Shown here piece after piece: positions 1 to 64,000 of a stretch of 64,000 nt of DNA. The notes under the pieces were generated by a model that worked only from the letters and a program-made list of their open reading frames with translations, searched no databases and was not told the DNA's origin. The number at the start of each line of letters is the position of its first letter. Positions within the stretch are counted from its first letter, which is position 1. This DNA comes from Vicinamibacteria bacterium (GTDB lineage: Bacteria > Acidobacteriota > Vicinamibacteria > Fen-336): contig JBGPBV010000016.1 of assembly GCA_041481445.1 (NCBI GenBank), forward strand, positions 12,432-76,431. Reading direction: 5' to 3'. Both the position numbers and the translations under genes were made by a program.

Positions 1-126
1 CGAGCAGGCGCCAGGAGGGTCGCACCCAGGAGGTCGTCAACCGCATCTCCTGCTAGCCTAGCAGCGGAGCCCCGGCGGCCGGCACTGGCACGCGCGCGGC
101 GCGGTTGCCGCGGGGCCGGCGATGGA

Positions 127-1236
127 GTGTACTGGACGGGCATGGCCGGCTCCCTGAACGACCTCCCCACGCCCGCCGTCCTCATCGACCTGGACGTGCT
201 CGAGCGCAACGTCCAGCGGATGGCAGAGGATGCGCGCGCCAAAGGCGTCCGCCTGCGGCCGCACGCCAAGACGCACAAGGTCCTCGAAGTCGGCCGGCTC
301 CAGCTCCGGGCGGGGGCGGCCGGGCTGACCCTGGCCAAGACCTCCGAGGCGGAGGTCTTCGCCGCCGCCGGCTTCGAGGACATCTTCCTCGGCTATCCCG
401 TGGTGGGCGCGGACAAGGCGCGACGGCTGCTCGCCCTGGCCGAGCGCGTGCGGATCCTGGTCGGCGTCGACTCCGTGGAAGGGGCGCGCACGCTGTCCGA
501 CGTGTTCGCCGCCGCCGGACGCCGCCTCGAGGTGCGGCTCAAGATCGACAGCGGCCTCCATCGCGTCGGGGTATTGCCGGAGCAGGCGGTGGGGATGGGC
601 CGCGCGGTCGCCGGGCTGCCGGGGTTGCGCCTCACGGGCGTGTTCACGCACGGCGGCCAGTCCTACGGCGAGACGAGCCGGGAGGGAGTCGCCGCCGTCG
701 GGCACCACGAGGGCGCGACGATGGCCGCGGTCGCGGACGCTCTGCGGGAGGCGGGGCTGCCCGTGGAGGAGGTCTCGGTCGGCTCGACTCCCACCGCCCG
801 CCACGCCATGGGGATGCGCGGAGTCACGGAATGCCGGCCCGGCACCTACGTCTACAACGACGCCTCCCAGGTCTCGCTCGGGGTGTGCGGCCTCGAGGAC
901 TGCGCGATCAGCGTCCTGGCGACGGTGGTCAGCGCGCCCGCCCCCGATCGCGCGGTGATCGACGCGGGCAGCAAGAGCCTCTCGAACGACCCCCTGCGGC
1001 CGCGCGCGGACGGCCACGGGTGGATCCGGGGACGTCGCGCCCGCGTGGCCCGGCTCAGCGAGGAGCACGGCGTCCTCGCCGTCGAGGAAGGCGAGCGGTT
1101 CCGGGTCGGGGAAAGGGTCCGCGTGCTGCCCAATCACGCCTGCGTGGTCTCGAACCTGTTCGACCGCGTCGTGGCCCACCGGGGAGAGAGCATCGAGGAG
1201 GAGTGGCGGGTGGCCGCGCGCGGCCGGGTGGAGTGA
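127..1236 (+). CDS. PLP-dependent D-serine/D-threonine deaminase- or aldolase-like enzyme (alanine-racemase-fold family)
   Basis: 369-aa ORF with a PHAKTHK lysine motif typical of alanine-racemase-fold PLP enzymes. An alternative start is at 145. The overlapping 58..1179(-) ORF is an Arg-rich frame artefact. Confidence 0.75.
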   Translation: MYWTGMAGSLNDLPTPAVLIDLDVLERNVQRMAEDARAKGVRLRPHAKTHKVLEVGRLQLRAGAAGLTLAKTSEAEVFAAAGFEDIFLGYPVVGADKARRLLALAERVRILVGVDSVEGARTLSDVFAAAGRRLEVRLKIDSGLHRVGVLPEQAVGMGRAVAGLPGLRLTGVFTHGGQSYGETSREGVAAVGHHEGATMAAVADALREAGLPVEEVSVGSTPTARHAMGMRGVTECRPGTYVYNDASQVSLGVCGLEDCAISVLATVVSAPAPDRAVIDAGSKSLSNDPLRPRADGHGWIRGRRARVARLSEEHGVLAVEEGERFRVGERVRVLPNHACVVSNLFDRVVAHRGESIEEEWRVAARGRVE

Positions 1237-1259
1237 GAGGCCGAGGCCCCTTGGCGTGA

Positions 1260-1463
1260 CTACCAGTCGAGCGGCTTGGGCGGCCGCTCGTACGCCGGCT
1301 TGGGCTTCCCCTCCGGTGTCTTCGTCTGCTTGAGTTGCTTGAGCTTCTGGTCCAGGGCGTCCCAGGTCTGCTCGTCCCGGGCCAGCGCCTCGTCCAGCCA
1401 GTCCCGGTAGGTCTTCTCTTTCGGTTCTTTCGAGGGGTCATCCTCGGGCATCGTCATCCTCAC
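1260..1463 (-). CDS. small charged hypothetical protein (about 63-67 aa)
   Basis: ORF with balanced K/E/D-rich composition, unlike GC-frame artefacts. The start is ambiguous (M1, M3 or M5). Confidence 0.4.
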   Translation of the reverse strand: MRMTMPEDDPSKEPKEKTYRDWLDEALARDEQTWDALDQKLKQLKQTKTPEGKPKPAYERPPKPLDW

Positions 1464-1643
1464 GGAACCACGCGGGCCTCGCCCGTGCCGCTCTCTTGGG
1501 GCGGCCCGGAGCGCGAACCCAGGGAATGTCGTGATCCAATCAGGCAGTACGTCCTTGTGCGATCAACGGTTTGTGTGGACGGTCACCCATCTTCACACCA
1601 ATTTACTTGACGCGTCATGTATTGTCGGACTAACGTACGCGGC

Positions 1644-2123
1644 ATGTCCCGGGTTCGGAGCGCCGTCCAGGAGGAGATCCGGCAGAGCCGGCCGTTCTCC
1701 TCGCCCTCCGAGGAGGGCGTGGTCGCGCTCGTGCGCACCGCGGACCTCCTGCGCCGCGCCCTGACCGGCGTGGTGGAGCCGCACGGGATCACGCTGCAGC
1801 AGTACAACGTGCTCCGCATCCTCCGCGGGGCCGGCCCCGAGGGGCTGCCCACGCTCGAGATCGCCGGCCGGATGATCGAGCACGCTCCGGGCGTGACGCG
1901 ACTGGTCGACCGGTTGCAGGCCAAGGGCCTGGTCCGGCGCCAGCGCTCGACGGAGGACCGCCGCGAGATCCGGTGCCGGATCGCGGCGGAAGGGCTCGAC
2001 CTCCTGGCGCGGCTCGACGGCCTGATGCAGGACGCCGCGCGGGAGTTCATGTCTCCGCTGGACGCCGAGGCGCTGGACCGCTTCATCCGCGACCTCGACG
2101 CGCTGCGCGCGGCCATCACGTGA
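1644..2123 (+). CDS. MarR-family transcriptional regulator
   Basis: Winged-helix MarR signature (LTLQQYNVLRIL...VTRLVDRLQAKGLVRR). ATG at 1644. Lies upstream of the YceI gene, a classic pairing. Confidence 0.85.
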   Translation: MSRVRSAVQEEIRQSRPFSSPSEEGVVALVRTADLLRRALTGVVEPHGITLQQYNVLRILRGAGPEGLPTLEIAGRMIEHAPGVTRLVDRLQAKGLVRRQRSTEDRREIRCRIAAEGLDLLARLDGLMQDAAREFMSPLDAEALDRFIRDLDALRAAIT

Positions 2124-2200
2124 GCCCGCGCGCCGAGGATCCCGGGAACGTCGTCGCCATCGCGGCCGGCCGCCTGCCGCCGCGCCATTCAAGGAGAGAA

Positions 2201-2803
2201 ATGATGATCCGTAAGCTGTCCCTCGCCGCCGCCGCCGCCTTCCTGGCCGCCTCCCCCGTCCTCGCCGACACCTGGGTGATCGACAAGAACCACTCGGAGA
2301 CCGGCTTCCAGATCCGCCACATGATGAGCAAGGTGCGCGGGCACTTCAACGACTACGCGGGCACGGTCGTCGTGGACCCGGCCAAGCCGGAGGCCGCCAC
2401 CGTGGAGTTCACCATCAAGGCCGCCACCATCGACACCGCCAACGAGAACCGGGACAAGGACCTGCGCAGCGCGAACTTCTTCGACGTCGAGAAGTTCCCC
2501 GAGATCAGCTTCAAGAGCACGAAGGTGAAGGCGGCGGGCAAGGACCGCTACGACGTCATCGGCACCCTGACCATGCACGGGGTCTCGAAGGAAGTGACGC
2601 TGCCCGTCCAGTACCTGGGCGTGGGCAAGGATCCCTGGGGCAACGAGAAGGCCGGCTTCTCCGCCGACGTCACCCTGAACCGCAAGGATTTCGGGATCAC
2701 CTGGAACAAGACTCTCGACAGCGGCGGCGTGCTGCTGGGCGACGACGTCTGGGTCTCCATAAACCTCGAAGCGGCAAAGAAGAAGGAGGCGGCCGCCAAC
2801 TGA
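2201..2803 (+). CDS. YceI-family periplasmic protein
   Basis: Starts MMIRKL with a signal peptide and has an AAGGAGAG RBS 6 nt upstream. Carries YceI motifs (HSETGFQIRHMMSKVRGHF, FPEISFKST, MHGVSKEVTLP). Confidence 0.85.
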   Translation: MMIRKLSLAAAAAFLAASPVLADTWVIDKNHSETGFQIRHMMSKVRGHFNDYAGTVVVDPAKPEAATVEFTIKAATIDTANENRDKDLRSANFFDVEKFPEISFKSTKVKAAGKDRYDVIGTLTMHGVSKEVTLPVQYLGVGKDPWGNEKAGFSADVTLNRKDFGITWNKTLDSGGVLLGDDVWVSINLEAAKKKEAAAN

Positions 2804-2854
2804 CGGAATAGCGCCCCGGGCTGGGCCGTACTCCTGAGGCAAGGAGGCCGGCCC

Positions 2855-3823
2855 ATGCCCTCGCCGCTCGCCGCTCCCACCCCTGTCCCGCTCGGCCCTC
2901 GACGGGCCGGCGCGGCGGCCGTCATCGCGTTGTCGTTCCTTCTCACCCCTTCCGCTCGGGCCGGCGTCTGGCAGGCGAGCGGGTCCCTCGTCGACCTCTC
3001 GGTCGAAGTCGAGGGATCCGCGGCGCCGCTCTATCCGGCACGCGACGGCTCCGGCCGCTACTACCTCGAGGCCCGCAGCGGCTCCGCGTACACCGTCCGC
3101 GTGGCCAACCGGAGCTCCCGGCGCCTCGGCGTCCTGCTCGCCGTCGACGGGCTCAACGCGATCAGCGGCGAGCGTGAGCCCGGTCCGACCGCGGCCGGCC
3201 GGCCGGGCCGCATGTACGTCATCGATCCCTGGGACGAGGTGAGGGTGCGCGGCTGGCGCACGTCGCTCGAGGACGTGAGGCAGTTCACGTTCGTGGACGA
3301 GCGGGCGTCGTACGCGACCCGGAGCGGACGCGCGAACGGGAAGATGGGCTGGATCGAGGCCTGGGTCTATCGCGAGCGCTTCGGCCCGCGGGTCTCGCGC
3401 GGCGGGACGGAGCCATGGGACCGCGGGTCGCGGCCGGAGGACCAGGCGGAGGAGCGCCCGCGGCGCGACATCCCCCCGCCCGACGCCGCCGGCACCCTCC
3501 CCGGCGCCGCTCCAGAAGGCGCGGCTCCCCCCGCCAGCGCGCCCCCGGCCGACGCCGACGCGTCCAGGGAGCGCGCCGAAGGCCTCCGCAAGGCGCAGCC
3601 CTCCGAAGAGTCGTACCCCGGCACCGGCTGGGGCAGCCGCGCCTGGGACCCCGCGACGGTGGTGAGCTTCGTGGCCGAGGCCCGCCCCTCCGACGGCGTG
3701 ACCATCCGCTACGAGTACGCGCCCGCGCTCCGCGCCCTCGGCCTGATCCCGCCGCCGTGGCATCGCGACCGCCTGGCCGAGCGCGAGCGCGGCGAGGGAT
3801 TCGCGCGGCCGCCCGCCTGGTGA
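2855..3823 (+). CDS. secreted hypothetical protein with a Pro/Ala/acidic low-complexity linker
   Basis: N-terminal signal peptide (AAAVIALSFLLTPSARAGV). Coding-like composition. No recognisable family. Confidence 0.55.
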   Translation: MPSPLAAPTPVPLGPRRAGAAAVIALSFLLTPSARAGVWQASGSLVDLSVEVEGSAAPLYPARDGSGRYYLEARSGSAYTVRVANRSSRRLGVLLAVDGLNAISGEREPGPTAAGRPGRMYVIDPWDEVRVRGWRTSLEDVRQFTFVDERASYATRSGRANGKMGWIEAWVYRERFGPRVSRGGTEPWDRGSRPEDQAEERPRRDIPPPDAAGTLPGAAPEGAAPPASAPPADADASRERAEGLRKAQPSEESYPGTGWGSRAWDPATVVSFVAEARPSDGVTIRYEYAPALRALGLIPPPWHRDRLAERERGEGFARPPAW

Positions 3824-3856
3824 GGCGGCAGATCGCCAAGCCGTAGCGGGGAAAGG

Positions 3857-5641
3857 TCAGCGGCCGCCGGCCACGAGCAGCGTCTCCGCCAGCTCGAACA
3901 CGTCGGCCGGCCAGAACGTCCTCGGGCGCGGGTGGTGCGCGAACCCCGCCACGGGATGGCAGCTCAGGACCATCGAGCGCCATTGCGCCGGTATCCCCGC
4001 GCGTCCATGGAGGGCGCCGAGCAGCGCCCCCGCGATGGCGGCGTTGGTGTCGGTGTCGCCGCCGCGGAGGACGGTCGCGGCCAGGCCCTCCTCCACCGTC
4101 CGCGCCCGCAGCGCTTCGTGGAACGCGTTCTGCAGCGCGATGAGGACCCAGCCCTGCTGCGGGCCGTCGGCGGGCCGGGCGGCCCCCGCCGCCGCCTCCA
4201 GCGCCTCCCGCACCGCGGGGACCGCGGGCGCGCCTCGCGCCCAGTCCAGGGCGGCCCGATACGCGCCCTCCGCCCCGTCGCCGCGGTCGATCGCGTGCGC
4301 GATCGCGACCACGAACGCGGCCGTGGCGTCGCCGCACACGGGATGGGGATGGGTGAGCGCGGCGTCGGCGCGGCCCAGCTCCGCGGCCCCCCGCGCCTCC
4401 AGGCGGTGGGCGAGCACGCCGAGCGGGCTCGCGCGCATCAAGGAGCCGTTGGCCTGGCTGTCGCGGCGGGGCGCGCCTTCCAGGGCGGCGCGGACCGTGG
4501 TGCCGACGTCGAAGGGCGCGGAATCCAGCCACCGGCGGTAGGCGTCGAAGGCGCGCGCGGGGTCGTAGCCGCCGCCGTCGACGATCGTGCGCGCCAGCGC
4601 CAGCGCCATCTCGCCGTCGTCGGTGGGCTGGCCGGCCAGGAGGTGCCACCGGCCGCCGTCGACGAGCTGGCGCGGACCGTCCGGGTAGAGGCGCCGGACC
4701 TCGTCCGCGGAGGCGAACTCCACGAGCGCACCCAGGTTGTCACCCGCGATCTGCCCGAGCAGGCAGCCCTGCGCCCGCGCCAGCCGCTCCGCGTCCGCGA
4801 TCGCCACTCCCGGGCGAAGGCGGGCCGGGCGCTCGGCGCCCCAGGGGCCGGCGGACACGTTCCACGGCCGCGCGGCCAGGGCCTGGCTCACCTCGAGCGA
4901 CCCCGCGAACGCGCGGGCGGAGCGGCTGTCGCCGCCGCCGTCGTAGATCATCGGCCGGCCGCTCTCGTCCACCACGGCGCCGCCCGCCGCCCGGACCATG
5001 GCGTCACCCCCCCCGTAGTCCCAGGCGCAGGGCGCGAACAGGGCGCTGGCCGCCGCCCCCTCCCCGCTCGCCACCAGGGCCAGCCGGTGGGCGATCGAGG
5101 GCACGCTGCGGTAGCGCGCGGGGGCCACGTTGCGGAGGTTGCCGCCGGGATCGCGCTCGCCGTTGCTGGAGACGAGCACGATCTGCGCGCGGTCGAGCCG
5201 GGCGGGCGGTGACGCCTCGGCGGCGCGGCCGTTGCGCTGGAGCGGCCCCCGGCCCTCCGCCCATGCGAAGAGGTCGCCGCGGTCGTCCGGATAGCCGAAC
5301 GCGAACACGACGCCGAGGACGGGCTGGCCCTCGCGCGCGAGCCCGATCGAGACCGCGCTCCCGCGCCGGCCGGCCAGGTAGTCGCGCGTGCCGTCGTTGG
5401 GATCCACGAGCCAGATGGGCTGGCCGGGCTGGCCGGCCTGGACGCCCGTCTCCTCGCCGCGATAGCCCCAGCCCGGGAAGGCCTGGAGGAGGCGCGCGCG
5501 GACCTCGCGCTCCGCCTCCGTGTCCGCCTCCGCCTTGTCGCCCCCCCCGCGCGCCCCGTCCGGGCGGTGGAAATCCGCGCGCAGGATCTCGCCCGCGCGG
5601 AGCGCCGCCTCCATCGCGACCGAGAGGGCGCGCTCGAGCAT
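3857..5641 (-). CDS. fusion protein: inositol-monophosphatase-family (IMPase/CysQ/FBPase-like) domain plus ADP-ribosylglycohydrolase (DraG/ARH) domain
   Basis: The true start is MLERAL at 5641; the upstream part of ORF 3857..6124 is artefact. IMPase motifs: WLVDPNDGTRDY and WDYGGG. ARH motifs: GCLLGQIAGDNLGALVEF, GQPTDDGEMALALA, GGDTDTNAAIAGALLGA. Confidence 0.75.
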   Translation of the reverse strand: MLERALSVAMEAALRAGEILRADFHRPDGARGGGDKAEADTEAEREVRARLLQAFPGWGYRGEETGVQAGQPGQPIWLVDPNDGTRDYLAGRRGSAVSIGLAREGQPVLGVVFAFGYPDDRGDLFAWAEGRGPLQRNGRAAEASPPARLDRAQIVLVSSNGERDPGGNLRNVAPARYRSVPSIAHRLALVASGEGAAASALFAPCAWDYGGGDAMVRAAGGAVVDESGRPMIYDGGGDSRSARAFAGSLEVSQALAARPWNVSAGPWGAERPARLRPGVAIADAERLARAQGCLLGQIAGDNLGALVEFASADEVRRLYPDGPRQLVDGGRWHLLAGQPTDDGEMALALARTIVDGGGYDPARAFDAYRRWLDSAPFDVGTTVRAALEGAPRRDSQANGSLMRASPLGVLAHRLEARGAAELGRADAALTHPHPVCGDATAAFVVAIAHAIDRGDGAEGAYRAALDWARGAPAVPAVREALEAAAGAARPADGPQQGWVLIALQNAFHEALRARTVEEGLAATVLRGGDTDTNAAIAGALLGALHGRAGIPAQWRSMVLSCHPVAGFAHHPRPRTFWPADVFELAETLLVAGGR

Positions 5642-5704
5642 CCGGAATTGTACCGGCGCGCGCTCGTTGACGCTCGCATGGACGCCGCGTACGCTTCTTC
5701 GATC

Positions 5705-6337
5705 ATGGCCCTGATCCAGTTCGTGGAGAACTACGACGATCTTTCGACCGACCGCGGCTTCCAGTTCAAGTTCTATTGCGACAAGTGCCGCAACGGGTAC
5801 ATGTCGGCCTTCCAGGCCTCGGTGGTGGGCACCGCGGGCAGCCTCCTCCGCGCCGCGGGCGACCTCTTCGGCGGCGTGTTCAGCCAGGCCGGCTCCAGCG
5901 CCTACGAGATCCAGCGCGCGGTGGGCGGCCAGGCCCACGACAGCGCGCTGCAGGCCGCGGTCACGGAGGTCAAGCCCAACTTCACGCAGTGCGTGCGCTG
6001 CGGGAAGTGGGTCTGCAACACCGTGTGCTGGAATGCCGACCGGGGCCTCTGCTCCAACTGCGCCCCCCAGACCGAGGAGGAGATCGCGGCCGCCCAGGCC
6101 CAGGCCCAGGTGGAGCAGATCCACTCCAAGGTGCGCGAGCGCGACCAGACGAGGGGCCTCGACCTCGACGACCAGATGGTCGCGCGCTGCCCCAAGTGCT
6201 CAGCCCAGACCGCGGGCGGGAAGTTCTGCCCCGAGTGCGGCGCCCCCCTCCACCCGCGGGACGCCTGCGCCCAGTGCGGGGCCAAGATGGCCCCGGCGGC
6301 GAAGTTCTGTCCCGAGTGCGGGGCCCGGAGGGCCTGA
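5705..6337 (+). CDS. multi-zinc-ribbon protein (Cys-rich N-domain plus C-terminal double zinc ribbon)
   Basis: ATG at 5705 (MALIQFVENYDD). N-domain cysteines: CDKC...CVRCGKWVC...CSNC. C-terminal ribbons: CPKC..FCPECGA and CAQCG..FCPECGA. Divergent from the IMPase-ARH gene with a 63-nt spacer. Confidence 0.65.
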   Translation: MALIQFVENYDDLSTDRGFQFKFYCDKCRNGYMSAFQASVVGTAGSLLRAAGDLFGGVFSQAGSSAYEIQRAVGGQAHDSALQAAVTEVKPNFTQCVRCGKWVCNTVCWNADRGLCSNCAPQTEEEIAAAQAQAQVEQIHSKVRERDQTRGLDLDDQMVARCPKCSAQTAGGKFCPECGAPLHPRDACAQCGAKMAPAAKFCPECGARRA

Positions 6338-6342
6338 GGGGC

Positions 6343-6531
6343 TCAGGCCGGGTCCGGGCGGGACACGAAGAGCGCGCAGGCGAGAACAGGCTGGGGCGGG
6401 TAGCGCTGCAGCAGCGGACAATAGATGAAGACCGACCCGCGGTCGCTCGTCACGTAGCGCGGCGGGGCCGCGCAGCGGTGGCAGAGGCTCTCCGGAAAGG
6501 GGTAAGGGTCGGGCCGGCCCTCGGGCACTAG
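6343..6531 (-). CDS. small Cys-rich protein (about 62 aa; CHRC...YCP...C)
   Basis: Only the C-terminal 62 codons of ORF 6343..6852 look coding. A GTG start overlaps the stop of 6528..6944. Sequence: PEGRPDPYPFPESLCHRCAAPPRYVTSDRGSVFIYCPLLQRY. Confidence 0.3.
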   Translation of the reverse strand, partial: LVPEGRPDPYPFPESLCHRCAAPPRYVTSDRGSVFIYCPLLQRYPPQPVLACALFVSRPDPA

Positions 6532-6944
6532 ACGGGTCGGCGCGGAGGGGTCAGCTCGGAGCGCCGATGGTCGCGCCGCTCCAGGATCTCGGCCGCGCAA
6601 CGCAGCGCGCCCGCGTCCTCCTCCTGCAGCCCGTAGGCCCGGCCGATCGCGTCCACTTCGTTCTGGTCCGGCGTGGGGGCGCTGCCGCCGGGCGTCTCCT
6701 CGCCCACGTACTCGTTGGCCAGGAAACGGTCGTCGGGATCGCCGACGCGGATCGTCTCGCCGGCGCGTGGGATCTCCGCCCGGCGGCTCGCGCGGGCCGC
6801 CCGCGGCAGCACTCCGGTGCGCAAGGCCTCGGCCGCCACCGCGGTCGCGCAACTCGTGTACCGCCCGTTCACTTCGTCGAGGGGAGGCAGCCGGAGGGTT
6901 CCCGGCCGGTCGTCACGCGATTTCCGCCTCGTGCGTACCGCCAT
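6528..6944 (-). CDS. hypothetical acidic protein (138 aa)
   Basis: ORF with coding-like composition (EYVGEETPGG...DQNEVDAIGRAYGLQEEDAGAL). Its TAG stop overlaps the GTG of the next small ORF (TAGTG). Confidence 0.4.
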   Translation of the reverse strand: MAVRTRRKSRDDRPGTLRLPPLDEVNGRYTSCATAVAAEALRTGVLPRAARASRRAEIPRAGETIRVGDPDDRFLANEYVGEETPGGSAPTPDQNEVDAIGRAYGLQEEDAGALRCAAEILERRDHRRSELTPPRRPV

Positions 6945-7008
6945 CGTCGATCCCGGTCATACCCTGCTCCTCCAACACGTCGCTGGTCAAGGATTTTCTT
7001 TGCCCCCG

Positions 7009-7425
7009 TCACGATGCGGCATCCACCTGGAAGGCACGATCCGCCACCACGCGGCCGTCGATGAGGATCTCGACCCGGTACTGCCCCGGAGCCCATCCCG
7101 CCGGGTTGAACACGTGGAACTCGCTCACGGTGGTGCCGTCGGGCGCGATCTTCTGTGCCGTCTCCTCGAGCAGCGCGCCCTGGTAGGTCCATCGCGCGGA
7201 CATCACCGCCCGCCGCGCCTCGCCGTCCGTGACCACCGACGCGAAGATGACGTCCCCGGGCGCGAACGTGCCGGCGGGCGCGGTGACGCGCTTGTCCGCG
7301 CCCACCGCCCGTCCGACCTCGACGTCGACGACCTTGAGCTCGGCGTTGGGCGGGAAGGCCGAGCGCGGCACGGAGCAGCCGCTCGAGGCGAGGACGGCGA
7401 CGGCGAGGAGGGGGACGGGGCGCAT
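7009..7425 (-). CDS. lipoprotein (hypothetical)
   Basis: Signal peptide and lipobox (MRPVPLLAVAVLASSGC). An alternative start is at 7452. Confidence 0.6.
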   Translation of the reverse strand: MRPVPLLAVAVLASSGCSVPRSAFPPNAELKVVDVEVGRAVGADKRVTAPAGTFAPGDVIFASVVTDGEARRAVMSARWTYQGALLEETAQKIAPDGTTVSEFHVFNPAGWAPGQYRVEILIDGRVVADRAFQVDAAS

Positions 7426-7545
7426 CGGGGTTTCCGGCTCGTCTTCCAGCATGATAGCCCGCGGCCCGTGTCCGGTCGGGCACTTTGCCCACGATCACGC
7501 GCGGCGCCGCCGAGCGGAACGCGTCTTGCTGCCTTCCGGAAGTAC

Positions 7546-8844
7546 ATGGTGCCAAAGGGACCGCCGGCGACCGACCGCAGCGAGCGCGCGCGAGCGGGCA
7601 GGCTTCGGCCCACGACCTGGGTGCTCCTCGTGGCCCTGGTCGTGGCCCTCTCGGGCCTGGCCGTGCGCTTCCGATGGGAGCGAGGTGCGGAGGCGGACGC
7701 ACCTGGCCCCGAATCGGCGGCGGCGCCACCTCCGGCCGTTCCTCCGGCCCAGGTGAATCACTGGAAGGAAGCGGCGCGCCGCGTGGAGGAGGACCGCGGT
7801 GAGCCGGTCGGTCGTGCCGCGCATATCCACGTCCCGTCCGAGCTGCGGCACTACGCCGACCGGCGGCGGTTCCTCGCCGTGCAGGTGGCGGCGTGGATGG
7901 AGAAGGACTACCCGATCCCGCACGACGAGGCCGAGCTCGCGCAGATGATCGGCCAAGGCGACCTGGTCGAGGTGCCCGCGCTGGGCGACCACTACATCCT
8001 CTACGGCGTGGGGGCGAACGCCACCGGCGAGCCGCTCGCCCACTACGACCGCGCCACCGGCGCCGAGGTCCCGCTGTACGGCCGCTACGATCTCTTCCAG
8101 GACCGTGCGGCCGAGATGGCCCAGGAGATCCAGGCGATGAAGGCGGCGGCGTCCGAGGCCGCGGCGCAGGCGGCGCGGCTCCCCCGAACCCAGGCCCGAC
8201 GGCGGCGCGCGCTCCTTGCCCAGGCCCGCAAGGCCAGGCAAGAGGCGGCGGCGCTCGAGAAGGAGAAGGCACGCGCGGCCGCCTGGTACGACGACTACGA
8301 CAAGCGCCGCCGGCTGGTCTCCGAGCGCCAGACGCTCGAGGACTTCGCGCGGCACCTGGGGAAGCGGCCGTACGACCTCGACGATCCGAAGGACCGCCGC
8401 GCCTTCCGCGGCCGGCTGCTGGGCTTCCTCCGGCCGGCCGCGCGCGACGTCCTGCTCGAGCTGGCCGCCCGCTACGACCAGCGCTTCCATCGCCCTCTGC
8501 CGGTGACGTCGCTCGTCCGCACCCTGGCCTACCAGCGCCTGCTCGGCGAGACCAACCCGAACGCGACGCACATCTCGATCCCGCCCCACACGACGGGCCT
8601 GGCCTTCGACGTGTACGACCGCTACATGACGGGCCCGGAGCAGGACGCGCTCATGGACATGGTCGCGGAGCTCGAGAGGAACGGCCGCGTGGAAGCCCTC
8701 CGCGAGAACCGCGACCACATCCACATGCTGGCGTTCGCGGACGGGCGGCGGCCTCCGGAATCGCTGATCGCGGAGGCCCTCGGCGTGGTGCGGCCCTGGA
8801 CGCGCGTGGCCGCGCGCCACGGCGGGGTGGCCGGCACGCCCTAG
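7546..8844 (+). CDS. membrane-anchored protein with coiled-coil region and C-terminal peptidase-M15 (VanY-like D-Ala-D-Ala carboxypeptidase) domain
   Basis: ATG at 7546 followed by a TM helix (TTWVLLVALVVALSGLAV). M15-like motifs HTTGLAFDV and a C-terminal DHIHM. The upstream part of ORF 6673..8844 is artefact. Confidence 0.55.
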   Translation: MVPKGPPATDRSERARAGRLRPTTWVLLVALVVALSGLAVRFRWERGAEADAPGPESAAAPPPAVPPAQVNHWKEAARRVEEDRGEPVGRAAHIHVPSELRHYADRRRFLAVQVAAWMEKDYPIPHDEAELAQMIGQGDLVEVPALGDHYILYGVGANATGEPLAHYDRATGAEVPLYGRYDLFQDRAAEMAQEIQAMKAAASEAAAQAARLPRTQARRRRALLAQARKARQEAAALEKEKARAAAWYDDYDKRRRLVSERQTLEDFARHLGKRPYDLDDPKDRRAFRGRLLGFLRPAARDVLLELAARYDQRFHRPLPVTSLVRTLAYQRLLGETNPNATHISIPPHTTGLAFDVYDRYMTGPEQDALMDMVAELERNGRVEALRENRDHIHMLAFADGRRPPESLIAEALGVVRPWTRVAARHGGVAGTP

Positions 8845-8860
8845 TGTCTCGTGGCCGACG

Positions 8861-9238
8861 TCAGTTGGCGTGGTGGGTGGCGTCCGTCATCACGAGCCCG
8901 GAGCCGATCTGCTCGGGCAGCTTGATGATCGTGCCGAGGTCCGCCACGTCGCGGATCTTGCCCTCGACCTTCACGCGGGCGCCCCGCCGGGGGACGCCGT
9001 GGCTCGAGATCACCCAGATCGTGCCCGTCCCGTCGTCGAGCTTGAAGGCGCCGTGACCGAGAAGGGACATGCTCTCCAGGACGTTCCCGGCGAGTTGGAC
9101 GTCGTCGCGGTGGGTGTACTTCTGCGGCTCGGCCAGGATGCGCGCCACCGTCGTCGTGGCACAGCCCATCGAGGACAGGGTCAGGGCGCCGAGCAGGAGC
9201 AGCACCCCTGTCCGCGGCGCCGGTTTCATGTAGGCCAT
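8861..9238 (-). CDS. small lipoprotein (OB-fold-like, hypothetical)
   Basis: MAYMKPAPRTGVLLLLGALTLSSMGC lipobox. About 125 aa. Start at 9238 or 9229. Confidence 0.55.
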   Translation of the reverse strand: MAYMKPAPRTGVLLLLGALTLSSMGCATTTVARILAEPQKYTHRDDVQLAGNVLESMSLLGHGAFKLDDGTGTIWVISSHGVPRRGARVKVEGKIRDVADLGTIIKLPEQIGSGLVMTDATHHAN

Positions 9239-9340
9239 GCAGGATCTCCCCTCGTCTTCTAGCGTAGCATCGGACCCCCGCGAGTTCCGGGCGCTCGATT
9301 TCGGACCCGCGAAGGTGCAACATGCGGCCCCGAAGTCCTT

Positions 9341-11131
9341 ATGTCCGCTCCCCGGATGCGCTTTCGCCTGAAGGGGCAGGTCGACGACCTGCCCCGCACG
9401 TTCCTGCTGTTCGCGGACGGAGAGACGCGGGTCGGCAGCGCGCCCACCAACGACGTCGTCCTGCCGCAGGCCGGGGTGTCCCGCCGGCACGCCGTCCTCC
9501 GGGCCTGCGAGGGGGGCTTCGAGGTCACCGACCTCGAGAGCAAGAACGGCGTCCACGTCAACGGCGTGCGCACCGCCTCCGCGGTCCTGGCCGCCGGCGA
9601 CGAGGTACGCTTCGGATCCGTCTCGCTGGTCCTCGATCCGATCGACGAGGCCGACGTCGAGCTGGCGCTCGCCCTCGACGGTCGGGTCCCGGCGGCGCGG
9701 GCGCGTGAAGCGGCGGAGCGCGCCACCGAGACGTGGGCGGGCGCGGAGCCTGTGGACGCGCTCGCGGTCGTCGAGCACCTGCTGGGCCGGTTGCGCGGCG
9801 GTCCCGCCGCCCTGGGGGATGCGCTCACCCGCCTCGTCGAAGAGGCCGGCCTGCAGGGCTGCTGCATCGCCGAGGTCCAGGAAGGCTCGCCGGTCGTGGT
9901 CGCGGCCGCGGGCACGCTACAGGCGGTGGACGAGACGCGAGTGCTCGCCGCCGTGCAGGGCGCGGAGGGGCCGGACGCGACTTCCGGCGTGCTGGCCGGC
10001 GCTCCCGACCTCGTGTGGTCCGCGATGCCCGGCCATCCGCCCCGCGTCGCCCTCGCCTGGGGCGGTCGCCGCGCGGCTTCCCTGGAGCCGGTCCTCCGCA
10101 TCCTGGTGCAGGCCGCGGCCTGGCCGGAGGCGGCGCCCCGACGCAGACACGCGGCGCCGGAGCCTCCGCGCCCGCTCGTGTTCCCCACCCACTACGTCCG
10201 CGGGACGTCGCGTCCCATGATGGCGCTGTACGCCCTCATGGAGCCCATCGCCAACACCGGCCTGCCCGTCCTCCTCATCGGCGAGACGGGGGCGGGCAAG
10301 GAGGACGTGGCGCGCGCCCTGCACTTGTCGTCGGCGCGCGTGGGCGGCCCCTTCGTCCCCGTGAACTGCGCGGCCATCCCGTCCGAGCTCCTCGAGGCGG
10401 AGCTGTTCGGCGTCGGCAAGGGCGCGGCCACGGGGGTGGCGCCGCGGACGGGGCGCTTCCAGGCCGCCCACGGCGGTACGCTGTTCCTGGACGAGATCGG
10501 CGAGCTCGGCCTCCCCCTCCAGGCCAAGCTGCTGCGCGCGCTGGAGAGCGGCGAGGTGGAGCCGCTGGCCGCCGCCCCCGTGCGCGTCGACCTGCGCATC
10601 GTGGCCGCCACCAACGTCGACGTCGCGACGCGCATCGAGGCCGGCCAGTTCCGTGCCGACCTCTACTATCGCCTGAGCGGAGCCGTCCTGCGGATCCCAC
10701 CCCTGCGCGAGCGGCGGGGGGACATCCCCACCCTGATCGACGGGATCCTCCGCCCGCTCGCGGTCGCCTCCGGCAAGCCCGTCCGAGGCGTGACCGCCAA
10801 GGCCCTGGTCGCCCTCGTCGACTACGACTGGCCCGGCAACGTCCGCGAGCTGGTGCACGAGATGCACCGCCTGTTCCACGGCTGCCCGGCCGGGGAGGCC
10901 GTGGAATTCGGCATGCTCCGCGACGATATCCGGGCGGGACCCCGCGCCGCGCGGAGAGCGCCGGACGGAGGCTCCCTGGAGCTGCAGCCCCAGGTCGACG
11001 CCCTCGAGGGCCGCCTCATCCAGGAGGCGCTCGCGCGGAGCGGCGGCAACCGGACGGAGGCCGCGAAGCTGCTGGGCATCTCGCGCAACGGCCTCGCTCT
11101 CAAGATCACGCGGCTCGGGCTCGACGCCTGA
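9341..11131 (+). CDS. FHA-domain sigma-54-dependent transcriptional activator (bacterial enhancer-binding protein)
   Basis: N-terminal FHA domain (GSAPTNDVVL...VSRRHAVL...SKNGVHVNG). Central AAA+ sigma-54 interaction domain (GETGAGKE Walker A, GAFTGA-like GKGAATGV, DEIGEL). C-terminal Fis-type HTH. Confidence 0.85.
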   Translation: MSAPRMRFRLKGQVDDLPRTFLLFADGETRVGSAPTNDVVLPQAGVSRRHAVLRACEGGFEVTDLESKNGVHVNGVRTASAVLAAGDEVRFGSVSLVLDPIDEADVELALALDGRVPAARAREAAERATETWAGAEPVDALAVVEHLLGRLRGGPAALGDALTRLVEEAGLQGCCIAEVQEGSPVVVAAAGTLQAVDETRVLAAVQGAEGPDATSGVLAGAPDLVWSAMPGHPPRVALAWGGRRAASLEPVLRILVQAAAWPEAAPRRRHAAPEPPRPLVFPTHYVRGTSRPMMALYALMEPIANTGLPVLLIGETGAGKEDVARALHLSSARVGGPFVPVNCAAIPSELLEAELFGVGKGAATGVAPRTGRFQAAHGGTLFLDEIGELGLPLQAKLLRALESGEVEPLAAAPVRVDLRIVAATNVDVATRIEAGQFRADLYYRLSGAVLRIPPLRERRGDIPTLIDGILRPLAVASGKPVRGVTAKALVALVDYDWPGNVRELVHEMHRLFHGCPAGEAVEFGMLRDDIRAGPRAARRAPDGGSLELQPQVDALEGRLIQEALARSGGNRTEAAKLLGISRNGLALKITRLGLDA

Positions 11132-11144
11132 AGGCGGGCCGCGT

Positions 11145-13277
11145 TCAGCGGCCGCGACTGCTCCGGCGGCTACGGTCGTGCGTCCAGCGCCAGGACGATC
11201 GGATCAGCTCGTCGCGTACCTCCATCACGCCGCGGCGCGCCGGGAGCGGCGCGGCCACGGCCCCGATGAGCGGGAAGAGGGCATCCCGGATCGCCGCCGG
11301 CAGCACCTGGTCGAGATATTCGAGGGCGGTCCCCCGCAAGGCCGCGTCGTGGCCGCGTACGGCGCGGCGCGCGATGTCGATCGGCTCTCCCTCCCGGGCC
11401 AGGGCCAGGATCGTGAAGACGTGGTCGAGCCGGATCGGGTCCGCGTGCCCTCCGAGCTCCTCCATCTCACGCTGCGCCGCCGCGAACGCCCGATCCGCGG
11501 GGACGGCCAGCCCCGCGCGCTGGCGTAGCCGGAGGAGGGCCGCCCCCGAGCGGTAGCGCACGTCGAAACGCTCGCATTCCAGGCCGGCGAGCAGGCCGTC
11601 GGCGGCGCGCCGGGTCGGAGCGGAGGCCAGCACGCGCGCGGCGCGCCGGCGGATCACGGGGTCCACCGCGGGGTCGAGCAACGCATCCACGAGCTGGCCG
11701 GTGAACCGGGACGCGGCCGGCCGCAAGGCGGGGACCACGTCCTTGAAGAGGTCGTCCCGCCGCAGCAGAGGCAGGGCGGCGGCGACGGCGGTCGCGTCCG
11801 AGAGGCCGAGCGCGAGGGCGGCGCGGATCCGGACGGGATCGCTCGAGCGCAGGTCGGCCACCTGACTCCCTTTCGGCTCCTCCTCCGCCGCCGCCGCCGG
11901 CACCGTCTCCTCCCGTCCGGCCTCTTCGCGCCCGGCGCTCTCCACCGCCCGCTGGGTCGTGGAATCCACGACCTCCTCCTGCTCGAGCCGGACCACGCCG
12001 CGGCGGAGGCTCTCCACCAGGGCCGTCACGTACGCGCGGTGGAAGCGCCACGTGACGGCCAGCATGGCCAGGGCCGCCGCCGTCGCCAGCAGGGCCAGCG
12101 CCCGGCCCACATGAGGACCGGCCACGACGAGGGCGAGGGCAGTGGCTCCGCTCCCCGCGAGCGTGCCCAGGCGGTCGGCGCCGACGTCGATCCAGGGCTT
12201 GGCCGGCCGCTTGAGGGTGTGGGGCAGGGGCGTGTAGAGCAGCTCGTAGGAAGAGCGGAACGTGGAATTCCTCAGGACGGCCTCCGCACCGCGGAGCAGG
12301 ACCATGACGTTCATGCGCGGGATCACGCTGGCCACGCCCGCGAGGAGGGCCACGACCAGTGGATGCGTGGCCAGCGTGCCGGCCAGGCCGAGCCGCGTGA
12401 GCGATCGCCTCACCAGGGAGGCCTGCACGATCAGCCCGGCCAACCCGGTGAAGGTGTGGAAGGCCGCGAAGAACCCGGCCAACGCCTGGCCTTGGGCAAA
12501 CCGGCCGGCGGCGGCCGCGTTGAACGCGTAGTCCAGGAGCGCCTCCACGAACGCGCAGAGCACCATCAGCGCGGCCAGGGCGCGCAGGTAGGGATCCCGG
12601 GCGAGCCAGGCGAGCGACGGCTCGGACCGCGCCGGCTCCGCGTCCACGCGCGGCGACGGCCCCGGCCGCCCGGCGGCGGGCCGGCTCCGCCCGATCCCGC
12701 GCAGCGCCAGCGCGCACAGCACGAGCAGGCCCGCGAGACCGAGGAGCAGCGTGGGCACGCGGACCAGACGGGACGCGCGCCAGGTCAGGGCCCCCCCGAG
12801 GACGCCGCCCACGCTGGCCCCCGCCCCGATCGTGCCCATGGCCTTCCGGGCCGCGTGCGGGTCGAAGCTCTCGTTGATCAGGGACCAGTACCCGGAGACC
12901 AGAGTGGCCCCGAACGTGGCCACGTGCAGGTAGACGAGGGCGGCCGCCGCCCGCGGCGCGCCCAGGCTCAGCGCCCACTCCAGGGCCAGGAGAAAGGCGC
13001 TCGACCAGAGCATCATGCGCACCACTGCCCCGGGATGGCGGCGGGCGGTGACACGCGACAGCGCGGCCACTGCGATCAGGGAGATCGCGGCGCCGGCGGC
13101 CAGGGCCAGCGGCAGCGTCGTGACCGGGAACTCCGAGAGGAAGAACGCGTCGCGGACGACCTTGGCCGCCACCTGCTGGCCGACCAGGAGCCCCGCGCCC
13201 AGGGCGGCGCGCAGGGCGGTGACCGGACCCGTTTCGGGGCTCGATCCGCCCTCGGCGGCGTCGGCTTCACTGCTCAT
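11145..13277 (-). CDS. polytopic membrane transporter (MFS / ATP:ADP-antiporter-like) fused to C-terminal HEAT/PBS-lyase repeat domain
   Basis: 710 aa. About 12 predicted TM helices in the N-terminal 450 aa. C-terminal repeated D-x-VR-x-AA-x-AL HEAT-like repeats. The transporter-family assignment is from memory and low-confidence. Confidence 0.65.
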   Translation of the reverse strand: MSSEADAAEGGSSPETGPVTALRAALGAGLLVGQQVAAKVVRDAFFLSEFPVTTLPLALAAGAAISLIAVAALSRVTARRHPGAVVRMMLWSSAFLLALEWALSLGAPRAAAALVYLHVATFGATLVSGYWSLINESFDPHAARKAMGTIGAGASVGGVLGGALTWRASRLVRVPTLLLGLAGLLVLCALALRGIGRSRPAAGRPGPSPRVDAEPARSEPSLAWLARDPYLRALAALMVLCAFVEALLDYAFNAAAAGRFAQGQALAGFFAAFHTFTGLAGLIVQASLVRRSLTRLGLAGTLATHPLVVALLAGVASVIPRMNVMVLLRGAEAVLRNSTFRSSYELLYTPLPHTLKRPAKPWIDVGADRLGTLAGSGATALALVVAGPHVGRALALLATAAALAMLAVTWRFHRAYVTALVESLRRGVVRLEQEEVVDSTTQRAVESAGREEAGREETVPAAAAEEEPKGSQVADLRSSDPVRIRAALALGLSDATAVAAALPLLRRDDLFKDVVPALRPAASRFTGQLVDALLDPAVDPVIRRRAARVLASAPTRRAADGLLAGLECERFDVRYRSGAALLRLRQRAGLAVPADRAFAAAQREMEELGGHADPIRLDHVFTILALAREGEPIDIARRAVRGHDAALRGTALEYLDQVLPAAIRDALFPLIGAVAAPLPARRGVMEVRDELIRSSWRWTHDRSRRSSRGR

Positions 13278-13379
13278 GCGCTCCCGTTCCGCGGTACGAT
13301 CAGGCTGCCAAGATCAGCGCATCGTACGCCCGCCGGCCTCCTCGGCCACGGCCCGCGGGCCAGCGTGGGAGCGGGAGCC

Positions 13380-16300
13380 ATGCCCTCCACGGATCCCGAA
13401 TCGTTCGCGGGGACCGAACGATTCGCCGTCCAGCGCCGCCTGGGTGCGGGGTCGTTCGGCGTCGTCTACGAGGCCTTCGACCGCCAGCGGAACACGCGCG
13501 TCGCGCTCAAGACCCTGCGCGTGGGCACGGGCCGCACCCTCTATCGTTTCAAGCAGGAGTTCCGGGCCCTGACCGACGTGTCTCATCCGAACCTGGTGAC
13601 CCTCTACGAGCTGCTGGCGGAGGGTGACCAGTGGTTCTTCACGATGGAGCACATCGACGGCGTGACCTTCCTGCAGCACGTGCGGGGCAGCGAGGGCGGG
13701 ACCTTCTCGAGCGGGTTCTCGTCCCCCACCACCCCGGCGCTGGAGGCGCTGCTCCGGCCGCGCGGGTCGCCGGGATCCTCCGCGTCCACGGCGGGGTCCT
13801 CGGAATCGACTCCGGACGACGAGCCCGAGCCGCCGCCCGACCGGGTGCCCGATCCGCGGCCGGCGCTGCCGCCGATTCCAGCCGGGATGTCGGGCGCGGT
13901 CTTCACCGACCGCCTTCGCGCCGCCCTCGCCCAGCTCGCGGAGGGCGTCGGGGCCCTGCACTCCGCGGGCAAGCTCCACCGCGACATCAAGCCCTCGAAC
14001 GTGCTCGTCACCGGGGCCGGGCGGGTGGTGCTGCTCGATTTCGGCCTCATCCGCGAGCTGCGACCGGACGTCACCTACACCGTCGAGACCGCGGGCACCC
14101 CCGCCTACATGTCGCCCGAGCAGGCGGCGGAGCGCCCGCTGAGCGAGTCCAGCGACTGGTACAGCGTGGGGGTCATGCTGTACGAGGCGCTCACCGGAAA
14201 CCTTCCGTTCACGGGGGCCACCCTGCAGGTCCTCCGCCGCAAGCAGCTCGACGAGCCACCGCCGCCCTCCACCGTGGTCCCGGACGTCCCCGAGGACCTC
14301 GACGTCCTGTGCCAGGGTCTCTTGCGCCGCGCGCCCGGGCAGCGGCCGTCCGGGGCGGAGGTGCTCCGGCGGCTCCGCCGCGATGCCGTCGCCGCCGAGG
14401 TCACGTCGCCGCCGCCCCTCTCCGCGCCCTCCGCGGGAGTTCCCTTCGTCGGCCGGACGGGCGAGCTCGCGCGGCTCCACGAGGCCTACGCCGTCCTGCG
14501 CAGCGGACGCGCCATCACCGTGACCGTGCACGGCGGATCCGGCATGGGCAAGACGGCCCTGGTCCGGTCGTTCCTCGACGAGGTGCGCGGGCAGAGTCCG
14601 CCGCCGGTGATCCTCTCCGGCCGCTGCTACGAGCGCGAATCGGTCCCCTACAAGGCCTTCGACAGCGTCGTGGACGCGCTGAGCCAGCACCTGCGCCGCC
14701 TCTCGCCGGCCACCGTCGAGGCCCTCCTGCCCCACGACCTGTCGGCGCTGGTGCGCCTGTTCCCGGTGCTGCGACAGGTGCGCGGAGTAGGCACGCAGCG
14801 GCCCCCGCCGGAGATCCCGGACTCCTACGAGCGGCGCCGGCGGGCCTTCGCCGCCTTGCGCGAGCTGTTCGTGCGGCTGGCCGATCGCTACCCGGTCGTG
14901 GTCGTGATGGACGACCTGCATTGGGGCGACGTGGACAGCGCGGCCCTGCTCACCGGGCTCATGGAGCCGCCGGACGCGCCGGCCGTGCTGATCATCGGGT
15001 GCTATCGGACGGAAGAGGCCACGACCAGCCCCCTGTTGTCCGTGCTCCTTCCCCTGCGCGACCTCCCGGCGGCGGCCCCCCTCGTGAAGATGGACATCCC
15101 GCTCGGGGAGCTGGGACCGGAGGAGGCGCGCGCGCTGGCCCGCGAGCTGCTCGGGCACCGTCCCCAGGCCACCGATCGCACGGAGGCGATCGTCCGCGAA
15201 GCACAGGGGAACCCGTTCCTGGTGGACGCCCTGTCCCGATTCTCGGCCGACGAGACCTCGGGCCTGGCCGTCGACGAGTTGATCTGGCGCCGCGTCCGCG
15301 AGATGCCCGAAGCCGCGCGGCGGCTCCTGGCCGTGGTGGCCACGGCCGGCCGGCCGATCGAGCTCGGGGTGGCCGTGCAGGCGGCCGGTCTCGAGGGCGA
15401 GGGCGACGCCGCGCTGGCCGCCCTGCGCTCCGTCCACTTCGTCCGCACCCGCCGGAGCTCGGCCTGGGAAGAGGTCGAGCCCTATCACGACCGCATCCGG
15501 TCCGCCGTCACCGCCGGCCTGCCCCCGGACGAGACGCGCCACGTCCACGAGCGGCTCGCCACCGCGCTCCTCGCCTCCCGTCGGGCGGATCCCGAGCGGC
15601 TGGCCGAGCACTTCCGGGAGGCCGGACACCTCGAGGAGGCCGCCGACTACGCGGCCGCCGCCGCCGACGCTGCCGCGGAAGCGCTCGCCTTCGAGCGCGC
15701 GGCCCGCCTGTATCGGCTGTCGCTGAACCTGGTCGCGCATCCCCGGCCCCAGGACCAGCGGCTGCGGGTCCTTCTCGGCCACGCCCTCGCCAATGCGGGG
15801 CGCGGCCGCGAGTCCGCCGAGGCCTACCTGGCGGCGGTGGCGGGCGTGACCGACGCCTCCGAGCGGATCGATCTCCAGAGGCGGGCGGCCCAGCAGCTCC
15901 TCATGGCGGGGCATGTCGAGGCCGGGGACCGCCTGGTCGGCACCGTCCTGGACGCCGTGGGCATCTCCCGGCCCCGCACCACGCGCCAGGCCCTGGTCTC
16001 GCTGGTCCTGCGCCGCGCCTTCCTCTTCGTGCGTTGCTTCCCGCGCGCGTGGTTCCGCGAGCGCGAGGAGGCGCGGGTCCCCGCCCGCGACCTCCTCCGC
16101 ATCGACACCTGCTGGTCGATGGCGGTCGGCTTGGGGCTCATCGACATGATCCGGGCCGCGGAGTTCCACGCGCGCAGCCTGCAGCTCGCCCTGCGGGCGG
16201 GCGAGCCGTACCGCGTCGCCCGCGGGCTGGCCCTGGAGGCGGTGTTCGTGGGCGTGGGCGGGACGAGGACCCGCCATCGCGTGGATCGCCTGCTCGGCGA

Positions 16301-17264
16301 GGCCAACGCCCTGGCCTCGAAGCTGGGGCACGAGCACGCGCACGGAGTGGCGGCCATGGCGGACGGGATCTGCGCCTGGGTCCAGGGGCGCTGGAAGGAC
16401 GCACGGCGCCTGTGCGACGAAGCGACGGCCCTCCTGCGCGGGCAGCGCACGGGCGCGACCTGGGAGGCGGACAACGCGGAGATGTACGCGCTGGCGTCCC
16501 TGTTCATGCTGGGCGAAGTGACGGAGCTGTCGCGACGGCTGCCCCGGCTGCTCGAGCGCGCGGAGGACCGCGGCAACCTGATGATGGCCACCAGCCTCCG
16601 GCTGGGCGGCTTCTTCGCCCACATCGCCTGGCTGGCCGCCGACGATCCGGACGGCGCCCGGCGCGAGCTCGAGAGGGGGCTGGCCGCGTCCACCGAGGGC
16701 AAGTTCGACTTCCGGCACATCTGGGCGCGCGGGGCGCGGCGGGACATCGCCCTCTACACGGGCGTCGGGCTCGAGGCGACTGCTCCCATCGCCGAGGGCT
16801 GGCGGCGGGCGGCCCGGCTGCTCGACCGCTTCCCGCAGGCCGGCCTCATCCTCGGGATGTTCTCTCGCGCCCGGCGGCGGCTGGCCCTGGCCGCGGCCGC
16901 CGCCGATCCCGACGCCGTCGGCCCGCACCTCGAGCAGGCGGATCGACACGCGCGCGACATGCAGCGGCACCGGACGCGGTGGGGCGACGCGCTCGCGTTG
17001 CTCGTGCGGGCCGGAGCCTCCAGCATCCGTGGCCACCGCGAGCGCGCGATCGCGGAGGCCGCGGAGGCGGAGTCGCGTCTGGAGGCAGCGGACATGGCCC
17101 TCCACGCGGCGGCGGCCAGGCACGGCCGGGGCGAAGCGATCGGGGGCGAGGCCGGACGCGCCCTGGTCACGGAGGCGGAGGCCTGGATGACCGGCCAGTC
17201 CATCCGCCGTCCGGACCGCATGGCCCGCATGCTCGCCCCGGGAGCGTGGCGCAGGCCGAGCTAG
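13380..17264 (+). CDS. serine/threonine protein kinase with AAA_16-type ATPase and TPR-like helical C-terminal region (PknK/STAND-like)
   Basis: ATG at 13380. Hanks kinase motifs: GAGSFGVV, VALK, HRDIKPSNVL, DFG, TPAYMSPE. After a Pro-rich linker comes a P-loop (GGSGMGKTALV), then about 650 aa of alpha-helical repeats. ORFs 13314..17309(-) and 13631..17632(+) are frame artefacts. Confidence 0.85.
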   Translation: MPSTDPESFAGTERFAVQRRLGAGSFGVVYEAFDRQRNTRVALKTLRVGTGRTLYRFKQEFRALTDVSHPNLVTLYELLAEGDQWFFTMEHIDGVTFLQHVRGSEGGTFSSGFSSPTTPALEALLRPRGSPGSSASTAGSSESTPDDEPEPPPDRVPDPRPALPPIPAGMSGAVFTDRLRAALAQLAEGVGALHSAGKLHRDIKPSNVLVTGAGRVVLLDFGLIRELRPDVTYTVETAGTPAYMSPEQAAERPLSESSDWYSVGVMLYEALTGNLPFTGATLQVLRRKQLDEPPPPSTVVPDVPEDLDVLCQGLLRRAPGQRPSGAEVLRRLRRDAVAAEVTSPPPLSAPSAGVPFVGRTGELARLHEAYAVLRSGRAITVTVHGGSGMGKTALVRSFLDEVRGQSPPPVILSGRCYERESVPYKAFDSVVDALSQHLRRLSPATVEALLPHDLSALVRLFPVLRQVRGVGTQRPPPEIPDSYERRRRAFAALRELFVRLADRYPVVVVMDDLHWGDVDSAALLTGLMEPPDAPAVLIIGCYRTEEATTSPLLSVLLPLRDLPAAAPLVKMDIPLGELGPEEARALARELLGHRPQATDRTEAIVREAQGNPFLVDALSRFSADETSGLAVDELIWRRVREMPEAARRLLAVVATAGRPIELGVAVQAAGLEGEGDAALAALRSVHFVRTRRSSAWEEVEPYHDRIRSAVTAGLPPDETRHVHERLATALLASRRADPERLAEHFREAGHLEEAADYAAAAADAAAEALAFERAARLYRLSLNLVAHPRPQDQRLRVLLGHALANAGRGRESAEAYLAAVAGVTDASERIDLQRRAAQQLLMAGHVEAGDRLVGTVLDAVGISRPRTTRQALVSLVLRRAFLFVRCFPRAWFREREEARVPARDLLRIDTCWSMAVGLGLIDMIRAAEFHARSLQLALRAGEPYRVARGLALEAVFVGVGGTRTRHRVDRLLGEANALASKLGHEHAHGVAAMADGICAWVQGRWKDARRLCDEATALLRGQRTGATWEADNAEMYALASLFMLGEVTELSRRLPRLLERAEDRGNLMMATSLRLGGFFAHIAWLAADDPDGARRELERGLAASTEGKFDFRHIWARGARRDIALYTGVGLEATAPIAEGWRRAARLLDRFPQAGLILGMFSRARRRLALAAAAADPDAVGPHLEQADRHARDMQRHRTRWGDALALLVRAGASSIRGHRERAIAEAAEAESRLEAADMALHAAAARHGRGEAIGGEAGRALVTEAEAWMTGQSIRRPDRMARMLAPGAWRRPS

Positions 17265-17289
17265 CCGTCTCCGGCGGCCGACCTCCGCG

Positions 17290-17445
17290 CGTGCCTTCGT
17301 CCGTGGCACGGTCCACCGCCGCCACCACCGCCGCGGGGGCCTCTTCGAACAGGAAGTGGCCTGCGCTCGGCACCGTCTCCAGCTGGAACGAAGGAAGGCC
17401 GTCCGCGAGCCGCCGGATGTCCGCTTCGGTGATGGCGGTCGGCGG
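17290..17445 (-). pseudogene. C-terminal fragment of an alpha/beta hydrolase (about 50 codons)
   Basis: Minus-frame peptide ...ADIRRLADGLPSFQLETVPSAGHFLFEEAPAAVVAAVDRA matches the typical alpha/beta-hydrolase C-terminus. The upstream frame is Arg-rich junk with no start. Confidence 0.35.
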
Positions 17446-17632
17446 CCGCGCCGACCTCGCCGCGCGCGTTCCCGGCCTGTGGGACCTGCTGACGCACGAC
17501 AACCCCTTCTCGTCCGAGCGCGCGCGGCGTGAGCTAGGATGGTCGCCCGTCATCCCGCCCTCGGAAGGCCTCCCGGAGGCGTTCCGCTGGTGGCACGACC
17601 ACCGGTCCCGCCGGCAGAGAGAGGAGCACTGA
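17428..17632 (+). pseudogene. C-terminal fragment of an NAD-dependent epimerase/dehydratase (about 65 codons)
   Basis: ...NPFSSERARRELGWSPVIPPSEGLPEAFRWW... matches the canonical epimerase C-terminus. No upstream coding frame. Confidence 0.35.
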
Positions 17633-17635
17633 GAC

Positions 17636-18544
17636 ATGCCTCGTGCCTTGACCCTGATCACCGTTCCGATCACCGTCGCCATCGCCCTGGCCGCCCCCGC
17701 GGCCGCGTCCGAGGACCTGCGCGCCCCCGGGGCGAAGGTCGAGAAGCTGGCCGGAGATTTCTCGTTCACCGAGGGCCCGACCGCCGACGCCGCCGGCAAC
17801 GTCTTCTTCACCGACCAGCCGGGCGACCGGATCATGAAGTGGGGCGTGGACGGAAAGCTCACGACCTTCCTCCAGCCCGCGGGACGCAGCAACGGCATGT
17901 ATTTCGACCGCGCCGGGAACCTCATCGCCTGCGCGGACGAGAAGAACGCGCTCTGGTCCATCGGCAAGGACGGCCAGATCACGGTGATCTGGACGGAGTA
18001 CCAGGGCAAGAAGCTGAACGGGCCCAACGACGTCTGGGTCCATCCGAGCGGCAGCCTCTACTTCACCGACCCCTTCTACAAGCGGCCATGGTGGTCACAC
18101 GACGCGCCGCCGCAGGACGGCCAGCACGTCTATCGCCTGTCCGCCGATCGCAAGACGATCACGCGCGTGACGAGCGACCTCGAGCAGCCCAACGGCATCA
18201 TCGGCTCGCCCGACGGCAAGACGCTGTACGTGGCGGACATCAAGGCCGGCAAGACCTACGCCTACGACATCCAGGCGGACGGCAGCCTTGCCGGCAAGCG
18301 GCTGCGCGCCGCGCTCGGCTCCGACGGGATGACCCTGGACGACAAAGGCAACCTGTACCTGACCGGCAAGGGCGTGCACGTGTTCGACAAGACGGGCGCG
18401 GAGATCCAGGTCTTCGACATCCCCGAGGACTGGACGGCGAACGTGAGCTTCGGCGGGGCCGGCCACCGCACGCTGTTCATCACCGCCAGCAAGGGGCTCT
18501 ACGCGGTCCGGCTGCGGGTCAAGGGCGCGAACGCGGCCAAGTAG
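17636..18544 (+). CDS. SMP-30/gluconolactonase/LRE-family beta-propeller hydrolase, secreted
   Basis: Signal peptide. Family motifs FTEGPTADAAGNVFFTD and NGPNDV. Confidence 0.85.
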   Translation: MPRALTLITVPITVAIALAAPAAASEDLRAPGAKVEKLAGDFSFTEGPTADAAGNVFFTDQPGDRIMKWGVDGKLTTFLQPAGRSNGMYFDRAGNLIACADEKNALWSIGKDGQITVIWTEYQGKKLNGPNDVWVHPSGSLYFTDPFYKRPWWSHDAPPQDGQHVYRLSADRKTITRVTSDLEQPNGIIGSPDGKTLYVADIKAGKTYAYDIQADGSLAGKRLRAALGSDGMTLDDKGNLYLTGKGVHVFDKTGAEIQVFDIPEDWTANVSFGGAGHRTLFITASKGLYAVRLRVKGANAAK

Positions 18545-18602
18545 GCCTCGCCCCTTCGGAGACGTCCGCCGGCGGATGTAGACTCGTACCGGAGATCGGG
18601 CC

Positions 18603-19994
18603 ATGGCTATGAAGAGAATGGATCGCCGGCGGTTCCTGGCCACGGCGGGCCAGGGGGTGGTGGCCTCGTCCGTGGTCGCGGGCTTCCCCGCCATCGTGCC
18701 CGCCTCGGTGTTCGGCGCCACCTCTCCCAGCAACCGCATCAGCGTGGCGGCCATCGGCACCGGGCGCATCTCGCGCGGGCACGACCTGCCCGGCATCTGG
18801 CAGCACGACATCGCCACGATCATGGCGGTCTGCGATCTGGATAGCCGGAGGGTGGAGGACGCGAAGACCCTGGTCAACGGCTACTACGCCGGGAAGACGG
18901 GCAAGCCCTACGACGGGGTCAGGACGTACACGAACTACCACGACCTCCTCGCCAACAAGGACGTGGACGCCGTCGTCATCAGCACCCCCGACCACTGGCA
19001 CTGCATCATCGCCATCGACGCCGTGGAGGCGGGCAAGGACGTCTACCTCCAGAAGCCGGCCTCGCTGACCATCGCCGAGGGCCGGGCGCTGAGCAACGCC
19101 GTCCAGCGCACCGGCCGCATCTTCCAGATCGGGAGCCAGCAGCGCTCGACCGTGCAGTTCCGCTACGCCGCGGAGCTGGTCCGCAACGGCCGCATCGGCC
19201 AGTTGCAGACGGTCGAAATCGGCCTGCCCGGCGATCCCTCCGGCGACGACGAGCCGGAGATGCCGGTGCCCAAGAACCTCAACTACGAGATGTGGCTCGG
19301 CTCGACGCCCGTCGTGTACTACACCGAGAAGCGCGTCCATCCGCAGGAGGGCTACGACCGGCCGGGCTGGCTGCGCTGCGAGCAGTTCGGGGCGGGCATG
19401 ATCACGGGCTGGGGCGCGCATCACATCGACAGCGCGCACTGGGGCATGGACACCGAGCTCACGGGGCCGGTGGAGATCTGGGGCACGGCCGAGTTCCCGA
19501 AGAAGGGCCTCTGGGACGTCCACGGCCCCTTCAAGACGGAAGCGCTCTACGCCAATGGCGTGCACATGATCGTCAGCGGCGATTTCCCCAACGGCATCAA
19601 GTTCATCGGCACCAAGGGCTGGATCTTCGTCTCGCGGGGCAACGAGAAGGTCACCGCCAGCGATCCCGTGGCGAAGCTCAAGGACTCGACCGCGCTCGAC
19701 GCCAGTGACCCCCGGATCATCACGTCGGTCATCGGCCCGGGCGAGATCCACCTTCCCGAGAGCACCGAGCATCACCTCAACTGGCTCGAGTCCGTGAAGT
19801 CGCGCCGGCCGCCCATCGCCCCGGTCGAGGTCGCGCACCGGTCGTGCTCGGCCTGCCTGCTCCACCACGCGGCCATGAAGCTGAAGCGCAAGCTCTACTG
19901 GGATCCCGTCAAGGAGCGCTTCAAGGACGACGAGCAGGCCAACGCGATGCTGTCGCGCCCGCAGCGGGCGCCCTACACGATCGCCTACTCCTAG
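18603..19994 (+). CDS. Gfo/Idh/MocA-family oxidoreductase with Tat signal
   Basis: Twin-arginine motif RRRFLATAG. Rossmann motif AAIGTGRISRGH and family signature TPDHWH. Confidence 0.85.
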   Translation: MAMKRMDRRRFLATAGQGVVASSVVAGFPAIVPASVFGATSPSNRISVAAIGTGRISRGHDLPGIWQHDIATIMAVCDLDSRRVEDAKTLVNGYYAGKTGKPYDGVRTYTNYHDLLANKDVDAVVISTPDHWHCIIAIDAVEAGKDVYLQKPASLTIAEGRALSNAVQRTGRIFQIGSQQRSTVQFRYAAELVRNGRIGQLQTVEIGLPGDPSGDDEPEMPVPKNLNYEMWLGSTPVVYYTEKRVHPQEGYDRPGWLRCEQFGAGMITGWGAHHIDSAHWGMDTELTGPVEIWGTAEFPKKGLWDVHGPFKTEALYANGVHMIVSGDFPNGIKFIGTKGWIFVSRGNEKVTASDPVAKLKDSTALDASDPRIITSVIGPGEIHLPESTEHHLNWLESVKSRRPPIAPVEVAHRSCSACLLHHAAMKLKRKLYWDPVKERFKDDEQANAMLSRPQRAPYTIAYS

Positions 19995-20010
19995 CCGCTA
20001 CTCCTAGCCG

Positions 20011-20280
20011 CTACTGCTTCGGTCCCTCGAAGCGTTCGAAGAACTCGTGCAGGGCCTGCTGGCGGTATTCCTCCAGGTTCTGGGTGAACTCCTCCATCTT
20101 CTGCTGCGCCTGCGTCCCTTCCTCGGCGGCCAGCAGCTTCTCGAACTCCTCGGCCTTGATGACGCCGCCCTGCTGCAGCGTCGCGCGGAGGGTCTTCACC
20201 AGCGCCTCGTTCCGGTCCAACCGCTTCCAGAGGATGCCGAGGAGCATCTCCAGGGTCTCGATCTGCGTTTCGTGATCCAT
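20011..20280 (-). CDS. small helical hypothetical protein (89 aa)
   Basis: Coding-like composition (MDHETQIETLEMLLGILWKRLD...). No known family. Confidence 0.5.
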   Translation of the reverse strand: MDHETQIETLEMLLGILWKRLDRNEALVKTLRATLQQGGVIKAEEFEKLLAAEEGTQAQQKMEEFTQNLEEYRQQALHEFFERFEGPKQ

Positions 20281-20403
20281 GCGCTCTCACCCGAGCCCAC
20301 GGGCATCGTGGGCGAAATCCGCGGCCAGGTTGCTGCTGGTGCCGGGACTGGAACCAAAGACCCGCCGATTCTACGTTCTTTTGGAGGTGAGGCCGCGCCC
20401 GTA

Positions 20404-21459
20404 CTATCGTGCCGCCTGGAGCTCTCCTTCGAGCGCGCGCTTGACCACCCGCACCTGGGCGTCGAGCCGCCGCCGGACCAGGCGATTCAGGAGGAGCCGC
20501 TCGATCCAGGTGAAGCCGGTCGGACGGATGTCCGCTCGCGTGCGGTTGATGGTGACGAGATAGGAGCCTCTGGCCTCTTCCAGGAACATCGTGGTGGCCA
20601 GCGAGGCCTCGTAGTAGTGGGTGGCGTAGAGCTGCTTGGTGGTGGCGATGATGATCCTCTCCCCCGGGCTCTTGCGATCGACGATGGTGCAGTGGTTCAG
20701 GCTGAGAACGCCCGTCCGCCAGAACTTCTCCTTCATCCAGTAGATGAAGTCCTCGGCATCCGGCGGACGCCGGTTCGGGTAGGAAGCCAGGTACGCCGCC
20801 ACGTCGGGTGCGGTCGCTCCCAGAAGGGACGACCGGGAAAGGATGCGATTGAAGCCGGCGGCGATGTGGACGGGATCATCGTTGTTGATGTACTCGAACA
20901 GGGCGGCGTCCCCGGTGCTCGTGTATCCGGCGGCGTAGCTGGCGAGGATCTCGCGCGCGAGCCCGTTGGCCTCGGCGGCGGCCGCCGGCGACGACCAATG
21001 GATACGGGTCCGGAACTGCTCGATCGCTTCGCGCGAGAGCCGCACCTCGCAGTCGCCTACGCGGCAGCGAGCCAGGTCACGAATGTCGCCGGCGTCGAGG
21101 GTCAGCCCCTCGAGATCGCGCGGAGCCGGCGGGCGGCCGAGTCGTCCGGTCTGCACGACCCACGGCTGCCGGCGCCAGTCGTCGACGCCGCGCAGCCAGG
21201 CCAGCACGGCTTCTGGCGTCGCCCGTACGCGCAGGGCGGCCACGGACAGCACTTCGGAGCGGTCGTCGGTGTCGATCGTCTTCGCGACCACCTCACCCTT
21301 CTCGATGGCGGCGATCTCGGACGGGGTGAGGCTGGCCTCGCGGAAGGCGGCGAGGCGGACGGACAGGCTGCCCAGCGCCGCCTCCGGGACGAGAAGGAGG
21401 TAGACGATCACCGCGGCGCCGAGCCCGGCGGTCTTCCCGGCCGCCGGCACCCTCCGCAT
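20404..21459 (-). CDS. hypothetical exported/membrane-anchored protein
   Basis: Start MRRVPAAGKTAGLGAAVIVYLLLVP at 21459. Its ATG overlaps the TGA of the upstream GT4 gene (TGATG), indicating a coupled operon. Confidence 0.6.
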   Translation of the reverse strand: MRRVPAAGKTAGLGAAVIVYLLLVPEAALGSLSVRLAAFREASLTPSEIAAIEKGEVVAKTIDTDDRSEVLSVAALRVRATPEAVLAWLRGVDDWRRQPWVVQTGRLGRPPAPRDLEGLTLDAGDIRDLARCRVGDCEVRLSREAIEQFRTRIHWSSPAAAAEANGLAREILASYAAGYTSTGDAALFEYINNDDPVHIAAGFNRILSRSSLLGATAPDVAAYLASYPNRRPPDAEDFIYWMKEKFWRTGVLSLNHCTIVDRKSPGERIIIATTKQLYATHYYEASLATTMFLEEARGSYLVTINRTRADIRPTGFTWIERLLLNRLVRRRLDAQVRVVKRALEGELQAAR

Positions 21460-22592
21460 CAACGGCGGATGCGGAGCGCCGCTTCGTACTCGCCGCGGAC
21501 GCGGGTGGCGATGGAGTCCCAGTCGAAGGTCTCGGCCCGCTGCCGGTTCACCTCCCCCATGGCGTGGCGCCGATCGGGATCGCCTACGAGCGAGAGGATC
21601 GCCTCCTCCAGCGCCTCCACGTTCGAAGGAGGCACGAGGCGAGCCCCGCCGGGATCGACCACCTGGCGGTAGCCCGGGATGTCGGAGCACACCACCGCTT
21701 TCCCGCACGCCATCGCCTCGAGCAACACGATGCCGAAGGATTCCTGGCCGGTGGCCGGCGACACGAAGAGGTCGCAGCGCTGGTAGTGGCCGGCCAGCTC
21801 CGTCTCCGCGGCCACGCGCCCGTGGAAGGTGACCCCGGGAATGGACGGCGCCTCGGAGCCCCCCTCGCCGACGACGTCCAGCTCCAGCGCGAGCCCTCGA
21901 GCGCGGAGGCGCGCGAAGGCTCGCAGAAGGTACGAGAGACCCTTGCGGGCATCACGCCAGTTGCCGACGAACAGGAGCCGCAACGATAGCGGGCGCGGAC
22001 CCGCCCCGTTCGGGGCCGGGCGGAACGTCTTCGTCGGAACGCCGTTCGGAACCACGGACAGGGTCCGAGCCCAGGCCTCGGCGGCGAACGCGGCGGCCGG
22101 CCGCGACACGGCGATCGCGCGATCGAACCTCGGGAAGATGCGCCGCCCCAGCAGTCGCCGCGCCGCCCGCGAGAGGCCACTCTCGGCCTCCGCGTACATG
22201 TGGAAGGTGCAGACGTGGGCGGCCCGCGGCGAGAACCACAGCGCGTAGTACGGCAAGAGCGGGACGAGGGGCTCGTGCACGTGGACGACGTCGAAGTCGC
22301 CGTCGAGGAAGAACCGCCGCACCGACCAGGGTGGGGTGAGCAGGGCCATGGAGTTGGCGGCGCCGTTGGCGGGAACGTTGACGACGCCGCCGAATCCGCG
22401 CGTGTGGTCTCCGGCTCGTCCCCGGCTCAGCGGACCGACGACCGTCACCTGGTCCCCGCGGCGCCGCATCGATTCCGACAGGTGCTCCGCGTGCCGCTTC
22501 ACGCCCCCCTCGTCGGCCATGTCGTAGGGCACGACGAGACAGACGCGGAGCGGGCGAGCCCGGTCCACGACCGCGCACGGGCGGCTGGCCAC
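21459..22592 (-). CDS. glycosyltransferase family 4 (GT4, GT-B fold)
   Basis: N-terminal RVCLVVPYDMADEGGV. C-terminal E-x7-E motif region (FVSPATGQESFGIVLLEAMACGKAVV). Likely GTG start at 22592; the upstream ORF extension overlaps the preceding gene. Confidence 0.8.
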   Translation of the reverse strand: MASRPCAVVDRARPLRVCLVVPYDMADEGGVKRHAEHLSESMRRRGDQVTVVGPLSRGRAGDHTRGFGGVVNVPANGAANSMALLTPPWSVRRFFLDGDFDVVHVHEPLVPLLPYYALWFSPRAAHVCTFHMYAEAESGLSRAARRLLGRRIFPRFDRAIAVSRPAAAFAAEAWARTLSVVPNGVPTKTFRPAPNGAGPRPLSLRLLFVGNWRDARKGLSYLLRAFARLRARGLALELDVVGEGGSEAPSIPGVTFHGRVAAETELAGHYQRCDLFVSPATGQESFGIVLLEAMACGKAVVCSDIPGYRQVVDPGGARLVPPSNVEALEEAILSLVGDPDRRHAMGEVNRQRAETFDWDSIATRVRGEYEAALRIRR

Positions 22593-22606
22593 ACCTCGCC
22601 CCGGTG

Positions 22607-23216
22607 TCAGCGCCGTCCCTCGATCGCCGCCGCGAACCTTTCCGCGACCCAGACATTCCCCGCCTGCGTGAGGTGGATCCCGTCCACGAAGTGCTCCCGG
22701 GGAATCCCGGAAAGCTCCACCAGCGACAGGCCGCGCTCCGCGGCAATGCGCCGGTAGGCCTTGTTGAGCTGCTCGATCATGCCGTTCATGCTCCAGGGCT
22801 CCAAGGGAGCGCCGAAGCCGGTCTTGCCGGGGAGGGTGGCGAGGTAGACGAACCGGCCCGCGACGCGACATTGATCGAGTACGGCCTCGCAGGCGGCCAG
22901 GGCCTGCTCCAGCGAGCGGTCCTGCTTCGCGTCGTTGGTTCCACCCCAGAGGCAGACCTCCTTGGCCTCGGGGACGGAAAGAAGCTCGTGATAGTTGCGC
23001 CGCCAGATCTCGGCCCAGCCGTCCCGCGGCACCCCGAGGTTCACCGCCGCCCAGGTCTGGCCGTGCTTCTGGGAGAGCAGCCGCCCGAGGTACAGGGGAT
23101 AGCTCATGCCGTCCGGGTCGCGCGATCCGAACGTCAGGGAGTCGCCCTGACAGGCGAGGAGTCCGTAGACACTGGCGCGCCTTTTTTGCGTCTTCCCCGA
23201 GGCCGAGCCCTCCATC
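22607..23216 (-). CDS. SGNH/GDSL-family hydrolase
   Basis: SGNH block I (ACQGDSLT), block III (WGGTND) and block V (DGIHLT). ATG at 23216. Confidence 0.75.
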
Positions 23217-23747
23217 AGGCCGGTGTCACGGGACACTGAGCCGGATTCCTCCAGAGTCAATCTCCACCTCCGATCCTGATGCGACCAGTTGACCGCGATC
23301 CACGCGGCCACTGTGCAATCGCTGTACCCGCTCGCGATTCGGTCGGACCAGGAGGCCTCGCCGCATCCCCGCCGCGATCCTTCTCGCCGTGAAGCTGGTC
23401 GGGTGCGGCGAGCGACGTCATCGCGGGCCATGCGACCGGCTTCGTATGGCTGCGCACCCGTGGCCGCGGCCGACCGCCTGCGGCGCCGCCCGGGAGCGAT
23501 CGGCTGCCCAACCGCCGTATAGGAGCTCCCGAACAGATCCCGAACGGCGCCTATCTCCACACGATCATCGACGGGGCCCGCCGCCGAGTCCGCGGACCGG
23601 CCGTCAGCAAGTCCGCCACAGCGAGGCCATCGCGCCACAGCCGGGCCGGCTCGGTTGGCCGGTGGACGTCAGTGTCCCCCAAGCCTGGCGCGGTCGGTTT
23701 CGACGCCTTCCGCACGGAAGCGAACCACGGCGACGATGGCGAGGACG

Positions 23748-24017
23748 TCAGTACTCGGCAAACGCGTCGTCCGGGTAGCAGTAGAGCCACCGCTCTCCCG
23801 GCTCCGCGGAGGCGATCACCGGATGTCGGCTGGCCCCCGCGTGCTTGCTGGCGTGCCGGTTGGGCGAGTCGTCGCAGCATCGCGTGGTGCCGCATTCCTG
23901 GCAGGTCCGGAGGTGTACCCACTGCGCGCCCGTCTTCACGCACTCCTCGCACTCCCGGCGCTTCGCGTGCTTCACCGCCGTCACGGCTTGGATGTGATCA
24001 CAGGCTCCGTCCGGCAT
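23748..24017 (-). CDS. UBP-type zinc-finger domain protein
   Basis: 89 aa with C/H-rich zf-UBP pattern (CDHI...CEEC...HLRTCQECGTTRCC...H). Confidence 0.65.
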   Translation of the reverse strand: MPDGACDHIQAVTAVKHAKRRECEECVKTGAQWVHLRTCQECGTTRCCDDSPNRHASKHAGASRHPVIASAEPGERWLYCYPDDAFAEY

Positions 24018-24049
24018 GGCGCTTTCCTCACTCCTTCAGCCAGCCGTCC

Positions 24050-24841
24050 TTACTGCAAAGTCCGGACACCGGCGGCGGCGCTTTCGATCAGTGACGCGAC
24101 GGCCCGGGGCTGCGACACGAAGATGGCGTGGCTGCCCTTGACCTCGACGACCGTCGAACCCGCGCGCCGGGACATGGCGCGCTGCGCGTCGGGTGGGATC
24201 ATCTTGTCGTCGGTGGCGACCAGGTACCAGCTGGGCTTGGTCTTCCACGCCGGCTCGCTGATGCTGCCGCTCAGCGCGGCCACGCCCCACGGAACCTGGG
24301 AGTCGGCCATGAACGCCGCCCTTTCCACGGCCACGTCCGCCGCGAAGGAGGCGGGGAACTTCGCCTTGTCGAGGAATAGATAGCCGTCCTGCGGCGGCAG
24401 GATCGGCGGCACGGGGGCGCCCGGCACCGGGTCCTTGATGAGGGTGGACACCGACTCGCCCTTGTCGGGCGCGAAGGCAGCGATGTACACGAGCCCCGCA
24501 ATCTTTGGATCGTTCCCGGCTTCGGTAATCACCACTCCGCCGTACGAGTGGCCGACGAGAACCACGGGGCCGTTCTGCGCGGCAACAATGCGCCTGGTTG
24601 CGGCGACATCGTCGGCGAGCGATGTCGTCGGATTCTGAACGATGGCGACGGTGTAGCCGTCCTTCTTCAGGGCGTTGTAGACGGCCTCCCAACCGGAGCC
24701 GTCTACGAAGCCCCCGTGCACGAGAACGACGGTCCTCACGCTCGTCGGATGGCTCGTCTGTGCCATCAGAACCTCGGCCGAACCCAACAGCAACGCAACG
24801 CCGAACACAGCTGCCGCAAACGTTCCTTGCCTCATGACCAA
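24050..24841 (-). CDS. secreted alpha/beta hydrolase
   Basis: Signal peptide. HGG oxyanion motif (VVLVHGGF) and nucleophile elbow GHSYGG. Confidence 0.8.
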   Translation of the reverse strand: MVMRQGTFAAAVFGVALLLGSAEVLMAQTSHPTSVRTVVLVHGGFVDGSGWEAVYNALKKDGYTVAIVQNPTTSLADDVAATRRIVAAQNGPVVLVGHSYGGVVITEAGNDPKIAGLVYIAAFAPDKGESVSTLIKDPVPGAPVPPILPPQDGYLFLDKAKFPASFAADVAVERAAFMADSQVPWGVAALSGSISEPAWKTKPSWYLVATDDKMIPPDAQRAMSRRAGSTVVEVKGSHAIFVSQPRAVASLIESAAAGVRTLQ

Positions 24842-24889
24842 GTCTCCTTTTCAATTCCTCGCGGCCGCGAACGTCGGCGACCAACGGCA

Positions 24890-24995
24890 AAGTACGCTTC
24901 GGCGCGCCCTCGCACATCACGACATCGAAGGCTTTTGCGCTACCCCGCGAGCGGAGTCTCGCGATACCCAATTCGAGGGAGTCAGGAGACTCGTC
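24890..24995. repeat. intergenic cassette F (shares the 30-mer CATCACGRCATCGARGGCTTTTGCSCTA with G, plus GCGATACCCAAT)
   Basis: Compared with 30335..30430. Lies upstream of alpha/beta hydrolase 24050..24841. Confidence 0.5.
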
Positions 24996-25060
24996 AAGGC
25001 TCTCACCGCGAAGGCACGTGTCCTCGCCACGTTCTCGTGCGCGGAGGCGAGGGAAGCCGG

Positions 25061-25690
25061 CTAGAGCTGGATGATTCCCCGCCGTATCGCGATCGCGACC
25101 GCTTCCGTCCGGTCGCTGGCCCCGAGCTTTTCCATGACGTGCTTGACGTGAACCTTGACCGTCTCTTCGGAGATGAACAGGTGCTCCGCGATATCACGGT
25201 TCCGGTTCCCTCCCGCCACCTGGCGCAGCACCTCCACTTCACGCGCAGTGAGGGTCTCGTCGCTGAGATGCTCGGCCAGGTGAGCCACGATCTCGGGAGG
25301 GATCCGCTTCTTTCCCGCGTGGACCTGGCGGATCCCGTCGAGCAGCTCCTTGGGGGGCATGCTCTTCAGGAGGTACCCGCGCGCTCCCGCCTCCAGGGCG
25401 CGCTGGATCTCGACGTCGCCCTCGAAGGTGGTGAGGATGACGATGCGGGCGTCCGGGAACTCCGAGCGGATCGCCGCCATGGCGTCGATCCCGTTCATGT
25501 CCGGGAGGCGAAGGTCCATCAGCGTGATGTCTGGCCGGTGCTGGCGGAACCGCTCGAGGCCGTCCCGGCCGTTGCTGGCCTCCGCAACCAGCTCCATGTC
25601 GAGCTGGCTCCTGATCATCGCGGAGATCCCCTCGCGCAGGAGCGGATGGTCGTCGACACTGAGGACGCGGATGGGGGCAGTTGCGCTCAT
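25061..25690 (-). CDS. NarL/LuxR-family two-component response regulator
   Basis: ATG at 25690. REC domain (VLSVDDHPLLREG...DITLMDLRLPDM). LuxR HTH (LTAREVEVLRQVAGG.NRDIAEHLFISEETVKVHV). Confidence 0.85.
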   Translation of the reverse strand: MSATAPIRVLSVDDHPLLREGISAMIRSQLDMELVAEASNGRDGLERFRQHRPDITLMDLRLPDMNGIDAMAAIRSEFPDARIVILTTFEGDVEIQRALEAGARGYLLKSMPPKELLDGIRQVHAGKKRIPPEIVAHLAEHLSDETLTAREVEVLRQVAGGNRNRDIAEHLFISEETVKVHVKHVMEKLGASDRTEAVAIAIRRGIIQL

Positions 25691-26526
25691 GGACCTGTCT
25701 CCCGTCGGCTCGATGTGCTGGATTGCTCGTGGAAGGCCGCTGCTTCCGGAACGGAGAGCTCGACCTCCCTGCGGAGGCGCTCGTCGTCCCCGCATCGGAG
25801 ACCGTGGAGCACGCGACGGGCTTCATCGGTCGCGCGTCCCATGACGGCGAGGACCTGTTCGAGACGCGTGCGGTCCGGCGAGCCCTCGGGCAGGTGATTC
25901 ACGGCCAGATGGAGCTGCATCGACACGCTCAGGAATCCCTGGAGGAGCGTATCGTACAGCTCCTGCGCGATTCTCGCGCGCTCCGCCAGCCGTTCGTCCG
26001 AGCGCGCGTCGAGCTCCCGCGCGAGCTGCCGCAAGCGATAGCGGTGGAGACCGACCGCTCCCAGCACCGCCACCGCGAGGCAAGCGACCCAGAACCACGG
26101 GGCCTTCCACCAAGGCGGCGCGCCGTCCCTGACGGTGAGAGCGGCCACCCCGCCTCCGATCCCGGGGAGGGACGGCGTTCGCGCGAGGGGACGGTACTCC
26201 GCATCGACGAGGAGGGCAGCATACTCCGTTCCGAGGTGCGTCGAGCTCCTCCAGGTGGAGTCGGCCTGGATGGCCGTGAAGGGCTGGTCCGCGAACGGCT
26301 GCACGTACCAGTCTCCGCTCCGGGCATAGAGGACGATCCGTTGCCCGCTGCGCGCGCCCGACACCCGGCCCGCGATGGCTCCGAGGCGGACGGTGCCGCC
26401 CTCGTCCGCCGGGGGCACCTGGCTCAACTTGACGACGGGTCCGGCGGCCATCGCCGGCGGACGCGTCCTCGCAAGGAGGATGACGGCGCAGAGGAGGGCG
26501 ATTGTGCTCGCCCTCGGCCACGTCAT
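25687..26526 (-). CDS. membrane pseudo-sensor: periplasmic domain plus TM plus HisKA_3-like dimerisation domain with His->Tyr, and no ATPase domain
   Basis: ATG at 26526 overlaps the upstream TGA (ATGA). The signal/TM, periplasmic domain and second TM are followed by ERLAERARIAQELYD, where the codon is TAC (Y) at the conserved His. The ORF then ends 50 aa later without a HATPase_c domain. Its stop overlaps the response-regulator ATG. Confidence 0.65.
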   Translation of the reverse strand: MTWPRASTIALLCAVILLARTRPPAMAAGPVVKLSQVPPADEGGTVRLGAIAGRVSGARSGQRIVLYARSGDWYVQPFADQPFTAIQADSTWRSSTHLGTEYAALLVDAEYRPLARTPSLPGIGGGVAALTVRDGAPPWWKAPWFWVACLAVAVLGAVGLHRYRLRQLARELDARSDERLAERARIAQELYDTLLQGFLSVSMQLHLAVNHLPEGSPDRTRLEQVLAVMGRATDEARRVLHGLRCGDDERLRREVELSVPEAAAFHEQSSTSSRRETGP

Positions 26527-28208
26527 TCCTTCAGCACCTGGTGCACGAGGGCGATGGCCGTCGATCCCTCCCCCACCGCCGACGCCACCCGCTTCTGGTT
26601 GCCGCTGCGCACGTCGCCCACGGCGAAGACGCCGGGAAGGCTCGTCTCCAGGAGGTGCGGGGCCCTCGTCAGCGGCCACTCCGCCGTCCGCAGGTCGTCC
26701 GGCGAGAGATCGGGGCCCGTCTTGATGAATCCCTTGTCGTCGCGCGTGACGCAGTCCTCGAGCCAGCGCGTGGTGGGCTCCGCGCCCGTCATCACGAACA
26801 CGTGCCCGACGTCGTTTCGCTCCATCACCATCGTCTGGTTGTCGCGCCAGAGCACGGCCTCCAGACGATCGCCGCCCTCGAGGCTCACGATCTCCGCGCG
26901 TGTCCGGAGCTCGATGTTGGGGCTCTGCTCGATGCGGCGGATCAGGTAGCGCGACATGGTCTCCGCCAGCCCGGCCCCGCGCACGAGCATGGACACGCGC
27001 CGTACGGACGTGGAGAGGAACACGGCGGCCTGCCCCGCCGAGTTCCCGCCCCCCACGACCACCACCTCTTCTCCCTGGCAGAGCTGGGCTTCCATGGGGG
27101 TCGCGCCGTAATACACGCCCGCGCCCTCGAAGCGGGCCAGGTCGGCCACGGCCAGCTTCCGATAGGCAGCGCCGGTGGCGATCACGATGGTCCGCGCGGG
27201 CACCGTCGTCCCGTCCTCCAGCTCGATCGAGTAGGGCTTGCGCGTGCAACGAAGGGCCCGCGCCCCCTTGGCCACCGTCACCTGGGCCCCGAACTTCTGG
27301 GCCTGGCTGTACGCGCGCCCGGCCAGCTCCGCGCCCGAGATGCCCATGGGGAAGCCGAGGTAGTTCTCGATCCGAGAGCTCGAGCCCGCTTGCCCTCCGG
27401 GGGCCGTGGATTCGAGGACGAGGACGTCGAGACCTTCGGACGCGCCGTACACGGCCGCGGCCAGACCCGCCGGCCCCGCCCCCACGATGACGGTGTCGCG
27501 CACGTGGGCGTGGTCGATGGGCGCGTTGAGGCCGAGGCAGTCCGCGATCTGCTGGTTGGTCGGGTTGCGGAGGACGGTGCGGCCGCCGCAGATGAGCACG
27601 GGCACGTCCCCGACGCCGATGTGGAAGCGATCGAGGAACTCCTGCGCCTCCGCGTCCTGCTCGAGGTCGATGTACGAGATCGGATGCCCGTTGCGGGTGA
27701 GGAATTCCTTGATGCGGAGGGTGCCCGCGGAATGGCGCGAGCCCAGGAGGACCACGTCCGCGGAGCCGCGGGCGATCAGCTCCAGCCGGCGCAGGATGAA
27801 GGCCCGCATGAGAAGGTCGCTCAGCTCGCTGTCCGTCTGCACCAGCGCCATGAGCTGGGGGCGGTCCACCTCGATGACTTCCCCGCTCTCGCGCGCGCGC
27901 GTCCTGGCCAGACCGCGCCGGCCGGAGAGGATGGCCATCTCCCCCGTGAACGACCCGACTCCGTGCACCACGATGATCTCTTCGGCGTCGCCGACGCCCC
28001 TCACCGTCTCGACGCTGCCGGCGGTGATCACGAAGATCCGCGCGCTGTCGCCCTGCCCGAGAAGGATCTCGCCCGCCTCCACCCGCCGCACCCGCCCGTG
28101 CGCGGCCACCCGCGCGATCTGCGCCGGGGTCAGCCGGGGAAAGACGTGCTCGAGGGGAGAGTTGAGCCGGAGCGTCGTGGTGGCGCCGGCGGTCAGGGCG
28201 CTGGTCAT
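26523..28208 (-). CDS. cyclic-nucleotide-binding domain protein fused to degenerate glutaredoxin-like and thioredoxin-reductase-like (FAD/NAD(P)-binding) domains
   Basis: cNMP-binding beta-roll (GEILLGQGD...FTGEMAIL). Glutaredoxin-like segment with GSRHSAG in place of CPYC. TrxR-like fold (IVGAGPAGLAAAVY, VVVVGGGNSAG, GVFAVGD) where GATPMEAQLC replaces the CATC redox disulfide. Confidence 0.8.
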   Translation of the reverse strand: MTSALTAGATTTLRLNSPLEHVFPRLTPAQIARVAAHGRVRRVEAGEILLGQGDSARIFVITAGSVETVRGVGDAEEIIVVHGVGSFTGEMAILSGRRGLARTRARESGEVIEVDRPQLMALVQTDSELSDLLMRAFILRRLELIARGSADVVLLGSRHSAGTLRIKEFLTRNGHPISYIDLEQDAEAQEFLDRFHIGVGDVPVLICGGRTVLRNPTNQQIADCLGLNAPIDHAHVRDTVIVGAGPAGLAAAVYGASEGLDVLVLESTAPGGQAGSSSRIENYLGFPMGISGAELAGRAYSQAQKFGAQVTVAKGARALRCTRKPYSIELEDGTTVPARTIVIATGAAYRKLAVADLARFEGAGVYYGATPMEAQLCQGEEVVVVGGGNSAGQAAVFLSTSVRRVSMLVRGAGLAETMSRYLIRRIEQSPNIELRTRAEIVSLEGGDRLEAVLWRDNQTMVMERNDVGHVFVMTGAEPTTRWLEDCVTRDDKGFIKTGPDLSPDDLRTAEWPLTRAPHLLETSLPGVFAVGDVRSGNQKRVASAVGEGSTAIALVHQVLKE

Positions 28209-29131
28209 GGAGCGGGTGACGCGGAGGCGTCGTCGAGGAATGCCGTCAGCTCCGGGATCACCTTGGCCGGCGCCTCGTCGATGAGCCAGTGTCCGGACCC
28301 CGGAACGATGACGCCCTTGACGTTGGTCGCGGCCAGGCGTGTCTGGTCGATGAGCCCCTGTCCGGAGGCCTTCTCACCGGTCAGGACGAGGACCGGCATC
28401 GTGAGCGGCGTGCGAGCGAGTTGCGCGAAGTCCTGGGCGTCCTTCTCGAAGTTGCGGAAGTACTCGAAGCCGGCGCGCACGCCGCCGGGCTGGGCGAAGG
28501 CGGCAGCGTAGAGCCGGCGGTCGGCCTCCGAAACGGAATGGTTGCGGTCCGCGGCGAAGTCGTTCCAGAAGTGCTCGAGGTACGTCCGCTCGCGGCCCGT
28601 GACCAGGGCCAGCGGAGTCTCGCCGTAGAAGTGGAAATGCCAGAGGTCGCGCATCAGCCAGACGCTCTTCCAGTCCCCGATTCCGGGAAGGAAGGCGTCC
28701 ATCAACACGAGGCGGTCGGTGCCCGCCGGGAACTGCGCCGCGTACCCGTAGGCGACCATGAGGCCGATGTCGTGGCCGACCACGCTCACCCGATCGAAGC
28801 CAAGCGAGCGCGTGAGCTCGTGGACGTCCACGGCCATGCTCTTCTTGTCGTATCCGCCTTCCGGCTTGGCGGAGTCGCCGGCTCCCCTCAGGTCCGGCAC
28901 GATCACGGTGTGCCGCTGGGCCAGGAGCGGCATGATCGGCCGCCACATGAGTCCCGTCTGGGCGAACCCGTGCAGGAGGACCACGGCCGGGCCCTTGCCG
29001 CCGATCGAGTAGTGCAGCCGGACCCCGTTCACGTCCGCGAACCGCTCCGAGAATCCGGCGGTGGGCGCCGCCTTGGCGGCCGGCGCCGGTGCGGACGCGA
29101 GGAGGACGGCGACGGCCAGGCTCATGAGCAT
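28205..29131 (-). CDS. secreted alpha/beta hydrolase (epoxide-hydrolase / haloalkane-dehalogenase-like)
   Basis: Signal peptide. LLHGF and GHDIGLMVAYGYA nucleophile motif. The stop overlaps the downstream ATG (ATGA). Confidence 0.8.
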   Translation of the reverse strand: MLMSLAVAVLLASAPAPAAKAAPTAGFSERFADVNGVRLHYSIGGKGPAVVLLHGFAQTGLMWRPIMPLLAQRHTVIVPDLRGAGDSAKPEGGYDKKSMAVDVHELTRSLGFDRVSVVGHDIGLMVAYGYAAQFPAGTDRLVLMDAFLPGIGDWKSVWLMRDLWHFHFYGETPLALVTGRERTYLEHFWNDFAADRNHSVSEADRRLYAAAFAQPGGVRAGFEYFRNFEKDAQDFAQLARTPLTMPVLVLTGEKASGQGLIDQTRLAATNVKGVIVPGSGHWLIDEAPAKVIPELTAFLDDASASPAP

Positions 29132-29288
29132 CTTGTGGCCCTCTCACGGCACCGCAGGCTGCGGGTGCAGGCAGGAAGCGTAGCGCCCCCACCGCCCGAA
29201 ATCGTCCCCTCATCCAGGGGTTGTGGGGTACCACGATGGATCCATGGGGGACTACCACCATCGTGGTACCTCGAGGTTTCCGAGGCGG

Positions 29289-30122
29289 CTATGACTTGAG
29301 GAACGCCAGCAGGTCGGCGTTGATGGTGTCGGCCTCGGTCGTGGGCATGCCGTGCGGAAAGCCCTTGTAGGTTTTCAGCGTGCCGTTCCTCAGCAACTTT
29401 GCCGACAGTGGTGCCGAATCGGCATAGGGCACGATCTGGTCGTCATCGCCATGCATCACCAGGACGGGCACGGTGATCTTCTTCAGGTCTTCGGTGAAGT
29501 CCGTCTGGGAGAAGGCGACGATGCCGTCGTAGTGCGCCTTTGCGCCTCCCATCATGCCCTGGCGCCACCAATTCCAGATCACGCCCGGAGAGGGTTTCAC
29601 TCCAGGCCGGTTGTAACCGTAGAACGGTCCAGCCGGCAGATCGTAATAGAACTGGGCTCGGCTGGCGGCGAGCTGTGCCTGAAGCCCGTCGAACACGTCC
29701 TTGGGCAGCCCGCCGGGATTGGCCGGCGTCTTGACCATCAGCGGCGGCACCGCGCTGATGATCACCGCTTTTGCCACCCGGCTTTCGCCGTGGCGGGCCA
29801 GGTAGTGCACCACTTCGCCGCCGCCGGTCGAGTGGCCGACGTGCACTGCCCCCTTGAGGTCGAGATGTGCGGTCAGCGCCGCCAAGTCGTCGGCGTAATG
29901 ATCCATGTCATGCCCGCCACCGGTCTGGCTGGAGCGGCCATGGCCGCGCCGGTCATGGGCGATGACGCGATAGCCGTGCGCGAGGAAGAACAGCATCTGC
30001 GCGTCCCAATCATCCGCGCTCAGCGGCCAGCCGTGGCTGAAGACGACGGGCTGCCCCTTGCCCCAGTCCTTGTAGTAGATCTGCGTGCCGTCCGTGGTCG
30101 TGATCGTCGACACGTCGTTCAT
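29289..30122 (-). CDS. alpha/beta hydrolase of the non-heme haloperoxidase/esterase family
   Basis: ATG at 30122 ([21 protein letters not shown]). VFSHGWPLS and GHSTGGGEV motifs. Confidence 0.8.
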
Positions 30123-30126
30123 GGCG

Positions 30127-30297
30127 TCATTCCTCCTCGCTGCACGCGGCAGCCGTCTTGACCAGCGCTTTGGCACCGTCCGAACGGCTCACGTAGTTCA
30201 CGACGACGGCAATCCCGTCCGCGGCCAGGCGCTTGGCCACGGAGGAGCCGATGCCCCCGGACGCGCCGGTGACGATTGCGACTCTCGCATCACTCAT
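30127..30297 (-). pseudogene. N-terminal fragment of a short-chain dehydrogenase/reductase (SDR)
   Basis: MSDARVAIVTGASGGIGSSVAKRLAADGIAVVVNY... Rossmann segment runs into a stop after about 57 codons, 4 nt before the next gene start. Confidence 0.5.
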
Positions 30298-30334
30298 GAG
30301 ACCGCGTCCTCCTGAGTGATCAAGGTAGCGATCC

Positions 30335-30430
30335 GGTGCGCCAGGGCGCATCACGGCATCGAGGGCTTTTGCCCTAACACCCTGGATGGAACGCGGGATT
30401 ACTCGATGGTGGTACCGCGCTCGTCTAGGA
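30335..30430. repeat. intergenic cassette G (paralog of F) upstream of the SDR fragment and haloperoxidase-like hydrolase
   Basis: Shares a 30-mer at about 27/30 identity with F, followed by GGATGGAACG and GATGGTGGTACC. Confidence 0.5.
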
Positions 30431-30685
30431 CTTGGTCGCGGAGGCCGGGACAGGATCTGCGGGCTTCGTACCGCTCCGACGCGCAGGCGCCCACACGGAC
30501 GCGCCGACGGTCGCGAGCAGCACGACGCCGATCACGACGATCGACTGGAGGGGGCTGATGTGGATCCAGTCGCTGGCCAGCATCTTCCCGGCCGTGAAGA
30601 GCAGGACGACGGCCAGGCACTGGCGCAGGAAGCGCAGGCGGGTCAGGGTGTCGGCGAGAACGAAGTAGATCGAACGCAGTCCGCG

Positions 30686-32341
30686 TCAGACGCCGGCCGA
30701 CTCCAGGGCCCGGCCCACGATGGCCTGCGCCTCGCTCAAGATCGCGTCGAGGTGGGCCTGGCTCCGGAAGCTCTCCGCGTAGATCTTGTACAGGTTCTCC
30801 GTACCGGAGGGGCGGGCCGCGAACCAGCCGCTGGGGGCGACCACCTTCAGGCCGCCGATCGGCGCGTCGTTGCCGGGAGCGCGCGTCAGCTTGGCCGTGA
30901 TCGGCTCGCCCGCGAGCATCGAGTCCTTGACCGCCTCCGGCGACAGCTTCTCCAGGGTGGCCTTCTGCGCGGGGGTGGCCGGAGCATCGATGCGCGCGTA
31001 GTACGGCGTCCCGAACTCCTCGGTCAGCGCGCGATAGCGCTCGCCGGGGTCCCGGCCCGTCCGCGCCGTGATCTCCGCGGCGAGCAGGGCCATGATCAGC
31101 CCGTCCTTGTCCGTGGCCCAGGCCGTGCCGTCCTGCCGGAGGAAGCTCGCCCCGGCGCTCTCCTCGCCGCCAAAGCAGTACGAGCCGTCGAACAGATGCG
31201 GCCCCAGCCACTTGAATCCGACCGGCACCTCGGACAGGCGCCGGCCGAGCTTCGCCACCACGCGGTCGATCATGCCGCTGCTCACGAGCGTCTTCCCCAC
31301 CGCCGCCCGCGCCGGCCATGACGGCCGATGGGTCAGCAGGTACTCGATGGCGACGGCCAGGTAATGGTTCGGGTTCATCAGACCCGCGCCGGGAGTCACG
31401 ATGCCGTGCCGATCGGCGTCGGGATCGTTGGCGAACGCAAGCCGGTACCGATCCTTGAGGCCGACCAGCCGGGCCATGGCGTACGGACTGGACGGGTCCA
31501 TGCGGATCCGGCCATCGTGATCCACGGTCATGAAGGAGAACGTCGGGTCGATCGCCGGGTTGACCACCGTGATGTCCAGCCCATAGATGGAATTGATCGG
31601 CTCCCAGTACGGCAGCGACGCGCCGCCAAGAGGATCGACCCCGAGCGCCAGCTCGGCCCCGCGGATGGCGTCCATGTCCACGACGTTGCGAAGGTCGCGG
31701 ACGTACGGCAGCACGAAGTCGGCCTCCTGGGTCGTGTCCGCCCGCATGGCCTCCGCGAACCCGATTCTCCTCACGCCGGCGTTGCCTTCGCGCAGCAGCG
31801 CGTTGGCGCGGTCCTGTATCCAGCGGGTGGCGCCGGTGTCGGCCGGCCCGCCGTCGGTCGGGTTGTACTTGAAGCCGCCGTCTTCCGGCGGATTGTGCGA
31901 GGGGGTCACCACGATCCCGTCCGCGAGGCCTGACGTGCGCCCGCGGTTGTACACGAGGATGGCCCGCGAGATCACCGGCGTCGGCGTCACACCGTCGTCC
32001 GGCTGGATGATGGTGGACACGCCGTTGGCAGCCAGGACCTCCAGCGCCGTGCGCTGCGCCGGCCCCGAGAGCGCGTGCGTGTCCTTGCCCATGTGGAGCG
32101 GCCCGTCGGTGCCCTGGCCTCGCCGGTAGTCGCAGATGGCCTGGGTGACGGCGAGGATGTGCGCTTCCGTGAACGAGCCGCGCAGCGACGAGCCCCGGTG
32201 CCCGCTGGTCCCGAAGGCGACGAGCTCGCGCGGATCGCTCACGTCCGGCGTACGCTCGTAGTACGCGCGTACGAGCCGCACCGGGTCCATCAGCAGCTCC
32301 TTCGGGGCGGGCCGGCCGGCCAGCGGGGAGATCGCGCTCAT
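30686..32341 (-). CDS. pgm: phosphoglucomutase, alpha-D-glucose-phosphate specific
   Basis: 551 aa collinear with E. coli-type Pgm. Active-site TSGHRGSS, metal loop DPDADR, sugar-binding GEESAG. Confidence 0.9.
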
Positions 32342-32348
32342 GGCGACA

Positions 32349-34826
32349 TCATGGCACCGGGCACGGCGTGACGTTCCAGATCTCGGCCGCGTACTCCGCG
32401 ATGGCGCGGTCGGACGAGAACCGGCCCGACCCCGCCACGTTCAGGATGGCCCGGCGCGTCCATTCCTCGGGGGTGGCCCAGAGCGCGGCCAGCCGCCGGT
32501 CGGCCTCCAGGTACGACGCGAGGTCGGCGAGGTGCATGTAGGGCTCGCCGCGGAGGAGGAGGCCGTCGCGCATTGGTGCGAAGAGGCCGCGCTCACCGGG
32601 GCTGAAGTGGTCGGAGGCGATGAGGTCGAGGGCCGCCCGCGTTTCCGGCTCCCGGTCGTAGTGCCAGCGCGGGTCGTACCAGTCGCGGCTGGCCGCGACC
32701 TGCGACGCGGTCAGGCCGAAGAGGAAGAAGTTCTCCTCGCCCGCCTCCTCCGCCATCTCGATGGTGGCGCCGTCGCGGGTGCCGATGGTCAGGGCGCCGT
32801 TCATCATGAACTTCATGTTGCTGGTGCCGCTGGCCTCGTACCCCGCGGTGGAGATCTGGTTGGAGACGTCGGAGGCCGGGATCAGCCGCTCCGCCAGCGA
32901 CACCGAGTAATCGGGGAGGAACACGACCTTGAGCCGGCCGCGCACGGCGGGGTCGCCGTCGATGGTGGCGGCCAGGTTGTTGATGAACTTGATGTTGAGT
33001 TTCGCGGTGTGATACGCGGGCGCCGCCTTGCCCCCGAAGAGGAACGTCCGCGGGGCCATCTCTCGATTCGGTTCCTCTCGCAGGCGGTTGTAGAGGACGA
33101 CGATGCGCAGCGCGTTGAGGAGCTGCCGCTTGTATTCGTGGATGCGCTTGACGTGGCAGTCGAAGACCGAGTCCGGGTCCACCTTCAGTCCGTGCTGCGA
33201 GGTGAGCCAGCCCGCGAAGCGCGCCTTCGCTTCGCGCTTGGCGCGGCGGAAGTCCTCCCGGAAGCCGGGGTCGTCGGCCAGGGGCGAGAGCTTGCGCAGC
33301 TCGCCCAGCTCGGTCGTCCAGCCCTCGCCGATGGCGCCGGTTATGGCGCGAGAGAGGGCCGGGTTGGCCAGCCGCAGCCAGCGCCGCGGCGTGACGCCGT
33401 TGGTCTTGTTGCCGAAGCGCTCGGGGAACATCTCGGCCAGGTCGCGGACGGTCGTCGTGCGCAGGAGGGTGGAGTGGATCGCGGCCACGCCGTTGGTGCT
33501 GTGCGAGCCCACCACGGCCAGGTTGGCCATGCGGACGTGCTTGCCGGCGCCTTCCTCGACCAGGCTGATCCGGGCCACGCGCCCCTCGTCGCCGGGGAAC
33601 CGAGCCCCCACGTCGTCGAGGAGCCGCCGGTTGATCTCGAAGACGATCTCGAGGTGGCGCGGCAGCATCAACTCGAACCACGCCAGCGGCCATTTCTCGA
33701 GCGCCTCCGGCAGGAGGGTGTGGTTCGTGTAGCCGAGCGTCCGCTTGGTGATGTCCCAGGCGTCGTCCCAACCCAGGCCGGCTTCGTCGAGGAGGATGCG
33801 CATCAGCTCGGGCACGGCCAGGGCCGGATGCGTGTCGTTGAGCTGGATGGCCGCCTTGTCCGGAAGCGCGGCCCAGTCCGCGTTGCCACGCCGGAAACGG
33901 CGCACGAGGTCGCCCAGAGAGCAGGCCACGAGGAAGTACTCCTGCAGGAAGCGCAGGCCCCTTCCCTGGGTGGTGGAATCGTCGGGATAGAGCACACGCG
34001 TGAGCGACTCGGCGGTGAGCGTCTCCGCCAGCGCCCCCACGAAGTCGCCGCGGCTGAATTGCTGGAAGTCGAAGTAGTCGGGGGTCCCCGCCATCCACAG
34101 CCGGAGCGTGTTGATGTTCTTTCCTCCGTAACCGACGACGGGGCGGTCGTAGGGGATCCCGAGCAGCGTCGACGGCCGGCCCACGATGGGGCGGAGCTCG
34201 CCCGCGCGCAGCTCGAACGAGCAGCCCAGCCGCACCTCGACCGCTTCCTCCGGCCGCACCACGCCCCAGGGGTCCGGCCGGCGCAGCCAGTTGTCCGGCT
34301 GCTCGAGCTGCCAGCCGTCGCGGATCGTCTGCTTGAAGATCCCGTACTGGTAGCAGAGGCCGTAGCCGATGGCCGGGAGCTGCCGGGTGGCCATCGATTC
34401 CATGTAGCACGCGGCCAGCCGGCCCAATCCGCCGTTGCCCAGCCCGGCGTCCGGCTCCTCCTCGAGCAGCGCCGTCCAGTCGAGCTTCCTCTCGGAGACC
34501 GCCTCGCCGATGACGGGATCGAGGAGGAGGTTCTGCACGTTGTGGGCGAGGGAGCGCCCGATGAGGTACTCCATCGAGAGGTAGTAGATGCGCTTGGCGT
34601 TCGCGAGCTCGTAGGTCTTCTCCGTGCGCACCCAGCGCTGGGACAGGATGTCACGCACCGAGCGGGCGAAGGCCTCGAAGCGCTGGCGAGGGTCCGCCGT
34701 GGCCGGATCGATCACGTCGTCGAAGAGGAGGTGGCGCTCGTAGAGCGCGTGGTCGGCCCCCGTGAGCGCCACCGGGCCGCATCCGTAGCGCTCGGCGAGG
34801 TCGGGGGCGGGCCTGACGCCGCTCAC
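32349..34826 (-). CDS. glgP: glycogen/maltodextrin phosphorylase (GT35)
   Basis: About 825 aa. PLP-site region [28 protein letters not shown] and many family blocks. GTG start at 34826 overlaps the zwf stop (GTGA). The upstream part of the ORF is artefact. Confidence 0.9.
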
Positions 34827-36178
34827 GACGCCACCGCGGGATCCTGCCAGCCTCCGGGCGGCGTCACGCTGGGTGAGGTGGGGCCCCAGGTGCCCGGGTC
34901 GTATTCGGTGGGAGCCGTCGTGGGCCTCAGCACCGGCTCGACGATGCGCCACGCCTCCTCGACGTAGTCCTCTCGCGCGAAGAAGGTGGCGTCTCCCGCC
35001 AGCGCGTCCCCGAGCAACCGCTCGTAGGCGTCCATCTCTTCCGGACCCGGGTGGTGGCTGGCCAGCATCTCCACGACCTCGCTCCCGCCTTCCTGCCCCG
35101 AAGGGATCGCGTTGGCACCGATCGCGATCGTGATGTCGGGGCTGATGCGCATCCGGCAGTAGTTCGCCTTCAGGGGGAAGTCCGCGAACATCGTCGGGGG
35201 CTGCCGCCAGCGGACGACGATCTCCGTGCAGGTCACGGGAAGGCACTTGCCGGCACGGAGGTAGATCGGGACGCCCTTCCATCGCCAGGAGTCGACCTCG
35301 AGCCGCAGGGCCGAGAACGTCTCGACCCGGGAATCACTGGCCACGCCCGGCTCGGAGCGATACCCGCGGAACTGGCCGCGCACGACTCGCGCCGGATCGA
35401 GAGGAGGGACGCCCTTGAGCAGCCGCACCTTCTCGTCCCGGATCGACTCGCTGTCCGTCCGGATCGGCGGGTCCATGGTGAGGTTGGTAAGGAGCTGGAA
35501 GAGGTGGTTCTCCACGACGTCGCGGATGGCGCCGGCCTCCTCGTAGAAGACGCCCCGCCCCTGCACGCCGAAGCTCTCCGCCATCGTGACCTGCACGCTC
35601 TCGACGTGGCCGCGGTTCCAGACCGGCTCCAGGAACGCGTTCGCGAAGCGGAAGAAGAGCATGTTCTGGACCGGCGCCTTGCCCAGGTAGTGGTCGATGC
35701 GGAAGATCGACTTCTCGGGGAAGCAGCGGAGCAGGATGGCGTTGAGCTCTCGCGCCGAGGCCAGGTCGCGGCCGAAGGGCTTCTCGACGATGACGCGGGC
35801 GCCTTCGAGGCAGCCCTTACGGTTGAGCTGATCCACCACGACACCGAACTGTGATGGCGGAATGGCGAGGTAATAGGCGGGACGCTGCGCGGAGCCGAGC
35901 TGCCGGCGAATGGCCTGGAACGTGGCGGGGTCTCCGTAGTCGCCGCGGACGTAGCGGAGGAGTCGGGACAGCTTCTCGAACGCGGCCGGATCGACGCCGC
36001 CGTGCCTCACCAGGCTCTCCCGAAACCTGGGCTGGAACTCTTCGACCGGCCGCCGGCCGATGCCGATGACCGGCACGTCGAGGCGGCCCCGCTTCACCAT
36101 CGCCTGCAGCGCCGGGAAGATCTTCTTGTAGGCGAGATCCCCGGTCGCGCCGAAGAAGACGAGCGCGTCGGACTTCAC
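34823..36178 (-). CDS. zwf: glucose-6-phosphate 1-dehydrogenase
   Basis: NADP site [15 protein letters not shown] signature and EKPFGRD motif. Confidence 0.9.
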
Positions 36179-36834
36179 CGCGCTCCCCCGCCGCGCTCGG
36201 AGATGCCGATCGTCACCCGGATGGGATCGACGGTCGAAACCGTGGTCATCACCGACTGCGTGTTGACGAGGTCACCCACCTGCGTGCGGGCGATCCCCAC
36301 GATGCCCTCGATGGGCGAGGTCGCCCTCGTCCAGCCGAGGTTGAGCGCGGACTGGTCGACCGCCGCCCGCGCCGCCGCCAGCCCTCCGCGCGCGTCTTGC
36401 TCGGCCGCCACCGCGTTGTCGAGCTCCTGCTGGCTGATCGCCCGCTGGGCGGCCAGCGGAGTGAAACGCTCGACGTCCCGCCTGGCTTTCGAGAGCTGCG
36501 CCTCCGCGCGGGCCAGGGTGCCGCGCGCCTGCTCCAGGGCGGCCCGGAACTGGCGGGGGTCGATCTCGAACAGGGGATCGTCGCGACGGACGAATTGCCC
36601 CTCCTTGTAGAACTCCCGGAGGAGGTACCCCTCGACCTTGGGCCGGATGTCCGCGTTCACGGACCCGTCGAGGGTGCCGATCCACTCCCCCACCACGGGC
36701 ACGTCCATCTGCGCGACGGGTACGACCAGGACGTCGACGGGACGAGGGGCGGGCGCGGGCTTCCGCGCGCAGGCGGAGGCGAGCAGGAATGGCATCAGCA
36801 CCGGCGCGAGACCGCGGCCGAGGAGGGATCTCAC
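36175..36834 (-). CDS. truncated efflux-transporter periplasmic adaptor (MFP/HlyD-family) lipoprotein
   Basis: GTG start at 36834 gives a lipoprotein signal ([22 protein letters not shown]). Coiled-coil and lipoyl MFP region. Ends after about 219 aa inside the beta-barrel domain. The stop overlaps the zwf ATG (ATGA). Confidence 0.55.
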
Positions 36835-36836
36835 GC

Positions 36837-37088
36837 CTACTGCTCGTAATTCTCGACGACCTTCGGCGGTCGCACGCGGGCCTCGCCCGGATCGCGGCCG
36901 GCGTCGCGGAGCGCCTGGCGCTGGCGCAACAGGTCCCAGCATTGATCCAGCTCGACCTTGATCTCGTGCAGGCGGGCGCGGTCCCCGTCGTCGAGCGATC
37001 CCTGCCCGTAGAGCCGGTGCTCGTCGGCGACGAGCCGTTCGATGCGCCCCCGCACGGGCTCGTCCGTCTTGCCCTCGGGCATGGTCAT
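36837..37088 (-). CDS. DUF2630-family small protein
   Basis: 83 aa. EHRLYGQGSLDDGDRARLHEIKVELDQCWDLLRQRQALRDAG matches the DUF2630 family as I recall it. Confidence 0.65.
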   Translation of the reverse strand: MTMPEGKTDEPVRGRIERLVADEHRLYGQGSLDDGDRARLHEIKVELDQCWDLLRQRQALRDAGRDPGEARVRPPKVVENYEQ

Positions 37089-37612
37089 CGACCTGCCCCG
37101 TCGGCTCCGATCCGTTCCGCACGGAACCGGATCGCGGCGACGATGGCGAGCACGATGAACAACACGAGGACGATGCCCTGGGACACCACGAACGGCGGCT
37201 CCGTCTGCTTCGGGGCCAGCGCCCTGAGCGCGGGAATCTTGAGGAACGACTGCACCACCCCGACGAAGACGTTCAGGTAGAGGGCCAGCGCGGCGCCGAC
37301 CACGTAGACGTGACGCCAGGCCCCGTGGAGGCGGAAGGCGTAGCGCGCCGCGATGGCGATGGCAAGCACCACCAGCGAGATGAAGCCGACGATGTGGGAC
37401 GGAAGCAGGTGTTCGAACGGGAACCCGAAGCCAGTGACGCTGGTGGCCACCGTCGTGGCCAGGAACAGGGCGGTCCAGCCCTCGAGCCGCCTGGCGGTGA
37501 CCAGGCCGAACAGGACCACCAGCCCCGATCCGATGCCGACCAGGCTGATCAGCACGTGCACCAACGTGTAGGTCGCGAGCGACATCCCGAACACGGTCTC
37601 CGGCGAGCTCAT
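37085..37612 (-). CDS. small integral membrane protein (4 TM), hypothetical
   Basis: Hydrophobic helices. Its stop overlaps the DUF2630 ATG. Confidence 0.6.
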   Translation of the reverse strand: MSSPETVFGMSLATYTLVHVLISLVGIGSGLVVLFGLVTARRLEGWTALFLATTVATSVTGFGFPFEHLLPSHIVGFISLVVLAIAIAARYAFRLHGAWRHVYVVGAALALYLNVFVGVVQSFLKIPALRALAPKQTEPPFVVSQGIVLVLFIVLAIVAAIRFRAERIGADGAGR

Positions 37613-37866
37613 GGCACTCTCCTCTTCCTCTTCAGTCGGCCCGCACCAGCGGCACGTCCACGACGTGCTCGGACCGGCTGGTCCTGGACTTGCTCATGTC
37701 GACGCCTCCGTGAGAGCGACGGAAGGACACTACGATGGCGCCGGGGCCTCTGACATCACGACAAGGCATGGTTTTCGGCTACCGCTACCGGCGTATCTCG
37801 CAATACCTCGGTCGAGGTACGGAGGCCGATCGACTATCCTCGTACGCTGACTGCCCACGAAAGCCA

Positions 37867-39198
37867 ATGGTCAGGCTCCGCCTTTCCGCCCCGCTCGCCT
37901 TGCTGCTGGTCCTCGCCGCCGCGGCCTGCCGCCGGCATCCCGTGGGAGAGCCGGTGACGGTGGTGCTCCTCGACATCGGCCCGGCCAGGAACCGGGAGTA
38001 CACGGAATGGACGGAGCAGGCGCTGGAGGGCTTCCGCCGCGAGACCGGCGTCGCGGTGAAGCGGCTGCCCGCCCCGGAATCGTCGGACGAGCAGCTCGTC
38101 TTCGAACGGCAGCTCCTAGAGGGGGGCGCGACCACGCCGGACGTTTACATCATCGACGCCATCTGGCCCGGGATGCTGGTCGAGCACTTCCTCGACCTGC
38201 GGCCGCGATTGGGCAGGGAAGCCGCCCGGCACTTCCCCGCCCTCCTCGCCAACAACGTCGTCCAGGGCCGGCTGGTGGCGATGCCGTACCACGCCAACGT
38301 GGGCATCCTCTTCTACCGCACCGACCTGCTGCGCGAATACGGGTACGGCGCACCTCCGCGCACGTGGGCGGAGCTCGAAGGCATGGCGGCGGCGATCCAG
38401 AAGGGGGAGCGCGCGAAGGGCGACGACGGTTTCTGGGGCTACATGTGGCAGGGAGCGCCCTACGAAGGCCTCACCTGCAATGCCCTGGAGTGGCAGGCTT
38501 CGGACGGTGGCGGCCACATCGTCGAAGACGACGGGTCGGTCTCGGTCGACAACCCGCGAACGATCGCGGCGTGGGAGAGAGCGGCCTCCTGGGTCGGCAC
38601 CATCTCCCCGCCGGAGGTCGTCGGCTACCGCGAAGCGGAGGCGGAGGAGGCCTGGCGCGCGGGCCGGGCCGCGTTCATGCGGGCCTGGCCCTCGAACTAC
38701 CGCCCCAGCCAGGACAGCGGCTCGCGCATCCAGGGGCGGTTCGACATCACGTTCGTGCCCGCCGGCGCGCACGGGCACGCCATGGTCCTTGGCGAGAACG
38801 CGCTGGCGGTGTCGCGGTACTCGAAGCACGTCGAGGAGGCGGTGGCCCTGGTGAAGTACCTCTCGAGACGCGACGTGCAGCTCGGGCGGGCGCGCGCGAC
38901 CTCGCTCCCTCCGACCGTCCCCGATCTCTACGACGACCCGGAGGTCCAGAGGGCGAATCCCTACTACACGCCGCTGAAGCAGGTCTTCCTGGGGGGCGCG
39001 GTGTCCCGGCCGTCGTCCGTGACCGGCCACAAGTACGCGGAGGTCTCCCGCGCATACTTCCGCGCCGTCCATTCCGTCCTCACGCGCCAGCAGGAGCCCT
39101 CGGCGGCGGCGGCGGCCCTGGAGCGCGAGCTCGTCTGGATCACCGGATTCCCGGTGGCGAGGCCTCGCCCAGGCCGGAGCGCGCCCGCGACACGCTGA
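37867..39198 (+). CDS. ABC-transporter substrate-binding lipoprotein (family-1 sugar-binding type), orphan
   Basis: ATG at 37867 with lipobox MVRLRLSAPLALLLVLAAAAC. Family-1 SBP features. No adjacent permease or ATPase genes. Confidence 0.75.
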   Translation: MVRLRLSAPLALLLVLAAAACRRHPVGEPVTVVLLDIGPARNREYTEWTEQALEGFRRETGVAVKRLPAPESSDEQLVFERQLLEGGATTPDVYIIDAIWPGMLVEHFLDLRPRLGREAARHFPALLANNVVQGRLVAMPYHANVGILFYRTDLLREYGYGAPPRTWAELEGMAAAIQKGERAKGDDGFWGYMWQGAPYEGLTCNALEWQASDGGGHIVEDDGSVSVDNPRTIAAWERAASWVGTISPPEVVGYREAEAEEAWRAGRAAFMRAWPSNYRPSQDSGSRIQGRFDITFVPAGAHGHAMVLGENALAVSRYSKHVEEAVALVKYLSRRDVQLGRARATSLPPTVPDLYDDPEVQRANPYYTPLKQVFLGGAVSRPSSVTGHKYAEVSRAYFRAVHSVLTRQQEPSAAAAALERELVWITGFPVARPRPGRSAPATR

Positions 39199-39201
39199 CC
39201 C

Positions 39202-39627
39202 TCAGTCTTCGCGCGCCGCCTCCCGCCGCGCCGGGATCGTGATCTCGCGGCGCCCGAACAGCGCGGCGTCGACCGAGATCGCCCCCGGCCCGAGCAGAGC
39301 GATGGCCGCCGCCACGACGACCGGAAGGACGCCCGCCACGCCGGGGCCGAACGTGCTCGGGGTGGGCGACGGCAGCCAGGAAAGGAAGACGCCCGCGCTG
39401 GCCAGGGCGGCCAGCGCGCCCGCCACCGGGGTCAGGAGCCCGACCAGGAGGAAGGCTCCGGTGAGGGCCGAAACCACGCCGATGGCCCACGTCCCTCGCG
39501 CGGAAGCGACCGCGCCGCCGAGGCAGGCCGCGCCGTGGGAGACGAGCACGACGGCCACGCCGAATCGCAACAACAGCAGGCCGATCCCTGGCGATCCGTT
39601 CGGGAACGTCGAGAACAACCTCTGCAA
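39202..39627 (-). CDS. DoxX-family membrane protein
   Basis: 141 aa, 4 TM, DoxX-like. Confidence 0.65.
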   Translation of the reverse strand: MQRLFSTFPNGSPGIGLLLLRFGVAVVLVSHGAACLGGAVASARGTWAIGVVSALTGAFLLVGLLTPVAGALAALASAGVFLSWLPSPTPSTFGPGVAGVLPVVVAAAIALLGPGAISVDAALFGRREITIPARREAARED

Positions 39628-39682
39628 TCGGCTCTCCTCGCCGGCGCCGTCGCCAGCCCGTGCGCGGAGAGGCTACCGAAAG

Positions 39683-42600
39683 TCAGTGCCCCGCGGAATC
39701 CCCAGATCGGGGTATTTGGCGCGTCCACGATCGGGTCAGGGCCCTCAGCCAGCCGGCTGGACCGCGTGAGGACGCGGCCGGAAAGGCCACGTGCCCGGGA
39801 ACCGTGAGCTCCACTTCGGTACCGGCTCCGGGGCGGCTCCACAGCCGCAACCGGCCGCCGATCCTTTCCGACCGCTCGCGCATCCCCGAGAGTCCCCAGT
39901 GGCCGTCGCGCCCCGCGCGGAGGACCTCGGCGTCGATCCCCTTCCCGTCGTCGCGCACGAGGACACGGAGCCGGCGGGCCTCGCGTTCGACTCCGACCTC
40001 GATACGGGTCGCCCCCGAGTGCCGGAACGCGTTGATGAGCGCTTCCCGTCCGATGCGGTAGACCTCGTCGCGGATCATCGGATGCAGGCGGCGGGGCGGC
40101 CCTCCGCCGATCACGCGGAAGGCAACGTCGTCCCTCACTCCGAGCTCGTCCCGGATGCGCGAGAACGACTGCTCGAGATCGTCGAGGCTGCTCTGGGACG
40201 AGCGGAGGCCCCGCACGGCGTTCCGGCCCTCTTCGATGACCCGCTTGATCAGCTCGAGGACCCCGGCCAGGCTTCCCCTCTCGGGCGAGCCTGGCGGCAT
40301 GCGGTCCACCGCCAGGTGGAGCTGCATCGAAGCGCTCAGGAACCCCTGCAGCAGCGTGTCGTGCAGCTCCTGCGCGATGCGCGTCCGCTCGGCCAGCCGC
40401 TCCTCGAACCGGACGTTCAACTGGCGCGTCAAGCGATGGAGCCGCATCCGGTAGAGGCCGAGCAGGATCAGCGCGCCGGCCAGCGCGCTCGTCAAGCGAA
40501 ACCATCGCGTCTGCCAGACCACGGGTTCGATGTCGAATCCGAGCGCGGCCTCGGCGCCGTTCCAGAAGCCCTCGCTGTTCGAGGCCATGACTCGGAACTG
40601 GTAGGCGCCGGGCGCGAGGTTGGTGTACACGGCCTCCCGCGCGGAGAAGGGCTCGCTCCAGCCGCGATCGAATCCGTCGAGCCGATAGCGGAATCGGATC
40701 TCGTCCGGGGCGCCCAGGCTGACTCCGGAATAGCCGAGGGTGACGCGCCGCGATCCCGCGGGTATCGCGTGCGTCCCCTCCAGATCGATGAGGTTGCCGT
40801 CGGCGGACAGGGCCTCGATGCGGGCCACGACGGGAGCCGCGCTGCTGGTGGCGCGCACGGGATCGACGACGGAGAGGCCGCGGCTCATCGAGAACCAGAT
40901 CCGGCCGAACAGGTCGGCCACCACCGACCGGTGCCGGCGGGCGACCTCCGTGCTGTACAGGCCATCGGAGGGGCCGTACTCCGCCACTTCCGCGCGTCCC
41001 GGGGAGGGGTCGAGGAGCTGGTCACGCCGGGCCCGCAGCACCCGCGTCGAGGTGGCGATCCAGAGCCATCCCTGGCGGTCCTCCGCCAGCCCGAAGATCG
41101 GCTCGTGGAGCGACCCTGGCACGCCGCCCGGCACCCGGATCCCTTCCGGACCGAGCCGCGCGAGCCCGTCACCGGTCCCTATCCAGAGGCCGCCCGCGGA
41201 GTCCTCCAGGAGGCAGCTCACGTCGTCGGACGGCAATCCGTCGCGGGTCGTGAAATATCGCCAGTGACCCTTCGAGAGCGCGCCGAGGCCGCTCGGCGTG
41301 GCGAACCACGTCGTGCCGTCGGCGGTGTCCACGATCGACACGACGGTGTTGGAGACGAGGCCACTCTCGGAGTCGTAGGTCGTGAACCGGCCATCCCGGA
41401 AGCGGCTGGCGCCGCTCTCGAGCGTTCCTGCCCAGACGGTGCCGTCGCGGCTCTCGTGGACGGCGTACACCGTGTCGTCGACGAGGCCGTCCGCGGTCCG
41501 GTACGTCCGAGCCACGACGGCGCCGCCCCTGGTGACCAGGCGCGTCAGCCCGCCCGCTTTCCGGCCGACCCAGAGACCGTCCTTGCCGCCCGCGAGCGAG
41601 TAGACCACGTCCCCCGGTAGCCCGTCCGCGGTGACCTTGCCCACCCGCCCGTTGTGGAGCCAGAAGAGCCCGCCGCCCAGGGGCGCGAACCACGTGCGTC
41701 CCTCGGCGTCGACGTGGATCGGCCCGCTGCTCTCCGACGGCAGCCCTTCGGCGGGCCCGTAGGTGGTGAAGCTGGTGTCGCGGAGGCGCTCGAGGCCACG
41801 GGGAGTGCCGACCCACAGGCTCCCTTCGCGGTCTTCGAAGAGGGCGGTCACCGCGACACGGGCCGCCGGATCCTCGAAGCGGGAGACGCCGCGCGCGTTC
41901 ACGCGCAGCAGGCCCTCGGCGGTGCCGATCCAGACGTTCGACTCGCGATCCACCGTCATCGTCGACGCCACCACCCGTCGCAGACCAGGGGCGAGCCCGT
42001 CCGCGCTGATCCCGCTTCCGTTCCAGCGCACCATGCCTTTCGGCGTGGCCACCCACACGTCTCGGGCGCCCACGGCGAGCACGGCGCTGATGGTCCGATC
42101 GGGAAGTCCCTGCCTCACCGCGATGACCTGTCCCTGGACGGCACAGAAGAGGCCTTCGCCCTGCGTTCCCATCCAGATGCGGCCGTCCCCCGCTTCCGTC
42201 ATCGAGGTCACGGGAGACCGCGCGGGCAGGGAGGCGCGTGGGGCGAGGCTCTCCACGCGCTCCCCACTCCAGCGCAGGGGGCCGTTCACGATGCCGGCCA
42301 TCATCATGGTGCCGTCGGGAGCGCGCGCCATCGCGGTGATCGCATCCTCCATCGTCTCCAGGGAGGGCACGCTCTCGAACCGGCGGTCGCGATAGCGCAG
42401 GACCCGGGGCCCGCCGAGCCTGACCCACATGGTGCCGCGCCCGTCCACGGTCAGCCCCAGGACCTGGGTGATCGACGGCGACGCGGAGCCCGGCTCCGGA
42501 AAGCGGCGGAAGGCCGAGCCGTCGAAGCGGTACAGTCCCCGGTCGGTTCCGAGCCAGAGGTATCCGTCCGCGGTCTGGCTGATGGCCTGGACGGTTCCCC

Positions 42601-42754
42601 CCGGGAATCCGCGGTCGGCGCCCCAGCGTTCCCGCACGTACTGGGACATCGTCCGGTCGGGGTCGATGGCCTGGGCGGTGCCGGCGAGGCACGTCACCGC
42701 CACCGCGGCCCAGAGCCCAACCCGTCGACGCGCCGCGCCACCTCCGAGCCTCAC
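39683..42754 (-). CDS. sensor histidine kinase with periplasmic two-component-regulator beta-propeller (Y_Y_Y-type) domain, HisKA_3 and HATPase_c
   Basis: GTG start at 42754 overlaps the upstream TGA (GTGA). Signal peptide and repeated propeller blades (DG.LW.GT..GL.R). TM followed by ERLAERTRIAQELHDTLLQG (H-box), then N-box, G1 and G2 (DDGKGID, GLSGMRER). Confidence 0.8.
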   Translation of the reverse strand: MRLGGGAARRRVGLWAAVAVTCLAGTAQAIDPDRTMSQYVRERWGADRGFPGGTVQAISQTADGYLWLGTDRGLYRFDGSAFRRFPEPGSASPSITQVLGLTVDGRGTMWVRLGGPRVLRYRDRRFESVPSLETMEDAITAMARAPDGTMMMAGIVNGPLRWSGERVESLAPRASLPARSPVTSMTEAGDGRIWMGTQGEGLFCAVQGQVIAVRQGLPDRTISAVLAVGARDVWVATPKGMVRWNGSGISADGLAPGLRRVVASTMTVDRESNVWIGTAEGLLRVNARGVSRFEDPAARVAVTALFEDREGSLWVGTPRGLERLRDTSFTTYGPAEGLPSESSGPIHVDAEGRTWFAPLGGGLFWLHNGRVGKVTADGLPGDVVYSLAGGKDGLWVGRKAGGLTRLVTRGGAVVARTYRTADGLVDDTVYAVHESRDGTVWAGTLESGASRFRDGRFTTYDSESGLVSNTVVSIVDTADGTTWFATPSGLGALSKGHWRYFTTRDGLPSDDVSCLLEDSAGGLWIGTGDGLARLGPEGIRVPGGVPGSLHEPIFGLAEDRQGWLWIATSTRVLRARRDQLLDPSPGRAEVAEYGPSDGLYSTEVARRHRSVVADLFGRIWFSMSRGLSVVDPVRATSSAAPVVARIEALSADGNLIDLEGTHAIPAGSRRVTLGYSGVSLGAPDEIRFRYRLDGFDRGWSEPFSAREAVYTNLAPGAYQFRVMASNSEGFWNGAEAALGFDIEPVVWQTRWFRLTSALAGALILLGLYRMRLHRLTRQLNVRFEERLAERTRIAQELHDTLLQGFLSASMQLHLAVDRMPPGSPERGSLAGVLELIKRVIEEGRNAVRGLRSSQSSLDDLEQSFSRIRDELGVRDDVAFRVIGGGPPRRLHPMIRDEVYRIGREALINAFRHSGATRIEVGVEREARRLRVLVRDDGKGIDAEVLRAGRDGHWGLSGMRERSERIGGRLRLWSRPGAGTEVELTVPGHVAFPAASSRGPAGWLRALTRSWTRQIPRSGDSAGH

Positions 42755-43800
42755 GGGAGGTATTCGAACTTCTCGATCACGACCTCCGTCCCGCGCTCCA
42801 GGGCCCGCGCGCTCCGGCGGAAGACATAGAGGTTCATGCGCACCGTCTCGTTGCCCGGGGAGGGCACGCCCGACGTGAACGTGTGCTCGGCGACCGCCGG
42901 CGCGCGGTTCTCGGGGCCAGCCCCGCGGACGGTCCGGGCCATGAGGCGGCCGGGCTCCCAGCGGAGCCCGTGGGTCAGGACGCCCGGAGGCGCCACGAAG
43001 GGCCAGACGTTCGCGGCGACGTAATAGGGCTGGACCACGTACTGCGCGTTCTTCGCCGCCGGCTCGCCCCACCGGCTGACCTCGATGTCCATCTCGCGAT
43101 GGTTCTCGCTCGCGGCCGGTCCGTCCCAGGTGAACAGGGTCAGTACCACCGCCGGCTCCAGTTGCGACACGTCGCGCACGACGAACCGGTACGAGCCATA
43201 CCCGAGCCGGCGCGTGAGGCGCACTTCTGCGCAGGTCCAGCGCGGCGCCTCTCCCCCGATGCGGAGGTGCATCGCTCCGCTTCCGTCCGTCCAGGCGTTG
43301 GCGGGATCGTAGTCGTTGGTGCCGCCCCGGTCGCTGGGGGCGGCGCGGGCGATCCATTCGTATCCGCTGAACTGGATCGTGTGATGTTGGGCGCGCGCCG
43401 AGGGGTCACCCGGTGCGATCGTGACGGCCACGACGCCGCCGCCGGCAGGCGGCAACGTCTCCGTGGAGAGCGGCGGACGATATCCGGCATCGACGAGGAG
43501 GGCCGCGTACTCCGTCCCCAGGTGGGTGGAGCTCGTCCAGGTCGAGTCGGCACGGACCTCCGTGAACGGCTGCCGGGCCTCCGGCTGGACCCACCACACC
43601 CCGCTCTTGGCGAACAACACGATGCGCTGCCCGCGCTGCGCGCCGACCACGCGGCCTTCGATCACGTCGAGCGTGTCCGGTCCGCCCTTGTCCGCGGGCG
43701 GGATCCTCGTGAATTGGATCGAGGGCCCACCGTCGCCCTGGCGGCCGGCGCAGCCGGTCAGGAGGAGCCACGGTACGACCAGCAGGAGCCTGAGCCTCAC
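42751..43800 (-). CDS. lipoprotein: N-terminal domain of unknown function plus C-terminal GH16-like (concanavalin-type glycoside hydrolase) domain
   Basis: Lipobox LLLTGC. The N-domain is paralogous to the pseudo-sensor's periplasmic domain. The C-terminal domain has a GH16-type E-x-D-x-E catalytic motif (REMDIEVSRWG). Confidence 0.6.
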   Translation of the reverse strand: MRLRLLLVVPWLLLTGCAGRQGDGGPSIQFTRIPPADKGGPDTLDVIEGRVVGAQRGQRIVLFAKSGVWWVQPEARQPFTEVRADSTWTSSTHLGTEYAALLVDAGYRPPLSTETLPPAGGGVVAVTIAPGDPSARAQHHTIQFSGYEWIARAAPSDRGGTNDYDPANAWTDGSGAMHLRIGGEAPRWTCAEVRLTRRLGYGSYRFVVRDVSQLEPAVVLTLFTWDGPAASENHREMDIEVSRWGEPAAKNAQYVVQPYYVAANVWPFVAPPGVLTHGLRWEPGRLMARTVRGAGPENRAPAVAEHTFTSGVPSPGNETVRMNLYVFRRSARALERGTEVVIEKFEYLP

Positions 43801-43996
43801 GGGAAGTGAAGGGTCGATGGAAACTCGAAGCCGCTACAGTACCCCTTCAGCCGTGGGTTTCCAAGACTCTCGCCTCGTCGTGCCTCGCCCGCCGCGCCTC
43901 GCTACCAAGGTATCTCCCGGACATTCAGAGCGACCTCTTCTAGGATTAGCGGACGAACGTCGACGTGAAGGAGCGGCGGGCACGGAGGGCAAGGCG

Positions 43997-44869
43997 GTGA
44001 CGTCCAACAGGGTCAGCAACGATGGCATCCCCGATCACATGCCGCCGTTGCTGCGGCGGCGCCTCGAGCGTGCGGAGGCCTGGGCCGGCAACGAGAAAAC
44101 GGCGGCTCTCGTCGAGATGCCAGGTCTGGTGGCATGGGTGCATTCCGTGCCCAGCGACTCCAGTACGGGTGGCGGCGACGTCCACTACCTGTCCGTCTGC
44201 CCCAGCGGGATCGTCTCCCGGATCGCCCTTGCCGACGTGAGCGGGCACGGACAGGCCGTGATGAGCGTCGGTGAGAAGCTGCGTGAGCTCATGCTCCGAT
44301 ACCTCACGGCGCTGGAACAGGTCGGGCTCATGCGGGATCTGAGTCGAGCGGTCCGGGAAGAACTGGACGGCGTGCACTACGCCACGATGGTAGCGGTCGG
44401 ATGGCATGGCCGCCGCCGCCTGCTCGTCGTGACGAATGCGGGGCACCCCCCGCCGTGTTGGTACCGCGCGGCCCTTGGTGAATGGAGTTGGATTGGAGCG
44501 CGACACGCCAGCGAGCGAGGGCGGACGGTCGGCGTTCCCCTCGGCCTGCTCGCCGACAGCAGCTACGACCGCGCGGTACTCAAGCCCGAGATAGGCGACC
44601 TGGTGGTGCTGTACACGGACGGGGTCTTTGAAGCCTCGAACGAGGCGGGAGACGAGCTGGGTCGCGACGGGCTGATGAGGATCGCGCGCGGGTTGGACGC
44701 GAGCTCGGCCGAGGCTTTCGGAAGCCAGTTGGCGGCCGCGCTGCGCCGCTTCCGCGGACGCGCGGAACCCACCGACGATCAGACGATCATCGTCCTGCAG
44801 AGGGTGGCTCCCGAGACGTCGCCAAGTGGATCCCGGCCTGACCCACGGAAACGGGCCGCGCGGAAATAG
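43997..44869 (+). CDS. PP2C-family (SpoIIE-like) serine/threonine phosphatase, stand-alone
   Basis: A GGAGGG RBS precedes a GTG at 43997; an alternative ATG is at 44039. SpoIIE-like metal-binding motifs ALADVSGHG and YTDGVFEA. Confidence 0.7.
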   Translation: MTSNRVSNDGIPDHMPPLLRRRLERAEAWAGNEKTAALVEMPGLVAWVHSVPSDSSTGGGDVHYLSVCPSGIVSRIALADVSGHGQAVMSVGEKLRELMLRYLTALEQVGLMRDLSRAVREELDGVHYATMVAVGWHGRRRLLVVTNAGHPPPCWYRAALGEWSWIGARHASERGRTVGVPLGLLADSSYDRAVLKPEIGDLVVLYTDGVFEASNEAGDELGRDGLMRIARGLDASSAEAFGSQLAAALRRFRGRAEPTDDQTIIVLQRVAPETSPSGSRPDPRKRAARK

Positions 44870-45026
44870 CTCCCCGCCCCTCCCCCTAACGAGGTATGCG
44901 CAGGCCCCTCCATTGCGTGGGGCGGAAACGACCCGATTGCGTGATGCGCGCGCGGCGGCCGGCCCGCTAGCATCCGGCGTTCGCTGCGCAACCGGACCGC
45001 GCAGGGTTCGAGAGGAGGCAAAGAGC

Positions 45027-45698
45027 ATGACGGCCAGACCCATCGTGTTCGTCGTCGACGCCGACGTCTCCGTGCGTGAGTCCCTGGAGCTGCTGATCGA
45101 CCGCAGTGGCTGGCAGCCGAGGACGTTCGCGTCGGCGCCGGAGTTCCTGGCTCAGGCGCGTGTCCCCGCTCCGAGCTGCATGGTGCTCGACGTCGCTCTC
45201 CCGGGCCTCAGCGGCCTCCACCTGCAGAAGCTCGTCGCCGACCGGACCGACATGCCGATCATCTTCCTCACCGGCTCCGGCGACGTGGCCATGACCGTCC
45301 AGGCCATGAAGGCGGGCGCCGTGGAGTTCCTGACCAAGCCGTTCCGTCCCGACGTGCTCGTTGGCGCCATCCGCGAAGCGCTCGAGCGCAGCTGGCAGGC
45401 ACTGGCGCGGGAGACGGCGCTGAAGTCTCTCCGTGAGTCCTACGCGTCCCTCAGCCGCCGCGAACGGGAAGTGATGGCCCTGGTCGTCGCCGGGCTCCTG
45501 AACAAGCAGGTCGGGGGCGAGCTCGGCATCAGCGAGATCACCGTCAAGGCGCACCGCGGCCAGGTGATGCGGAAGATGCAGGCCGACTCCCTCGCCGCCC
45601 TGGTGAAGATGGCGGCGAGACTCGACCTTCCCGCCGCCTGGCCGGCGGAGCCGGTTCGCCCGGTCGCGGTGACCGCCTATGGCCAGTTGTCCCTGTGA
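45027..45698 (+). CDS. FixJ/LuxR-family response regulator
   Basis: A GAGGAGG RBS precedes the ATG at 45027. REC domain (IVFVVDAD...CMVLDVALPGLSG). LuxR-type HTH (SRREREVMALVVAGLLNKQVGGELGISEITVKAHR). Confidence 0.85.
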   Translation: MTARPIVFVVDADVSVRESLELLIDRSGWQPRTFASAPEFLAQARVPAPSCMVLDVALPGLSGLHLQKLVADRTDMPIIFLTGSGDVAMTVQAMKAGAVEFLTKPFRPDVLVGAIREALERSWQALARETALKSLRESYASLSRREREVMALVVAGLLNKQVGGELGISEITVKAHRGQVMRKMQADSLAALVKMAARLDLPAAWPAEPVRPVAVTAYGQLSL

Positions 45699-45716
45699 GA
45701 TGCCCTGGAGTCTGGC

Positions 45717-47081
45717 TCAGGGGCCATGGCCAGACGCGGCGAGCGGCTCTCGACGTGCCTGGGAGACATCGTGCGCCAGCGCCTTCAGGGCGTCCGCGTA
45801 GATCTCCGAGAACGTCGGGAAGGGCTGGATCACGTCTCTCAGCACATCGAGAGGCACACGGGCGCGGATGGCCAGCGTGGCCTGCTGCAGCCACTCGCCG
45901 GCCTCGGCGCCCAGCGCGTAGGCGCCGGTGAGCCGGTCGCCGTCGCTGAGCAGGGTGAGGAATCCATTGTCCTCGGCGTAGGCGCGCGAATAGGTGGCCG
46001 TCCTCGCCACCGCCGACAGGCGGGCCGTCCCGCGGAAGCGCGCCTCCGGCGCCCCCACCGCCGCCGCTTGCGGCTCCGTGAAGACCACACGCGGTACCGC
46101 TTCGTAGTGGGCCTCACGCGACTCGCCGAGGATGTTCGCGGCGACGATGTCGGCCTGGTACTTGCCGACGTGGGTCAGCAACCAGATTCCGTTGACGTCG
46201 CCGACGGCCCAGAGACGCTCACCCGCGCGCAAACGCGCGTCGACGGGGATCCCGTGTCCGTCGGCCTGGATTCCCACGTTCTCCAGACCGAGGCCGGCGA
46301 CCCGCGGGCGACGGCCCGTCGCGACGAGGAGGCGGTCGCCGCGCACCTCGCGGCCATCTCCGAGGGCCAGGACGTAGTCCTCGCCTTCGCGTCGCGCCGC
46401 CGTGACCTTCGCGCCGAGGACGAGCTCCACTCCCTCGCGACGCAGGACCGCGCCCAGCGCCTCGCCCAGCGGGGCCGGCTCCCGGGCGAGGACCCGCTCC
46501 GCACCCTCCACCACGACGACCTCACCCCCGAAACCACGGACCGCCTGCGCGATCTCGACGGCGACGGTTCCGCCGCCGAGCACGAGCAGACGGCGCGGAA
46601 CCACCTTCATGCCGGTCGCCTCGCGGCTGCCCCAGACGCCGTCGAGCTCGCGCAGGCCCGGCACCGGCGGCACGACCGGCTCCGAGCCCGTCGCGACCAC
46701 GATGTGCTCGGCGGTGTAGCGGACGCCGTTCACCTCGACCGCACCGGTGCCCGCGATCCGGCCGCGGCCGCGCAACAGGTCGATGCCCGCGCCCGCCAGC
46801 CAGCGGACCTGGCCCGCATCGGAGTAGTCCGAAACCATGACGTCGCGCCAGGCCAGCGCGGCCGGGACGTCCACCTCTGCCCTCGCCGCCGCCTCCCGCG
46901 CCGCCCGCGCCGCCTGGCCGGGACGCAGCAGCGTCTTGGAAGGGATGCACGCCCAGTAGGAGCATTCGCCTCCCACCAGCTCGCGCTCGACGACGGCCAC
47001 GCGCAGGCCGCCCTCCGCCAAGGCGCCGGCGCAGTGCTCGCCGGCCGGCCCGCCGCCGATGACGATGACGTCGTAGTGCAT
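45717..47081 (-). CDS. class-I pyridine-nucleotide-disulfide FAD oxidoreductase (dihydrolipoamide-dehydrogenase/glutathione-reductase family)
   Basis: ATG at 47081 ([15 protein letters not shown]). Redox-active [13 protein letters not shown]. Second Rossmann [13 protein letters not shown]-terminal dimerisation domain. Confidence 0.85.
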
Positions 47082-47107
47082 GACGCCTCCTCCAGGACGC
47101 GAAGGGC

Positions 47108-48181
47108 CTAGTCGATCCGCAGGCTTTGTTCCATCGAGTAGCACTGGTCCCAGACGTAGATGTCGAAGGCGGCGAGCCTGGCCGACCACTTCGGCGTCAG
47201 CCGCTCGACGCACTGCGCCGCCACCCGGTCGATGTAGTTGTCGAAGACCGCCCACGGGTTCGACTTGTCGAGCGGATTCAAGCCCTCACCGGGCTTGGTG
47301 GTGGCCAGGGCCGTGCCCGCCGCCTGCTTCACGTCCGCATAGAATTGCGCCTGCACGTCCACGTCGGCATGGGTACCCGTACGCGCGACATGGCCTCCCA
47401 CCAGCGTGTCCCAGTCCATCTTGCGGATCTCTTCCACCTGGGCGATGGAGCGTTGTACGTCCTGAGCCACCGCGAAACGACGCCACGGCATCCAGCCCGG
47501 GAAGACCACGTCGACGACCATCAGCACCCGCTGGGCGGGCGCGGAGATGAAGATGTTGCCCGGCTCGTGTGCATTGCCGTGGTACGAGAGCTCGAGCACC
47601 TGGCTGCCGGCGCGGAGGGTATAGCGGTCGGCGAACGTCACCGTGGGCAGGGGCCGGTTCGGATCGGCCGCACGCTTGAGCAGCCGGAGGGTTTCCTCGT
47701 GCGCGATGACGACGGGATGACCGCCGAGGGCCTTGATGCCCGCGATGTGGTCGGTGTGCGAATGGCTGTAGACGACGTGCGTGATCGGCCGGTCGGTGAC
47801 CTCGGCGATGGCCTGCGGAATGTGCGCGGCGTAGCCCGGGGGCGCGTCGATCACCACGACACCGCTCTCGTACACCAGGAACATCGACTGGTACGCGCCG
47901 TCCGTGACCATGTAGAGGCCCTTGCCCAGGTCCTGGCGGCGATAACCCTTGGCGGGGTCGATGGCCGGCCCCTGGGCCGAGGCGGGCACGTCCATGTACT
48001 TGCCGATTCTCACCCCGATCGGGGCGATCGCGGGCATGCCCGGGTAGGGTTCCCCGGCTGCCCCCGGGACCACGGCCGAGTCCGCGGAAGCGGCGTTCGT
48101 CGTCGCCGCGGGTCCGTTGAGGACGGCGAGGGCCACCGCCAAGGCCAACACGCCGGCGCCGAGCTTGATCGTCGTCGTCAT
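47108..48181 (-). CDS. secreted metallo-beta-lactamase-fold hydrolase
   Basis: A GGAGGA RBS precedes the ATG at 48181. Signal peptide. HSHTDH zinc motif. Confidence 0.8.
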   Translation of the reverse strand: MTTTIKLGAGVLALAVALAVLNGPAATTNAASADSAVVPGAAGEPYPGMPAIAPIGVRIGKYMDVPASAQGPAIDPAKGYRRQDLGKGLYMVTDGAYQSMFLVYESGVVVIDAPPGYAAHIPQAIAEVTDRPITHVVYSHSHTDHIAGIKALGGHPVVIAHEETLRLLKRAADPNRPLPTVTFADRYTLRAGSQVLELSYHGNAHEPGNIFISAPAQRVLMVVDVVFPGWMPWRRFAVAQDVQRSIAQVEEIRKMDWDTLVGGHVARTGTHADVDVQAQFYADVKQAAGTALATTKPGEGLNPLDKSNPWAVFDNYIDRVAAQCVERLTPKWSARLAAFDIYVWDQCYSMEQSLRID

Positions 48182-48220
48182 GTGATCCTCCATTCTGGAC
48201 GCCTGCGCGATCTGACCACA

Positions 48221-48316
48221 CGCTCGAACACCGAAACCATTGGACGAAAGTGTCGGTCGAAACCGATACCAAAGTCCGATGGACGAACCGCCCTCGCCGC
48301 GCGCATCCTGACCGCC
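48221..48316. repeat. intergenic cassette C: ATTGGACGA-N-ACCGATACCAA-N-GATGGACGA-N16-GCGCATCCT
   Basis: Same architecture and about 75% identity to 54741..54848. Lies in the MBL/VOC divergent region. Confidence 0.65.
48280..48309 (+). promoter_or_regulatory. putative sigma70-like promoter (-35 TGGACG, 18-nt spacer, -10 CATCCT) of the VOC gene, embedded in cassette C
   Basis: The -35/-10 hexamers are conserved in position and sequence with cassette D. Lies 72 nt upstream of ATG 48381. Confidence 0.3.
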
Positions 48317-48380
48317 AACCATGGAAGCCGCGATTGAGACGGATGCATCCCATACAAACGATCAGGAGAGAGAGGCCACG

Positions 48381-49058
48381 ATGAGCACGCAGACACGCAG
48401 TGAGCAAGCCGCCCGGGCCCCGAACGCCGCGACGGTCGAAACGAAGCTCGAGGTCGTCGTCCTTCCGGTGTCCGATGTCGATCGCGCCAAGCGCTTCTAT
48501 GGGGGCCTGGGATGGAGGCTGGACGCCGATTTCACCAACGGCCCGGATTGGCGGGTCGTGCAAATGACCCCTCCCGGCTCGCAAACCTCCGTCCAAATCG
48601 GCAAGGGAATCACGACGGCCATGCCGGGCTCGGTCAAGGGAACGTTCCTCGTCGTCGAAGACATCGAGGCCGCACGCGCCGAGCTCATCGGCAAAGGCGC
48701 CGACGTGAGCGAGCCGTTCCATTTCGCCAGCATCGGGGGACCGCGCTTGCCCGGCGTCGACCCCGAACGTCGCACCTACAACACCCGGGCCACGTTCAGC
48801 GATCCGGACGGCAACACCTGGCTGCTCCAGGAGATCACGACGCGGCTTCCCGGACGCGGATTCAGCGGGCTGGACGTCGCGACGCTGACCGGGCTCCTGC
48901 GGGAGGCGGAGACGCGCCACGGCGCGTACCAGCCGACCGCTCCGAAGCACCACTGGTCGGACTGGTACGCCGCCTACATCGTCGCCCGCGAGCGCGGCCG
49001 GACTCCCGAGGACGCCGTCAAGGACGCGGGGCTCCACTTGGAGGGCGCGCGGCGTTGA
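48381..49058 (+). CDS. VOC (glyoxalase/bleomycin-resistance/dioxygenase) family protein
   Basis: An AGGAGAGAGAGG RBS precedes the ATG at 48381. Two beta-alpha-beta-beta-beta modules. Confidence 0.8.
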   Translation: MSTQTRSEQAARAPNAATVETKLEVVVLPVSDVDRAKRFYGGLGWRLDADFTNGPDWRVVQMTPPGSQTSVQIGKGITTAMPGSVKGTFLVVEDIEAARAELIGKGADVSEPFHFASIGGPRLPGVDPERRTYNTRATFSDPDGNTWLLQEITTRLPGRGFSGLDVATLTGLLREAETRHGAYQPTAPKHHWSDWYAAYIVARERGRTPEDAVKDAGLHLEGARR

Positions 49059-49651
49059 GAGCAGACATCGTTCCCGGGACCGTTTTCCCCGACTACGAGC
49101 TGTCCGACCACCGCGCGACGCACCGAAAGCTCTCGGAGCTGCAGAGGGACGATCCGCTGGTGCTGGTGCTCTCCCGCGGAGGGTTCTGTCCGAAGGATAG
49201 ACGCCAGCACGAAGGGCTCCTGCAGCTCCACCGCGAGATGCGCGTCGGCTACTGCCGCCTGGTGACGGTCTCGACGGACAACCTCATCGAGACGAACGAT
49301 TTCCGCGACGGCGTCGGCGCCCACTGGCCGTTCCTCTCGGACCCTGGGCGGATGGTCCAGAAGGATCTCGACATCGCGGAGTACACCGACCCGGATCACA
49401 ACCCGATGATCCCGCACACGCTGGTGCTCGAGCCCGCCCTGCGCGTCCACAAGATCTACAACGGCTACTGGTTCTTCGGACGGCCGACGGTGGAGGAGCT
49501 GCGCCTCGACCTGCGCGCCGTGCTGCGGCCCTGCCGTCCCGATTGGGACATCAGCAGCGCGGAGCAGCGAACAGCCTGGGAGAAGGGCGAGAAAGCGCGT
49601 TTCTTTCCGTACGGGAAGACGCGGGTGCAAGTGCTGGCCGAGCGGGACTGA
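49055..49651 (+). CDS. redoxin / AhpC-TSA-like thioredoxin-fold protein
   Basis: TTG start overlapping the VOC stop (TTGA). GGFCPKDRRQHEGL peroxiredoxin-like Cys motif. Confidence 0.6.
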   Translation: MRADIVPGTVFPDYELSDHRATHRKLSELQRDDPLVLVLSRGGFCPKDRRQHEGLLQLHREMRVGYCRLVTVSTDNLIETNDFRDGVGAHWPFLSDPGRMVQKDLDIAEYTDPDHNPMIPHTLVLEPALRVHKIYNGYWFFGRPTVEELRLDLRAVLRPCRPDWDISSAEQRTAWEKGEKARFFPYGKTRVQVLAERD

Positions 49652-50053
49652 TGCGCGAACCGGAGCTGCTCGAGCCGACGTTCATGGCGAACGGCTTGGA
49701 GGTCAGGCCGCGGATCTCGGCGATCACGTCGCGGATCGCCTCCGCGCCGGGCCGTGCGCGCCGAAGGACCCGAGACCGCCGAAGTTCGAGACCGCCGCCG
49801 TCAGTCTCTGCGATGACCGCCCGCCGAGCGGACCCTGGATCACGGGATAGAGACGCCGGTGTCCAGCCCGATGCGCGCATGGGCGATGCCTTGCACGTCG
49901 TCGAGAGCCGGCAGCAGGCCGACGGTCGATGGCTCCTCGATCGCTCGCACAATGAGGCGCTCGCCTTCCCGTTCGGCGAGTCGGTGGGCGCGCCCAGTCG
50001 GTGGAACACGCTCCGGGCGCTGCGTGTGCTCCGTTGGTACGAGCGAGCACCGG

Positions 50054-51127
50054 CTAGCCGAACGTGAACACGACCGCCCGGACGCCCGGATCGAGGAACT
50101 CGATCTCGAACCTGCGATCGTCGACGCGCGTGCCCTGTCGAATGAGCTGGTAGAGACGAGGCTCGCGGACCTCGCCGCTGCCGTCGGGGGCCGAATCGGA
50201 TCCGTGCGCGTCGCCGGGCGCGGCGCCGTCCAGCCTCACCTTGAAACGAACGGGGCGTCCGTCCTTCCCCGGAGCCAGCACGAGGTGCAGGTCGCGGCTG
50301 TGGAACCGGAAGACGATCCGGCCGCCCGCGGTCTCGAGCAAGGCGCTCTCGGGGCCGACGTTCCACGATCCGACGAGTCCCCAGTCGTTCCGCGCGAGCC
50401 GGTCCGGTACGCGGTACGTGTTGGGGACGCCGCTGGCCAGCCGCCCGGGTGATGCGAATCGCTCAGCCTGGCGGGAGCCGATATACGTCTCGGGCGACTG
50501 CACCGCCGCGCTGGGCGCGGCTTCGACGCCGTCACCGGCGACACGGACCGTGCTCTCGTCCAGGCCGACCGCTCCGCTCTCCTTCAAGAGCTCCTGCAGG
50601 ACGCGCTCGGCCTCGACGTATTGGCCCTCGCCGAAGTAGTGATGGCGAATGCGGCCCTTGGCATCGATGAAGTACAGCGCCGGCCAGTACGCGTTGTGAA
50701 AGGCCTCCCAGATCCTGTAATCGCTGTCGATGGCGACGGGGTAGGTGACCTTCAGGCCGCGCACGGCCTCCTGCACGTTGGCGCGCTCCTTCTCGAACGA
50801 GAATTCGGGCGTGTGCACGCCGATCACGACGAGCCCTGCATCCTTGTACTTGTCTGCCCAGGCCTTAACGTAGGGTAGAGGCCGCAGCGAGTTTATGCAG
50901 GTGTACGTCCAGAAGTCGACCAGCACGACCTTTCCGCGCAGCGACTCGCTGCTGAGCGGAGCGGAGTTGAGCCAGCAGAGCGCGCCGCCGAGGTCAGGCA
51001 GGCGGCCCTCGTCGGCCAGGGCGGGACGAGCGCTGGTCCCCAGCGCGCCCAGGGCGGCCACCGTCGCCGCCCCGATCGCGGGCAGCGCGGCCAGTCCGAT
51101 GATCACGTTTCTCATGATGCTCCTCAT
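50054..51127 (-). CDS. secreted thioredoxin-like (TlpA/redoxin family) protein with extra C-terminal domain
   Basis: Signal peptide. The thioredoxin-fold motif WTYTCINSL retains a single Cys (CxxS). Confidence 0.7.
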   Translation of the reverse strand: MRSIMRNVIIGLAALPAIGAATVAALGALGTSARPALADEGRLPDLGGALCWLNSAPLSSESLRGKVVLVDFWTYTCINSLRPLPYVKAWADKYKDAGLVVIGVHTPEFSFEKERANVQEAVRGLKVTYPVAIDSDYRIWEAFHNAYWPALYFIDAKGRIRHHYFGEGQYVEAERVLQELLKESGAVGLDESTVRVAGDGVEAAPSAAVQSPETYIGSRQAERFASPGRLASGVPNTYRVPDRLARNDWGLVGSWNVGPESALLETAGGRIVFRFHSRDLHLVLAPGKDGRPVRFKVRLDGAAPGDAHGSDSAPDGSGEVREPRLYQLIRQGTRVDDRRFEIEFLDPGVRAVVFTFG

Positions 51128-51136
51128 TCGTGGCTC

Positions 51137-52168
51137 TCAAATGCCGTCGACGTCGATGACCGCCCGGGCGAACGCTTCGGGCGCCTCCTGGGGAACGTTG
51201 TGCCCAATGCCGTCGAGGATCCGGTGCGCGTGCTTGCCGGCGAACTGCCGGGCATAGGGCGCGCCATCCGCGGCGGCGCCGTCGAAATCACTGCCAATGG
51301 TGATGGCCGGCACCGTGATGGCGGGACGCCGGAACAGCTTCTGCTCCAGGTCCTCGTATCGGGATTCACCCTTGGCCAGGCTCAGCCGCCAGCGGTAGTT
51401 GTGGATCACGATCGCGACGTGATCGGGGTTGTCGAAGGAAGCCGCCGTGCGGTCGTACGTCGCGTCGTCGAAGTCCCACTTGGGCGAGGCGATCTTCCAG
51501 ATGAGCTTGTTGAACTCGTACCAGTTCCGGCGGTAGCCGAGCTGGCCACGCTCCGTCGCGAAGTAGTACTGGTACCACCATCCCCATTCCGCCTTCGGCG
51601 GCAGGGGCTGCTGGTTGGCCTCCAGGTTCACGATCAGGTAGCCGCTGACCGACACGATCCCCTTGCAGCGCTCGGGCCAGAGGGCGGCCATGATGTCGGC
51701 CGTCCGCGCCCCCCAGTCGAAGCCGGCGACGATCGCCTTCTGGACGCCGAGCGCATCCATCAAGGCGAGGATGTCGGCCGCGATCGCCGACTGCTGGCCG
51801 TTGCGGAACGTGTCGGCGGAAAGGAATCGCGTCGTGCCATAGCCGCGCAGGAAGGGCACGATCACCCGGTATCCCTCGGCCGCCAGCAAGGGCGCCACGT
51901 CCACGTAGCTGTGGATGTCGTAGGGCCAGCCGTGGAGGAGAACGACGGCGGGGCCACTCCTGGGGCCTGCTTCGGCGTACCCCATGTTCAGCAGCCCCGC
52001 CTCGACCTGCCGGATCGGGCCGAGCGACGTGTTCGTTCCCGGCTTGCGCTCGCCCATTCGCGGCGCTGCCTGGGCGGACTGCGCGAGCGGGGAGCCCATG
52101 GCGAGCTCGGCCACGGTCAGTGCCGCGGCTCCCATGAAGCGGCGGCGATCGAGCTCGATCCCCGTCAT
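51137..52168 (-). CDS. Tat-exported alpha/beta hydrolase (epoxide-hydrolase-like)
   Basis: RRRFMGAAAL twin-arginine signal. LLHGWPYD and GFDWGA motifs. Its ATG overlaps the upstream stop (ATGA). Confidence 0.8.
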   Translation of the reverse strand: MTGIELDRRRFMGAAALTVAELAMGSPLAQSAQAAPRMGERKPGTNTSLGPIRQVEAGLLNMGYAEAGPRSGPAVVLLHGWPYDIHSYVDVAPLLAAEGYRVIVPFLRGYGTTRFLSADTFRNGQQSAIAADILALMDALGVQKAIVAGFDWGARTADIMAALWPERCKGIVSVSGYLIVNLEANQQPLPPKAEWGWWYQYYFATERGQLGYRRNWYEFNKLIWKIASPKWDFDDATYDRTAASFDNPDHVAIVIHNYRWRLSLAKGESRYEDLEQKLFRRPAITVPAITIGSDFDGAAADGAPYARQFAGKHAHRILDGIGHNVPQEAPEAFARAVIDVDGI

Positions 52169-52746
52169 AGGATCTCGTCGATCCGGTGCACCGCTCCGTC
52201 CGGGCGCGTTTCGCCGACACCGACGCTGATGATGCGATTCAGGAATGCGTACGTCTCCGCCGAGGTCTCGAACCTCGGCACCGTTCGGAAGTAGTAGCGC
52301 GCGGGATCGACGACCTCTCCACGCCCGAGGGCGGCGATCGCGTCCGGGGGGCCGTGACGGAGCCCCTGGAACGTCATGTAGATCAGCCCATGGTCGTCCG
52401 TCTCCAGCGTGATGCGCAGGTCCAGCTCCAGGACGCCGTCGGAGCGCAGCAACAGCCAGTCCCCTCCCCCGGGCAGGATCTTTCCGCGCAGTCGCGGGCC
52501 TTCGAAGTCGCCGCCCGTGACCGGCACGATGATGCGCGTGCCATGGGGCACCGTGCCGAGCTTCTGCGGCGGAGCGGCGGTGATCCTCACCGTCATCAGT
52601 GGTCGCGAGTTCATGGCGGGCTGTCTCCCCTTCGCGGCGGCGGGGGCGCCATCGGCGGCGGCCCTCGGCGCAAGTCCCGGCAGGGCGCTCGCGGCCCCGG
52701 CAACGAGAGGGGCCGCCACGGCCTTGAGCACGTCTCGGCGAAACAT
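52165..52746 (-). CDS. DUF3237-family protein with Tat signal
   Basis: MFRRDVLKAVAAPLVAGAASALP. Paralog of the next gene. Confidence 0.65.
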   Translation of the reverse strand: MFRRDVLKAVAAPLVAGAASALPGLAPRAAADGAPAAAKGRQPAMNSRPLMTVRITAAPPQKLGTVPHGTRIIVPVTGGDFEGPRLRGKILPGGGDWLLLRSDGVLELDLRITLETDDHGLIYMTFQGLRHGPPDAIAALGRGEVVDPARYYFRTVPRFETSAETYAFLNRIISVGVGETRPDGAVHRIDEIL

Positions 52747-52748
52747 GA

Positions 52749-53198
52749 CTAGAGGATTTCCTCGATCGTATAGATCGGTCCGTTCGCGCGGCGATCGCCC
52801 GACGCGATGGCGATCACGCCGTTCAGGTAGGCGTACTGCGGCGCGCTCGTCTCGAACCGTGGCGCGGTCCGGAAGTAGTACCTGGACGGATCGACGGACT
52901 CGCCTCGCGCCAGCGCCGCGAGCACGTCCGCGGAGCCGTGACGGAAGCCGAACGACGACATGTTGATCAAGGCGCCGTCGTCCGTCTCCAGCGTGATCCT
53001 GAGATCGAGCTCCAGCACGCCGTCCGCCCGCAAGAGCGTCCAGTCCCCTCCGCCCGGCAGGACCTTGCCGCGCAGCCGCGGGCCGTCGAAGCTGCCGCTG
53101 GTGATCGGCGCGATGACGCGTGTTCCATGCGGCACCGCGCCGAGCCTTTGCGGCGGAGGGACGACGACCCGCAGCGTCATCAGCGGACGTGAAGTCAT
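52749..53198 (-). CDS. DUF3237-family protein (cytoplasmic paralog)
   Basis: About 149 aa. Roughly 70% identical to the C-terminal 150 aa of 52165..52746, indicating tandem duplication. Confidence 0.65.
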   Translation of the reverse strand: MTSRPLMTLRVVVPPPQRLGAVPHGTRVIAPITSGSFDGPRLRGKVLPGGGDWTLLRADGVLELDLRITLETDDGALINMSSFGFRHGSADVLAALARGESVDPSRYYFRTAPRFETSAPQYAYLNGVIAIASGDRRANGPIYTIEEIL

Positions 53199-53212
53199 CG
53201 GGGCTCCCCGGA

Positions 53213-54514
53213 TCACCGGAGCGACTTGAATCCCGCGCGGAGATCCGCGACCAGGAGCTCCGGCTGCTCCCAGGCCGCGAAGTGGCCGCCCTTGTCGAGT
53301 TTGTTGTAGTAGACGAGTTTCGGATAGGCCCGCTCTGTCCAACTGCGCGGCGCCTGATAGAGCTCATCGGCAAAGGCGCTGACGGCAACCGGGATGGCGA
53401 TGCCTTTCGGGGCGAAAAAGACGAGCTTGCTCTCCCAATAGAGACGAGCCGACGAGACCCCCGTGTTCGTCAACCAGTAGAGGGTCACGTTGTCGAGGAT
53501 ATCGTCTCGGGTCAGGCCCTCCTTCTGGCCGCCAATGACGCGCGCGATGAGCGCATAACTGCTAGCGTCGTGATCGATCATCCAAGCGGCGAGACCGATC
53601 GGCGAATCGTCGATCCCGTACAGCGTCTGCGGGCGGTGGCTCATCTCCTGGGCGTAGCCGAGGCCGTTCTTGTAGAAGAAGTCGAGCTGATCGTACGCAT
53701 GACGCTCATCGGCCGAGAGGCCGGCCGGCGCCGCGCCGCCGGACGAGAGCGCCTTGGCAATGTCGTCGGGGACGGTGGCCGGCATATTGGTGTGAATGCC
53801 AAGGAGCTCCGGAGGCGCCTGCAGGGCCATCTGCTCGGTGACGGCATTCCCCCAGTCGCCCCCCTGGGCCACGAATCGCGTGTAGCCGAGGCGCTTCATC
53901 AGGACGGTCCAGGCGCGCGCGATGCGAATAGGGTCCCAACCGGGAGTGGTGGGCTTCCCTGAGAACCCGTGGCCCGGCAACGACGGAATCACGACGTCGA
54001 AGGCGTCCGATGCACTTCCGCCATGGGCCGTTGGATTCGTCAGCGGATCGATGATCTTCAACTGCTCGATGATCGAGCCTGGCCACCCATGCGTGACGAT
54101 GAGCGGCAATGCACTCGGATGCTTCGAACGCACGTGGATGAAATGAATGTCCACCCCGTCGATGTTCGTGATGAACTGCGGCAGGGCGTTCAGCCTCGCT
54201 TCGGCCTTCCGCCAGTCGTAATCGGTCTGCCAATAGCGCGCGAGCTCTCGCATCGTCGCGAGCTGCACGCCTTGCGATGCATCCGTTACCGTTTCCCGCG
54301 ACGGCCACTTGCTTGCGGCGATGCGCCGACGCAGGTCCGCGAGAGCCTCATCGGATGCATGAAACTGGAATGGCCGGACCTGTTTGTCGTCCGTGGCCGG
54401 GTCCCTTTCGGCGGCGGACGGCGGCGCCGCGGCCCGAGCGCTGGCGGCGAGCACGCCGAGGACGAAGAGCCCCCCGGCGGCGGCCGTGAACGTCGTCTGT
54501 CCGAAATGGGTCAT
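53213..54514 (-). CDS. epoxide hydrolase (microsomal-EH-like, N-terminal EHN domain)
   Basis: ATG at 54514 with a signal peptide. Motifs IHFIHVRSKHP...LIVTHGWPGS, GGDWG and HFAAWEQPE. Confidence 0.85.
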   Translation of the reverse strand: MTHFGQTTFTAAAGGLFVLGVLAASARAAAPPSAAERDPATDDKQVRPFQFHASDEALADLRRRIAASKWPSRETVTDASQGVQLATMRELARYWQTDYDWRKAEARLNALPQFITNIDGVDIHFIHVRSKHPSALPLIVTHGWPGSIIEQLKIIDPLTNPTAHGGSASDAFDVVIPSLPGHGFSGKPTTPGWDPIRIARAWTVLMKRLGYTRFVAQGGDWGNAVTEQMALQAPPELLGIHTNMPATVPDDIAKALSSGGAAPAGLSADERHAYDQLDFFYKNGLGYAQEMSHRPQTLYGIDDSPIGLAAWMIDHDASSYALIARVIGGQKEGLTRDDILDNVTLYWLTNTGVSSARLYWESKLVFFAPKGIAIPVAVSAFADELYQAPRSWTERAYPKLVYYNKLDKGGHFAAWEQPELLVADLRAGFKSLR

Positions 54515-54560
54515 GTCGGATTCCTTTCTCAGGCGCTCACCCCGCCGGTCCGAGGGGATC

Positions 54561-54660
54561 GGTGGCGCGCGAAGACACCGACAAGATCGTCCCGCGGGCC
54601 CGGATGTTCCATTGGACGATGGTGTCGGCGATACCTTCGTATCGGTCGCGACGGTCACGC
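54561..54660. repeat. intergenic cassette A (about 100 nt) with CCATTGGACGA and the 7-1-7 imperfect palindrome GGTGTCGGCGATACC
   Basis: About 80% identical over roughly 100 nt to 60619..60712. Lies between the EH1 start and the SDR fragment. Confidence 0.7.
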
Positions 54661-54770
54661 CTTGTCTGCGTAGGCTCTGTTGTCCACGGGCACGAGTCCG
54701 CGGATCATCTGGCCGCCGTCCACGACGAAGGTCTGCCCCGTGGCGTACGAGGCGGCGTCCGATTTATTGG
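54655..54770 (-). pseudogene. C-terminal fragment of an SDR-family oxidoreductase
   Basis: ...ASYATGQTFVVDGGQMIRG...* is the canonical SDR C-terminus. The upstream part of ORF 54655..55008 is non-coding-like. Confidence 0.4.
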
Positions 54771-54848
54771 ACGATGGCATCGATCCCACCTGAACCGATA
54801 CCAACGTCTGATGGACGATTGCGCTGTGGATGCGCATCCTTTGCCGGG
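54741..54848. repeat. intergenic cassette D (paralog of C) upstream of the SRPBCC gene
   Basis: Sequence: ATTGGACGAtggcatcgatcccacctgaACCGATACCAAcgtctGATGGACGAttgcgctgtggatGCGCATCCT. Confidence 0.65.
54812..54840 (+). promoter_or_regulatory. putative sigma70-like promoter (-35 TGGACG, 17-nt spacer, -10 CATCCT) of the SRPBCC gene, embedded in cassette D
   Basis: Same arrangement as in cassette C. Lies 47 nt upstream of ATG 54887. Confidence 0.3.
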
Positions 54849-54886
54849 ACGCCGCCTCCGAATGGCGGGTCAAGCAAGGAGCACGC

Positions 54887-55336
54887 ATGTCCACGATCCA
54901 TCTCCACCAGACGACCACCGTGACGCCCGAGCAGTTCGTGGCCGGGCTCACCGACTTCGGGCCGGGCCGCTCGAAGCTGTTTGGCAACAGCGCCGACGAG
55001 TACCTCAAGGTGCATCACCAGGCCTCCAAAGAGGCCGACGTCACCGAGGGATCGGGGGGTATCTGGGAACGCCTGCACTACGACTGGTCCGACCCCAACC
55101 GCGTCGTCCTCACGACGACCGACTCCAACCTGTGGGGAGGCGCTTCCGGCCACACCTACACCTTCACGCGGCAGCCCAACGGCACGACCGACATCGACGC
55201 CGTCGTGGTACGCGACGGCAAGAACCTCAGGGGACGGATGCTCGGCCTCGTGCTCGGGACCGTCGGCAAGGGCGTCCTGGAAAAGGCCTTTCGAAACACC
55301 GTCAAGGCCGTCGAAGCCCGAAACGCCGGGGCATAG
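54887..55336 (+). CDS. SRPBCC-family (polyketide cyclase/START-like) protein
   Basis: ATG at 54887 (MSTIHLHQTTTVTPEQFVAG). About 149 aa. Confidence 0.65.
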   Translation: MSTIHLHQTTTVTPEQFVAGLTDFGPGRSKLFGNSADEYLKVHHQASKEADVTEGSGGIWERLHYDWSDPNRVVLTTTDSNLWGGASGHTYTFTRQPNGTTDIDAVVVRDGKNLRGRMLGLVLGTVGKGVLEKAFRNTVKAVEARNAGA

Positions 55337-55399
55337 GCGCCGGCAGCCGATCGCTGACCGAACGCTGAGACGAGGTGATTGGCGTGAAGACCAATATTC

Positions 55400-56670
55400 G
55401 TGTCAATAACGCGGCCTACGAGCTCTCCGTGGGACGCCGAAGGCTCGTTCGCTTTGGAGTCGGCCATCGACGAGCTCTCGTACGCGCTGGGCATCGATCC
55501 AATCGAGCTGCGAGTGAAGAATCACGCGCACGTGCATCCGGAGAGCGGCCTGCCGTGGTCGAGCAATGCGCTGATGGACTGCTATCGACGCGGTGCGGAA
55601 CGCTTCGGCTGGTCGGCGCGCAATCCAAAGCCTCGATCGATGAGGAACGGGGGGCAGCTCGTCGGATACGGCATGGCCCGAGCGGCATTGGTCGCGTACC
55701 AGCCCCCATGCAAAGCCATCGCATCCATACGGCGCGATGGAACGGCCTTCGTTCGCAGCGGCGCGACCGATATCGGGCCGGGCCCCCCCTACACCGTGAT
55801 GACGATGCTCGCGGCGGATTGCCTTGGCGTGCCGATCGAGCGTGTGCAGTTCGGTCTGGGTGATAGCCCGATGCCGAAGGCGCCGCAGGAAGGTGGGTCC
55901 GGACTGACGGGCGCACTCGGCAACGCCGTCCAGGCGGCCTGTGTCGATCTCGTCCGCGCATTCGTGAATCGCGTCCGCGACGACGAGGCGTCTCCCCTCG
56001 AGGGATGTCGATTGGAGGGCATCACCGTTCGGGACGGAGGCATCCAGATCACCGACGATCCCGCGCGCTTCGAAACATATGCCGCCATACTCACGCGGCA
56101 CGGTCTGGACGAGATCACCATTGAAGCAGAGAGCGCGCCGCCGGGTGAGACCTCGCCCGTCACGATGATCGCCCGCGCCGGTCGCTTCGTCCCCTTCACG
56201 GCGCCGTCGACGGGCGCCCGCGCGCACGCCGGGGGATATGCCGCGCACTTCGTCGAGGTCCACGTCGATCCGGATCTCGGAACGATCCGCGTGGCGCGCG
56301 TCGTGTCGGCGGTGGATGGAGGCCGGATTCTCAACCCGAAGACGTCCCGCAGTCAGATCACCGGGGGCATGGCCGGCGGAATCGGCATGGCACTGCTGGA
56401 GGAAACCGTATCGGACCGTACCGTCGTCTGGTGAACACGTCGCTGGCCGACTATGTCGTGGCGCTGAACGCGGACGTGCGGGATGTCGATGTGCTGTTCG
56501 TGGGACAACCCGATTCAATGACCCCCCTCGGAACAAAGGGGGTCGGGGAGCTCGCCATCGCCGGGATGGCGGCCGCAATCGCCAATGCGGTCTATCACGC
56601 GACGAGCACGCGGGTCCGCTCGTTGCCGCTCTCCATCGAGAAGGTGCTCGGACAGGAGTCCTCCCGTTGA
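55400..56670 (+). pseudogene. N-terminally truncated, frameshifted molybdopterin-binding subunit of a xanthine-dehydrogenase/CO-dehydrogenase-family oxidoreductase
   Basis: Only the C-terminal roughly 420 aa are present. A -1 frameshift at about 56425 (ACCGTCGTCTG where ACCGGTCGTCTG would restore ...SDRTGRLVNTSLADY...). Just upstream, about 16 codons resembling the start of a 2Fe-2S small subunit (VKTNIRVNNAAYEL) lie out of frame. Confidence 0.7.
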
Positions 56671-56686
56671 AGCAGGAGATCAGGAG

Positions 56687-57568
56687 ATGTCGATGACAAC
56701 GGCAGCCAGCAACACGACGGCCCCAACGCAGCTCCTCCGAGGGAGAAGCGAGACGTACGCGTATCGCCGTTTCGGCGGCGGACCCGCACGTCCCTTGCTG
56801 TTTCTCCAGCACTTCACCGGGACGCTCGACAACTGGGATCCTGCCGTGACTGATCCGCTCGCAACAGAGCGAGAAGTCATCTTGTTCGATAGCGCAGGCG
56901 TAGGGCGGTCAACCGGCAAGGTGCCCGTCACGGTAGCCGGAATGGCGGCGCATGCGCTGGACTTCCTGGACGGCTTGGGGTTGGACAGATGTGATGTCCT
57001 CGGATTCTCGCTCGGCGGAATGGTCGCGCAGCAGATGGCGCGGGACCGCCCCTCGATGTTCCGCCGGATGATTCTCGTGGGGACCGCGCCGCGCGGCGGC
57101 GACGACATCATGCACCTGGAGAAACCGAGTCTGGCCAGGCACCTTGGTGATCCGACCCTCAAGGGATACGCAGTGTTGCCGAAGCTTTTCTTTGCGCCGA
57201 CGTCGTCGAGCCAGGCGGCCGGCGGGGCGTTCATCGAGAGGCTGGCACAACGAAGCGAGGACCTCGACACCGCATCCGGACCGGCCGTCGCCGCCGCGCA
57301 GATGGCGGCGTTCCGTGAGTGGGAGCAGTCTACGGGGACCCGCTTCGGCGATCTCGAGGGCATCCTTCAGCCCACCCTCGTCGTCAATGGCATCTACGAC
57401 GAAATGATTCCCGTCGCGAACTCCTATCGGTTGGCCGAGAACCTTCCGAACGCCGTACTTCTCGCGTACCCGGACTCCGGACACGGTTCCCTCTTCCAGT
57501 TTCACGACTCCTTCACCCGGCACGCGGCGGCATTCCTCGCGTCGGACTCGCCGTTCGCACCCTACTGA
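56687..57568 (+). CDS. alpha/beta hydrolase
   Basis: An AGGAGATCAGGAG RBS precedes the ATG at 56687. GFSLGG nucleophile motif. Confidence 0.8.
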   Translation: MSMTTAASNTTAPTQLLRGRSETYAYRRFGGGPARPLLFLQHFTGTLDNWDPAVTDPLATEREVILFDSAGVGRSTGKVPVTVAGMAAHALDFLDGLGLDRCDVLGFSLGGMVAQQMARDRPSMFRRMILVGTAPRGGDDIMHLEKPSLARHLGDPTLKGYAVLPKLFFAPTSSSQAAGGAFIERLAQRSEDLDTASGPAVAAAQMAAFREWEQSTGTRFGDLEGILQPTLVVNGIYDEMIPVANSYRLAENLPNAVLLAYPDSGHGSLFQFHDSFTRHAAAFLASDSPFAPY

Positions 57569-57569
57569 G

Positions 57570-58382
57570 TCAGGTCGCCCACCATCCGGGCCAGCGCCAG
57601 CTCCGCGTCCCGCGTCTGGGAAGCCGCGCTCCATCGCGGCCCCGAACCGGCCTTGCGTCTCGGGGCTGCACGCGCCCTCGCCGAAGAGCTCGGAATCGCG
57701 ACGGAAGTCCTCGGCCGGAGCAAGCGCGATGGCATTGATCCGGTCCTTGAGCGCGACCGGGCCGGCGGCCGGAAACCCGGCGATCCGTTGCGCGAGCGAT
57801 CGCACGAAATCGCCGAGAGCGCTGGCGGGCAACGCCCGGTTGATCCAGCCGTACCGTTCCGCCAGGTCCGCGTCGCAATCCTCCGCGCTCAACATGACTT
57901 CGAGCGCCCGCCCGCGGCCCATGAGACGCGTCAAGTGCTGGACACCGCCCGCGCCGGGGATCAGGCCGAATGCCTGCTCCGGCTGCCCGAAAATCGCCGA
58001 CTCTCGCGCGGCAAAGCGCATGTCGCACCGCCAGCACGAACTCGCTGCCCGCGCCGCGCACGCGTCCCTCGATCTGGGCGATGGTGACGAAGCGGCTTGC
58101 GCTCAGGTGGCGAAACAGGAGGCCGATCGACGCTTCGCCGGTCAGCTTCGCCGCCTCCTGCCGGTACTCGCCTATCCGCGTCACATCGACGTGTGAAATG
58201 AAATAGTCGGGGTCGGCGCTCGTGAACACGAGCACCCGGACCGCGTCGTCGGCCTCGGCCCGCTGAATCAGGGACACCAGATCGCGGACCATTTCGGGCC
58301 CGAGGAGGTTCGTGGGCGGGGCCGCAATGGCAACGAACAGAACGGCCCCTTGCTGGCGCACCGTGAGGGTCTCGAGAGCCAT
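57570..58382 (-). pseudogene. enoyl-CoA hydratase/isomerase (crotonase) gene with +1 frameshift
   Basis: The N-terminal 120 aa are in one frame (MALETLTVRQQGAVLFVAIAAPP...GAGSEFVLA). The continuation CDMRFAARESAIFGQPEQAFGLIPGAGG... is in another frame, caused by an extra G at about 58030 (CTGGCGGTGCGAC). No in-frame stop lies at the expected C-terminus. Confidence 0.6.
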
Positions 58383-58390
58383 GGCGACTC

Positions 58391-59677
58391 CTACCGCAAC
58401 GACCGGAACGCCGCCCGGACCTCTTCGGAGAACAGCTGCGGCTGCTCCCAGGCCGCGAAGTGACGGCCCTTGTCCACCTCATGGAAGTAGATCAGGTTGC
58501 GGTACGTTCTCTCCACCCAGGTTCGTGGCGCACGCCAGATCTCGCCGGCGAAGACCGTGAATGCCGTGGGAACGGTGACGTCCCCCTTGTAAACGAGGCG
58601 CGCGTTCTCCCAGTAGAGCCGCGCGGCGGACGCGCCCGTGTTGGTGACCCAGTAGAGCGTGATGTTGTCGAGGATCTCGTCTCGCGTCAGTTCGCCCTCG
58701 GGGTGTCCTTCGAAGGCGTGCGCGATTTGCTCATAGGAGTGCGGGTCGTGATCGAGCATCCAGGCGGCGAGGCCGGCGGGGGTCTCCGCGAGGCTGTAGC
58801 CTATGGTCTGCGGGCGCGTGGCCTGCATGGCGAGATAGGCCAGAGCCAGGGCACTGCGTTGATCGAAAGCGGCCTTCTCCTTCTCGGATAGTCCGGCTGG
58901 CGCCGGGTCGTGCGTGGCGACCGCCCGCGAGATCTCCGGCGGGATGTTCAAGAGCAGGTTCATGTGGATGCCCAGCAGGCCCGGCGGCGCCTGGCGCGCC
59001 AGCGCCTCCGAGACTTTCGCGCCCCAGTCGCCGCCCTGCGACACGTAGCGCGTGTAGCCCAGGCGCTTCATCAACGTGTCCCAGGCGCGGGCGATGCGGT
59101 CGGTGTTCCAGCCGGCCGTGGTCGGTTTGCCTGAAAACCCGTAGCCCGGCATGGACGGAATCACCACATCGAACGCGTCCGACGCGCTCCCGCCATGTGC
59201 CGTGGGATTGGTGAGGAGATCGATGATCTTCAGCTCCTCGATGATCGAGCCAGGCCATCCGTGCGTGACGATGAGCGGCAAGGCATTCTTGTCTTTCGAA
59301 CGAACGTGAATGAAATGGATGTCCAGCCCATCGATCGTCGTCACGAACTGGGGCAAGGCATTGAGCTTTGCCTCCGCCTTCCGCCAGTCGTAGTCGGTCT
59401 GCCAGTAGCGCACCAGCTCCTTCATCGTCGCCGACTGGACGCCCTGCGATTGATCCGTAACCGTTTCCTGGTCGGGCCACCGGGTCGCGGCCAGGCGCCG
59501 CCGGAGGTCGACGAGCGTCTCTTCCGGAACGTGGACCTGGAAGGGACGGATGGCGCTGTCGTTGCCGCCCGCGGCCACGGCCGCCGTCCCCGTCGGCAGC
59601 CCGATCACCATCACCATGAACATGACGGTGCCGATTCGGTGTGCCACGCGGTGGGCCGGTCGTTCGAGTGGCTTCAT
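58391..59677 (-). CDS. epoxide hydrolase, paralog of 53213..54514
   Basis: About 75% identical to EH1 over the full length. Signal peptide. Confidence 0.85.
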   Translation of the reverse strand: MKPLERPAHRVAHRIGTVMFMVMVIGLPTGTAAVAAGGNDSAIRPFQVHVPEETLVDLRRRLAATRWPDQETVTDQSQGVQSATMKELVRYWQTDYDWRKAEAKLNALPQFVTTIDGLDIHFIHVRSKDKNALPLIVTHGWPGSIIEELKIIDLLTNPTAHGGSASDAFDVVIPSMPGYGFSGKPTTAGWNTDRIARAWDTLMKRLGYTRYVSQGGDWGAKVSEALARQAPPGLLGIHMNLLLNIPPEISRAVATHDPAPAGLSEKEKAAFDQRSALALAYLAMQATRPQTIGYSLAETPAGLAAWMLDHDPHSYEQIAHAFEGHPEGELTRDEILDNITLYWVTNTGASAARLYWENARLVYKGDVTVPTAFTVFAGEIWRAPRTWVERTYRNLIYFHEVDKGRHFAAWEQPQLFSEEVRAAFRSLR

Positions 59678-59694
59678 TGCGATGTCCTCCACAC

Positions 59695-59765
59695 ACATGA
59701 AACCAGACGCGCAACGTCCGATCCATTAGACTAAGGTATCGACGACACTCTCGTATCGCTCCACC
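59695..59765. repeat. intergenic cassette E (inverted core GGTATCGACGACACT plus CCATTAGAC) upstream of EH2
   Basis: The core 15-mer matches B in reverse orientation. Flank halves are shared with A. Confidence 0.55.
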
Positions 59766-59787
59766 GCCTGTGCGGCGGAGGTCAAGC

Positions 59788-60468
59788 TCAGAACCTGTCG
59801 GCCTGGGGATCCCAGAACGTGTCCGTCAGGCCGATCCGCGCGAAGATCTGCCTGATCTCGCTCGCGTCAGGCCGATGCGCTTGGGGGCTCAGACGGTTCG
59901 AATACCACGCCATGGCCATCTGCCAGAGCTGTGGAAGCGTCGCCGTGGGGCGCCGCGGCTGTTGGAGCGCGGTGCACCAGTCGTTCAATGCCTCTTCCGA
60001 CCGGAAGAACAGCATCAGGCTTCAAGTGAACACGATGTCGTTCCACCATTTCGACGCGGGAACGACGCAGTGGAACCGCCATCCCGAAGACGGCGGCCCG
60101 TCCGGGGTCAGATGAAGGACAAGCGGTTCGAGTGTCTGCTCGCAACGGGAGAGAACGCTACCGGTCCCGCCCAGCGCGGCGACGACACCGAACGCGTCCC
60201 ACGCGCAGTTTGCGAAGTACTCCGCTGCGTTCACCGTCGCCCGATGCTGGGTGGGGACGCCGGAAAACGGCGGTGCCATCCGAATGGATGCGAAATCGCC
60301 AGCGGGCAAGAGCATTCGTTTGGCGTACAGCCGGCGATACCCGTCCCGGACTTGCTCGCTCGTGGCGCCGACCGCCTCGCGCATGGCATCCAGCGTTGGA
60401 GACTGACCCGTGGTCGCGAAATGCCGATACACGGCCGTCCGCAAGGTCACATCAAAGGTGTCGTCCAC
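59788..60468 (-). pseudogene. alkylmercury-lyase (MerB)-like gene disrupted into two ORFs
   Basis: ORF 60022..60468 matches MerB through ...NCAWDAFG...RFHCVV. ORF 59788..60015 in another frame continues MLFFRSEEALNDW.... About 36-40 non-homologous nucleotides lie between the two. Confidence 0.5.
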
Positions 60469-60618
60469 ACTTCACTCCGATGTCTTCCACGCACATGATA
60501 CCAGGACACGCGACGCTCGATGTTGCGGGAAGTCGTTGACAGGAACTGCGTTGGCGGTGGATGACGCGCACCTCAGCCGCGCCGTCCACCGCACGGCCTT
60601 TGAACTACCGTCGCCAGC

Positions 60619-60712
60619 GGCGCGAAGACGCCGGACACGATGGCCCCGCGAGCCCAATGTTCCATTGGACGAAGGTGTCGTCGATACCTTCGTCCCGGTC
60701 GCGACGGTGGCC
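60619..60712. repeat. intergenic cassette B (paralog of A) with GGTGTCGTCGATACC
   Basis: Directly compared with A. Lies between the MerB-like start and the SDR 60726..61457 stop. Confidence 0.7.
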
Positions 60713-60725
60713 CGCTCCGCTAGCG

Positions 60726-61457
60726 CTAGCCGGCCACGAGCTGCTGCCCGCCGTCGATGTCGTAGGTCGCGCCCGTGAGGGCGGTGTTGATCATGATGTG
60801 TACGGCGAGCGCGGCGACGTCGGCCGGTCCGACGACACGCCGGATGGGAAGCGTGGCGCGGAGCTGATTGCGGCGGTCTTCGAGCTGATCGCCGAGGAGC
60901 GATGCCGACAACGGTGTGTCCACGAAGCCGGCGGCGATGAGGTTGACTCGGACGGGTGCGAGCTCGAGCGCGAGGTTCTTCGTCAGGGCGGGAAGCGCGG
61001 CGGTGAGAGCCGAGATGAACGCGAGTCCCGCCGCCGGGCGGCGGCCACCGGTGCCGCCCATGAAGAGCAGGGTCCCTCCCGGACGAACCTTGCTCGCGGC
61101 GTTCCGGGCGACCTGCAGCGGCAGCAAGAGATGGGCGTCCACGTCCCGGCGTGCCGCTTCCACGTCGAACGCCGCCAGCGGCGCGTAGTAGGGACCGGGG
61201 CCCGTGACCAGCACGTGGTCGATCGGCCTGGGCAGCTCGTGGAAGAACCTCCCGAGCCGTTCGAAGTCGGTGGCGTCGAAGGCGGTGATGCGGGCCCCAA
61301 GCTCGAGGCCGGCGCGGTGCAGGCGATCCGGGTCGCGCGCGGTGAGGATCACGTCGGCTCCCTCGGCGCGGGCGCGCCGGGCCGTCTCGAGGCCGATGCC
61401 CGAGCTGCCGCCGATCACGACGACAGTCTGCCCGGCGAGCTCAGGCTTGCCGCTCAT
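60726..61457 (-). CDS. SDR-family oxidoreductase
   Basis: VVVIGGSSGIG Rossmann motif. C-terminal YDIDGGQ. Confidence 0.85.
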   Translation of the reverse strand: MSGKPELAGQTVVVIGGSSGIGLETARRARAEGADVILTARDPDRLHRAGLELGARITAFDATDFERLGRFFHELPRPIDHVLVTGPGPYYAPLAAFDVEAARRDVDAHLLLPLQVARNAASKVRPGGTLLFMGGTGGRRPAAGLAFISALTAALPALTKNLALELAPVRVNLIAAGFVDTPLSASLLGDQLEDRRNQLRATLPIRRVVGPADVAALAVHIMINTALTGATYDIDGGQQLVAG

Positions 61458-61589
61458 GGTCGTTCCTTTGCGCCCTCACTTGACCGGCACGGACCTCTTT
61501 CTGGTCGCACCACCATGGTGCAGGAACAGAGTAGAGCGCGCACCCATTCGCAGGCGTCCCACGATCGAGTGCTTGTGCGCTACGTCGGG

Positions 61590-61730
61590 CGCGAAGGCGG
61601 CGACATACACGAATCCCGCCACCTCTGCATCCTACCCGGCTTCGGTAATCACCGCACCGCCGTAGGAGTGGCCGACGAGGATCACCGGGCCGCTCACCGC
61701 GGTAGAGGGGGTGTGCGTTTCTCTTTGATC
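61590..61730 (-). pseudogene. fragment of an alpha/beta hydrolase paralogous to 24050..24841, with in-frame stop
   Basis: The DNA at 61600-61700 is about 80% identical to 24480-24580. It translates to GPVILVGHSYGGAVITEAG*DAEVAGFVYVAAFAPD with no flanking coding frame. Confidence 0.5.
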
Positions 61731-61778
61731 AATCGCGGGAGCTACGAACGCCGTGCTCGCCGCTCGGCCGCCGCTCCC

Positions 61779-62714
61779 TCAGCGCTCGGGGGCGTCGCGG
61801 GCGAGGGCCAGGACCGGGGCGCGCGGCAGCGCCGGTCTCGGCGTGACCGAGGGCGCGGGGGAAGCCGCGGGTGCCCTGGGGTCCAGGCGCGCCTGCCGCA
61901 CTCCCATCGCCACGAGCAGTCCGTTGAGGATCGCCTGCGGCCGCGGCGGGCACCCCGGAACGTAGACATCGACCGGGAGCACGTGGTCGACGCCTCCGAT
62001 GGAGGCATAGGTGCCTTCACCGAAGATCCCGCCACTGCATCCGCAGGCGCCCACGGCGACGACGACCCGCGGCTCCGGCGCCGCTTCGTAGGTCCTCACG
62101 AGCGCGATCTCCATGTTCCGCGTGACGGGGCCGGTGACGAGGAGGAGGTCCGCGTGCCGTGGGCTGGCCACGAAATGGATGCCAAAGCGTTCGAGGTCGA
62201 AGACCGGATTCGCGGTGGCCGTGATCTCGAGCTCGCAACCGTTGCAGCTCCCGGCGTCCACCTCGCGGACGTGAAGCGAGCGTCCCAGCAACCCATGGAT
62301 CCGCGCGCGGAGGCGAGCCGCGGACTCCCCGAGCCCGGGACCGGGTTGAACCTCCATGTGCGTGAACCGGGCGAGGCCCGTGCCGTCCACTTCGAACGAC
62401 GCGGTCTGCGTGAGCTGCTCGCGGGTGTAGGCGGCGACGTCGACGTCGTGTCCGGAGGCCACCACTTGCGGCGGACACGCGTCCACGCACTCACGGCACT
62501 GGATGCAGGCGGCATAGGACAGCGAGAGCTGCCGGCGGTCGGGGGCGGGCGCCTTGAGCTGGATGGCGCCCGTGGGGCAGGCGCGCGCGCACTGCTCGCA
62601 GGCGGTACAGCGGGCGAAATCGATCACGGGGAAACCGAACGGCGGCCTGGCTCGGAACGGGTCCGCCTTCGTCACCACTCCGGTCTTGAGGCTCTTCGAC
62701 AGGATGCGGAACAC
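61779..62714 (-). CDS. fusion of 2x[4Fe-4S] ferredoxin (HycF/NuoI-like) with hydrogenase-small-subunit/NuoB-like (HycG-like) domain
   Basis: A GGAGGAG RBS precedes the GTG at 62714. Ferredoxin clusters CTACEQCARACP and CIQCRECVDACP. Then GSCNGCELE, GACGCSGG and GCPPRP cluster motifs, nearly collinear with E. coli HycG. Confidence 0.8.
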   Translation of the reverse strand: MFRILSKSLKTGVVTKADPFRARPPFGFPVIDFARCTACEQCARACPTGAIQLKAPAPDRRQLSLSYAACIQCRECVDACPPQVVASGHDVDVAAYTREQLTQTASFEVDGTGLARFTHMEVQPGPGLGESAARLRARIHGLLGRSLHVREVDAGSCNGCELEITATANPVFDLERFGIHFVASPRHADLLLVTGPVTRNMEIALVRTYEAAPEPRVVVAVGACGCSGGIFGEGTYASIGGVDHVLPVDVYVPGCPPRPQAILNGLLVAMGVRQARLDPRAPAASPAPSVTPRPALPRAPVLALARDAPER

Positions 62715-62722
62715 GTCTCCTC

Positions 62723-64000
62723 CTAGAGGTCGTTGCCGGAATAGGACAGGTTGAAGCTCTTGTTGATCACCGGAAAGTCGGGAAGGATGTTGCCGGGCAC
62801 CGCGTGCGCGAGCCCCTGCCAGTTCTTGAAGCTCGGATCCGTCACCTTGACCCGGCGGAGGCGTCCCTCTCCATCCGTCTGGACCCAGTGCAGGCACTCG
62901 CCGCGCCAGCCTTCGGCCCAGCCGACGGCCGAGGAGGAAGGCGGCAGCGCGTCCGGCAACGGGCTCGACACCCCCCCCTCGGGCAGGTCCTCGAGCACGT
63001 GGCGGAGGATGTCCAGGGACTGCTCCACCTCGCGCGCGCGGATCATGAAGCGGGCGCGGACGTCTCCTCCCTCCTCGACGGGGACGACGAAGCGCAGCCC
63101 CGCGTAGGCGTCATGAGGCTGGTCGCGCCGGAGGTCGAGGTCGAGGCCGGACGCCCGCCCGGCCAGGCCGACGACGCCGAAGTCCCGGGCGACGTGCGTC
63201 GGCAGGATGCCCGTCCCGTCGACGCGGTCCGTGAAATTGCCGGAGTCGACGAGCAGCGTCACCAGATCGTCGAACTCGCGCTGCAGCCCCTCGAGCTCCA
63301 GCAGGATCTCGCGGCGGCGGCCGAGGGCGAGGTCGCACTTCACGCCCCCGAGGGCGACGGTGCCGCGCAGCGTGCGTGAGCCGAACAGGCGCTCCTGCAT
63401 GCTGACGAGCCCCTCGCGCAGGATCTGGGCGCGCGCGGCGGGAACCGTGAACGCCACGTCGGTGGCGATGCCGGCGATGTCGGCGACGTGGTTGTAGACG
63501 CGCTCGAGCTCGAGGAGGACGACGCGCAGGTGTCGTGCCCGCGGCGGCGGCTCGACTCCGGCGAGCCGCTCGATCGCGTGCGCAAAGGCCAGGGCGTGCC
63601 CGACGGCCGTGTCGCCGGAGATCGATTCCGCGAGGAAGAGGCCGTGCCGCCAGGGCAGTCGCTCGAAGCGCTTCTCCGTGCCCTTGTGCGTGTAGAACAG
63701 CCGGACCTGCAGGTAGAGGATCGGCTCGCCGGCGACGCCGAACCGGAAGTGACCGGGCTCGATGATGCCCGCGTGGACCGGTCCGACCGGGACATGGAAC
63801 ACGCCCTCTCCCGTCACCGGCCGATAGGGACGGGCCTGTCCCCCGACGCGCGGGACGACCTGGCGGTCGTCGAGATCCTTCCGGAGCGGCCAGACGTTCT
63901 CCGGCCAGTCGTCGTGAAGAGCCACACGGCTCCGGTTGGGATGGCCCTCGGGCACGAGGCCGAAGTAGTCCATGACCTCGCGCTCGAACCAATTGGCCAC
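62723..64000 (-). CDS. NuoC-NuoD-fused hydrogenase-large-subunit-like protein (HycE-like) lacking NiFe-ligand cysteines; 5' end outside window
   Basis: GPVHAGIIEPGHFRF and ELERVYNHV blocks as in HycE. The N-terminal RxCGxC site reads AESISGDTAV and the C-terminal DPCxxC reads NLSYSGNDL. The ORF is open to the window end. Confidence 0.85.
   Translation of the reverse strand: MANWFEREVMDYFGLVPEGHPNRSRVALHDDWPENVWPLRKDLDDRQVVPRVGGQARPYRPVTGEGVFHVPVGPVHAGIIEPGHFRFGVAGEPILYLQVRLFYTHKGTEKRFERLPWRHGLFLAESISGDTAVGHALAFAHAIERLAGVEPPPRARHLRVVLLELERVYNHVADIAGIATDVAFTVPAARAQILREGLVSMQERLFGSRTLRGTVALGGVKCDLALGRRREILLELEGLQREFDDLVTLLVDSGNFTDRVDGTGILPTHVARDFGVVGLAGRASGLDLDLRRDQPHDAYAGLRFVVPVEEGGDVRARFMIRAREVEQSLDILRHVLEDLPEGGVSSPLPDALPPSSSAVGWAEGWRGECLHWVQTDGEGRLRRVKVTDPSFKNWQGLAHAVPGNILPDFPVINKSFNLSYSGNDL

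Follow-up and report, generated by a model that had tools for sequence, protein, structure and literature searches.

StyR and TodT activate the sigma70 promoters of styrene and toluene catabolism from palindromic boxes near –41 and additional upstream boxes. NarL, a GerE-HTH response regulator, has recognition units that vary in arrangement and spacing across promoters; these are heptamers (TACYYMT, 7 nt), compared with the 16-nt modules described below. At the fixK promoter of S. meliloti, FixJ protects two overlapping regions beside the –35 element, –69 to –44 and –57 to –31 (PMC4999443). The 20-bp box of M. tuberculosis DosR/DevR, TTSGGGACTWWAGTCCCSAA, has a GGAC-N4-GTCC core (PMC2275270).

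We analysed a 64-kb stretch of DNA (the window) which encodes a FixJ/StyR-subfamily response regulator and carries five copies, sites A to E, of a paired 16-nt element. The best solved relatives of the regulator are StyR (1yio, E 4.6e-52), its closest solved structure, and FixJ (5xso, E 5.9e-41), FixJ being its best NCBIfam match and second-best PDB match. The StyR/TodT box (ATAAACCATGGTTTAT type) does not resemble our motif in sequence, and the StyR/TodT regulon and kinase type also differ from those here. FixJ has the same domain architecture (REC plus a GerE HTH), and the regions that it protects at fixK are comparable to our modules, predicted near –61 and –43.5. However, we rejected the identification of the regulator as FixJ proper: it scores 195.6 bits against NF006900, below the equivalog cut-off of 255, the target genes encode enzymes for detoxification and redox reactions and not regulators of the fixK/nifA type, the published sequences of FixJ sites (TAAGTAATTTCCCTTA and GTAGTTTCCC; PMC4999443) do not match the motif, and the host is probably an acidobacterium, compared with Alphaproteobacteria for FixJ. 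DosR, with its GerE/LuxR-type HTH and multi-operon stress regulon, resembles the present system, and its box core resembles our modules (GGAC-N4-GTAT / ATAC-N4-GTCC), which differ in being half-symmetric, paired and freely spaced, and in serving another gene set; the likeness concerns DNA sites and regulons.

Results

A sequence-only reading of the window had proposed that C and D share ordered blocks, duplicated TGGACGA boxes and a conserved sigma70-like promoter. The shared blocks are present in the order claimed in C (48240-48309) and D (54767-54840; Table 1), and an exact search of both strands of the 64 kb finds the 11-mer ACCGATACCAA in C and D only, TGGACGA alone showing only a mild excess (21 matches, 11.4 expected). 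In each region a 16-nt module, TTGGACGAAGGTATCG, occurs twice in inverted orientation, with 8 nt between the copies in C and 13 nt in D. The TGGACGA boxes do not hold up as direct repeats, the first being the end of a module and the second the –35 hexamer, and ACCGATACCAA, which had been taken for a separate block, actually begins the second module, which is inverted. The module pair forms a clear inverted repeat, and symmetry within the 16-nt module is limited to a weak internal dyad (rkAC-N4-GTmy). The long-spacer variants described below show the 16-nt module to be the likely recognition unit; the binding of one dimer per module is a guess because the internal AC-N4-GT dyad is weak.

Table 1. 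Modules, predicted promoters and genes in the window, with matches to the external profile R1
Feature	Position	Strand	Details	R1 E-value
FixJ/StyR-subfamily response regulator	45027..45698	+	223 aa; Pfam Response_reg + GerE (REC + GerE HTH)	
C leftward operon	45717..48181	-	Pfam, NCBIfam	
MerA/lipoamide-dehydrogenase-like flavoprotein	45717-47081	-	C leftward operon	
Metallo-beta-lactamase (MBL)-fold protein	47108-48181	-	C leftward operon	
C leftward promoter (predicted)	48210..48239	-	–35 TGGTTT 48234-48239; 18-nt spacer; –10 TCAGAT 48210-48215	1.3e-6
Shared block ATTGGACGA	C 48239-48247; D 54766-54774			
C left module TTGGACGAAAGTGTCG	48240..48255	+	contains the first TGGACGA box	
C inter-module spacer GTCGAAAC	48256..48263		8 nt	
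Shared block ACCGATACCAA	C 48262-48272; D 54794-54804			
C right module CGATACCAAAGTCCGA	48264..48279	+	inverted copy; holds most of ACCGATACCAA; proximal to VOC promoter	
Shared block GATGGACGA	C 48278-48286; D 54810-54818			
C rightward promoter (predicted)	48280..48309	+	–35 TGGACG 48280-48285; 18-nt spacer; –10 CATCCT 48304-48309	6e-5
C rightward operon	48381..49651	+	Pfam; gene calls of source contig	
VOC/glyoxalase-fold protein	48381-49058	+	C rightward operon	
AhpC/TSA-like protein	49055-49651	+	C rightward operon	
Site A	54583..54644	-	modules 54612-54627, 54629-54644; –35 TGGAAC 54606-54611; –10 GATCTT 54583-54588	9e-6
SDR gene 3' remnant (probable)	54660..54766	-	…SDAASYATGQTFVVDGG…stop; fused to left edge of D	
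D left module TTGGACGATGGCATCG	54767..54782	+		
D inter-module spacer	54783..54795		13 nt	
D right module CGATACCAACGTCTGA	54796..54811	+	proximal to promoter of SRPBCC-fold gene	
D promoter (predicted)	54812..54840	+	–35 TGGACG 54812-54817; 17-nt spacer; –10 CATCCT 54835-54840	5.5e-4
149-aa protein, SRPBCC/START/Bet v 1 fold	54887..55336	+	AlphaFold2 model, Foldseek	
Site B	59697..59758	-	modules 59726-59741, 59743-59758; –35 TGGATC 59720-59725; TG-extended –10 TTTCAT 59697-59702	8e-10 (best)
Site E	60637..60697	-	modules 60665-60680, 60682-60697; –35 TGGAAC 60659-60664; –10 CATCGT 60637-60642	1.4e-5

Judging from its sequence, C is bidirectional: in addition to the promoter facing the VOC gene, a second, conserved leftward promoter would serve the MBL-reductase operon, the left module lying proximal to the predicted leftward promoter and distal to the rightward one. 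C as a divergent region would thus drive MBL-reductase leftward and VOC-AhpC rightward. The flank that contains the leftward promoter is kept in the orthologous locus L122, where a reductase 91% identical to the window's lies directly left of a C-like site, and the orthologous sites in L122 and L182 retain the 8-nt spacer with a different sequence (GTCGCGAC). VOC (70–83% identical) and AhpC-like (81–90%) homologues adjoin sites in L052, L082, L113 and L122.

At D, the right module is identical in L173 and L185 and the promoter is kept in both. No recognisable leftward –10 element lies beyond the left module, which is therefore an orphan in the window; its counterpart in L173 serves a divergent SDR gene, and in L185 it is missing. 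The adjoining SDR remnant is assigned from its translation, its C-terminal motif and a weak match to the L173 SDR, a Pfam search of its 41 aa returning nothing, and the same stretch is missing from the homologous interval of L185. D is probably a divergent region whose leftward partner was lost through rearrangement. Before homologous genes, the equivalent spacer is 8 nt long in L173 and 18 nt long in L153. The gene after D had been labelled SRPBCC, a label that stands at the level of the fold: the 149-aa product has no Pfam or NCBIfam match, and its AlphaFold2 model (pLDDT 79) aligns in Foldseek with TTHA0849 and aromatase/cyclases (TM 0.73–0.76).

At sites A, B and E a single nucleotide separates the two modules, which together make up a 29-bp palindrome aimed at minus-strand genes. 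Site A faces an operon of an epoxide hydrolase (53213-54514), two DUF3237 proteins, an alpha/beta hydrolase and a thioredoxin-like protein (50054-51115), and its sequence also precedes an epoxide hydrolase in L185; site B faces an epoxide hydrolase (58391-59677) and an ECH-like gene (57570-58382), and site E a MerB-like gene (59788-60468). A MerR-type promoter (TTGGAC-19/20 bp-TnGTAT) was rejected, as transcription from it would head in the opposite direction to the regulated genes; the 3' end of a convergent ORF lies on that side at A, B and E, and the conserved hexamers are on the other side.

Pattern scans that required near-exact modules found at least 118 genome loci, against an estimated chance expectation of about 4, and 65 metagenome loci. 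Among the loci listed, the carriers are soil bacteria, mainly Acidobacteriota, with Alpha- and Betaproteobacteria, Planctomycetota, Verrucomicrobiota and Actinomycetota also represented; Tunturiibacter gelidiferens X5P2 and Ramlibacter montanisoli B156 are examples of carriers in culture. Although 15 spacer lengths were allowed, the spacer was 1–2 nt, giving a 29- or 30-bp palindrome, in 116 of the 122 matches listed. The layout is fixed, with a module, 2 nt, the –35 element, 17 nt and the –10 element (oriented logo of 110 sites; 108 promoter segments). The logo reads TCGTCCAA followed by T(T/A)G(A/T)T(T/C), 17 nt and a TG plus T-x-A-T element, its within-module part being biased by the pattern because the scans demanded near-exact modules. 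All six window promoters, whose starts are predicted, match the fixed –35 distance and orientation. An external model, R1, a sequence-only profile built from 90 sites of other genomes and of metagenomes, the window itself contributing none, recovered exactly these six oriented promoters in the window (Table 1), the next best match being a distal module (E 0.066). We found no published description of the 16-nt site.

The –35/–10 pair of C and D recurs as TGGACG-N17/18-CATnCT at equal distance from the module in the orthologous promoters of L122, L173, L153, L162, L165, L172, L082 and L185. The proposed sigma70-like promoter is therefore borne out in its conserved position and sequence, and its assignment to sigma70 is plausible. 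A promoter scan with the E. coli consensus called neither the C nor the D promoter; by that consensus the predicted core promoters are weak, support for them coming from conservation of position and sequence in orthologues, and this weakness fits dependence on an activator.

All 21 distinct long-spacer sites among those listed have divergent ORFs on both sides; those with homologues of window genes have regulon genes present, and the close orthologues of C and D have them on both flanks. The genes that recur downstream of sites encode epoxide hydrolases (67–87% identical to the window's), VOC (65–83%), AhpC-like (77–90%) and SRPBCC-fold (74–86%) proteins and MerA-like reductases (74–91%), as well as DJ-1/PfpI, AKR, cytochrome P460, HbpS-like, cupin and beta-CA-like proteins. 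The suggestion that C and D are co-regulated with A, B and E gains from this conservation, one cis element being present upstream of similar types of genes in at least 180 loci outside the window.

Proteins 60–76% identical to the window's regulator are encoded at 33 of the 118 genome loci listed and at 17 of the 65 metagenome loci. Their genes often lie divergent about 200 nt from the site, adjoining kinases with PAS and HisKA domains and an AHEVNQPL-type H box, and in at least eight loci the regulator gene is divergent from the site at about 260 nt or less. L185 has within 8 kb an epoxide hydrolase, a site, an SRPBCC-fold gene, an ECH gene, a REC gene, the regulator and a PAS kinase. In the window, neither a PAS kinase nor a site adjoins the regulator gene. 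The distance from the regulator gene to C is about 2.5 kb.

Discussion

The observed pattern is a conserved motif of fixed architecture that recurs with the same set of genes and is linked in the genomes to the regulator gene. In our judgement C and D are probably promoter regions of one regulon, most likely under the FixJ/StyR-type regulator of the window as the putative binder; binding of the motif, activation, the sigma factor and the signal are what we infer from this pattern. The GTCC end of the fixed module lies 2 nt upstream of the –35 element, which places its centre near –43.5 given the predicted –10. Class II activator sites occupy this position. A cytoplasmic PAS histidine kinase encoded outside the window would phosphorylate the regulator, which would then occupy the modules and bring RNA polymerase to the weak core promoters (TGGACG-N17/18-CATCCT), inducing a group of enzymes for redox reactions and the detoxification of electrophiles. 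One-directional promoters (A, B, E and most of those in Acidobacteriota) carry a second inverted module 1–2 nt away, centred near –61; in divergent regions each promoter has its own proximal module, and the inter-module distance is free, from 4 to 18 nt.

The same regulator at the same sites could instead be a repressor, bound beside and over the –35 element and blocking RNA polymerase until a signal arrives, a reading that we consider unlikely. The proximal module does end just 2 nt from the –35 element, the 29-bp palindrome would fit a dimer of dimers, and the Terriglobia core promoter looks fairly strong (TTGATT or TAGATT, 17 nt, TG-extended –10); with such an extended –10, transcription could proceed unaided by an activator, which would speak for repression. 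However, the site never overlaps the –10 element or the predicted start, the core promoters of the window's lineage are weak by the E. coli consensus, and StyR, a FixJ-subfamily regulator at this position, is an activator. So is FixJ at the same position in fixK (PMC4999443). The Terriglobia –10 (TGGyTTAAT) is without the usual A at position 2, which makes the sigma factor uncertain.

Alternatively, the regulator may be a neighbour under the same control and not the binder. With at least 8000 clusters (E <= 1e-40), its family is very large, and it is very abundant in these genomes, so that the linkage with the motif could partly mirror the abundance of paralogues; moreover, in the window neither a site nor a cognate kinase accompanies the regulator gene, and ECF sigma factor genes occur in 8 of the loci listed. 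We nevertheless hold it quite improbable that a different, unlinked transcription factor binds the motif and that the FixJ-type regulator is just a frequent member or neighbour of the regulon: other DNA-binding families are not comparably enriched in the listed loci, the close divergent arrangement of regulator gene and site recurs, and the GGAC-N4-GT core and the site position are typical of GerE-type HTH regulators. Least credible, to the point of being highly improbable, is a reading of the palindromes as structural or mobile elements (REP/MITE-like repeats, terminator hairpins or recombination sites), the likeness of C and D then reflecting insertion of such an element, as the sequence-only reading had allowed in naming random mobile-element remnants as its refutation. 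A, B and E do lie 20–30 nt past the stop codon of the upstream minus-strand ORF and could form 14-bp hairpins, A and E are 92% identical over 52 nt, and fragments of genes lie in the region (the SDR remnant, a MoCoBD fragment and an alpha/beta-hydrolase fragment). Yet complementarity between mirrored variable positions is seen in 36 of 81 sites (39.7 expected), revealing no compensatory changes, a cytosine faces G5 in only 28 of 81, and the outer ends are asymmetric (AT and CC). Orientation and distance to the –35/–10 hexamers and gene starts are fixed, and the long-spacer forms split the palindrome and are still kept between orthologues. A terminator would make no sense at C, between divergent gene starts; Rfam gave no match at E <= 1 across 44000-62000, and no terminator-like T run was found.

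Returning to control by the FixJ/StyR-type regulator, we tentatively propose, at somewhat less than even confidence, an undescribed multi-phylum stress regulon in which one highly conserved FixJ-subfamily two-component system commands a portable detoxification and redox toolbox through a modular operator. If this is true, a single 16-nt unit at –43.5 suffices for a promoter and a second may stand anywhere from 1 to 18 nt away, and such an operator lets divergent genes build, split and share promoters.

Results

All five sites in the window are built from the same two copies of a 16-nt module, a putative operator unit, in the same order, which bears out the tie that the sequence-only reading had drawn between sites A, B and E and the promoter regions C (upstream of the VOC gene) and D (upstream of the gene for a 149-aa SRPBCC-fold protein). 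Toward the neighbouring gene, each of the five runs from a distal module through a proximal module ending in GTCC or GTCT to 2 nt, a -35-like hexamer (TGGACG, TGGAAC or TGGATC), 16-18 nt and a -10-like hexamer (CATCCT, GATCTT, CATCGT or TTTCAT). The four sequence blocks previously described in C and D were checked in the sequence and are all present in the claimed order, TGGACG and CATCCT being separated by 18 nt in C and 17 nt in D. Within the 64-kb window the 11-mer ACCGATACCAA has no copy beyond C and D, and TGGACGA by itself is merely about 2-fold enriched. Both of the TGGACGA boxes described as a duplication exist, but they are not one element: the first is the outer end of the distal module and the second is the -35. 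Nor do the blocks form direct repeats, as scanning the window with GGACGAAGGTATCG resolves them into two inverted copies of one module. C is a control region working in both directions. The left module of D is an orphan; the left edge of D is joined to the last 35 codons of an apparent SDR gene, and no leftward -10 is recognisable beside this module.

Window coordinates of promoter features and genes, with E-values of matches to the R1 profile
Feature	Position	Description	R1 E-value
Site A	54612-44	29-bp palindrome, same two modules 1 nt apart	9e-6
Site B	59726-58	29-bp palindrome, same two modules 1 nt apart	8e-10
Site E	60665-97	29-bp palindrome, same two modules 1 nt apart	1.4e-5
C leftward			1.3e-6
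C rightward			6e-5
D			5.5e-4
C modules	48242-55 (+), 48264-77 (-)
D modules	54769-82 (+), 54796-809 (-)
Block ATTGGACGA	C 48239-47; D 54766-74
Block ACCGATACCAA	C 48262-72; D 54794-804
Block GATGGACGA	C 48278-86; D 54810-18
Block CATCCT	C 48304-09; D 54835-40
Sensor kinase and phosphatase	39683-44869	kinase 39683-43405
Regulator gene	45027-45698 (+)	FixJ/StyR-type, REC + GerE
DUF3237 pair	52165-53342	tandem
SDR gene end	54660-54766	probable 3' remnant joined to D
149-aa protein gene	54887-55336	SRPBCC fold
Oxidase/dehydrogenase fragment	55400-56434	344-aa C-terminal piece
MerB-like gene	59788-60468 (-)	after site E; in-frame TGA at 60022-60024
Hydrolase-like fragment	~61540-61700	short piece with stop codon

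A profile made by sequence only from 90 external segments comprising proximal module and promoter (R1) matched the 64-kb window at exactly six places, and the next matches were distal modules with E >= 0.066. A and E are 92% identical across 52 nt (54604-54655 and 60657-60708), with a CGGTCGCGACGG stretch past the distal module that also occurs in the locus L185 (3790-3850), and their GTCGCGAC is the 8-nt spacer of a C-like site in the metagenome locus L122.

A genome scan with the pattern TTGGACGANNGNNTCGN{1,15}CGATACCNNNGT matched at least 118 stretches (L001-L118), and the centre, the gap between paired modules, is 1-2 nt in 116 of the 122 matches listed, though the pattern permitted 15 lengths. 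Terriglobia and other Acidobacteriota predominate among the hosts of the matches listed, the minority being Alpha- and Betaproteobacteria (Ramlibacter, Paraburkholderia), Planctomycetota, Chthoniobacterales and Solirubrobacterales. When aligned on the module, the flank reads T(T/A)G(A/T)T(T/C), a 17-nt spacer, TG and a T-x-A-T element; it is a promoter beginning 2 nt past the module. The promoter class of the window also occurs in the Vicinamibacterales MAG L082. A varied but recurring set of genes found downstream encodes DJ-1/PfpI, aldo-keto reductase, cytochrome P460, HbpS-like, cupin, beta-CA-like and ECH proteins, and homologues of window genes are found there as well: epoxide hydrolase (up to 71% identity), VOC (70%), AhpC-like (81%), reductase (74%), alpha/beta hydrolase (67%) and the 149-aa protein (74%).

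A metagenome scan limited to centres of 4-18 nt returned 65 loci, in which the 18-nt class proved to be a row of three modules and the remaining centres measured 4, 8, 9, 10, 12, 13, 14, 15 and 17 nt. All 21 distinct long-centre sites are flanked by ORFs on both sides, and those with window homologues have regulon genes alongside. The C orthologue L122/L182 keeps both flanks of C, with a reductase 91% identical at left, VOC 83% identical at right, a centre of 8 nt as in C, a leftward -35 TGGTTy and -10 TCAGAT. The D orthologue L173, with a centre of 8 nt, has the 149-aa protein at right (86% identical) and the SDR at left (87%). Promoters homologous to D have centres of 13 nt (D itself) and 18 nt (L153), and L185 carries just the proximal module of D. 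These centre lengths and orthologue comparisons indicate that the 16-nt module is the unit, that every promoter requires a proximal module of its own and that the distance between modules is unconstrained.

When ORFs were clustered over the motif loci, a single DNA-binding family stood out, the REC + GerE regulators, copies of which (60-76% identical to the regulator of the window) occur in 33 of the 118 genome loci listed and 17 of the 65 metagenome loci. In at least 8 loci the regulator gene is divergent from a site no more than ~260 nt away, and its usual neighbours encode PAS(-GAF)-HisKA-HATPase kinases. In L185 the entire system fits in 8 kb, with A-like and D-like sites, a pair of epoxide hydrolases and genes for the SRPBCC-fold protein, ECH, REC, the regulator and a PAS kinase. 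The nearest solved proteins to the window regulator are StyR (E 4.6e-52) and FixJ (E 5.9e-41), its score falls below the FixJ equivalog cut-off, and a regulator 83% identical to it is named from Vicinamibacteria, which together with the promoter class of L082 points to a probable Vicinamibacteria-like Acidobacteriota host. Its sequence, read directly, contains VVDAD, VLDV, LTGSGD and TKPF, which we take to be the acidic pocket, the phospho-acceptor Asp and (the last two) the conserved T and K of receiver domains.

The cognate PAS kinase does not lie in the 64-kb window. The window kinase, of HisKA_3/NarX type with Y_Y_Y domains (1023-1240 aa), was rejected as the partner because its type differs from the PAS kinases that accompany the regulator elsewhere. 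This sensor kinase and a PP2C (SpoIIE-type) phosphatase lie upstream of the regulator gene; neither is beside the regulator in other loci.

Discussion

Our data favour a model in which the phosphorylated regulator would bind the modules and activate the adjoining promoters. With the predicted -10, module centres fall near -43.5 (proximal) and, in the 29/30-mers, near -61 (distal), where class II and class I activators classically bind. FixJ protects -57 to -31 and -69 to -44 at fixK, regions that coincide with the predicted positions of the proximal and distal modules (PMC4999443), and the GGAC-N4-GT core of the module is like that of the DosR box (PMC2275270). The core promoters of the window fail a scan against the E. 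coli consensus, as expected of activator-dependent promoters. The module positions, the DosR-like core and the weak core promoters together argue for activation by the phosphorylated regulator. Repression is the less likely reading, and is most plausible for the Terriglobia class with its TG-extended -10. That -10 is without the usual A at position 2, which makes the sigma factor there uncertain. ECF sigma promoters may underlie TGGAAC…CGT in sites A and E; against this stand a long spacing and the misfit of the remaining promoter classes.

Other readings of the palindrome were rejected. For a TetR-, ArsR- or MerR-type operator, no matching regulator gene was found between 43.4 kb and the window end, and the orientation relative to the regulated gene is wrong for the MerR style. 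A terminator or REP hairpin is countered by the promoter context and by the lack of covariation: mirrored variable positions are complementary in 36 of 81 cases against 39.7 expected, the base facing G5 is C in just 28/81 sites, and the distal palindrome end is AT, not CC, in 60/81; an Rfam search gave no match, and the sites have no terminator-like T run. Integron-like cassettes or transposon ends are opposed by inverted repeats only 1-18 nt apart, flanks kept in orthologous loci and no integrase seen, a small ORF spanning the palindrome by a centre that differs by 1-2 nt, and a sigma54 reading of TGGCTTAAT by the wrong GG-GC spacing.

In most Acidobacteriota sites of L001-L118, the -10 region of the Terriglobia class reads TG-G-(C/T)(T/C)T(A/G/C)AT, e.g. 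TGGCTTAAT or TGTTCTGAT. This -10 (TGGyTTAAT) keeps the TG extension and misses the near-universal A at hexamer position 2, which could stem from promoter rules particular to the lineage or from use of a different sigma factor.

In kind, a two-component regulator with its operator and regulon is ordinary; the novelty lies in this particular system, in how widely it occurs and in the unconstrained distance between its modules. In the open-access literature we found no paper on the motif and nothing relevant on such a regulon in Acidobacteria, FixJ terms included. Acidobacteriota are among the most abundant soil bacteria, and their gene regulation is hardly studied by experiment. The analysis supplies a sharply defined, easily scanned cis element, names a candidate regulator and identifies a target set that recurs, so that the role of the very large FixJ-like regulator family in soil bacteria becomes open to testing; the free module spacing offers a natural system for studying the joint use of class I-like and class II-like contacts by GerE-type regulators.

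A redox and detoxification gene island (45.7-60.7 kb) is arranged about the sites, and the element would account for these 15 kb as six co-regulated transcription units. Members encode a MerA-like flavoprotein, an MBL-fold protein, VOC, AhpC-like and thioredoxin-like proteins, alpha/beta hydrolases, two DUF3237 proteins, two epoxide hydrolases, ECH-like and MerB-like proteins and an SDR. The 149-aa protein appears to be a core regulon member. It has no Pfam or NCBIfam match, its AlphaFold2 model has a SRPBCC/START/Bet v 1 fold (TM 0.73-0.76), and the best 120 of 8000 candidate homologues (E <= 1e-5) are 81-95% identical, with sources annotating it as 'hypothetical protein'. The two DUF3237 genes (~70% DNA identity) lie inside the operon of site A, and in the L178/L131 group sites directly target DUF3237 homologues too.

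The MerB-like gene has one in-frame TGA (…WWNDIVFT-TGA-SLMLFFRSEE…), 61 residues past the NCAWDA cysteine and close to the position of the second, C-terminal catalytic Cys of MerB. A hairpin, UCUUCC-GGUC-GGAAGA with loop GGUC, lies 13 nt downstream, and L173 keeps the TGA, its context and the hairpin. Judged by sequence, the codon may be selenocysteine and not pseudogene decay. A phmmer search of the MerB-like protein against the PDB returned nothing.

The island is rearranged repeatedly. Besides the probable SDR remnant, gene fragments include part of the large subunit of a molybdopterin aldehyde-oxidase/xanthine-dehydrogenase, which directly follows the SRPBCC-fold gene, and an alpha/beta-hydrolase-like piece upstream of the SDR gene.

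An array of module, 1 nt, inverted module, 3 nt and inverted module is very common in Terriglobia (metagenome L123-L183 of the 18-nt class; genome L022, L038, L051 and L070) and is placed between divergent genes, often one for a cytochrome P460-family protein. Between two related Acidobacteriota, L041 (3489-3526) and L028 (6843-6872), the flanks are identical and the palindrome centre differs by an 8-nt ATCGATCG expansion, which looks like slippage at the CGATCG core, a plausible route to long-spacer variants.

Follow-up and report, generated by a model that had tools for sequence, protein, structure and literature searches.

A MerB-like gene that seemed to be broken in a 64,000-nt window (the whole stretch of DNA analysed), derived from a Vicinamibacterales-like member of Acidobacteriota, is predicted by comparative sequence analysis to be an intact selenoprotein gene, in which the single in-frame TGA at codon 149 is recoded as selenocysteine (Sec) and is not damage. 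The original prediction had taken the 7 kb concerned for a detoxification island undergoing reductive decay and listed six lesions. Five of the six were borne out and refined in our analysis, whereas the supposedly split MerB-like gene turned out to have been misread. The stretch is very probably best explained as a mosaic of hydrolase and oxidoreductase genes with several local accidents and one misread gene, the MerB-like one (Table 1).

Table 1. Features of the analysed part of the window, in order of position.
Feature	Position	Strand	Basis
Epoxide hydrolase EH1, intact, 433 aa	53213..54514	-	Pfam EHN 1-106/107 + Abhydrolase_1
25-bp palindrome copy 1 (ACGAtGGTGTCGgCGATACCTTCGT), upstream of EH1, inside repeat D6	54616..54640	.	
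SDR gene, orphan 3' end (...SDAASYATGQTFVVDGGQMIR...)	54655..54770	-	PDB sequence search
149-aa protein, possibly SRPBCC fold, intact ORF	54887..55336	+	predicted model
2Fe-2S small-subunit gene remnant, about 15 codons (start codon + about 14)	55384..55427	+	DNA alignment to L039
Deletion junction, ~2.5 kb, microhomology 3-4 bp (TGG)	55428..55430	.	flank alignment to L039
Mo-binding large subunit, C-terminal ~55% (PaoC/XDH family), pseudogene	55431..56670	+	Pfam MoCoBD_2 only
Alpha/beta hydrolase, intact, 291 aa	56693..57568	+	Abhydrolase_1 2-242/245; gene call on L036
Crotonase/enoyl-CoA hydratase pseudogene, two +1 insertions	57562..58382	-	reads in three frames
Epoxide hydrolase EH2, intact, 428 aa, EH1 paralogue	58391..59677	-	Pfam EHN + Abhydrolase_1
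25-bp palindrome copy 2	59730..59754	.	
MerB-like selenoprotein gene (predicted), 226 codons incl. Sec149, intact	59788..60468	-	Pfam MerB domain aa 68-189 across TGA
SECIS-type hairpin, core 59992-60009 UUCUUCC-GGUC-GGAAGAG	59987..60016	-	folding + covariation
In-frame TGA, predicted Sec codon 149	60022..60024	-	cross-locus codon comparison
25-bp palindrome copy 3, perfect match, between SDR and MerB-like gene	60669..60693	.	
SDR oxidoreductase, intact, 243 aa	60726..61457	-	Pfam adh_short_C2 5-234/236; NCBIfam PRK07041 4-240/240
Alpha/beta-hydrolase fragment, 39 codons, 119 nt, GHSYGG nucleophile motif, in-frame TAG	61584..61702	-	copy of 24464-24582

The MerB-like gene had been described as interrupted at about 60015-60030. 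The results showed that it is neither split nor frameshifted: one in-frame TGA is its sole interruption, the frame is open on both sides, and tblastn matches to the protein span aa 1-226 in most genome loci. When codon 149 was compared across loci, TGA was found in 30 of 30 genome loci from at least seven phyla, with hosts in Acidobacteriota, Gemmatimonadota, Planctomycetota, Verrucomicrobia, Bacteroidota, Polyangiaceae, and Anaerolineales, and in 79 of 79 metagenome loci, so that the lone TGA is conserved as TGA in 109 loci. The codon is TGC (Cys) in three distant homologues, from an archaeon (L032), an unclassified bacterium (L033), and a member of Chloroflexota (L034), and the Cys/Sec column was invariant in the alignment (A7). 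Protein identity among 28 sequences was 57% upstream vs 60% downstream of the TGA. Of the 120 closest proteins in the databases, nearly all are annotated with a length of about 148 aa and match only ~65% of the query, and every sequence inspected ends in ...DIVFT. Likewise, among the 150 best representatives of 50%-identity clusters, 108, down to 31% identity, stop exactly at the residue before the TGA, and no Cys read-through at codon 149 was found among these 150. Of the 36 supported genes in the window, 22 terminate with TGA, which makes this codon an ordinary stop in the host genome.

A hairpin begins 12 nt downstream of TGA149, with 19 nt from the UGA to the loop and an MFE of -12.7 kcal/mol; its loop, GGUC, has 4 nt with GG at the start, and presumably both loop and spacing resemble those of E. 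coli fdhF. Across loci, 96.6% of the stem cells are paired and compensatory changes occur at three of the seven pairs, values that none of 500 shuffles reached. Codons 154-159 have a mean relative synonymous entropy of 0.20 vs 0.71 elsewhere (as low in 2 of 200,000 random sets), and the Glu codons in the stem are GAA or GAG, following the pairing partner. The local fold energy at the hairpin was no better than that of shuffles (z = -0.03), and no Rfam family matched it. The hairpin agrees with all four published criteria of the bacterial SECIS consensus model summarised in PMC13188914, sharing with it the 4-nt apical GG loop, the 6-7-bp upper stem, the UGA-loop distance, and the MFE, but its conserved 7-bp stem contains no bulged U and the element consists of family-specific coding sequence (L/F-F-R-S-E-E). 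The conserved TGA at the catalytic Cys position, together with this candidate SECIS element, led us to predict a selenoprotein. In the proposed mechanism, SelB with Sec-tRNA(Sec) would bind the hairpin and selenocysteine would be inserted at UGA149, yielding a 226-aa enzyme. None of selA, selB, selD, and tRNA-Sec was found in the 64-kb window, and no tRNA gene was found in 20 related loci scanned (about 6 kb either side of the MerB-like gene); the capacity of the host genome to decode Sec is therefore one that we infer.

Two other readings of the TGA were weighed against recoding. It might be a true stop, giving a 148-aa protein plus a piece re-initiated at Met152, or it might be read through by a near-cognate tRNA without selenium. 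An ATG is indeed present two codons downstream of the TGA, both in the window and in most loci, but this position is ATC or ATA (Ile) in several others (e.g., L040, L041, L043, and L047), codons 150-151 are conserved as protein, the Cys homologues are single chains, the TGA falls exactly on the catalytic Cys position, and the hairpin fits the SelB-type SECIS model; we consider this reading highly improbable. Hardly credible is the nonsense-mutated pseudogene of the original prediction, for which the in-frame stop, the real pseudogenes 1.4 kb and 3.4 kb away, and the Sec machinery not seen in the 64-kb window would speak, but against which stand the identical TGA at the same codon in 109 independent loci of several phyla, a downstream part as conserved as the upstream one, the Cys of distant homologues, the conserved and covarying hairpin, and a gene sequence identical between assemblies in which the true pseudogenes are not.

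The predicted selenoprotein matched Pfam PF03243 (E = 1.8e-23), and a profile of its family retrieved MerB2 5c17 at E = 6e-22 and E. coli MerB at E = 2e-11, U falling on Cys159. The profile alignment puts the NCaWD motif on MerB Cys96/Asp99 and T-U on Cys159, and the predicted catalytic triad is Cys88, Asp91, and Sec149, which would cleave a carbon-metal bond, in an organomercurial or another organometal, by protonolysis like MerB. The protein is like MerB (E. coli R831b, PDB 1S6L/3F0P; B. megaterium MerB2, PDB 5C17) in fold and in the triad positions Cys96, Asp99, and Cys159, but it has Sec for Cys159 and an extra conserved C-terminal tail (RRPxPDEMRxIFxxxGLxGxFWDP). Its scores stay far below the MerB equivalog cut-offs (35 bits vs 200 for NF033555; 31 bits vs 193 for NF009710). 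No mer operon context (merR, merA, and merT/P) was found for the gene, the window containing only an unassigned flavoprotein disulfide reductase 13 kb away that scores below the MerA cut-off. Among 102 loci, no gene recurs beside it in more than 3-4, and therefore any substrate named for the enzyme is a guess.

A close known parallel to be distinguished is SaoL, a MerB-like organometallic lyase selenoprotein that marks a nine-gene SAO locus (Haft & Gwadz, bioRxiv 10.1101/2022.07.06.499078). SaoL (NCBIfam NF040728) likewise has the PF03243 fold and a selenocysteine at the MerB Cys159 position. However, our protein reaches 28 bits against the SaoL cut-off of 140, with only aa 29-118 (the N-terminal part) aligning, and has T-U where SaoL has a C-U dipeptide, the residue before U in the MerB-like loci being mostly Thr, occasionally Asn, Ala, or Ser, but in no case Cys. 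It occurs in Acidobacteriota, Gemmatimonadota, Planctomycetota, and other hosts from soil-type metagenomes rather than in strict anaerobes, and no shared neighbourhood comparable to the nine-gene one of SaoL was found for its gene in the 102 loci. For the MerB fold, the 2026 prokaryotic selenoprotein inventory holds only SaoL, and the present family is not represented by a model in NCBIfam release 20. The protein is distinct from SaoL, the sole catalogued MerB-like selenoprotein.

Upstream of the alpha/beta hydrolase, comparison with intact close orthologues identified the remnant of an aldehyde-oxidase/XDH operon as a pseudogene with a disrupted reading frame. Positions 55384-55427 encode VKTNIRVNNAAYELS, and the 2Fe-2S subunit of the intact orthologous operon begins VKTHIRVNDTTHELS; the DNA here is 80% identical to the beginning of the small-subunit gene in that operon (L039, 5381-5444). 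The alignment revealed a clean ~2505-bp deletion at 55428-55430, the left flank matching L039 up to 5444 and the right flank from 7950, which confirmed the small-subunit start at 55384 and the large internal deletion that had been suspected. The Mo subunit is truncated at its N-terminus, as had been proposed: what remains matches XDH-family large subunits only in their C-terminal part (PaoC model positions 354-541 of 735, and residues 372-775 of 775 in 5y6q_C after one G is restored). The -1 frameshift suspected near 56425 could be placed by orthologue alignment at 56422/56423, where one G is deleted; restoring it gives ...EETVSDRTGRLVNTSLADY..., as in intact orthologues. This remnant is 89% identical to the intact orthologues P0121 (738 aa) and P0510 (768 aa), and carries an extra CCC at 55787-55789 that is absent from these orthologues and from L036, an NCBI MAG contig. 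It is related to PaoABC and the three-subunit aldehyde oxidases (PDB 5G5G, 5Y6Q), aligning to the C-terminal 404 large-subunit residues, and its intact orthologues keep the small-FAD-Mo operon order, but here the operon has lost about 2.5 kb and what is left carries a frameshift. A microhomology-flanked deletion took out most of a paoABC/xdh-type operon and joined the first ~15 small-subunit codons to the last ~55% of the Mo-subunit gene; the dead remnant later lost one G, and the CCC was gained in the present lineage.

The crotonase gene is likewise identified as a pseudogene from its frame, which is disrupted relative to intact close orthologues. The extra G expected at about 58030 was found at 58028/58029, but it is not the sole lesion, since a second insertion, an extra C at 57618-57620, had been missed. 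Once both bases are taken out, the gene yields a 272-aa product that aligns over 99-100% of its length, at 80-89% identity, with many intact orthologues of 272-273 aa and gives one continuous ECH_1 match of 117 bits, the separate pieces giving only 42 and 50 bits; the segments LACDMRF and RGFQTRD are invariant across four aligned orthologues. Two single-base insertions inactivated this last gene of the EH2 operon.

It is improbable that the three single-base indels of the XDH remnant and the crotonase gene arose in short homopolymers through faulty sequencing or assembly and are not mutations. All three do fall in runs of 2-3 identical bases, and related long-read database assemblies are full of such frameshifts (L030, L038, and L039). 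However, the indels are not peculiar to one assembly: the same lesions recur in L036, which is 99.94% identical to the window and differs from it by five SNPs and one 3-nt indel, and in the JGI contig L037, assemblies that may share a sequencing chemistry and come from samples that are related. Four of the six differences between the assemblies fall in the two pseudogenes, which make up 16% of the sequence (binomial P = 0.007; small numbers), and each of the two crotonase SNPs alters a Phe that all four aligned intact orthologues have in common, a pattern that may reflect relaxed selection after inactivation; in the MerB-like gene the two assemblies do not differ. Moreover, the large ORFs elsewhere in the 64 kb (1912, 1241, and 995 codons) and the other window genes contain no frameshift, two of the indels lie within one 0.8-kb gene, and the 2.5-kb deletion by itself already inactivates the XDH operon.

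The neighbouring genes that had been called intact look so in Pfam and NCBIfam searches and in gene calls on L036, where EH1 is also called with 433 aa. EH1 and EH2 are paralogues, their repeats D1 and D7 having 77-81% DNA identity. The SRPBCC label of the 149-aa protein is carried by a weak fold-level resemblance: no Pfam, NCBIfam, or PDB sequence match was found, and a model predicted with low confidence (pLDDT 51) had START, Bet v 1, and AHSA1-type folds among the 50 best matches listed (TM about 0.35-0.40), so the fold is a possible one. Both gene fragments proposed earlier were recovered. All 32 PDB sequence matches of the SDR tail are SDR C-termini (best E = 0.001), and the alpha/beta-hydrolase copy with its in-frame TAG, now bounded more closely, has 83% DNA and 74% aa identity to its source. 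The same repeat stands after the SDR fragment and after the intact SDR, and the 25-bp palindrome has three matches in the window vs 0 expected. The two fragments are debris of duplication and rearrangement, events that also copied the ~50-90-nt intergenic repeat bearing the palindrome.

These results support the decay reading insofar as the 7 kb contain two genes or operons that are true pseudogenes, and two orphan fragments that mark past rearrangement, but not for the MerB-like gene or for the island as a whole. Seven neighbouring genes are intact, and the pseudogenes, with 88-89% aa identity to their orthologues, are no more diverged than live genes, so that inactivation is recent and local; an island in reductive decay goes beyond these data, and the detoxification label is a mere family-level guess. 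The pseudogenes as such are ordinary. As to method, an in-frame TGA near real pseudogenes is an easy trap, and cross-locus comparison distinguishes recoding from decay.

We tentatively suggest, as a possibility rather than an expectation, that the MerB-like gene represents a large organometal-lyase family, almost always Sec-dependent, that occurs throughout aerobic soil phyla, is missing from the selenoprotein catalogues checked, and is annotated everywhere as a 148-aa stub. The soil phyla named for the family are Acidobacteriota, Gemmatimonadota, Planctomycetota, Verrucomicrobia, Bacteroidota, Myxococcota, and Chloroflexota. Thousands of its database entries stop at residue 148, including Vicinamibacterales GenBank proteins named "organomercurial lyase", and these stubs are without the catalytic selenocysteine and about 77 residues. 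If true, selenocysteine would have been recruited to the MerB Cys159 site a second time, independently. The predicted use of Sec over Cys at a metal-binding catalytic position in almost every member suggests selenium-relevant chemistry (Hg-Se affinity and C-metal bond cleavage). The hosts are abundant soil bacteria without mer operons, and if the substrate is methylmercury or another organometal, the family would be a candidate for soil demethylation that does not depend on a mer operon.

The GC content of the window is high (0.64-0.79), and the studied region lies at its low end (0.64-0.68). Read downwards from position 64000 on the minus strand, the gene order comprises genes like those of group-4 hydrogenase or complex I, a scrap of an alpha/beta hydrolase (ABH), a short-chain oxidoreductase (SDR) gene, the MerB-like gene, the epoxide hydrolase EH2 and a crotonase. 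These are followed by a convergent plus-strand block (an SRPBCC-like gene, an aldehyde-oxidase/XDH remnant and an ABH), and then by an SDR scrap, the epoxide hydrolase EH1, two DUF3237 genes, an ABH and a redoxin gene. The nearest genome locus comes from the MAG of an uncultured Acidobacteriota, and among the close protein matches several bear the name Vicinamibacterales. The closest genome loci, L001 and L030, have only one epoxide hydrolase and one redoxin gene in common with the region, and neither holds an intact XDH or crotonase with which the region could be compared directly. Two contigs are nearly identical to parts of the window: the JGI metagenome contig L037 (100% identity over 8.2 kb) and the NCBI MAG contig L036 (GCA_041499675.1; 99.94% over 13.3 kb, differing by 5 SNPs and one 3-nt indel). 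The hydrogenase-type cluster adjoining the region continues in L036 at 1-5853 and includes NuoH-like, antiporter-like, fused 30/49-kDa and fused Fer4 plus 20-kDa subunits; no formate dehydrogenase was seen in it up to the contig end (window 61779-64000 and L036 1-5853).

Features of the studied region and its surroundings
Feature	Position in the window (strand)	Observation
Hydrogenase-type cluster	61779-64000 (-)	Resembles group-4 [NiFe]-hydrogenase or complex I
ABH fragment	61584-61702	39 codons, including the GHSYGG nucleophile elbow, with in-frame TAG; 83% DNA identity to 24464-24582
SDR gene	60726-61457 (-)	Intact
MerB-like gene	59788-60468 (-)	In-frame TGA at 60022-60024 (codon 149)
EH2 and EH1 genes	58391-59677 (-) and 53213-54514 (-)	Paralogues, 77-81% identity
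Crotonase pseudogene	57562-58382 (-)	Three reading frames
XDH remnant	55431-56670 (+)	Mo-subunit pseudogene
SDR fragment	54655-54770	Encodes ...SDAASYATGQTFVVDGGQMIR...; all 32 PDB sequence matches are SDR C-terminal ends
DUF3237 tandem pair	52165-53198 (-)	70% DNA identity
25-bp palindrome	54616-54640, 59730-59754, 60669-60693	ACGAAGGTrTCGnCGAyACCTTCGT; 3 copies versus 0 expected
Disulfide reductase region	45717-47285 (-) and 47108-48322 (-)	Class-I flavoprotein; adjoins a metallo-beta-lactamase-fold gene
Dispersed direct repeats	25874-26415 versus 40281-40428 and 43475-43701	148-227 nt, 72-76% identity

The original prediction held the MerB-like gene to be split at about 60015-60030. Translation from 60468 to 59788 stayed in one frame throughout and met just one TGA (...WWNDIVFT*SLMLFFRSEEALNDWC...), which the Pfam MerB match (aa 68-189) crosses. 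The 120 closest database proteins (60-91% identity) are, with few exceptions, about 148 aa long, and the inspected sequences end in ...DIVFT. Among the 150 best 50%-cluster representatives of an exhaustive library, 108 end at exactly the residue preceding the TGA, with identity down to 31%, and none shows Cys read-through at this site. The codon 149 site was TGA in all 30 genome loci, representing at least seven phyla, and in nearly all of them the tblastn match ran past the stop as far as the last residues of the 226-aa query. TGA was also present in 79/79 further metagenome loci of a more divergent branch, followed by x-T-M/I-L-L-F-R-S-E-E, and three distant homologues carry TGC. Protein identity within the family is 60% downstream of the TGA and 57% upstream. 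This comparison across loci settled that the gene is not split, and the presumed lesion is a predicted selenocysteine (Sec) codon, not damage. Since TGA is the commonest ordinary stop in the window (22 of 36 genes), it has not been reassigned in this genome. Sec machinery was not found within the 64-kb window, and scanning the window for in-frame stops flanked by coding signal yielded no further credible Sec candidates. Two database proteins, P0108 and P0507, are rare non-Sec variants, one with Cys and a 3-residue deletion over the hairpin described below and the other with Ser at the U position, which could be Sec-loss events or sequencing errors.

Twelve nt past the UGA begins a hairpin, UUCUUCC-GGUC-GGAAGA(G/A), which in the window is lengthened by a lower stem (MFE -12.7 kcal/mol). 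It falls within all four published bacterial SECIS criteria (loop of 3-9 nt starting with G, stem of 4-16 bp, UGA-to-loop distance of 16-37 nt, MFE <= -7.5 kcal/mol; PMC13188914), the UGA-to-loop distance being 19 nt. The hairpin codons are almost frozen synonymously: Arg is CGG in 27 of 28 cases and Ser is TCG in 27 of 27, and Glu is GAA, whereas GAG predominates in the rest of the gene. Mean relative synonymous entropy was 0.20 in these codons versus 0.71 elsewhere; 2 of 200,000 randomly drawn sets of columns were as low. In a comparison of 103 sequences, 96.6% of cells were paired, and compensatory changes occur at 3 of the 7 pairs: C-G to U-A (48 versus 29), a closing pair changed from C-G to U-A or A-U in five sequences by an Arg-to-Trp change together with a silent one in Ser, and a single C-G to G-C. 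The observed pairing and covariation values were not reached in any of 500 shuffles. The claim rests on conservation and covariation because the local fold energy is unexceptional, the 66-nt region being no more stable than shuffles (z = -0.03). Rfam searches at gathering and permissive thresholds matched neither SECIS nor any other RNA family.

In the XDH remnant, the Pfam matches of a 344-aa ORF (55400-56434) were confined to MoCoBD_2 and the final 30 positions of MoCoBD_1. It corresponds to PaoC from position 354 on, in agreement with the predicted lack of about 350 N-terminal residues. Adding one G after 56422 joined ...DRTVVW* to the next frame (...EETVSDRTGRLVNTSLADY...) and restored an unbroken alignment to residues 372-775 of the 5Y6Q large subunit, which placed the proposed -1 frameshift near 56425 at a G missing from 56422/23. 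Intact orthologues read DRTGRL at this site, and intact large subunits with 89% identity include P0121 (738 aa) and P0510 (768 aa). The related XDH operon on L039 runs from the small subunit through the FAD subunit to the Mo subunit. Window 55364-55427 aligned to the ribosome-binding region and the opening codons of its small-subunit gene, whereas 55431-56661 aligned about 2.5 kb further along, which bore out both the roughly 16 small-subunit codons noticed at 55384 and the large internal deletion. The junction shows TGG-type microhomology. An extra CCC (Pro) at 55787-55789 of the window is lacking in L036 and the orthologues.

A truncated XDH form of about 400 aa common to relatives was considered and rejected, as the operon on the single contig inspected, L039, a 'contig_N' assembly that we take to be long-read, is broken by frameshifts. 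Frameshifted selenoprotein genes and XDH operons in pieces are seen in assemblies with 'MFD' or 'contig_N' names, which are probably long-read (L030 6001-6670; P0111; L038 and L039), so some of the ~400-aa 'truncated' database matches are probably assembly artefacts rather than shared truncations.

The crotonase sequence is spread over three reading frames. Removing a G at 58028/29 restored ...EFVLACDMRFAARE..., and removing a C at 57618-20 restored ...RGFQTRDAELALARMVGDLTQ*; the extra G expected near 58030 was thus confirmed, but not as the sole shift. The corrected 272-aa product gave a single continuous ECH_1 match and aligned over its full length with more than 100 intact proteins of 272-273 aa (80-89% identity), and the motifs at the two junctions do not vary among the four aligned orthologues. 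Regarding sequencing error as the source of the indels, the XDH and crotonase lesions recur in L036 and L037, and no break was seen in the window's other large genes, among them ORFs of 1912, 1241 and 995 codons and genes with complete matches to phosphorylase and G6PD. Programmed frameshifting was rejected for both genes, given two shifts in one gene, intact orthologues without a shift and an XDH operon already deleted. Of the six differences that separate the window from L036, four fall in the two pseudogenes, which account for 16% of the length compared (P = 0.007), and two crotonase SNPs alter Phe residues invariant in aligned orthologues; such a pattern would be predicted under relaxed selection.

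The SDR tail and the TAG-bearing ABH copy were likewise recovered. The SDR fragment is followed by a 52-90-nt repeat that also follows the intact SDR gene, and therefore a segment consisting of the SDR end plus the intergenic region was duplicated. Within this repeat sit the 25-bp palindrome copies, each about 33 nt past a stop codon and preceding EH1, EH2 or the MerB-like gene by 65-213 nt. The palindrome was absent from loci L001-L035, L038 and L039, and may serve as operator for a shared regulator or represent a REP-like element. Local duplication in the history of the locus is also indicated by the DUF3237 pair and the epoxide-hydrolase paralogues. The dispersed repeats elsewhere in the window lie close to genes for two LuxR-type response regulators and a histidine kinase, and are probably paralogous two-component systems. 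Overall, five of the proposed lesions were real and one frameshift was added, while the sixth corresponds to the predicted Sec codon. Local, recent pseudogenisation with rearrangement debris is upheld; a decaying island is not, the other genes being intact.

A profile of full-length MerB-like members, with U written as C, matched B. megaterium MerB2 (E = 6e-22) and E. coli MerB (E = 2e-11). The N-C-a-W-D of the family aligned with Cys96/Asp99 of MerB and T-U with Cys159, and it is this conserved triad alone that would point to a substrate. The protein nevertheless scored far below the NCBI cut-offs for MerB (35 versus 200 bits) and SaoL (28 versus 140 bits). No neighbouring family is common to more than 3-4 of 31 or 102 loci, so gene context gives no functional clue. 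The disulfide reductase and its metallo-beta-lactamase-fold neighbour lie 13 kb from the MerB-like gene; the reductase scored 295 bits as dihydrolipoyl dehydrogenase and 289 bits as MerA, below both cut-offs. The 4119-aa protein P0386 contains 20 repeats matching MerB-like residues 11-73, the N-terminal winged-helix-like part.

SaoL, which has a C-U motif, is found in strict anaerobes and is the marker of a nine-gene SAO locus (10.1101/2022.07.06.499078); it is the sole entry for the MerB fold in a May 2026 inventory of prokaryotic selenoproteins. MerB is not mentioned in the main text of the BSepDB paper, and a literature search, with incomplete coverage for 2025, found no MerB-like selenoprotein besides SaoL. 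The worth of the finding lies in the misread MerB-like gene, which, SaoL being the only such selenoprotein found in the literature, would be classed from its sequence as a second Sec-containing clade of the MerB fold.

Follow-up and report, generated by a model that had tools for sequence, protein, structure and literature searches.

The sty and tod boxes, read by the StyS/StyR and TodS/TodT systems, are 16-bp 6-4-6 palindromes (ATAAAC-N4-GTTTAT). Other GerE-type regulators read inverted heptamers, such as the 7-2-7 sites of NarL, or a 20-bp palindrome (DosR/DevR), and their adjacent sites are cooperative; DosR runs a stress regulon through GAF-domain kinases. StyR-P recognizes inverted-repeat sites, activates from a high-affinity site located at about -40 and can form a tetramer from two dimers on neighbouring sites (PMC2442086). 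FixJ, an activator paired with PAS kinases, protects positions -69 to -44 and -57 to -31 of the fixK promoter, the published site of fixK promoters being TAAGTAATTTCCCTTA, and its regulon is tiny (fixK and nifA) (PMC4999443).

The window analyzed here, i.e. the whole stretch of 64,000 nucleotides, carries repeated promoter-like cassettes that we consider likely to be activator sites of a two-component regulon, its candidate regulator being a FixJ/NarL-family response regulator (45027..45698, plus strand). This class of regulator is well known; the regulon itself is apparently undescribed, and no description of it was found in the literature. To our knowledge, the control of transcription is poorly understood in Acidobacteriota, which are among the most abundant soil phyla. 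Our analysis combines a sharply delimited cis-element, a candidate regulator whose recognition helix is invariant, and a coherent set of putative targets.

The boxes of these cassettes share the 16-bp 6-4-6 geometry of the sty and tod boxes but not their sequence (here CGATAC-N4-GTATCG). Whereas the sty and tod boxes lie tens of bp apart, with IHF between them, and serve one catabolic operon (Pseudomonas styrene catabolism for StyS/StyR), those described here are separated by 1-2 nt and precede many scattered detoxification and redox genes. The sensors are also unlike StyS and TodS: Terriglobia have a GAF/PAS kinase, a MEDS protein and a receiver, and in the window the neighbouring gene encodes a PP2C phosphatase. 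FixL/FixJ of rhizobia involves the same protein family, and the position of its footprint resembles the one proposed here, but its tiny regulon contrasts with the present set of detoxification enzymes. NarL and DosR/DevR have different half-sites and belong to the HisKA_3/NarL branch, in contrast to the FixJ branch considered here; no homology of sites is claimed.

The sequence GGTRTCGNCGAYACC is found, with one mismatch at most, at three sites of the window (54621, 59735 and 60674) compared to 0.07 expected from shuffles, and the 32-mer CCATTGGACGANGGTGTCGNCGATACCTTCGT has exactly two exact copies compared to none expected. Cassettes A (54567..54655) and B (60620..60709), both on the minus strand, are 86% identical over 54567-54655 / 60620-60709, a value that reaches 92% in their 52-nt core. 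Their borders are sharp, the 100-nt flanks on each side showing just 51-58% identity in a forced alignment. A previous reading of this DNA based on the sequence only (hereafter the sequence-only reading) had delimited them slightly differently and estimated their identity at about 80%; over its coordinates, we also obtained 80%. Cassette E (59697..59758, minus strand) is a diverged copy (68% identity to A over the core) that fits the acidobacterial promoter consensus ATTAAGCCAGA. It has the orientation of A and B, as do its left (CCATTAGAC) and right (CTCGTATCG) flanks. The 15-mer of E, previously described as inverted, does match B more closely as its reverse complement, but this inversion does not extend to the whole cassette. 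As already noticed in that reading, all three lie 5′ of minus-strand genes, namely the putative targets encoding the epoxide hydrolases EH1 (53213..54514, start at 54514) and EH2 (58391..59677, start at 59677) and a MerB-like lyase (59788..60468, start at 60468), and A and B, the two long copies, are each located 3′ of SDR sequence, either a gene or a fragment of 41 codons. Cassette A would provide the operator and core promoter for an operon made up of the genes of EH1, two DUF3237 proteins, an alpha/beta hydrolase and a redoxin. Its alignment with the cassettes found in relatives starts at the distal box and ends at the -10-like hexamer. Cassette B, which would play the same role 5′ of the MerB-like gene, is orthologous to the SDR-adjacent cassette of a related locus (L132), and an E-type module also adjoins the regulator gene in another one (L133).

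The 7-1-7 palindrome highlighted by the sequence-only reading is the junction of two abutting 16-bp boxes, TTGGAC-N4-GTATCG / CGATAC-N4-GTATCG. On the strand of the downstream gene, the consensus reads CGATAC-sAAG-GTATCG (distal box), a spacer of 1-2 nt, then CGATAC-CwTC-GTCCAA (proximal box). On the minus strand, the proximal boxes are TTGGACGATGGTGTCG in A (54612..54627, assigned by comparison with the consensus), TTGGACGAAGGTGTCG in B (60665..60680) and TTAGACTAAGGTATCG in E (59726-59741). The distal ones are CGATACCTTCGTATCG in A (54629..54644, a perfect 6-4-6 palindrome with 0 mismatches), CGATACCTTCGTCCCG in B (60682..60697, 2 mismatches) and CGACACTCTCGTATCG in E (59743-59758). The central spacer has 1 nt at 64 sites and 2 nt at 52 sites, and lengths of 8 and 13 nt also occur; each box remains intact whatever this length. 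Therefore, the proposal of an operator for a dimeric regulator holds insofar as an operator is shared, but the 7-1-7 motif is not a single dimer site and corresponds to the inner arms of two 6-4-6 boxes. The arm centres of GATAC-N4-GTATC are 9 bp apart, which suits a helix-turn-helix dimer (about 8-10 bp), and control patterns with N3, N5 or N6 spacing are essentially absent from the loci. In additional sites, which the search pattern had not selected, the proximal box is retained next to a degenerate distal box.

Since inverted repeats can fold, and GGTGTCG and CGATACC would pair with one G-U on the plus strand, the palindromes could act as RNA (hairpin of the 5′ untranslated region, attenuator or riboswitch). 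This is scarcely credible: the boxes would lie upstream of the putative -35 element and would thus be untranscribed, half-site changes are uncompensated (AGTATCG versus CGACACC; GGTATCG versus CCATACT), the central loop would have merely 1-2 nt, and the outer arms are conserved yet not complementary (TTGGAC versus GTATC). Furthermore, no Rfam model matched the cassettes at E ≤1 when 52000-64000 was searched.

In A, B and E, the boxes immediately precede a -35/-10-like core promoter directed toward the minus-strand genes. The putative core promoters deduced from alignments comprise TGGAAC (54606-54611), a 17-nt spacer and GATCTT (54583-54588) in A (54583..54611, minus strand), and TGGAAC (60659-60664), a 16-nt spacer and CATCGT (60637-60642) in B (60637..60664, minus strand). 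Cassette E shows a -35-like TGGATC (59720-59725) and an extended -10-like element, TGG + TTTCAT (59697-59705). More generally, the -35-like hexamer found right after the proximal box, which starts within CCATTGG, is T(T/A)GATT in Terriglobia and TGGAAC in the lineage of the window; it is followed by a 16-18-nt spacer and a -10-like element, TGG-yyTaAT in Terriglobia and GATCGT in this lineage. The information profile places conserved blocks as expected for -35 and extended -10 elements, the G of TTG being present in 110 of 112 sites among the matches listed. In high-GC relatives, conservation spans the distal box, TGGAAC, 17 nt and GATCGT, then collapses. The ATG of EH1 (54514) is 97 nt from ATTGGAC, and starts preceded by a Shine-Dalgarno sequence are 86-104 nt away in acidobacterial loci. 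Relative to the putative promoter, the boxes would occupy about -67 to -36, with the proximal box centred near -43, which suggests an activator site rather than the operator of a repressor.

The -10-like consensus of Terriglobia (yyTaAT) does not have the A that is usual at position 2, and a strict sigma-70 scan of 48000-61000 (TTGACA, 16-18 nt, TATAAT, at least 9/12 matches, with A2 and T6 of the -10) retrieved zero sites, which leaves uncertainty about the sigma factor and the exact positions of the transcription starts. The conserved block could even be mainly an ECF-type sigma promoter, GGAAC of TGGAAC being the -35 element and the palindromes being secondary. Besides this non-canonical -10, GGAAC is found immediately past the boxes in A and B, and three left-hand genes of acidobacterial loci encode ECF sigma factors. 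However, Terriglobia show T(T/A)GATT instead of GGAAC at this position, ECF sigma genes are not recurrent neighbours, and the strongest conservation concerns the upstream palindromic boxes, which a sigma factor would not read. ECF promoters have a spacing of 16-18 nt, whereas GGAAC is about 20 nt from the nearest CGT in A/B-type cassettes. We thus regard this explanation as very unlikely and retain the activator sites.

Besides A, B and E, which were the only copies listed by the sequence-only reading and are all real, we identified two copies with longer spacers that it had overlooked. Site I (48240..48279) consists of a left box TTGGACGAAAGTGTCG, an 8-nt linker and a right box CGATACCAAAGTCCGA. 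The left box faces a metallo-beta-lactamase / Pyr_redox operon on the minus strand, the first gene of which, encoding a metallo-beta-lactamase-fold protein (47108..48181, minus strand), is a putative target. The right box faces a glyoxalase / AhpC operon on the plus strand, beginning with another putative target that encodes a glyoxalase/VOC protein (48381..49058, plus strand). Locus L126 has an orthologous counterpart of site I, also with an 8-nt linker. Site II (54767..54811) consists of a left box TTGGACGATGGCATCG, a 13-nt linker and a right box CGATACCAACGTCTGA. The latter faces the plus-strand gene, starting at 54887, of a 149-aa protein without Pfam family (54887..55336, plus strand), also a putative target, and is followed by a promoter-like TGGACG, 17 nt and CATCCT (54812-54840). 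The right half of site II recurs in loci L125 and L134.

An exact-pattern scan, with one genome per species, found at least 118 loci carrying the module; the pattern used fixes many motif positions and therefore inflates the apparent conservation inside it. The matches listed belong mostly to Acidobacteriota, with few from Alpha- and Betaproteobacteria, Polyangiales, Planctomycetes, Solirubrobacterales and Chthoniobacterales. Among them, the polarity is constant, the opposite-strand gene starting to the left of ATTGGAC. Among these same matches, the left-hand genes encode cytochromes P460 (n = 12), alpha/beta hydrolases (n = 8), HbpS-like proteins (n = 7), SDRs (n = 6), DJ-1 proteins (n = 4), aldo-keto reductases (n = 3), epoxide hydrolases (n = 3) and metallo-beta-lactamases (n = 3). 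The module thus heads diverse detoxification and redox genes with a fixed polarity, which supports the regulon hypothesis of the sequence-only reading. The promoter bias that it had proposed to look for was also observed: in the partial genomes covered, the copies examined in detail, from which matches of a loose pattern judged to be due to chance were left out, all lie between genes and face the start of one. The putative regulon would include epoxide hydrolases, the MerB-like lyase, glyoxalase/VOC proteins, metallo-beta-lactamase-fold proteins, peroxiredoxins, DUF3237 proteins, SDRs and an enoyl-CoA hydratase. Such enzymes act against epoxides, aldehydes, peroxides, organometals and hydroxylamine/NO, and this set of targets suggests a response to electrophile, oxidative or nitrosative stress. 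If so, members with no assigned function (DUF3237, DUF6582 and HbpS-like proteins and the 149-aa protein) could be assigned to a stress context.

The candidate regulator (receiver and GerE helix-turn-helix domains according to Pfam) is encoded in the same window, about 9 kb from the cassettes. Its best match among NCBIfam models is the FixJ model NF006900, with a score (195.6 bits) that is under the 255-bit equivalog cutoff, so that it is not FixJ proper. Likewise, the box is not a FixJ site, as CGATACsAAGGTATCG shares no pattern with TAAGTAATTTCCCTTA. The best match of the regulator among solved structures is 1yio (E 4.6e-52), which we take to be StyR, and the second is a FixJ chain (5xso). 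All-against-all clustering of the ORFs from the 118 listed loci revealed that the FixJ-like regulator is the most widespread family (35 loci), followed by a GAF/PAS histidine kinase (26 loci), and the top 20 clusters include no other DNA-binding family. Orthologs 55-73% identical to the protein of the window are encoded in at least 26 of these 118 loci, and the regulator is also present in the relatives L121 and L125. In the orthologs of these 26 loci, the helix-turn-helix stretch ISEITVKAHRG is invariant in nearly all cases, with two conservative variants, compared to TAESTVKVQRS in paralogs from the same operons. Reciprocally, all five 20-kb loci picked solely by homology to the regulator carry intergenic boxes with typical flanks (nine sites compared to 0.65 chance matches of any kind). 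Among the regulator types previously put forward (TetR, MarR or LuxR), the LuxR type therefore fits best, the FixJ/NarL regulator co-localizing with the boxes in both directions of the test.

As the box is unlike the published FixJ site, its assignment to this regulator is drawn from co-localization, their sole link. The boxes could thus be the operator of another transcription factor (TetR, MarR, LysR or other) encoded elsewhere, the FixJ-like regulator being a mere member of the stress island or regulon. In loci containing it, the regulator gene is mostly 0.2-4.5 kb from the box and does not directly adjoin it; LysR and ECF sigma genes are among the left-hand genes in 2-3 loci, and a MarR gene and a LysR gene are found near the regulator in L131 and L130. 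Nevertheless, we consider this alternative unlikely, since the link with the regulator is two-way and cross-phylum, no competing DNA-binding family emerges from the top clusters, the invariant recognition helix parallels the invariant box, and the 6-4-6 geometry suits GerE-type helix-turn-helix dimers.

If the FixJ-like protein does read the boxes, each cassette would be a complete regulated promoter. The phosphorylated regulator would bind each 6-4-6 box as a dimer, two dimers would lie side by side on the adjacent boxes, and the proximal one would touch RNA polymerase and activate transcription. The back-to-back proximal boxes of sites I and II would enable one site to serve two divergent promoters. 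A SpoIIE/PP2C phosphatase gene (43997..44869, plus strand), located directly upstream of the regulator gene, encodes a possible signalling partner; a SpoIIE gene is also found near the regulator in L130 and L132. The cognate PAS kinase found with the regulator in Terriglobia has no counterpart in the window. Sensing modules appear interchangeable: the GAF/PAS kinase, MEDS protein and receiver of Terriglobia would be replaced by a PP2C phosphatase partner in Vicinamibacteria-like bacteria. More tentatively, the boxes and the FixJ-like regulator could be the central components of a hitherto undescribed regulon for stress and detoxification in several soil phyla, with interchangeable sensors and spread of the cassette. 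It would be best developed in Acidobacteriota, where it may be the counterpart of a general or electrophile stress response.

Like mobile promoters or REP/MITE elements, a promoter of about 90 nt is repeated within one genome before unrelated genes, with a breakpoint at the cassette edge. The cassettes could be REP/MITE-like or selfish repeats, or leftovers of segmental duplications, without regulatory role: the similarity of A and B extends over about 90 nt, has sharp borders and takes in a spacer for which conservation is not normally expected. In addition, an E-type core promoter, with its 5′ untranslated region and first codons, is found a second time proximal to the MerB-like gene (60468..60520, minus strand; 81% identity over 52 nt with 59677-59728), this copy carrying no boxes. 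However, no sign of transposition was detected, as neither terminal inverted repeats, beyond the boxes themselves, nor target-site duplications were seen at the cassettes. Moreover, the copies examined in detail in the partial genomes covered are intergenic and oriented toward gene starts, the cassettes within 52000-64000 match no Rfam family, their functional-looking operator and promoter are conserved across phyla whereas their flanks are not, and conservation ends at the predicted transcription start on one side and at the operator on the other. A lack of regulatory role is therefore highly improbable. The sequence-only reading had considered such repeats as markers of rearrangement junctions; cassette copies do coincide with breakpoints of gene order among relatives, but the mobile-repeat interpretation is unsupported. 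The cassette of about 90 nt, as a regulated promoter, may also spread within genomes by duplication and recombination and recruit new genes, including that of the MerB-like lyase. If true, this would be a concrete case of promoter reuse before different genes. The MerB-like gene downstream of B, which seems truncated, has an in-frame TGA (60022-60024) that is probably read as selenocysteine, making its product a selenoprotein.

Between cassette A and site II, 41 codons remain from the 3′ end of an SDR gene (54658..54783, minus strand), and an intact SDR gene (60726..61457, minus strand) is located directly upstream of B on the same strand. The latter is 84% identical to the SDR gene preceding the cassette in L132. 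The gene that follows this SDR-adjacent cassette encodes the MerB-like lyase in the window versus an epoxide hydrolase in L132, and the breakpoint between the two loci falls just past the -10-like hexamer.

The three cassettes (roughly 90 nt in A and B) that lie 5′ of minus-strand genes, A (54567-54655, before the epoxide hydrolase gene EH1), B (60620-60709, before a MerB-like gene) and E (59697-59758, before the epoxide hydrolase gene EH2), are true repeats. The degenerate 15-mer GGTRTCGNCGAYACC occurs three times in the window with at most one mismatch (54621, 59735 and 60674) compared to 0.07 expected, and a 32-mer including the CCATTGGACGA flank has two exact copies compared to none expected, in agreement with the sequence-only reading that had noticed repeated cassettes with a common 15-mer. 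Identity between A and B is 80% over the coordinates of that reading, 86% over 54567-54655 and 60620-60709 and 92% over a 52-nt core, whereas a forced alignment of the 100 nt on each side gives no more than 51-58%. Therefore, the cassette is a discrete, sharply bordered unit. E (59718-59769) and A share 68% identity. The 15-mer of E had been described as inverted, and this near-symmetric element does fit better when reverse-complemented, but the cassette as a whole is oriented as in A and B. Two additional copies with a longer central spacer are located in divergent intergenic regions (48240-48279 and 54767-54811). According to Pfam, the cassettes neighbor the epoxide hydrolase genes EH1 and EH2, the MerB-like gene, an SDR gene and a 41-codon SDR remnant. 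For two proteins of the window, the nearest homologs carry the annotation Vicinamibacterales or Vicinamibacteria, so the DNA probably comes from a high-GC acidobacterium.

A pattern scan of one genome per species with ATTGGACGANNGNNTCGN{1,13}CGATACC revealed at least 118 loci carrying the motif. Among the matches listed, most belong to Terriglobia and other Acidobacteriota and a minority to Alpha- and Betaproteobacteria, Polyangiales, Planctomycetes, Solirubrobacterales and Chthoniobacterales. Two loci, L019 and L063, are nearly identical around the motif and come from MAGs of one project labelled "Alphaproteobacteria" and "Actinomycetota", respectively; part of the apparent spread across phyla may thus be due to binning errors. 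The sequence-only reading had proposed to tabulate motif positions relative to start codons. The polarity is near-constant: in nearly all listed loci, an opposite-strand ORF begins left of the motif, as in the window, and start codons with a good Shine-Dalgarno sequence are found 86-104 nt from ATTGGAC (97 nt for EH1). The genes left of the motif in these listed loci (at least 118) encode diverse enzymes, including cytochrome P460 (n = 12), alpha/beta hydrolases (n = 8), HbpS-like proteins (n = 7), SDR (n = 6), DJ-1/PfpI (n = 4), and aldo-keto reductases, epoxide hydrolases and metallo-beta-lactamases (n = 3 each). Forty-one of the 118 listed 8-kb blocks contain at least two proximal boxes, and the blocks total 168 of them compared to about one in shuffles; the regulon is thus clustered in islands, and likewise in the window. 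Literature searches for the motif, "FixJ box", acidobacterial regulons and a cytochrome P460 stress regulon returned nothing relevant. The box and its regulon are without published description in full-text searches, while this type of system (response-regulator boxes, activated promoters) is well known.

The listed loci also clarify the architecture of the motif. The central spacer measures 1 nt in 64 sites, 2 nt in 52, and 8 and 13 nt in the two additional sites of the window, the 8-nt version being kept in a relative (L126). At all these spacers (1, 2, 8 and 13 nt), the 16-bp units TTGGAC-N4-GT(A/G)TCG and CGATAC-N4-GTATCG are intact. Therefore, the 7-1-7 inverted repeat that had been read as a single operator does exist, but as the inner arms of two abutting 6-4-6 boxes, proximal (next to a −35-like hexamer) and distal, and not as one unit. 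The arrangements GATAC-N3-GTATC, GATAC-N5-GTATC and GTATC-N6-GATAC are essentially absent from the loci. In 38 additional sites of the loci, outside the search pattern, the proximal box and its promoter context persist and the distal box is often degenerate. Proximal boxes face each other at 48240-48279, at 54767-54811 and in four other loci (L028, L043, L048 and L134), each predicted to be one site serving two divergent promoters.

When 112 unique sites are oriented like the gene downstream, their information profile shows in order GATACsAAGGTATCG, n, CGATACCwTCGTCCAA, T-w-G-a-t-t (whose G is kept in 110 of the 112 sites), a 17-nt pyrimidine-rich spacer ending in cTTC-TGG, and yyTaAT. This profile is compatible with −35-like and extended −10-like elements set 17 bp apart, an assignment that would place the boxes at about −67 to −36. 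A strict sigma-70 consensus scan of positions 48000-61000 found no promoters in this 70% G+C DNA, so the −35- and −10-like hexamers are putative; in the same interval, terminator-like sites are at or below chance. The cassettes might have specified an RNA element, but this reading is rejected since the boxes lie upstream of the putative −35 and the arm changes are uncompensated. A search of 52000-64000 against Rfam (E ≤1) matched no cassette, and its one result, a snoRNA hit outside the cassettes, is attributed to chance. The MFHWT... frames were also rejected as a small ORF or leader peptide: spacers of 1 nt and 2 nt put the sequence in different frames, and an in-frame TAG interrupts some copies. 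A sigma-54 reading of TGGCyTAATyGC does not hold either, its GG-to-GC spacing, as reasoned from the profile, being 8 nt and not 11.

The promoter of E is of the profile type (TGGATC, 17 nt, TGG-TTTCAT, then GGAGGA and ATG), and A and B carry a lineage-specific version. A metagenome scan with the A/B-specific pattern retrieved six contigs of close relatives, on which an A/B-type cassette precedes epoxide hydrolase and DUF3237 genes. In the alignment of seven sequences, conservation spans the distal box, TGGAAC, 17 nt (CCGGGCTCGCGGGGC) and GATCGT, with no similarity beyond, as expected for an operator and core promoter ahead of unrelated 5′UTRs. GGAAC and CGT could also be taken for an ECF-sigma promoter, which is unlikely because GGAAC is lineage-specific and its distance to CGT is about 20 nt. 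The G+C-rich −35/−10 spacer CCGGGCTCGCGGGGC (54589-54605; 60643-60658; alignment columns 60-77) is conserved to about the same degree as the boxes, whether paralogous cassettes or relatives are compared, while the 5′UTRs are unrelated. Such conservation, unusual in promoter spacers, could reflect a further protein site or propagation of the cassette. Because it includes the spacer, the likeness of A and B exceeds the needs of regulation alone.

The candidate reader of the boxes is a response regulator with receiver and GerE domains (45027-45698). It belongs to the FixJ family, under the FixJ equivalog cutoff, and its best matches among solved structures are 1yio, which we take to be StyR, and the FixJ chain 5xso. 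A phmmer search against all ORFs of the 118 listed loci detected an ortholog in 26 (235-301 bits, 55-73% identity), compared to about 0.3 in 118 random 8-kb blocks if 1-3 copies per ~5 Mb are assumed. The ortholog lies right of the motif, divergent from the target gene, in 20 of these 26 loci; it starts 200-235 nt from the motif in five loci and, in many others, ends an operon with a MEDS protein or a PAS/GAF kinase plus receiver. In an unbiased clustering of the ORFs of the listed loci, the regulator family is present in the most loci (n = 35), followed by the kinase (n = 26) and by enzymes also found in the window island (SDR, glyoxalase, enoyl-CoA hydratase, metallo-beta-lactamase and alpha/beta hydrolase). 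Nearly all orthologs share an invariant HTH stretch, ISEITVKAHRG (two conservative variants), from which the paralogs in regulator operons differ. Reciprocally, five long contigs chosen solely for a regulator homolog 81-91% identical all carry intergenic boxes with typical flanks within 9 kb (nine sites, compared to 0.65 expected matches of any kind), in neighborhoods of the same gene families. The boxes might instead be read by a different, unlinked transcription factor, since co-localization is what links them to this regulator; no other recurrent DNA-binding family appeared among the top 20 ORF clusters of the listed loci.

StyR-P activates from a site at about −40 and forms tetramers (PMC2442086), and the regions covered by FixJ on the fixK promoter are −69 to −44 and −57 to −31 (PMC4999443). 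By analogy, dimers of the phosphorylated regulator would occupy both boxes, with RNA polymerase recruited by the proximal dimer, whose center would lie near −43. The genes of the regulon suggest a response to electrophile, oxidative or nitrosative stress. A SpoIIE/PP2C phosphatase gene precedes that of the regulator in the window, and the two adjoin or are near each other in this lineage (43997-45698; L130 and L132). In Terriglobia, the regulator context comprises a GAF/PAS-HisKA kinase, a MEDS-domain protein and a receiver-only protein; tblastn detected no Terriglobia-type PAS kinase in the window or in L119. The input module appears to have been exchanged. A single box-like 16-mer, CGCTACCAAGGTATCT, with two mismatches, lies between genes ahead of the SpoIIE/PP2C-regulator operon (43900-43915). 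It might indicate autoregulation, with a number of matches within chance expectation; as chance suffices, it was not retained as a box.

The MerB-like gene downstream of B (59788-60468, minus strand) is annotated as two proteins of 148 and 75 aa, which form one frame with a single in-frame TGA (60022-60024). It is not truncated: read-through of the TGA extends the Pfam MerB match from 1-80 (47 bits) to 1-125 of 126 (83 bits). Of the 120 listed homologs (60-91% identical), nearly all are called as ~148 aa and cover only the pre-TGA part, and so have the same stop codon. In two homologs inspected as DNA, the TGA and the frame after it are kept, as is a UCUUCC-GGUC-GGAAGA hairpin (~59985-60008 in the window) that begins 17 nt past the UGA. 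Together, the extended match, the shared TGA and the hairpin are typical of a selenocysteine codon, so that the gene probably encodes a selenoprotein; in MerB, the position of the TGA presumably corresponds to the catalytic Cys pair. Recent reviews list MerB-like lyases that contain selenocysteine, SaoL (NF040728; PMC9312934, PMC13188914). The window protein scores 29.5 bits against NF040728 (cutoff 140) and so may represent a selenoprotein clade related to SaoL but separate from it. A phmmer search of the read-through protein against PDB sequences found no match.

The surroundings of B also bear on the alternative of the sequence-only reading, according to which the cassettes are REP/MITE-like repeats marking rearrangement junctions. 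In L132, an SDR gene 84% identical to that of the window is followed by a cassette, an epoxide hydrolase gene, two DUF3237 genes and a redoxin gene. In the window, the counterpart of this cassette is followed by the MerB-like gene instead of the epoxide hydrolase gene, and homology ends at ~60635, just beyond the −10-like hexamer. Location 3′ of an SDR gene is thus a conserved gene order. Cassettes do coincide with breakpoints, but in all other respects they are unlike REP or MITE elements: the polarity is fixed, the motif is conserved across phyla, there are no confident copies inside genes, and neither terminal repeats nor target duplications were seen. Origin of A and B with their SDR flanks from one recent duplication was also rejected, as the SDR remnant of A has only TGxxxxxDGGQ in common with the SDR of B. 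The E-type core promoter, 5′UTR, Shine-Dalgarno sequence and first codons of EH2 (59677-59728) are repeated, without boxes, directly before the MerB-like gene (60468-60520; 81% over 52 nt). Therefore, this gene has both a proximal copy and, ~150 nt further upstream, cassette B. The island has grown through local gene duplication. DUF3237 tandem paralogs (52169-53052) are 70% identical over 300 nt, and EH1 and EH2 (53416-54149 and 58591-59321) share 77-81% DNA identity in blocks. An enoyl-CoA hydratase gene (56912-58382, minus strand) appears frameshifted: ORF 57573-58382 matches positions 2-109 of Pfam ECH_1 and another frame (56912-58021) positions 115-209. It may be a pseudogene or result from misassembly; the opposite strand has a called alpha/beta hydrolase gene (56693-57568).
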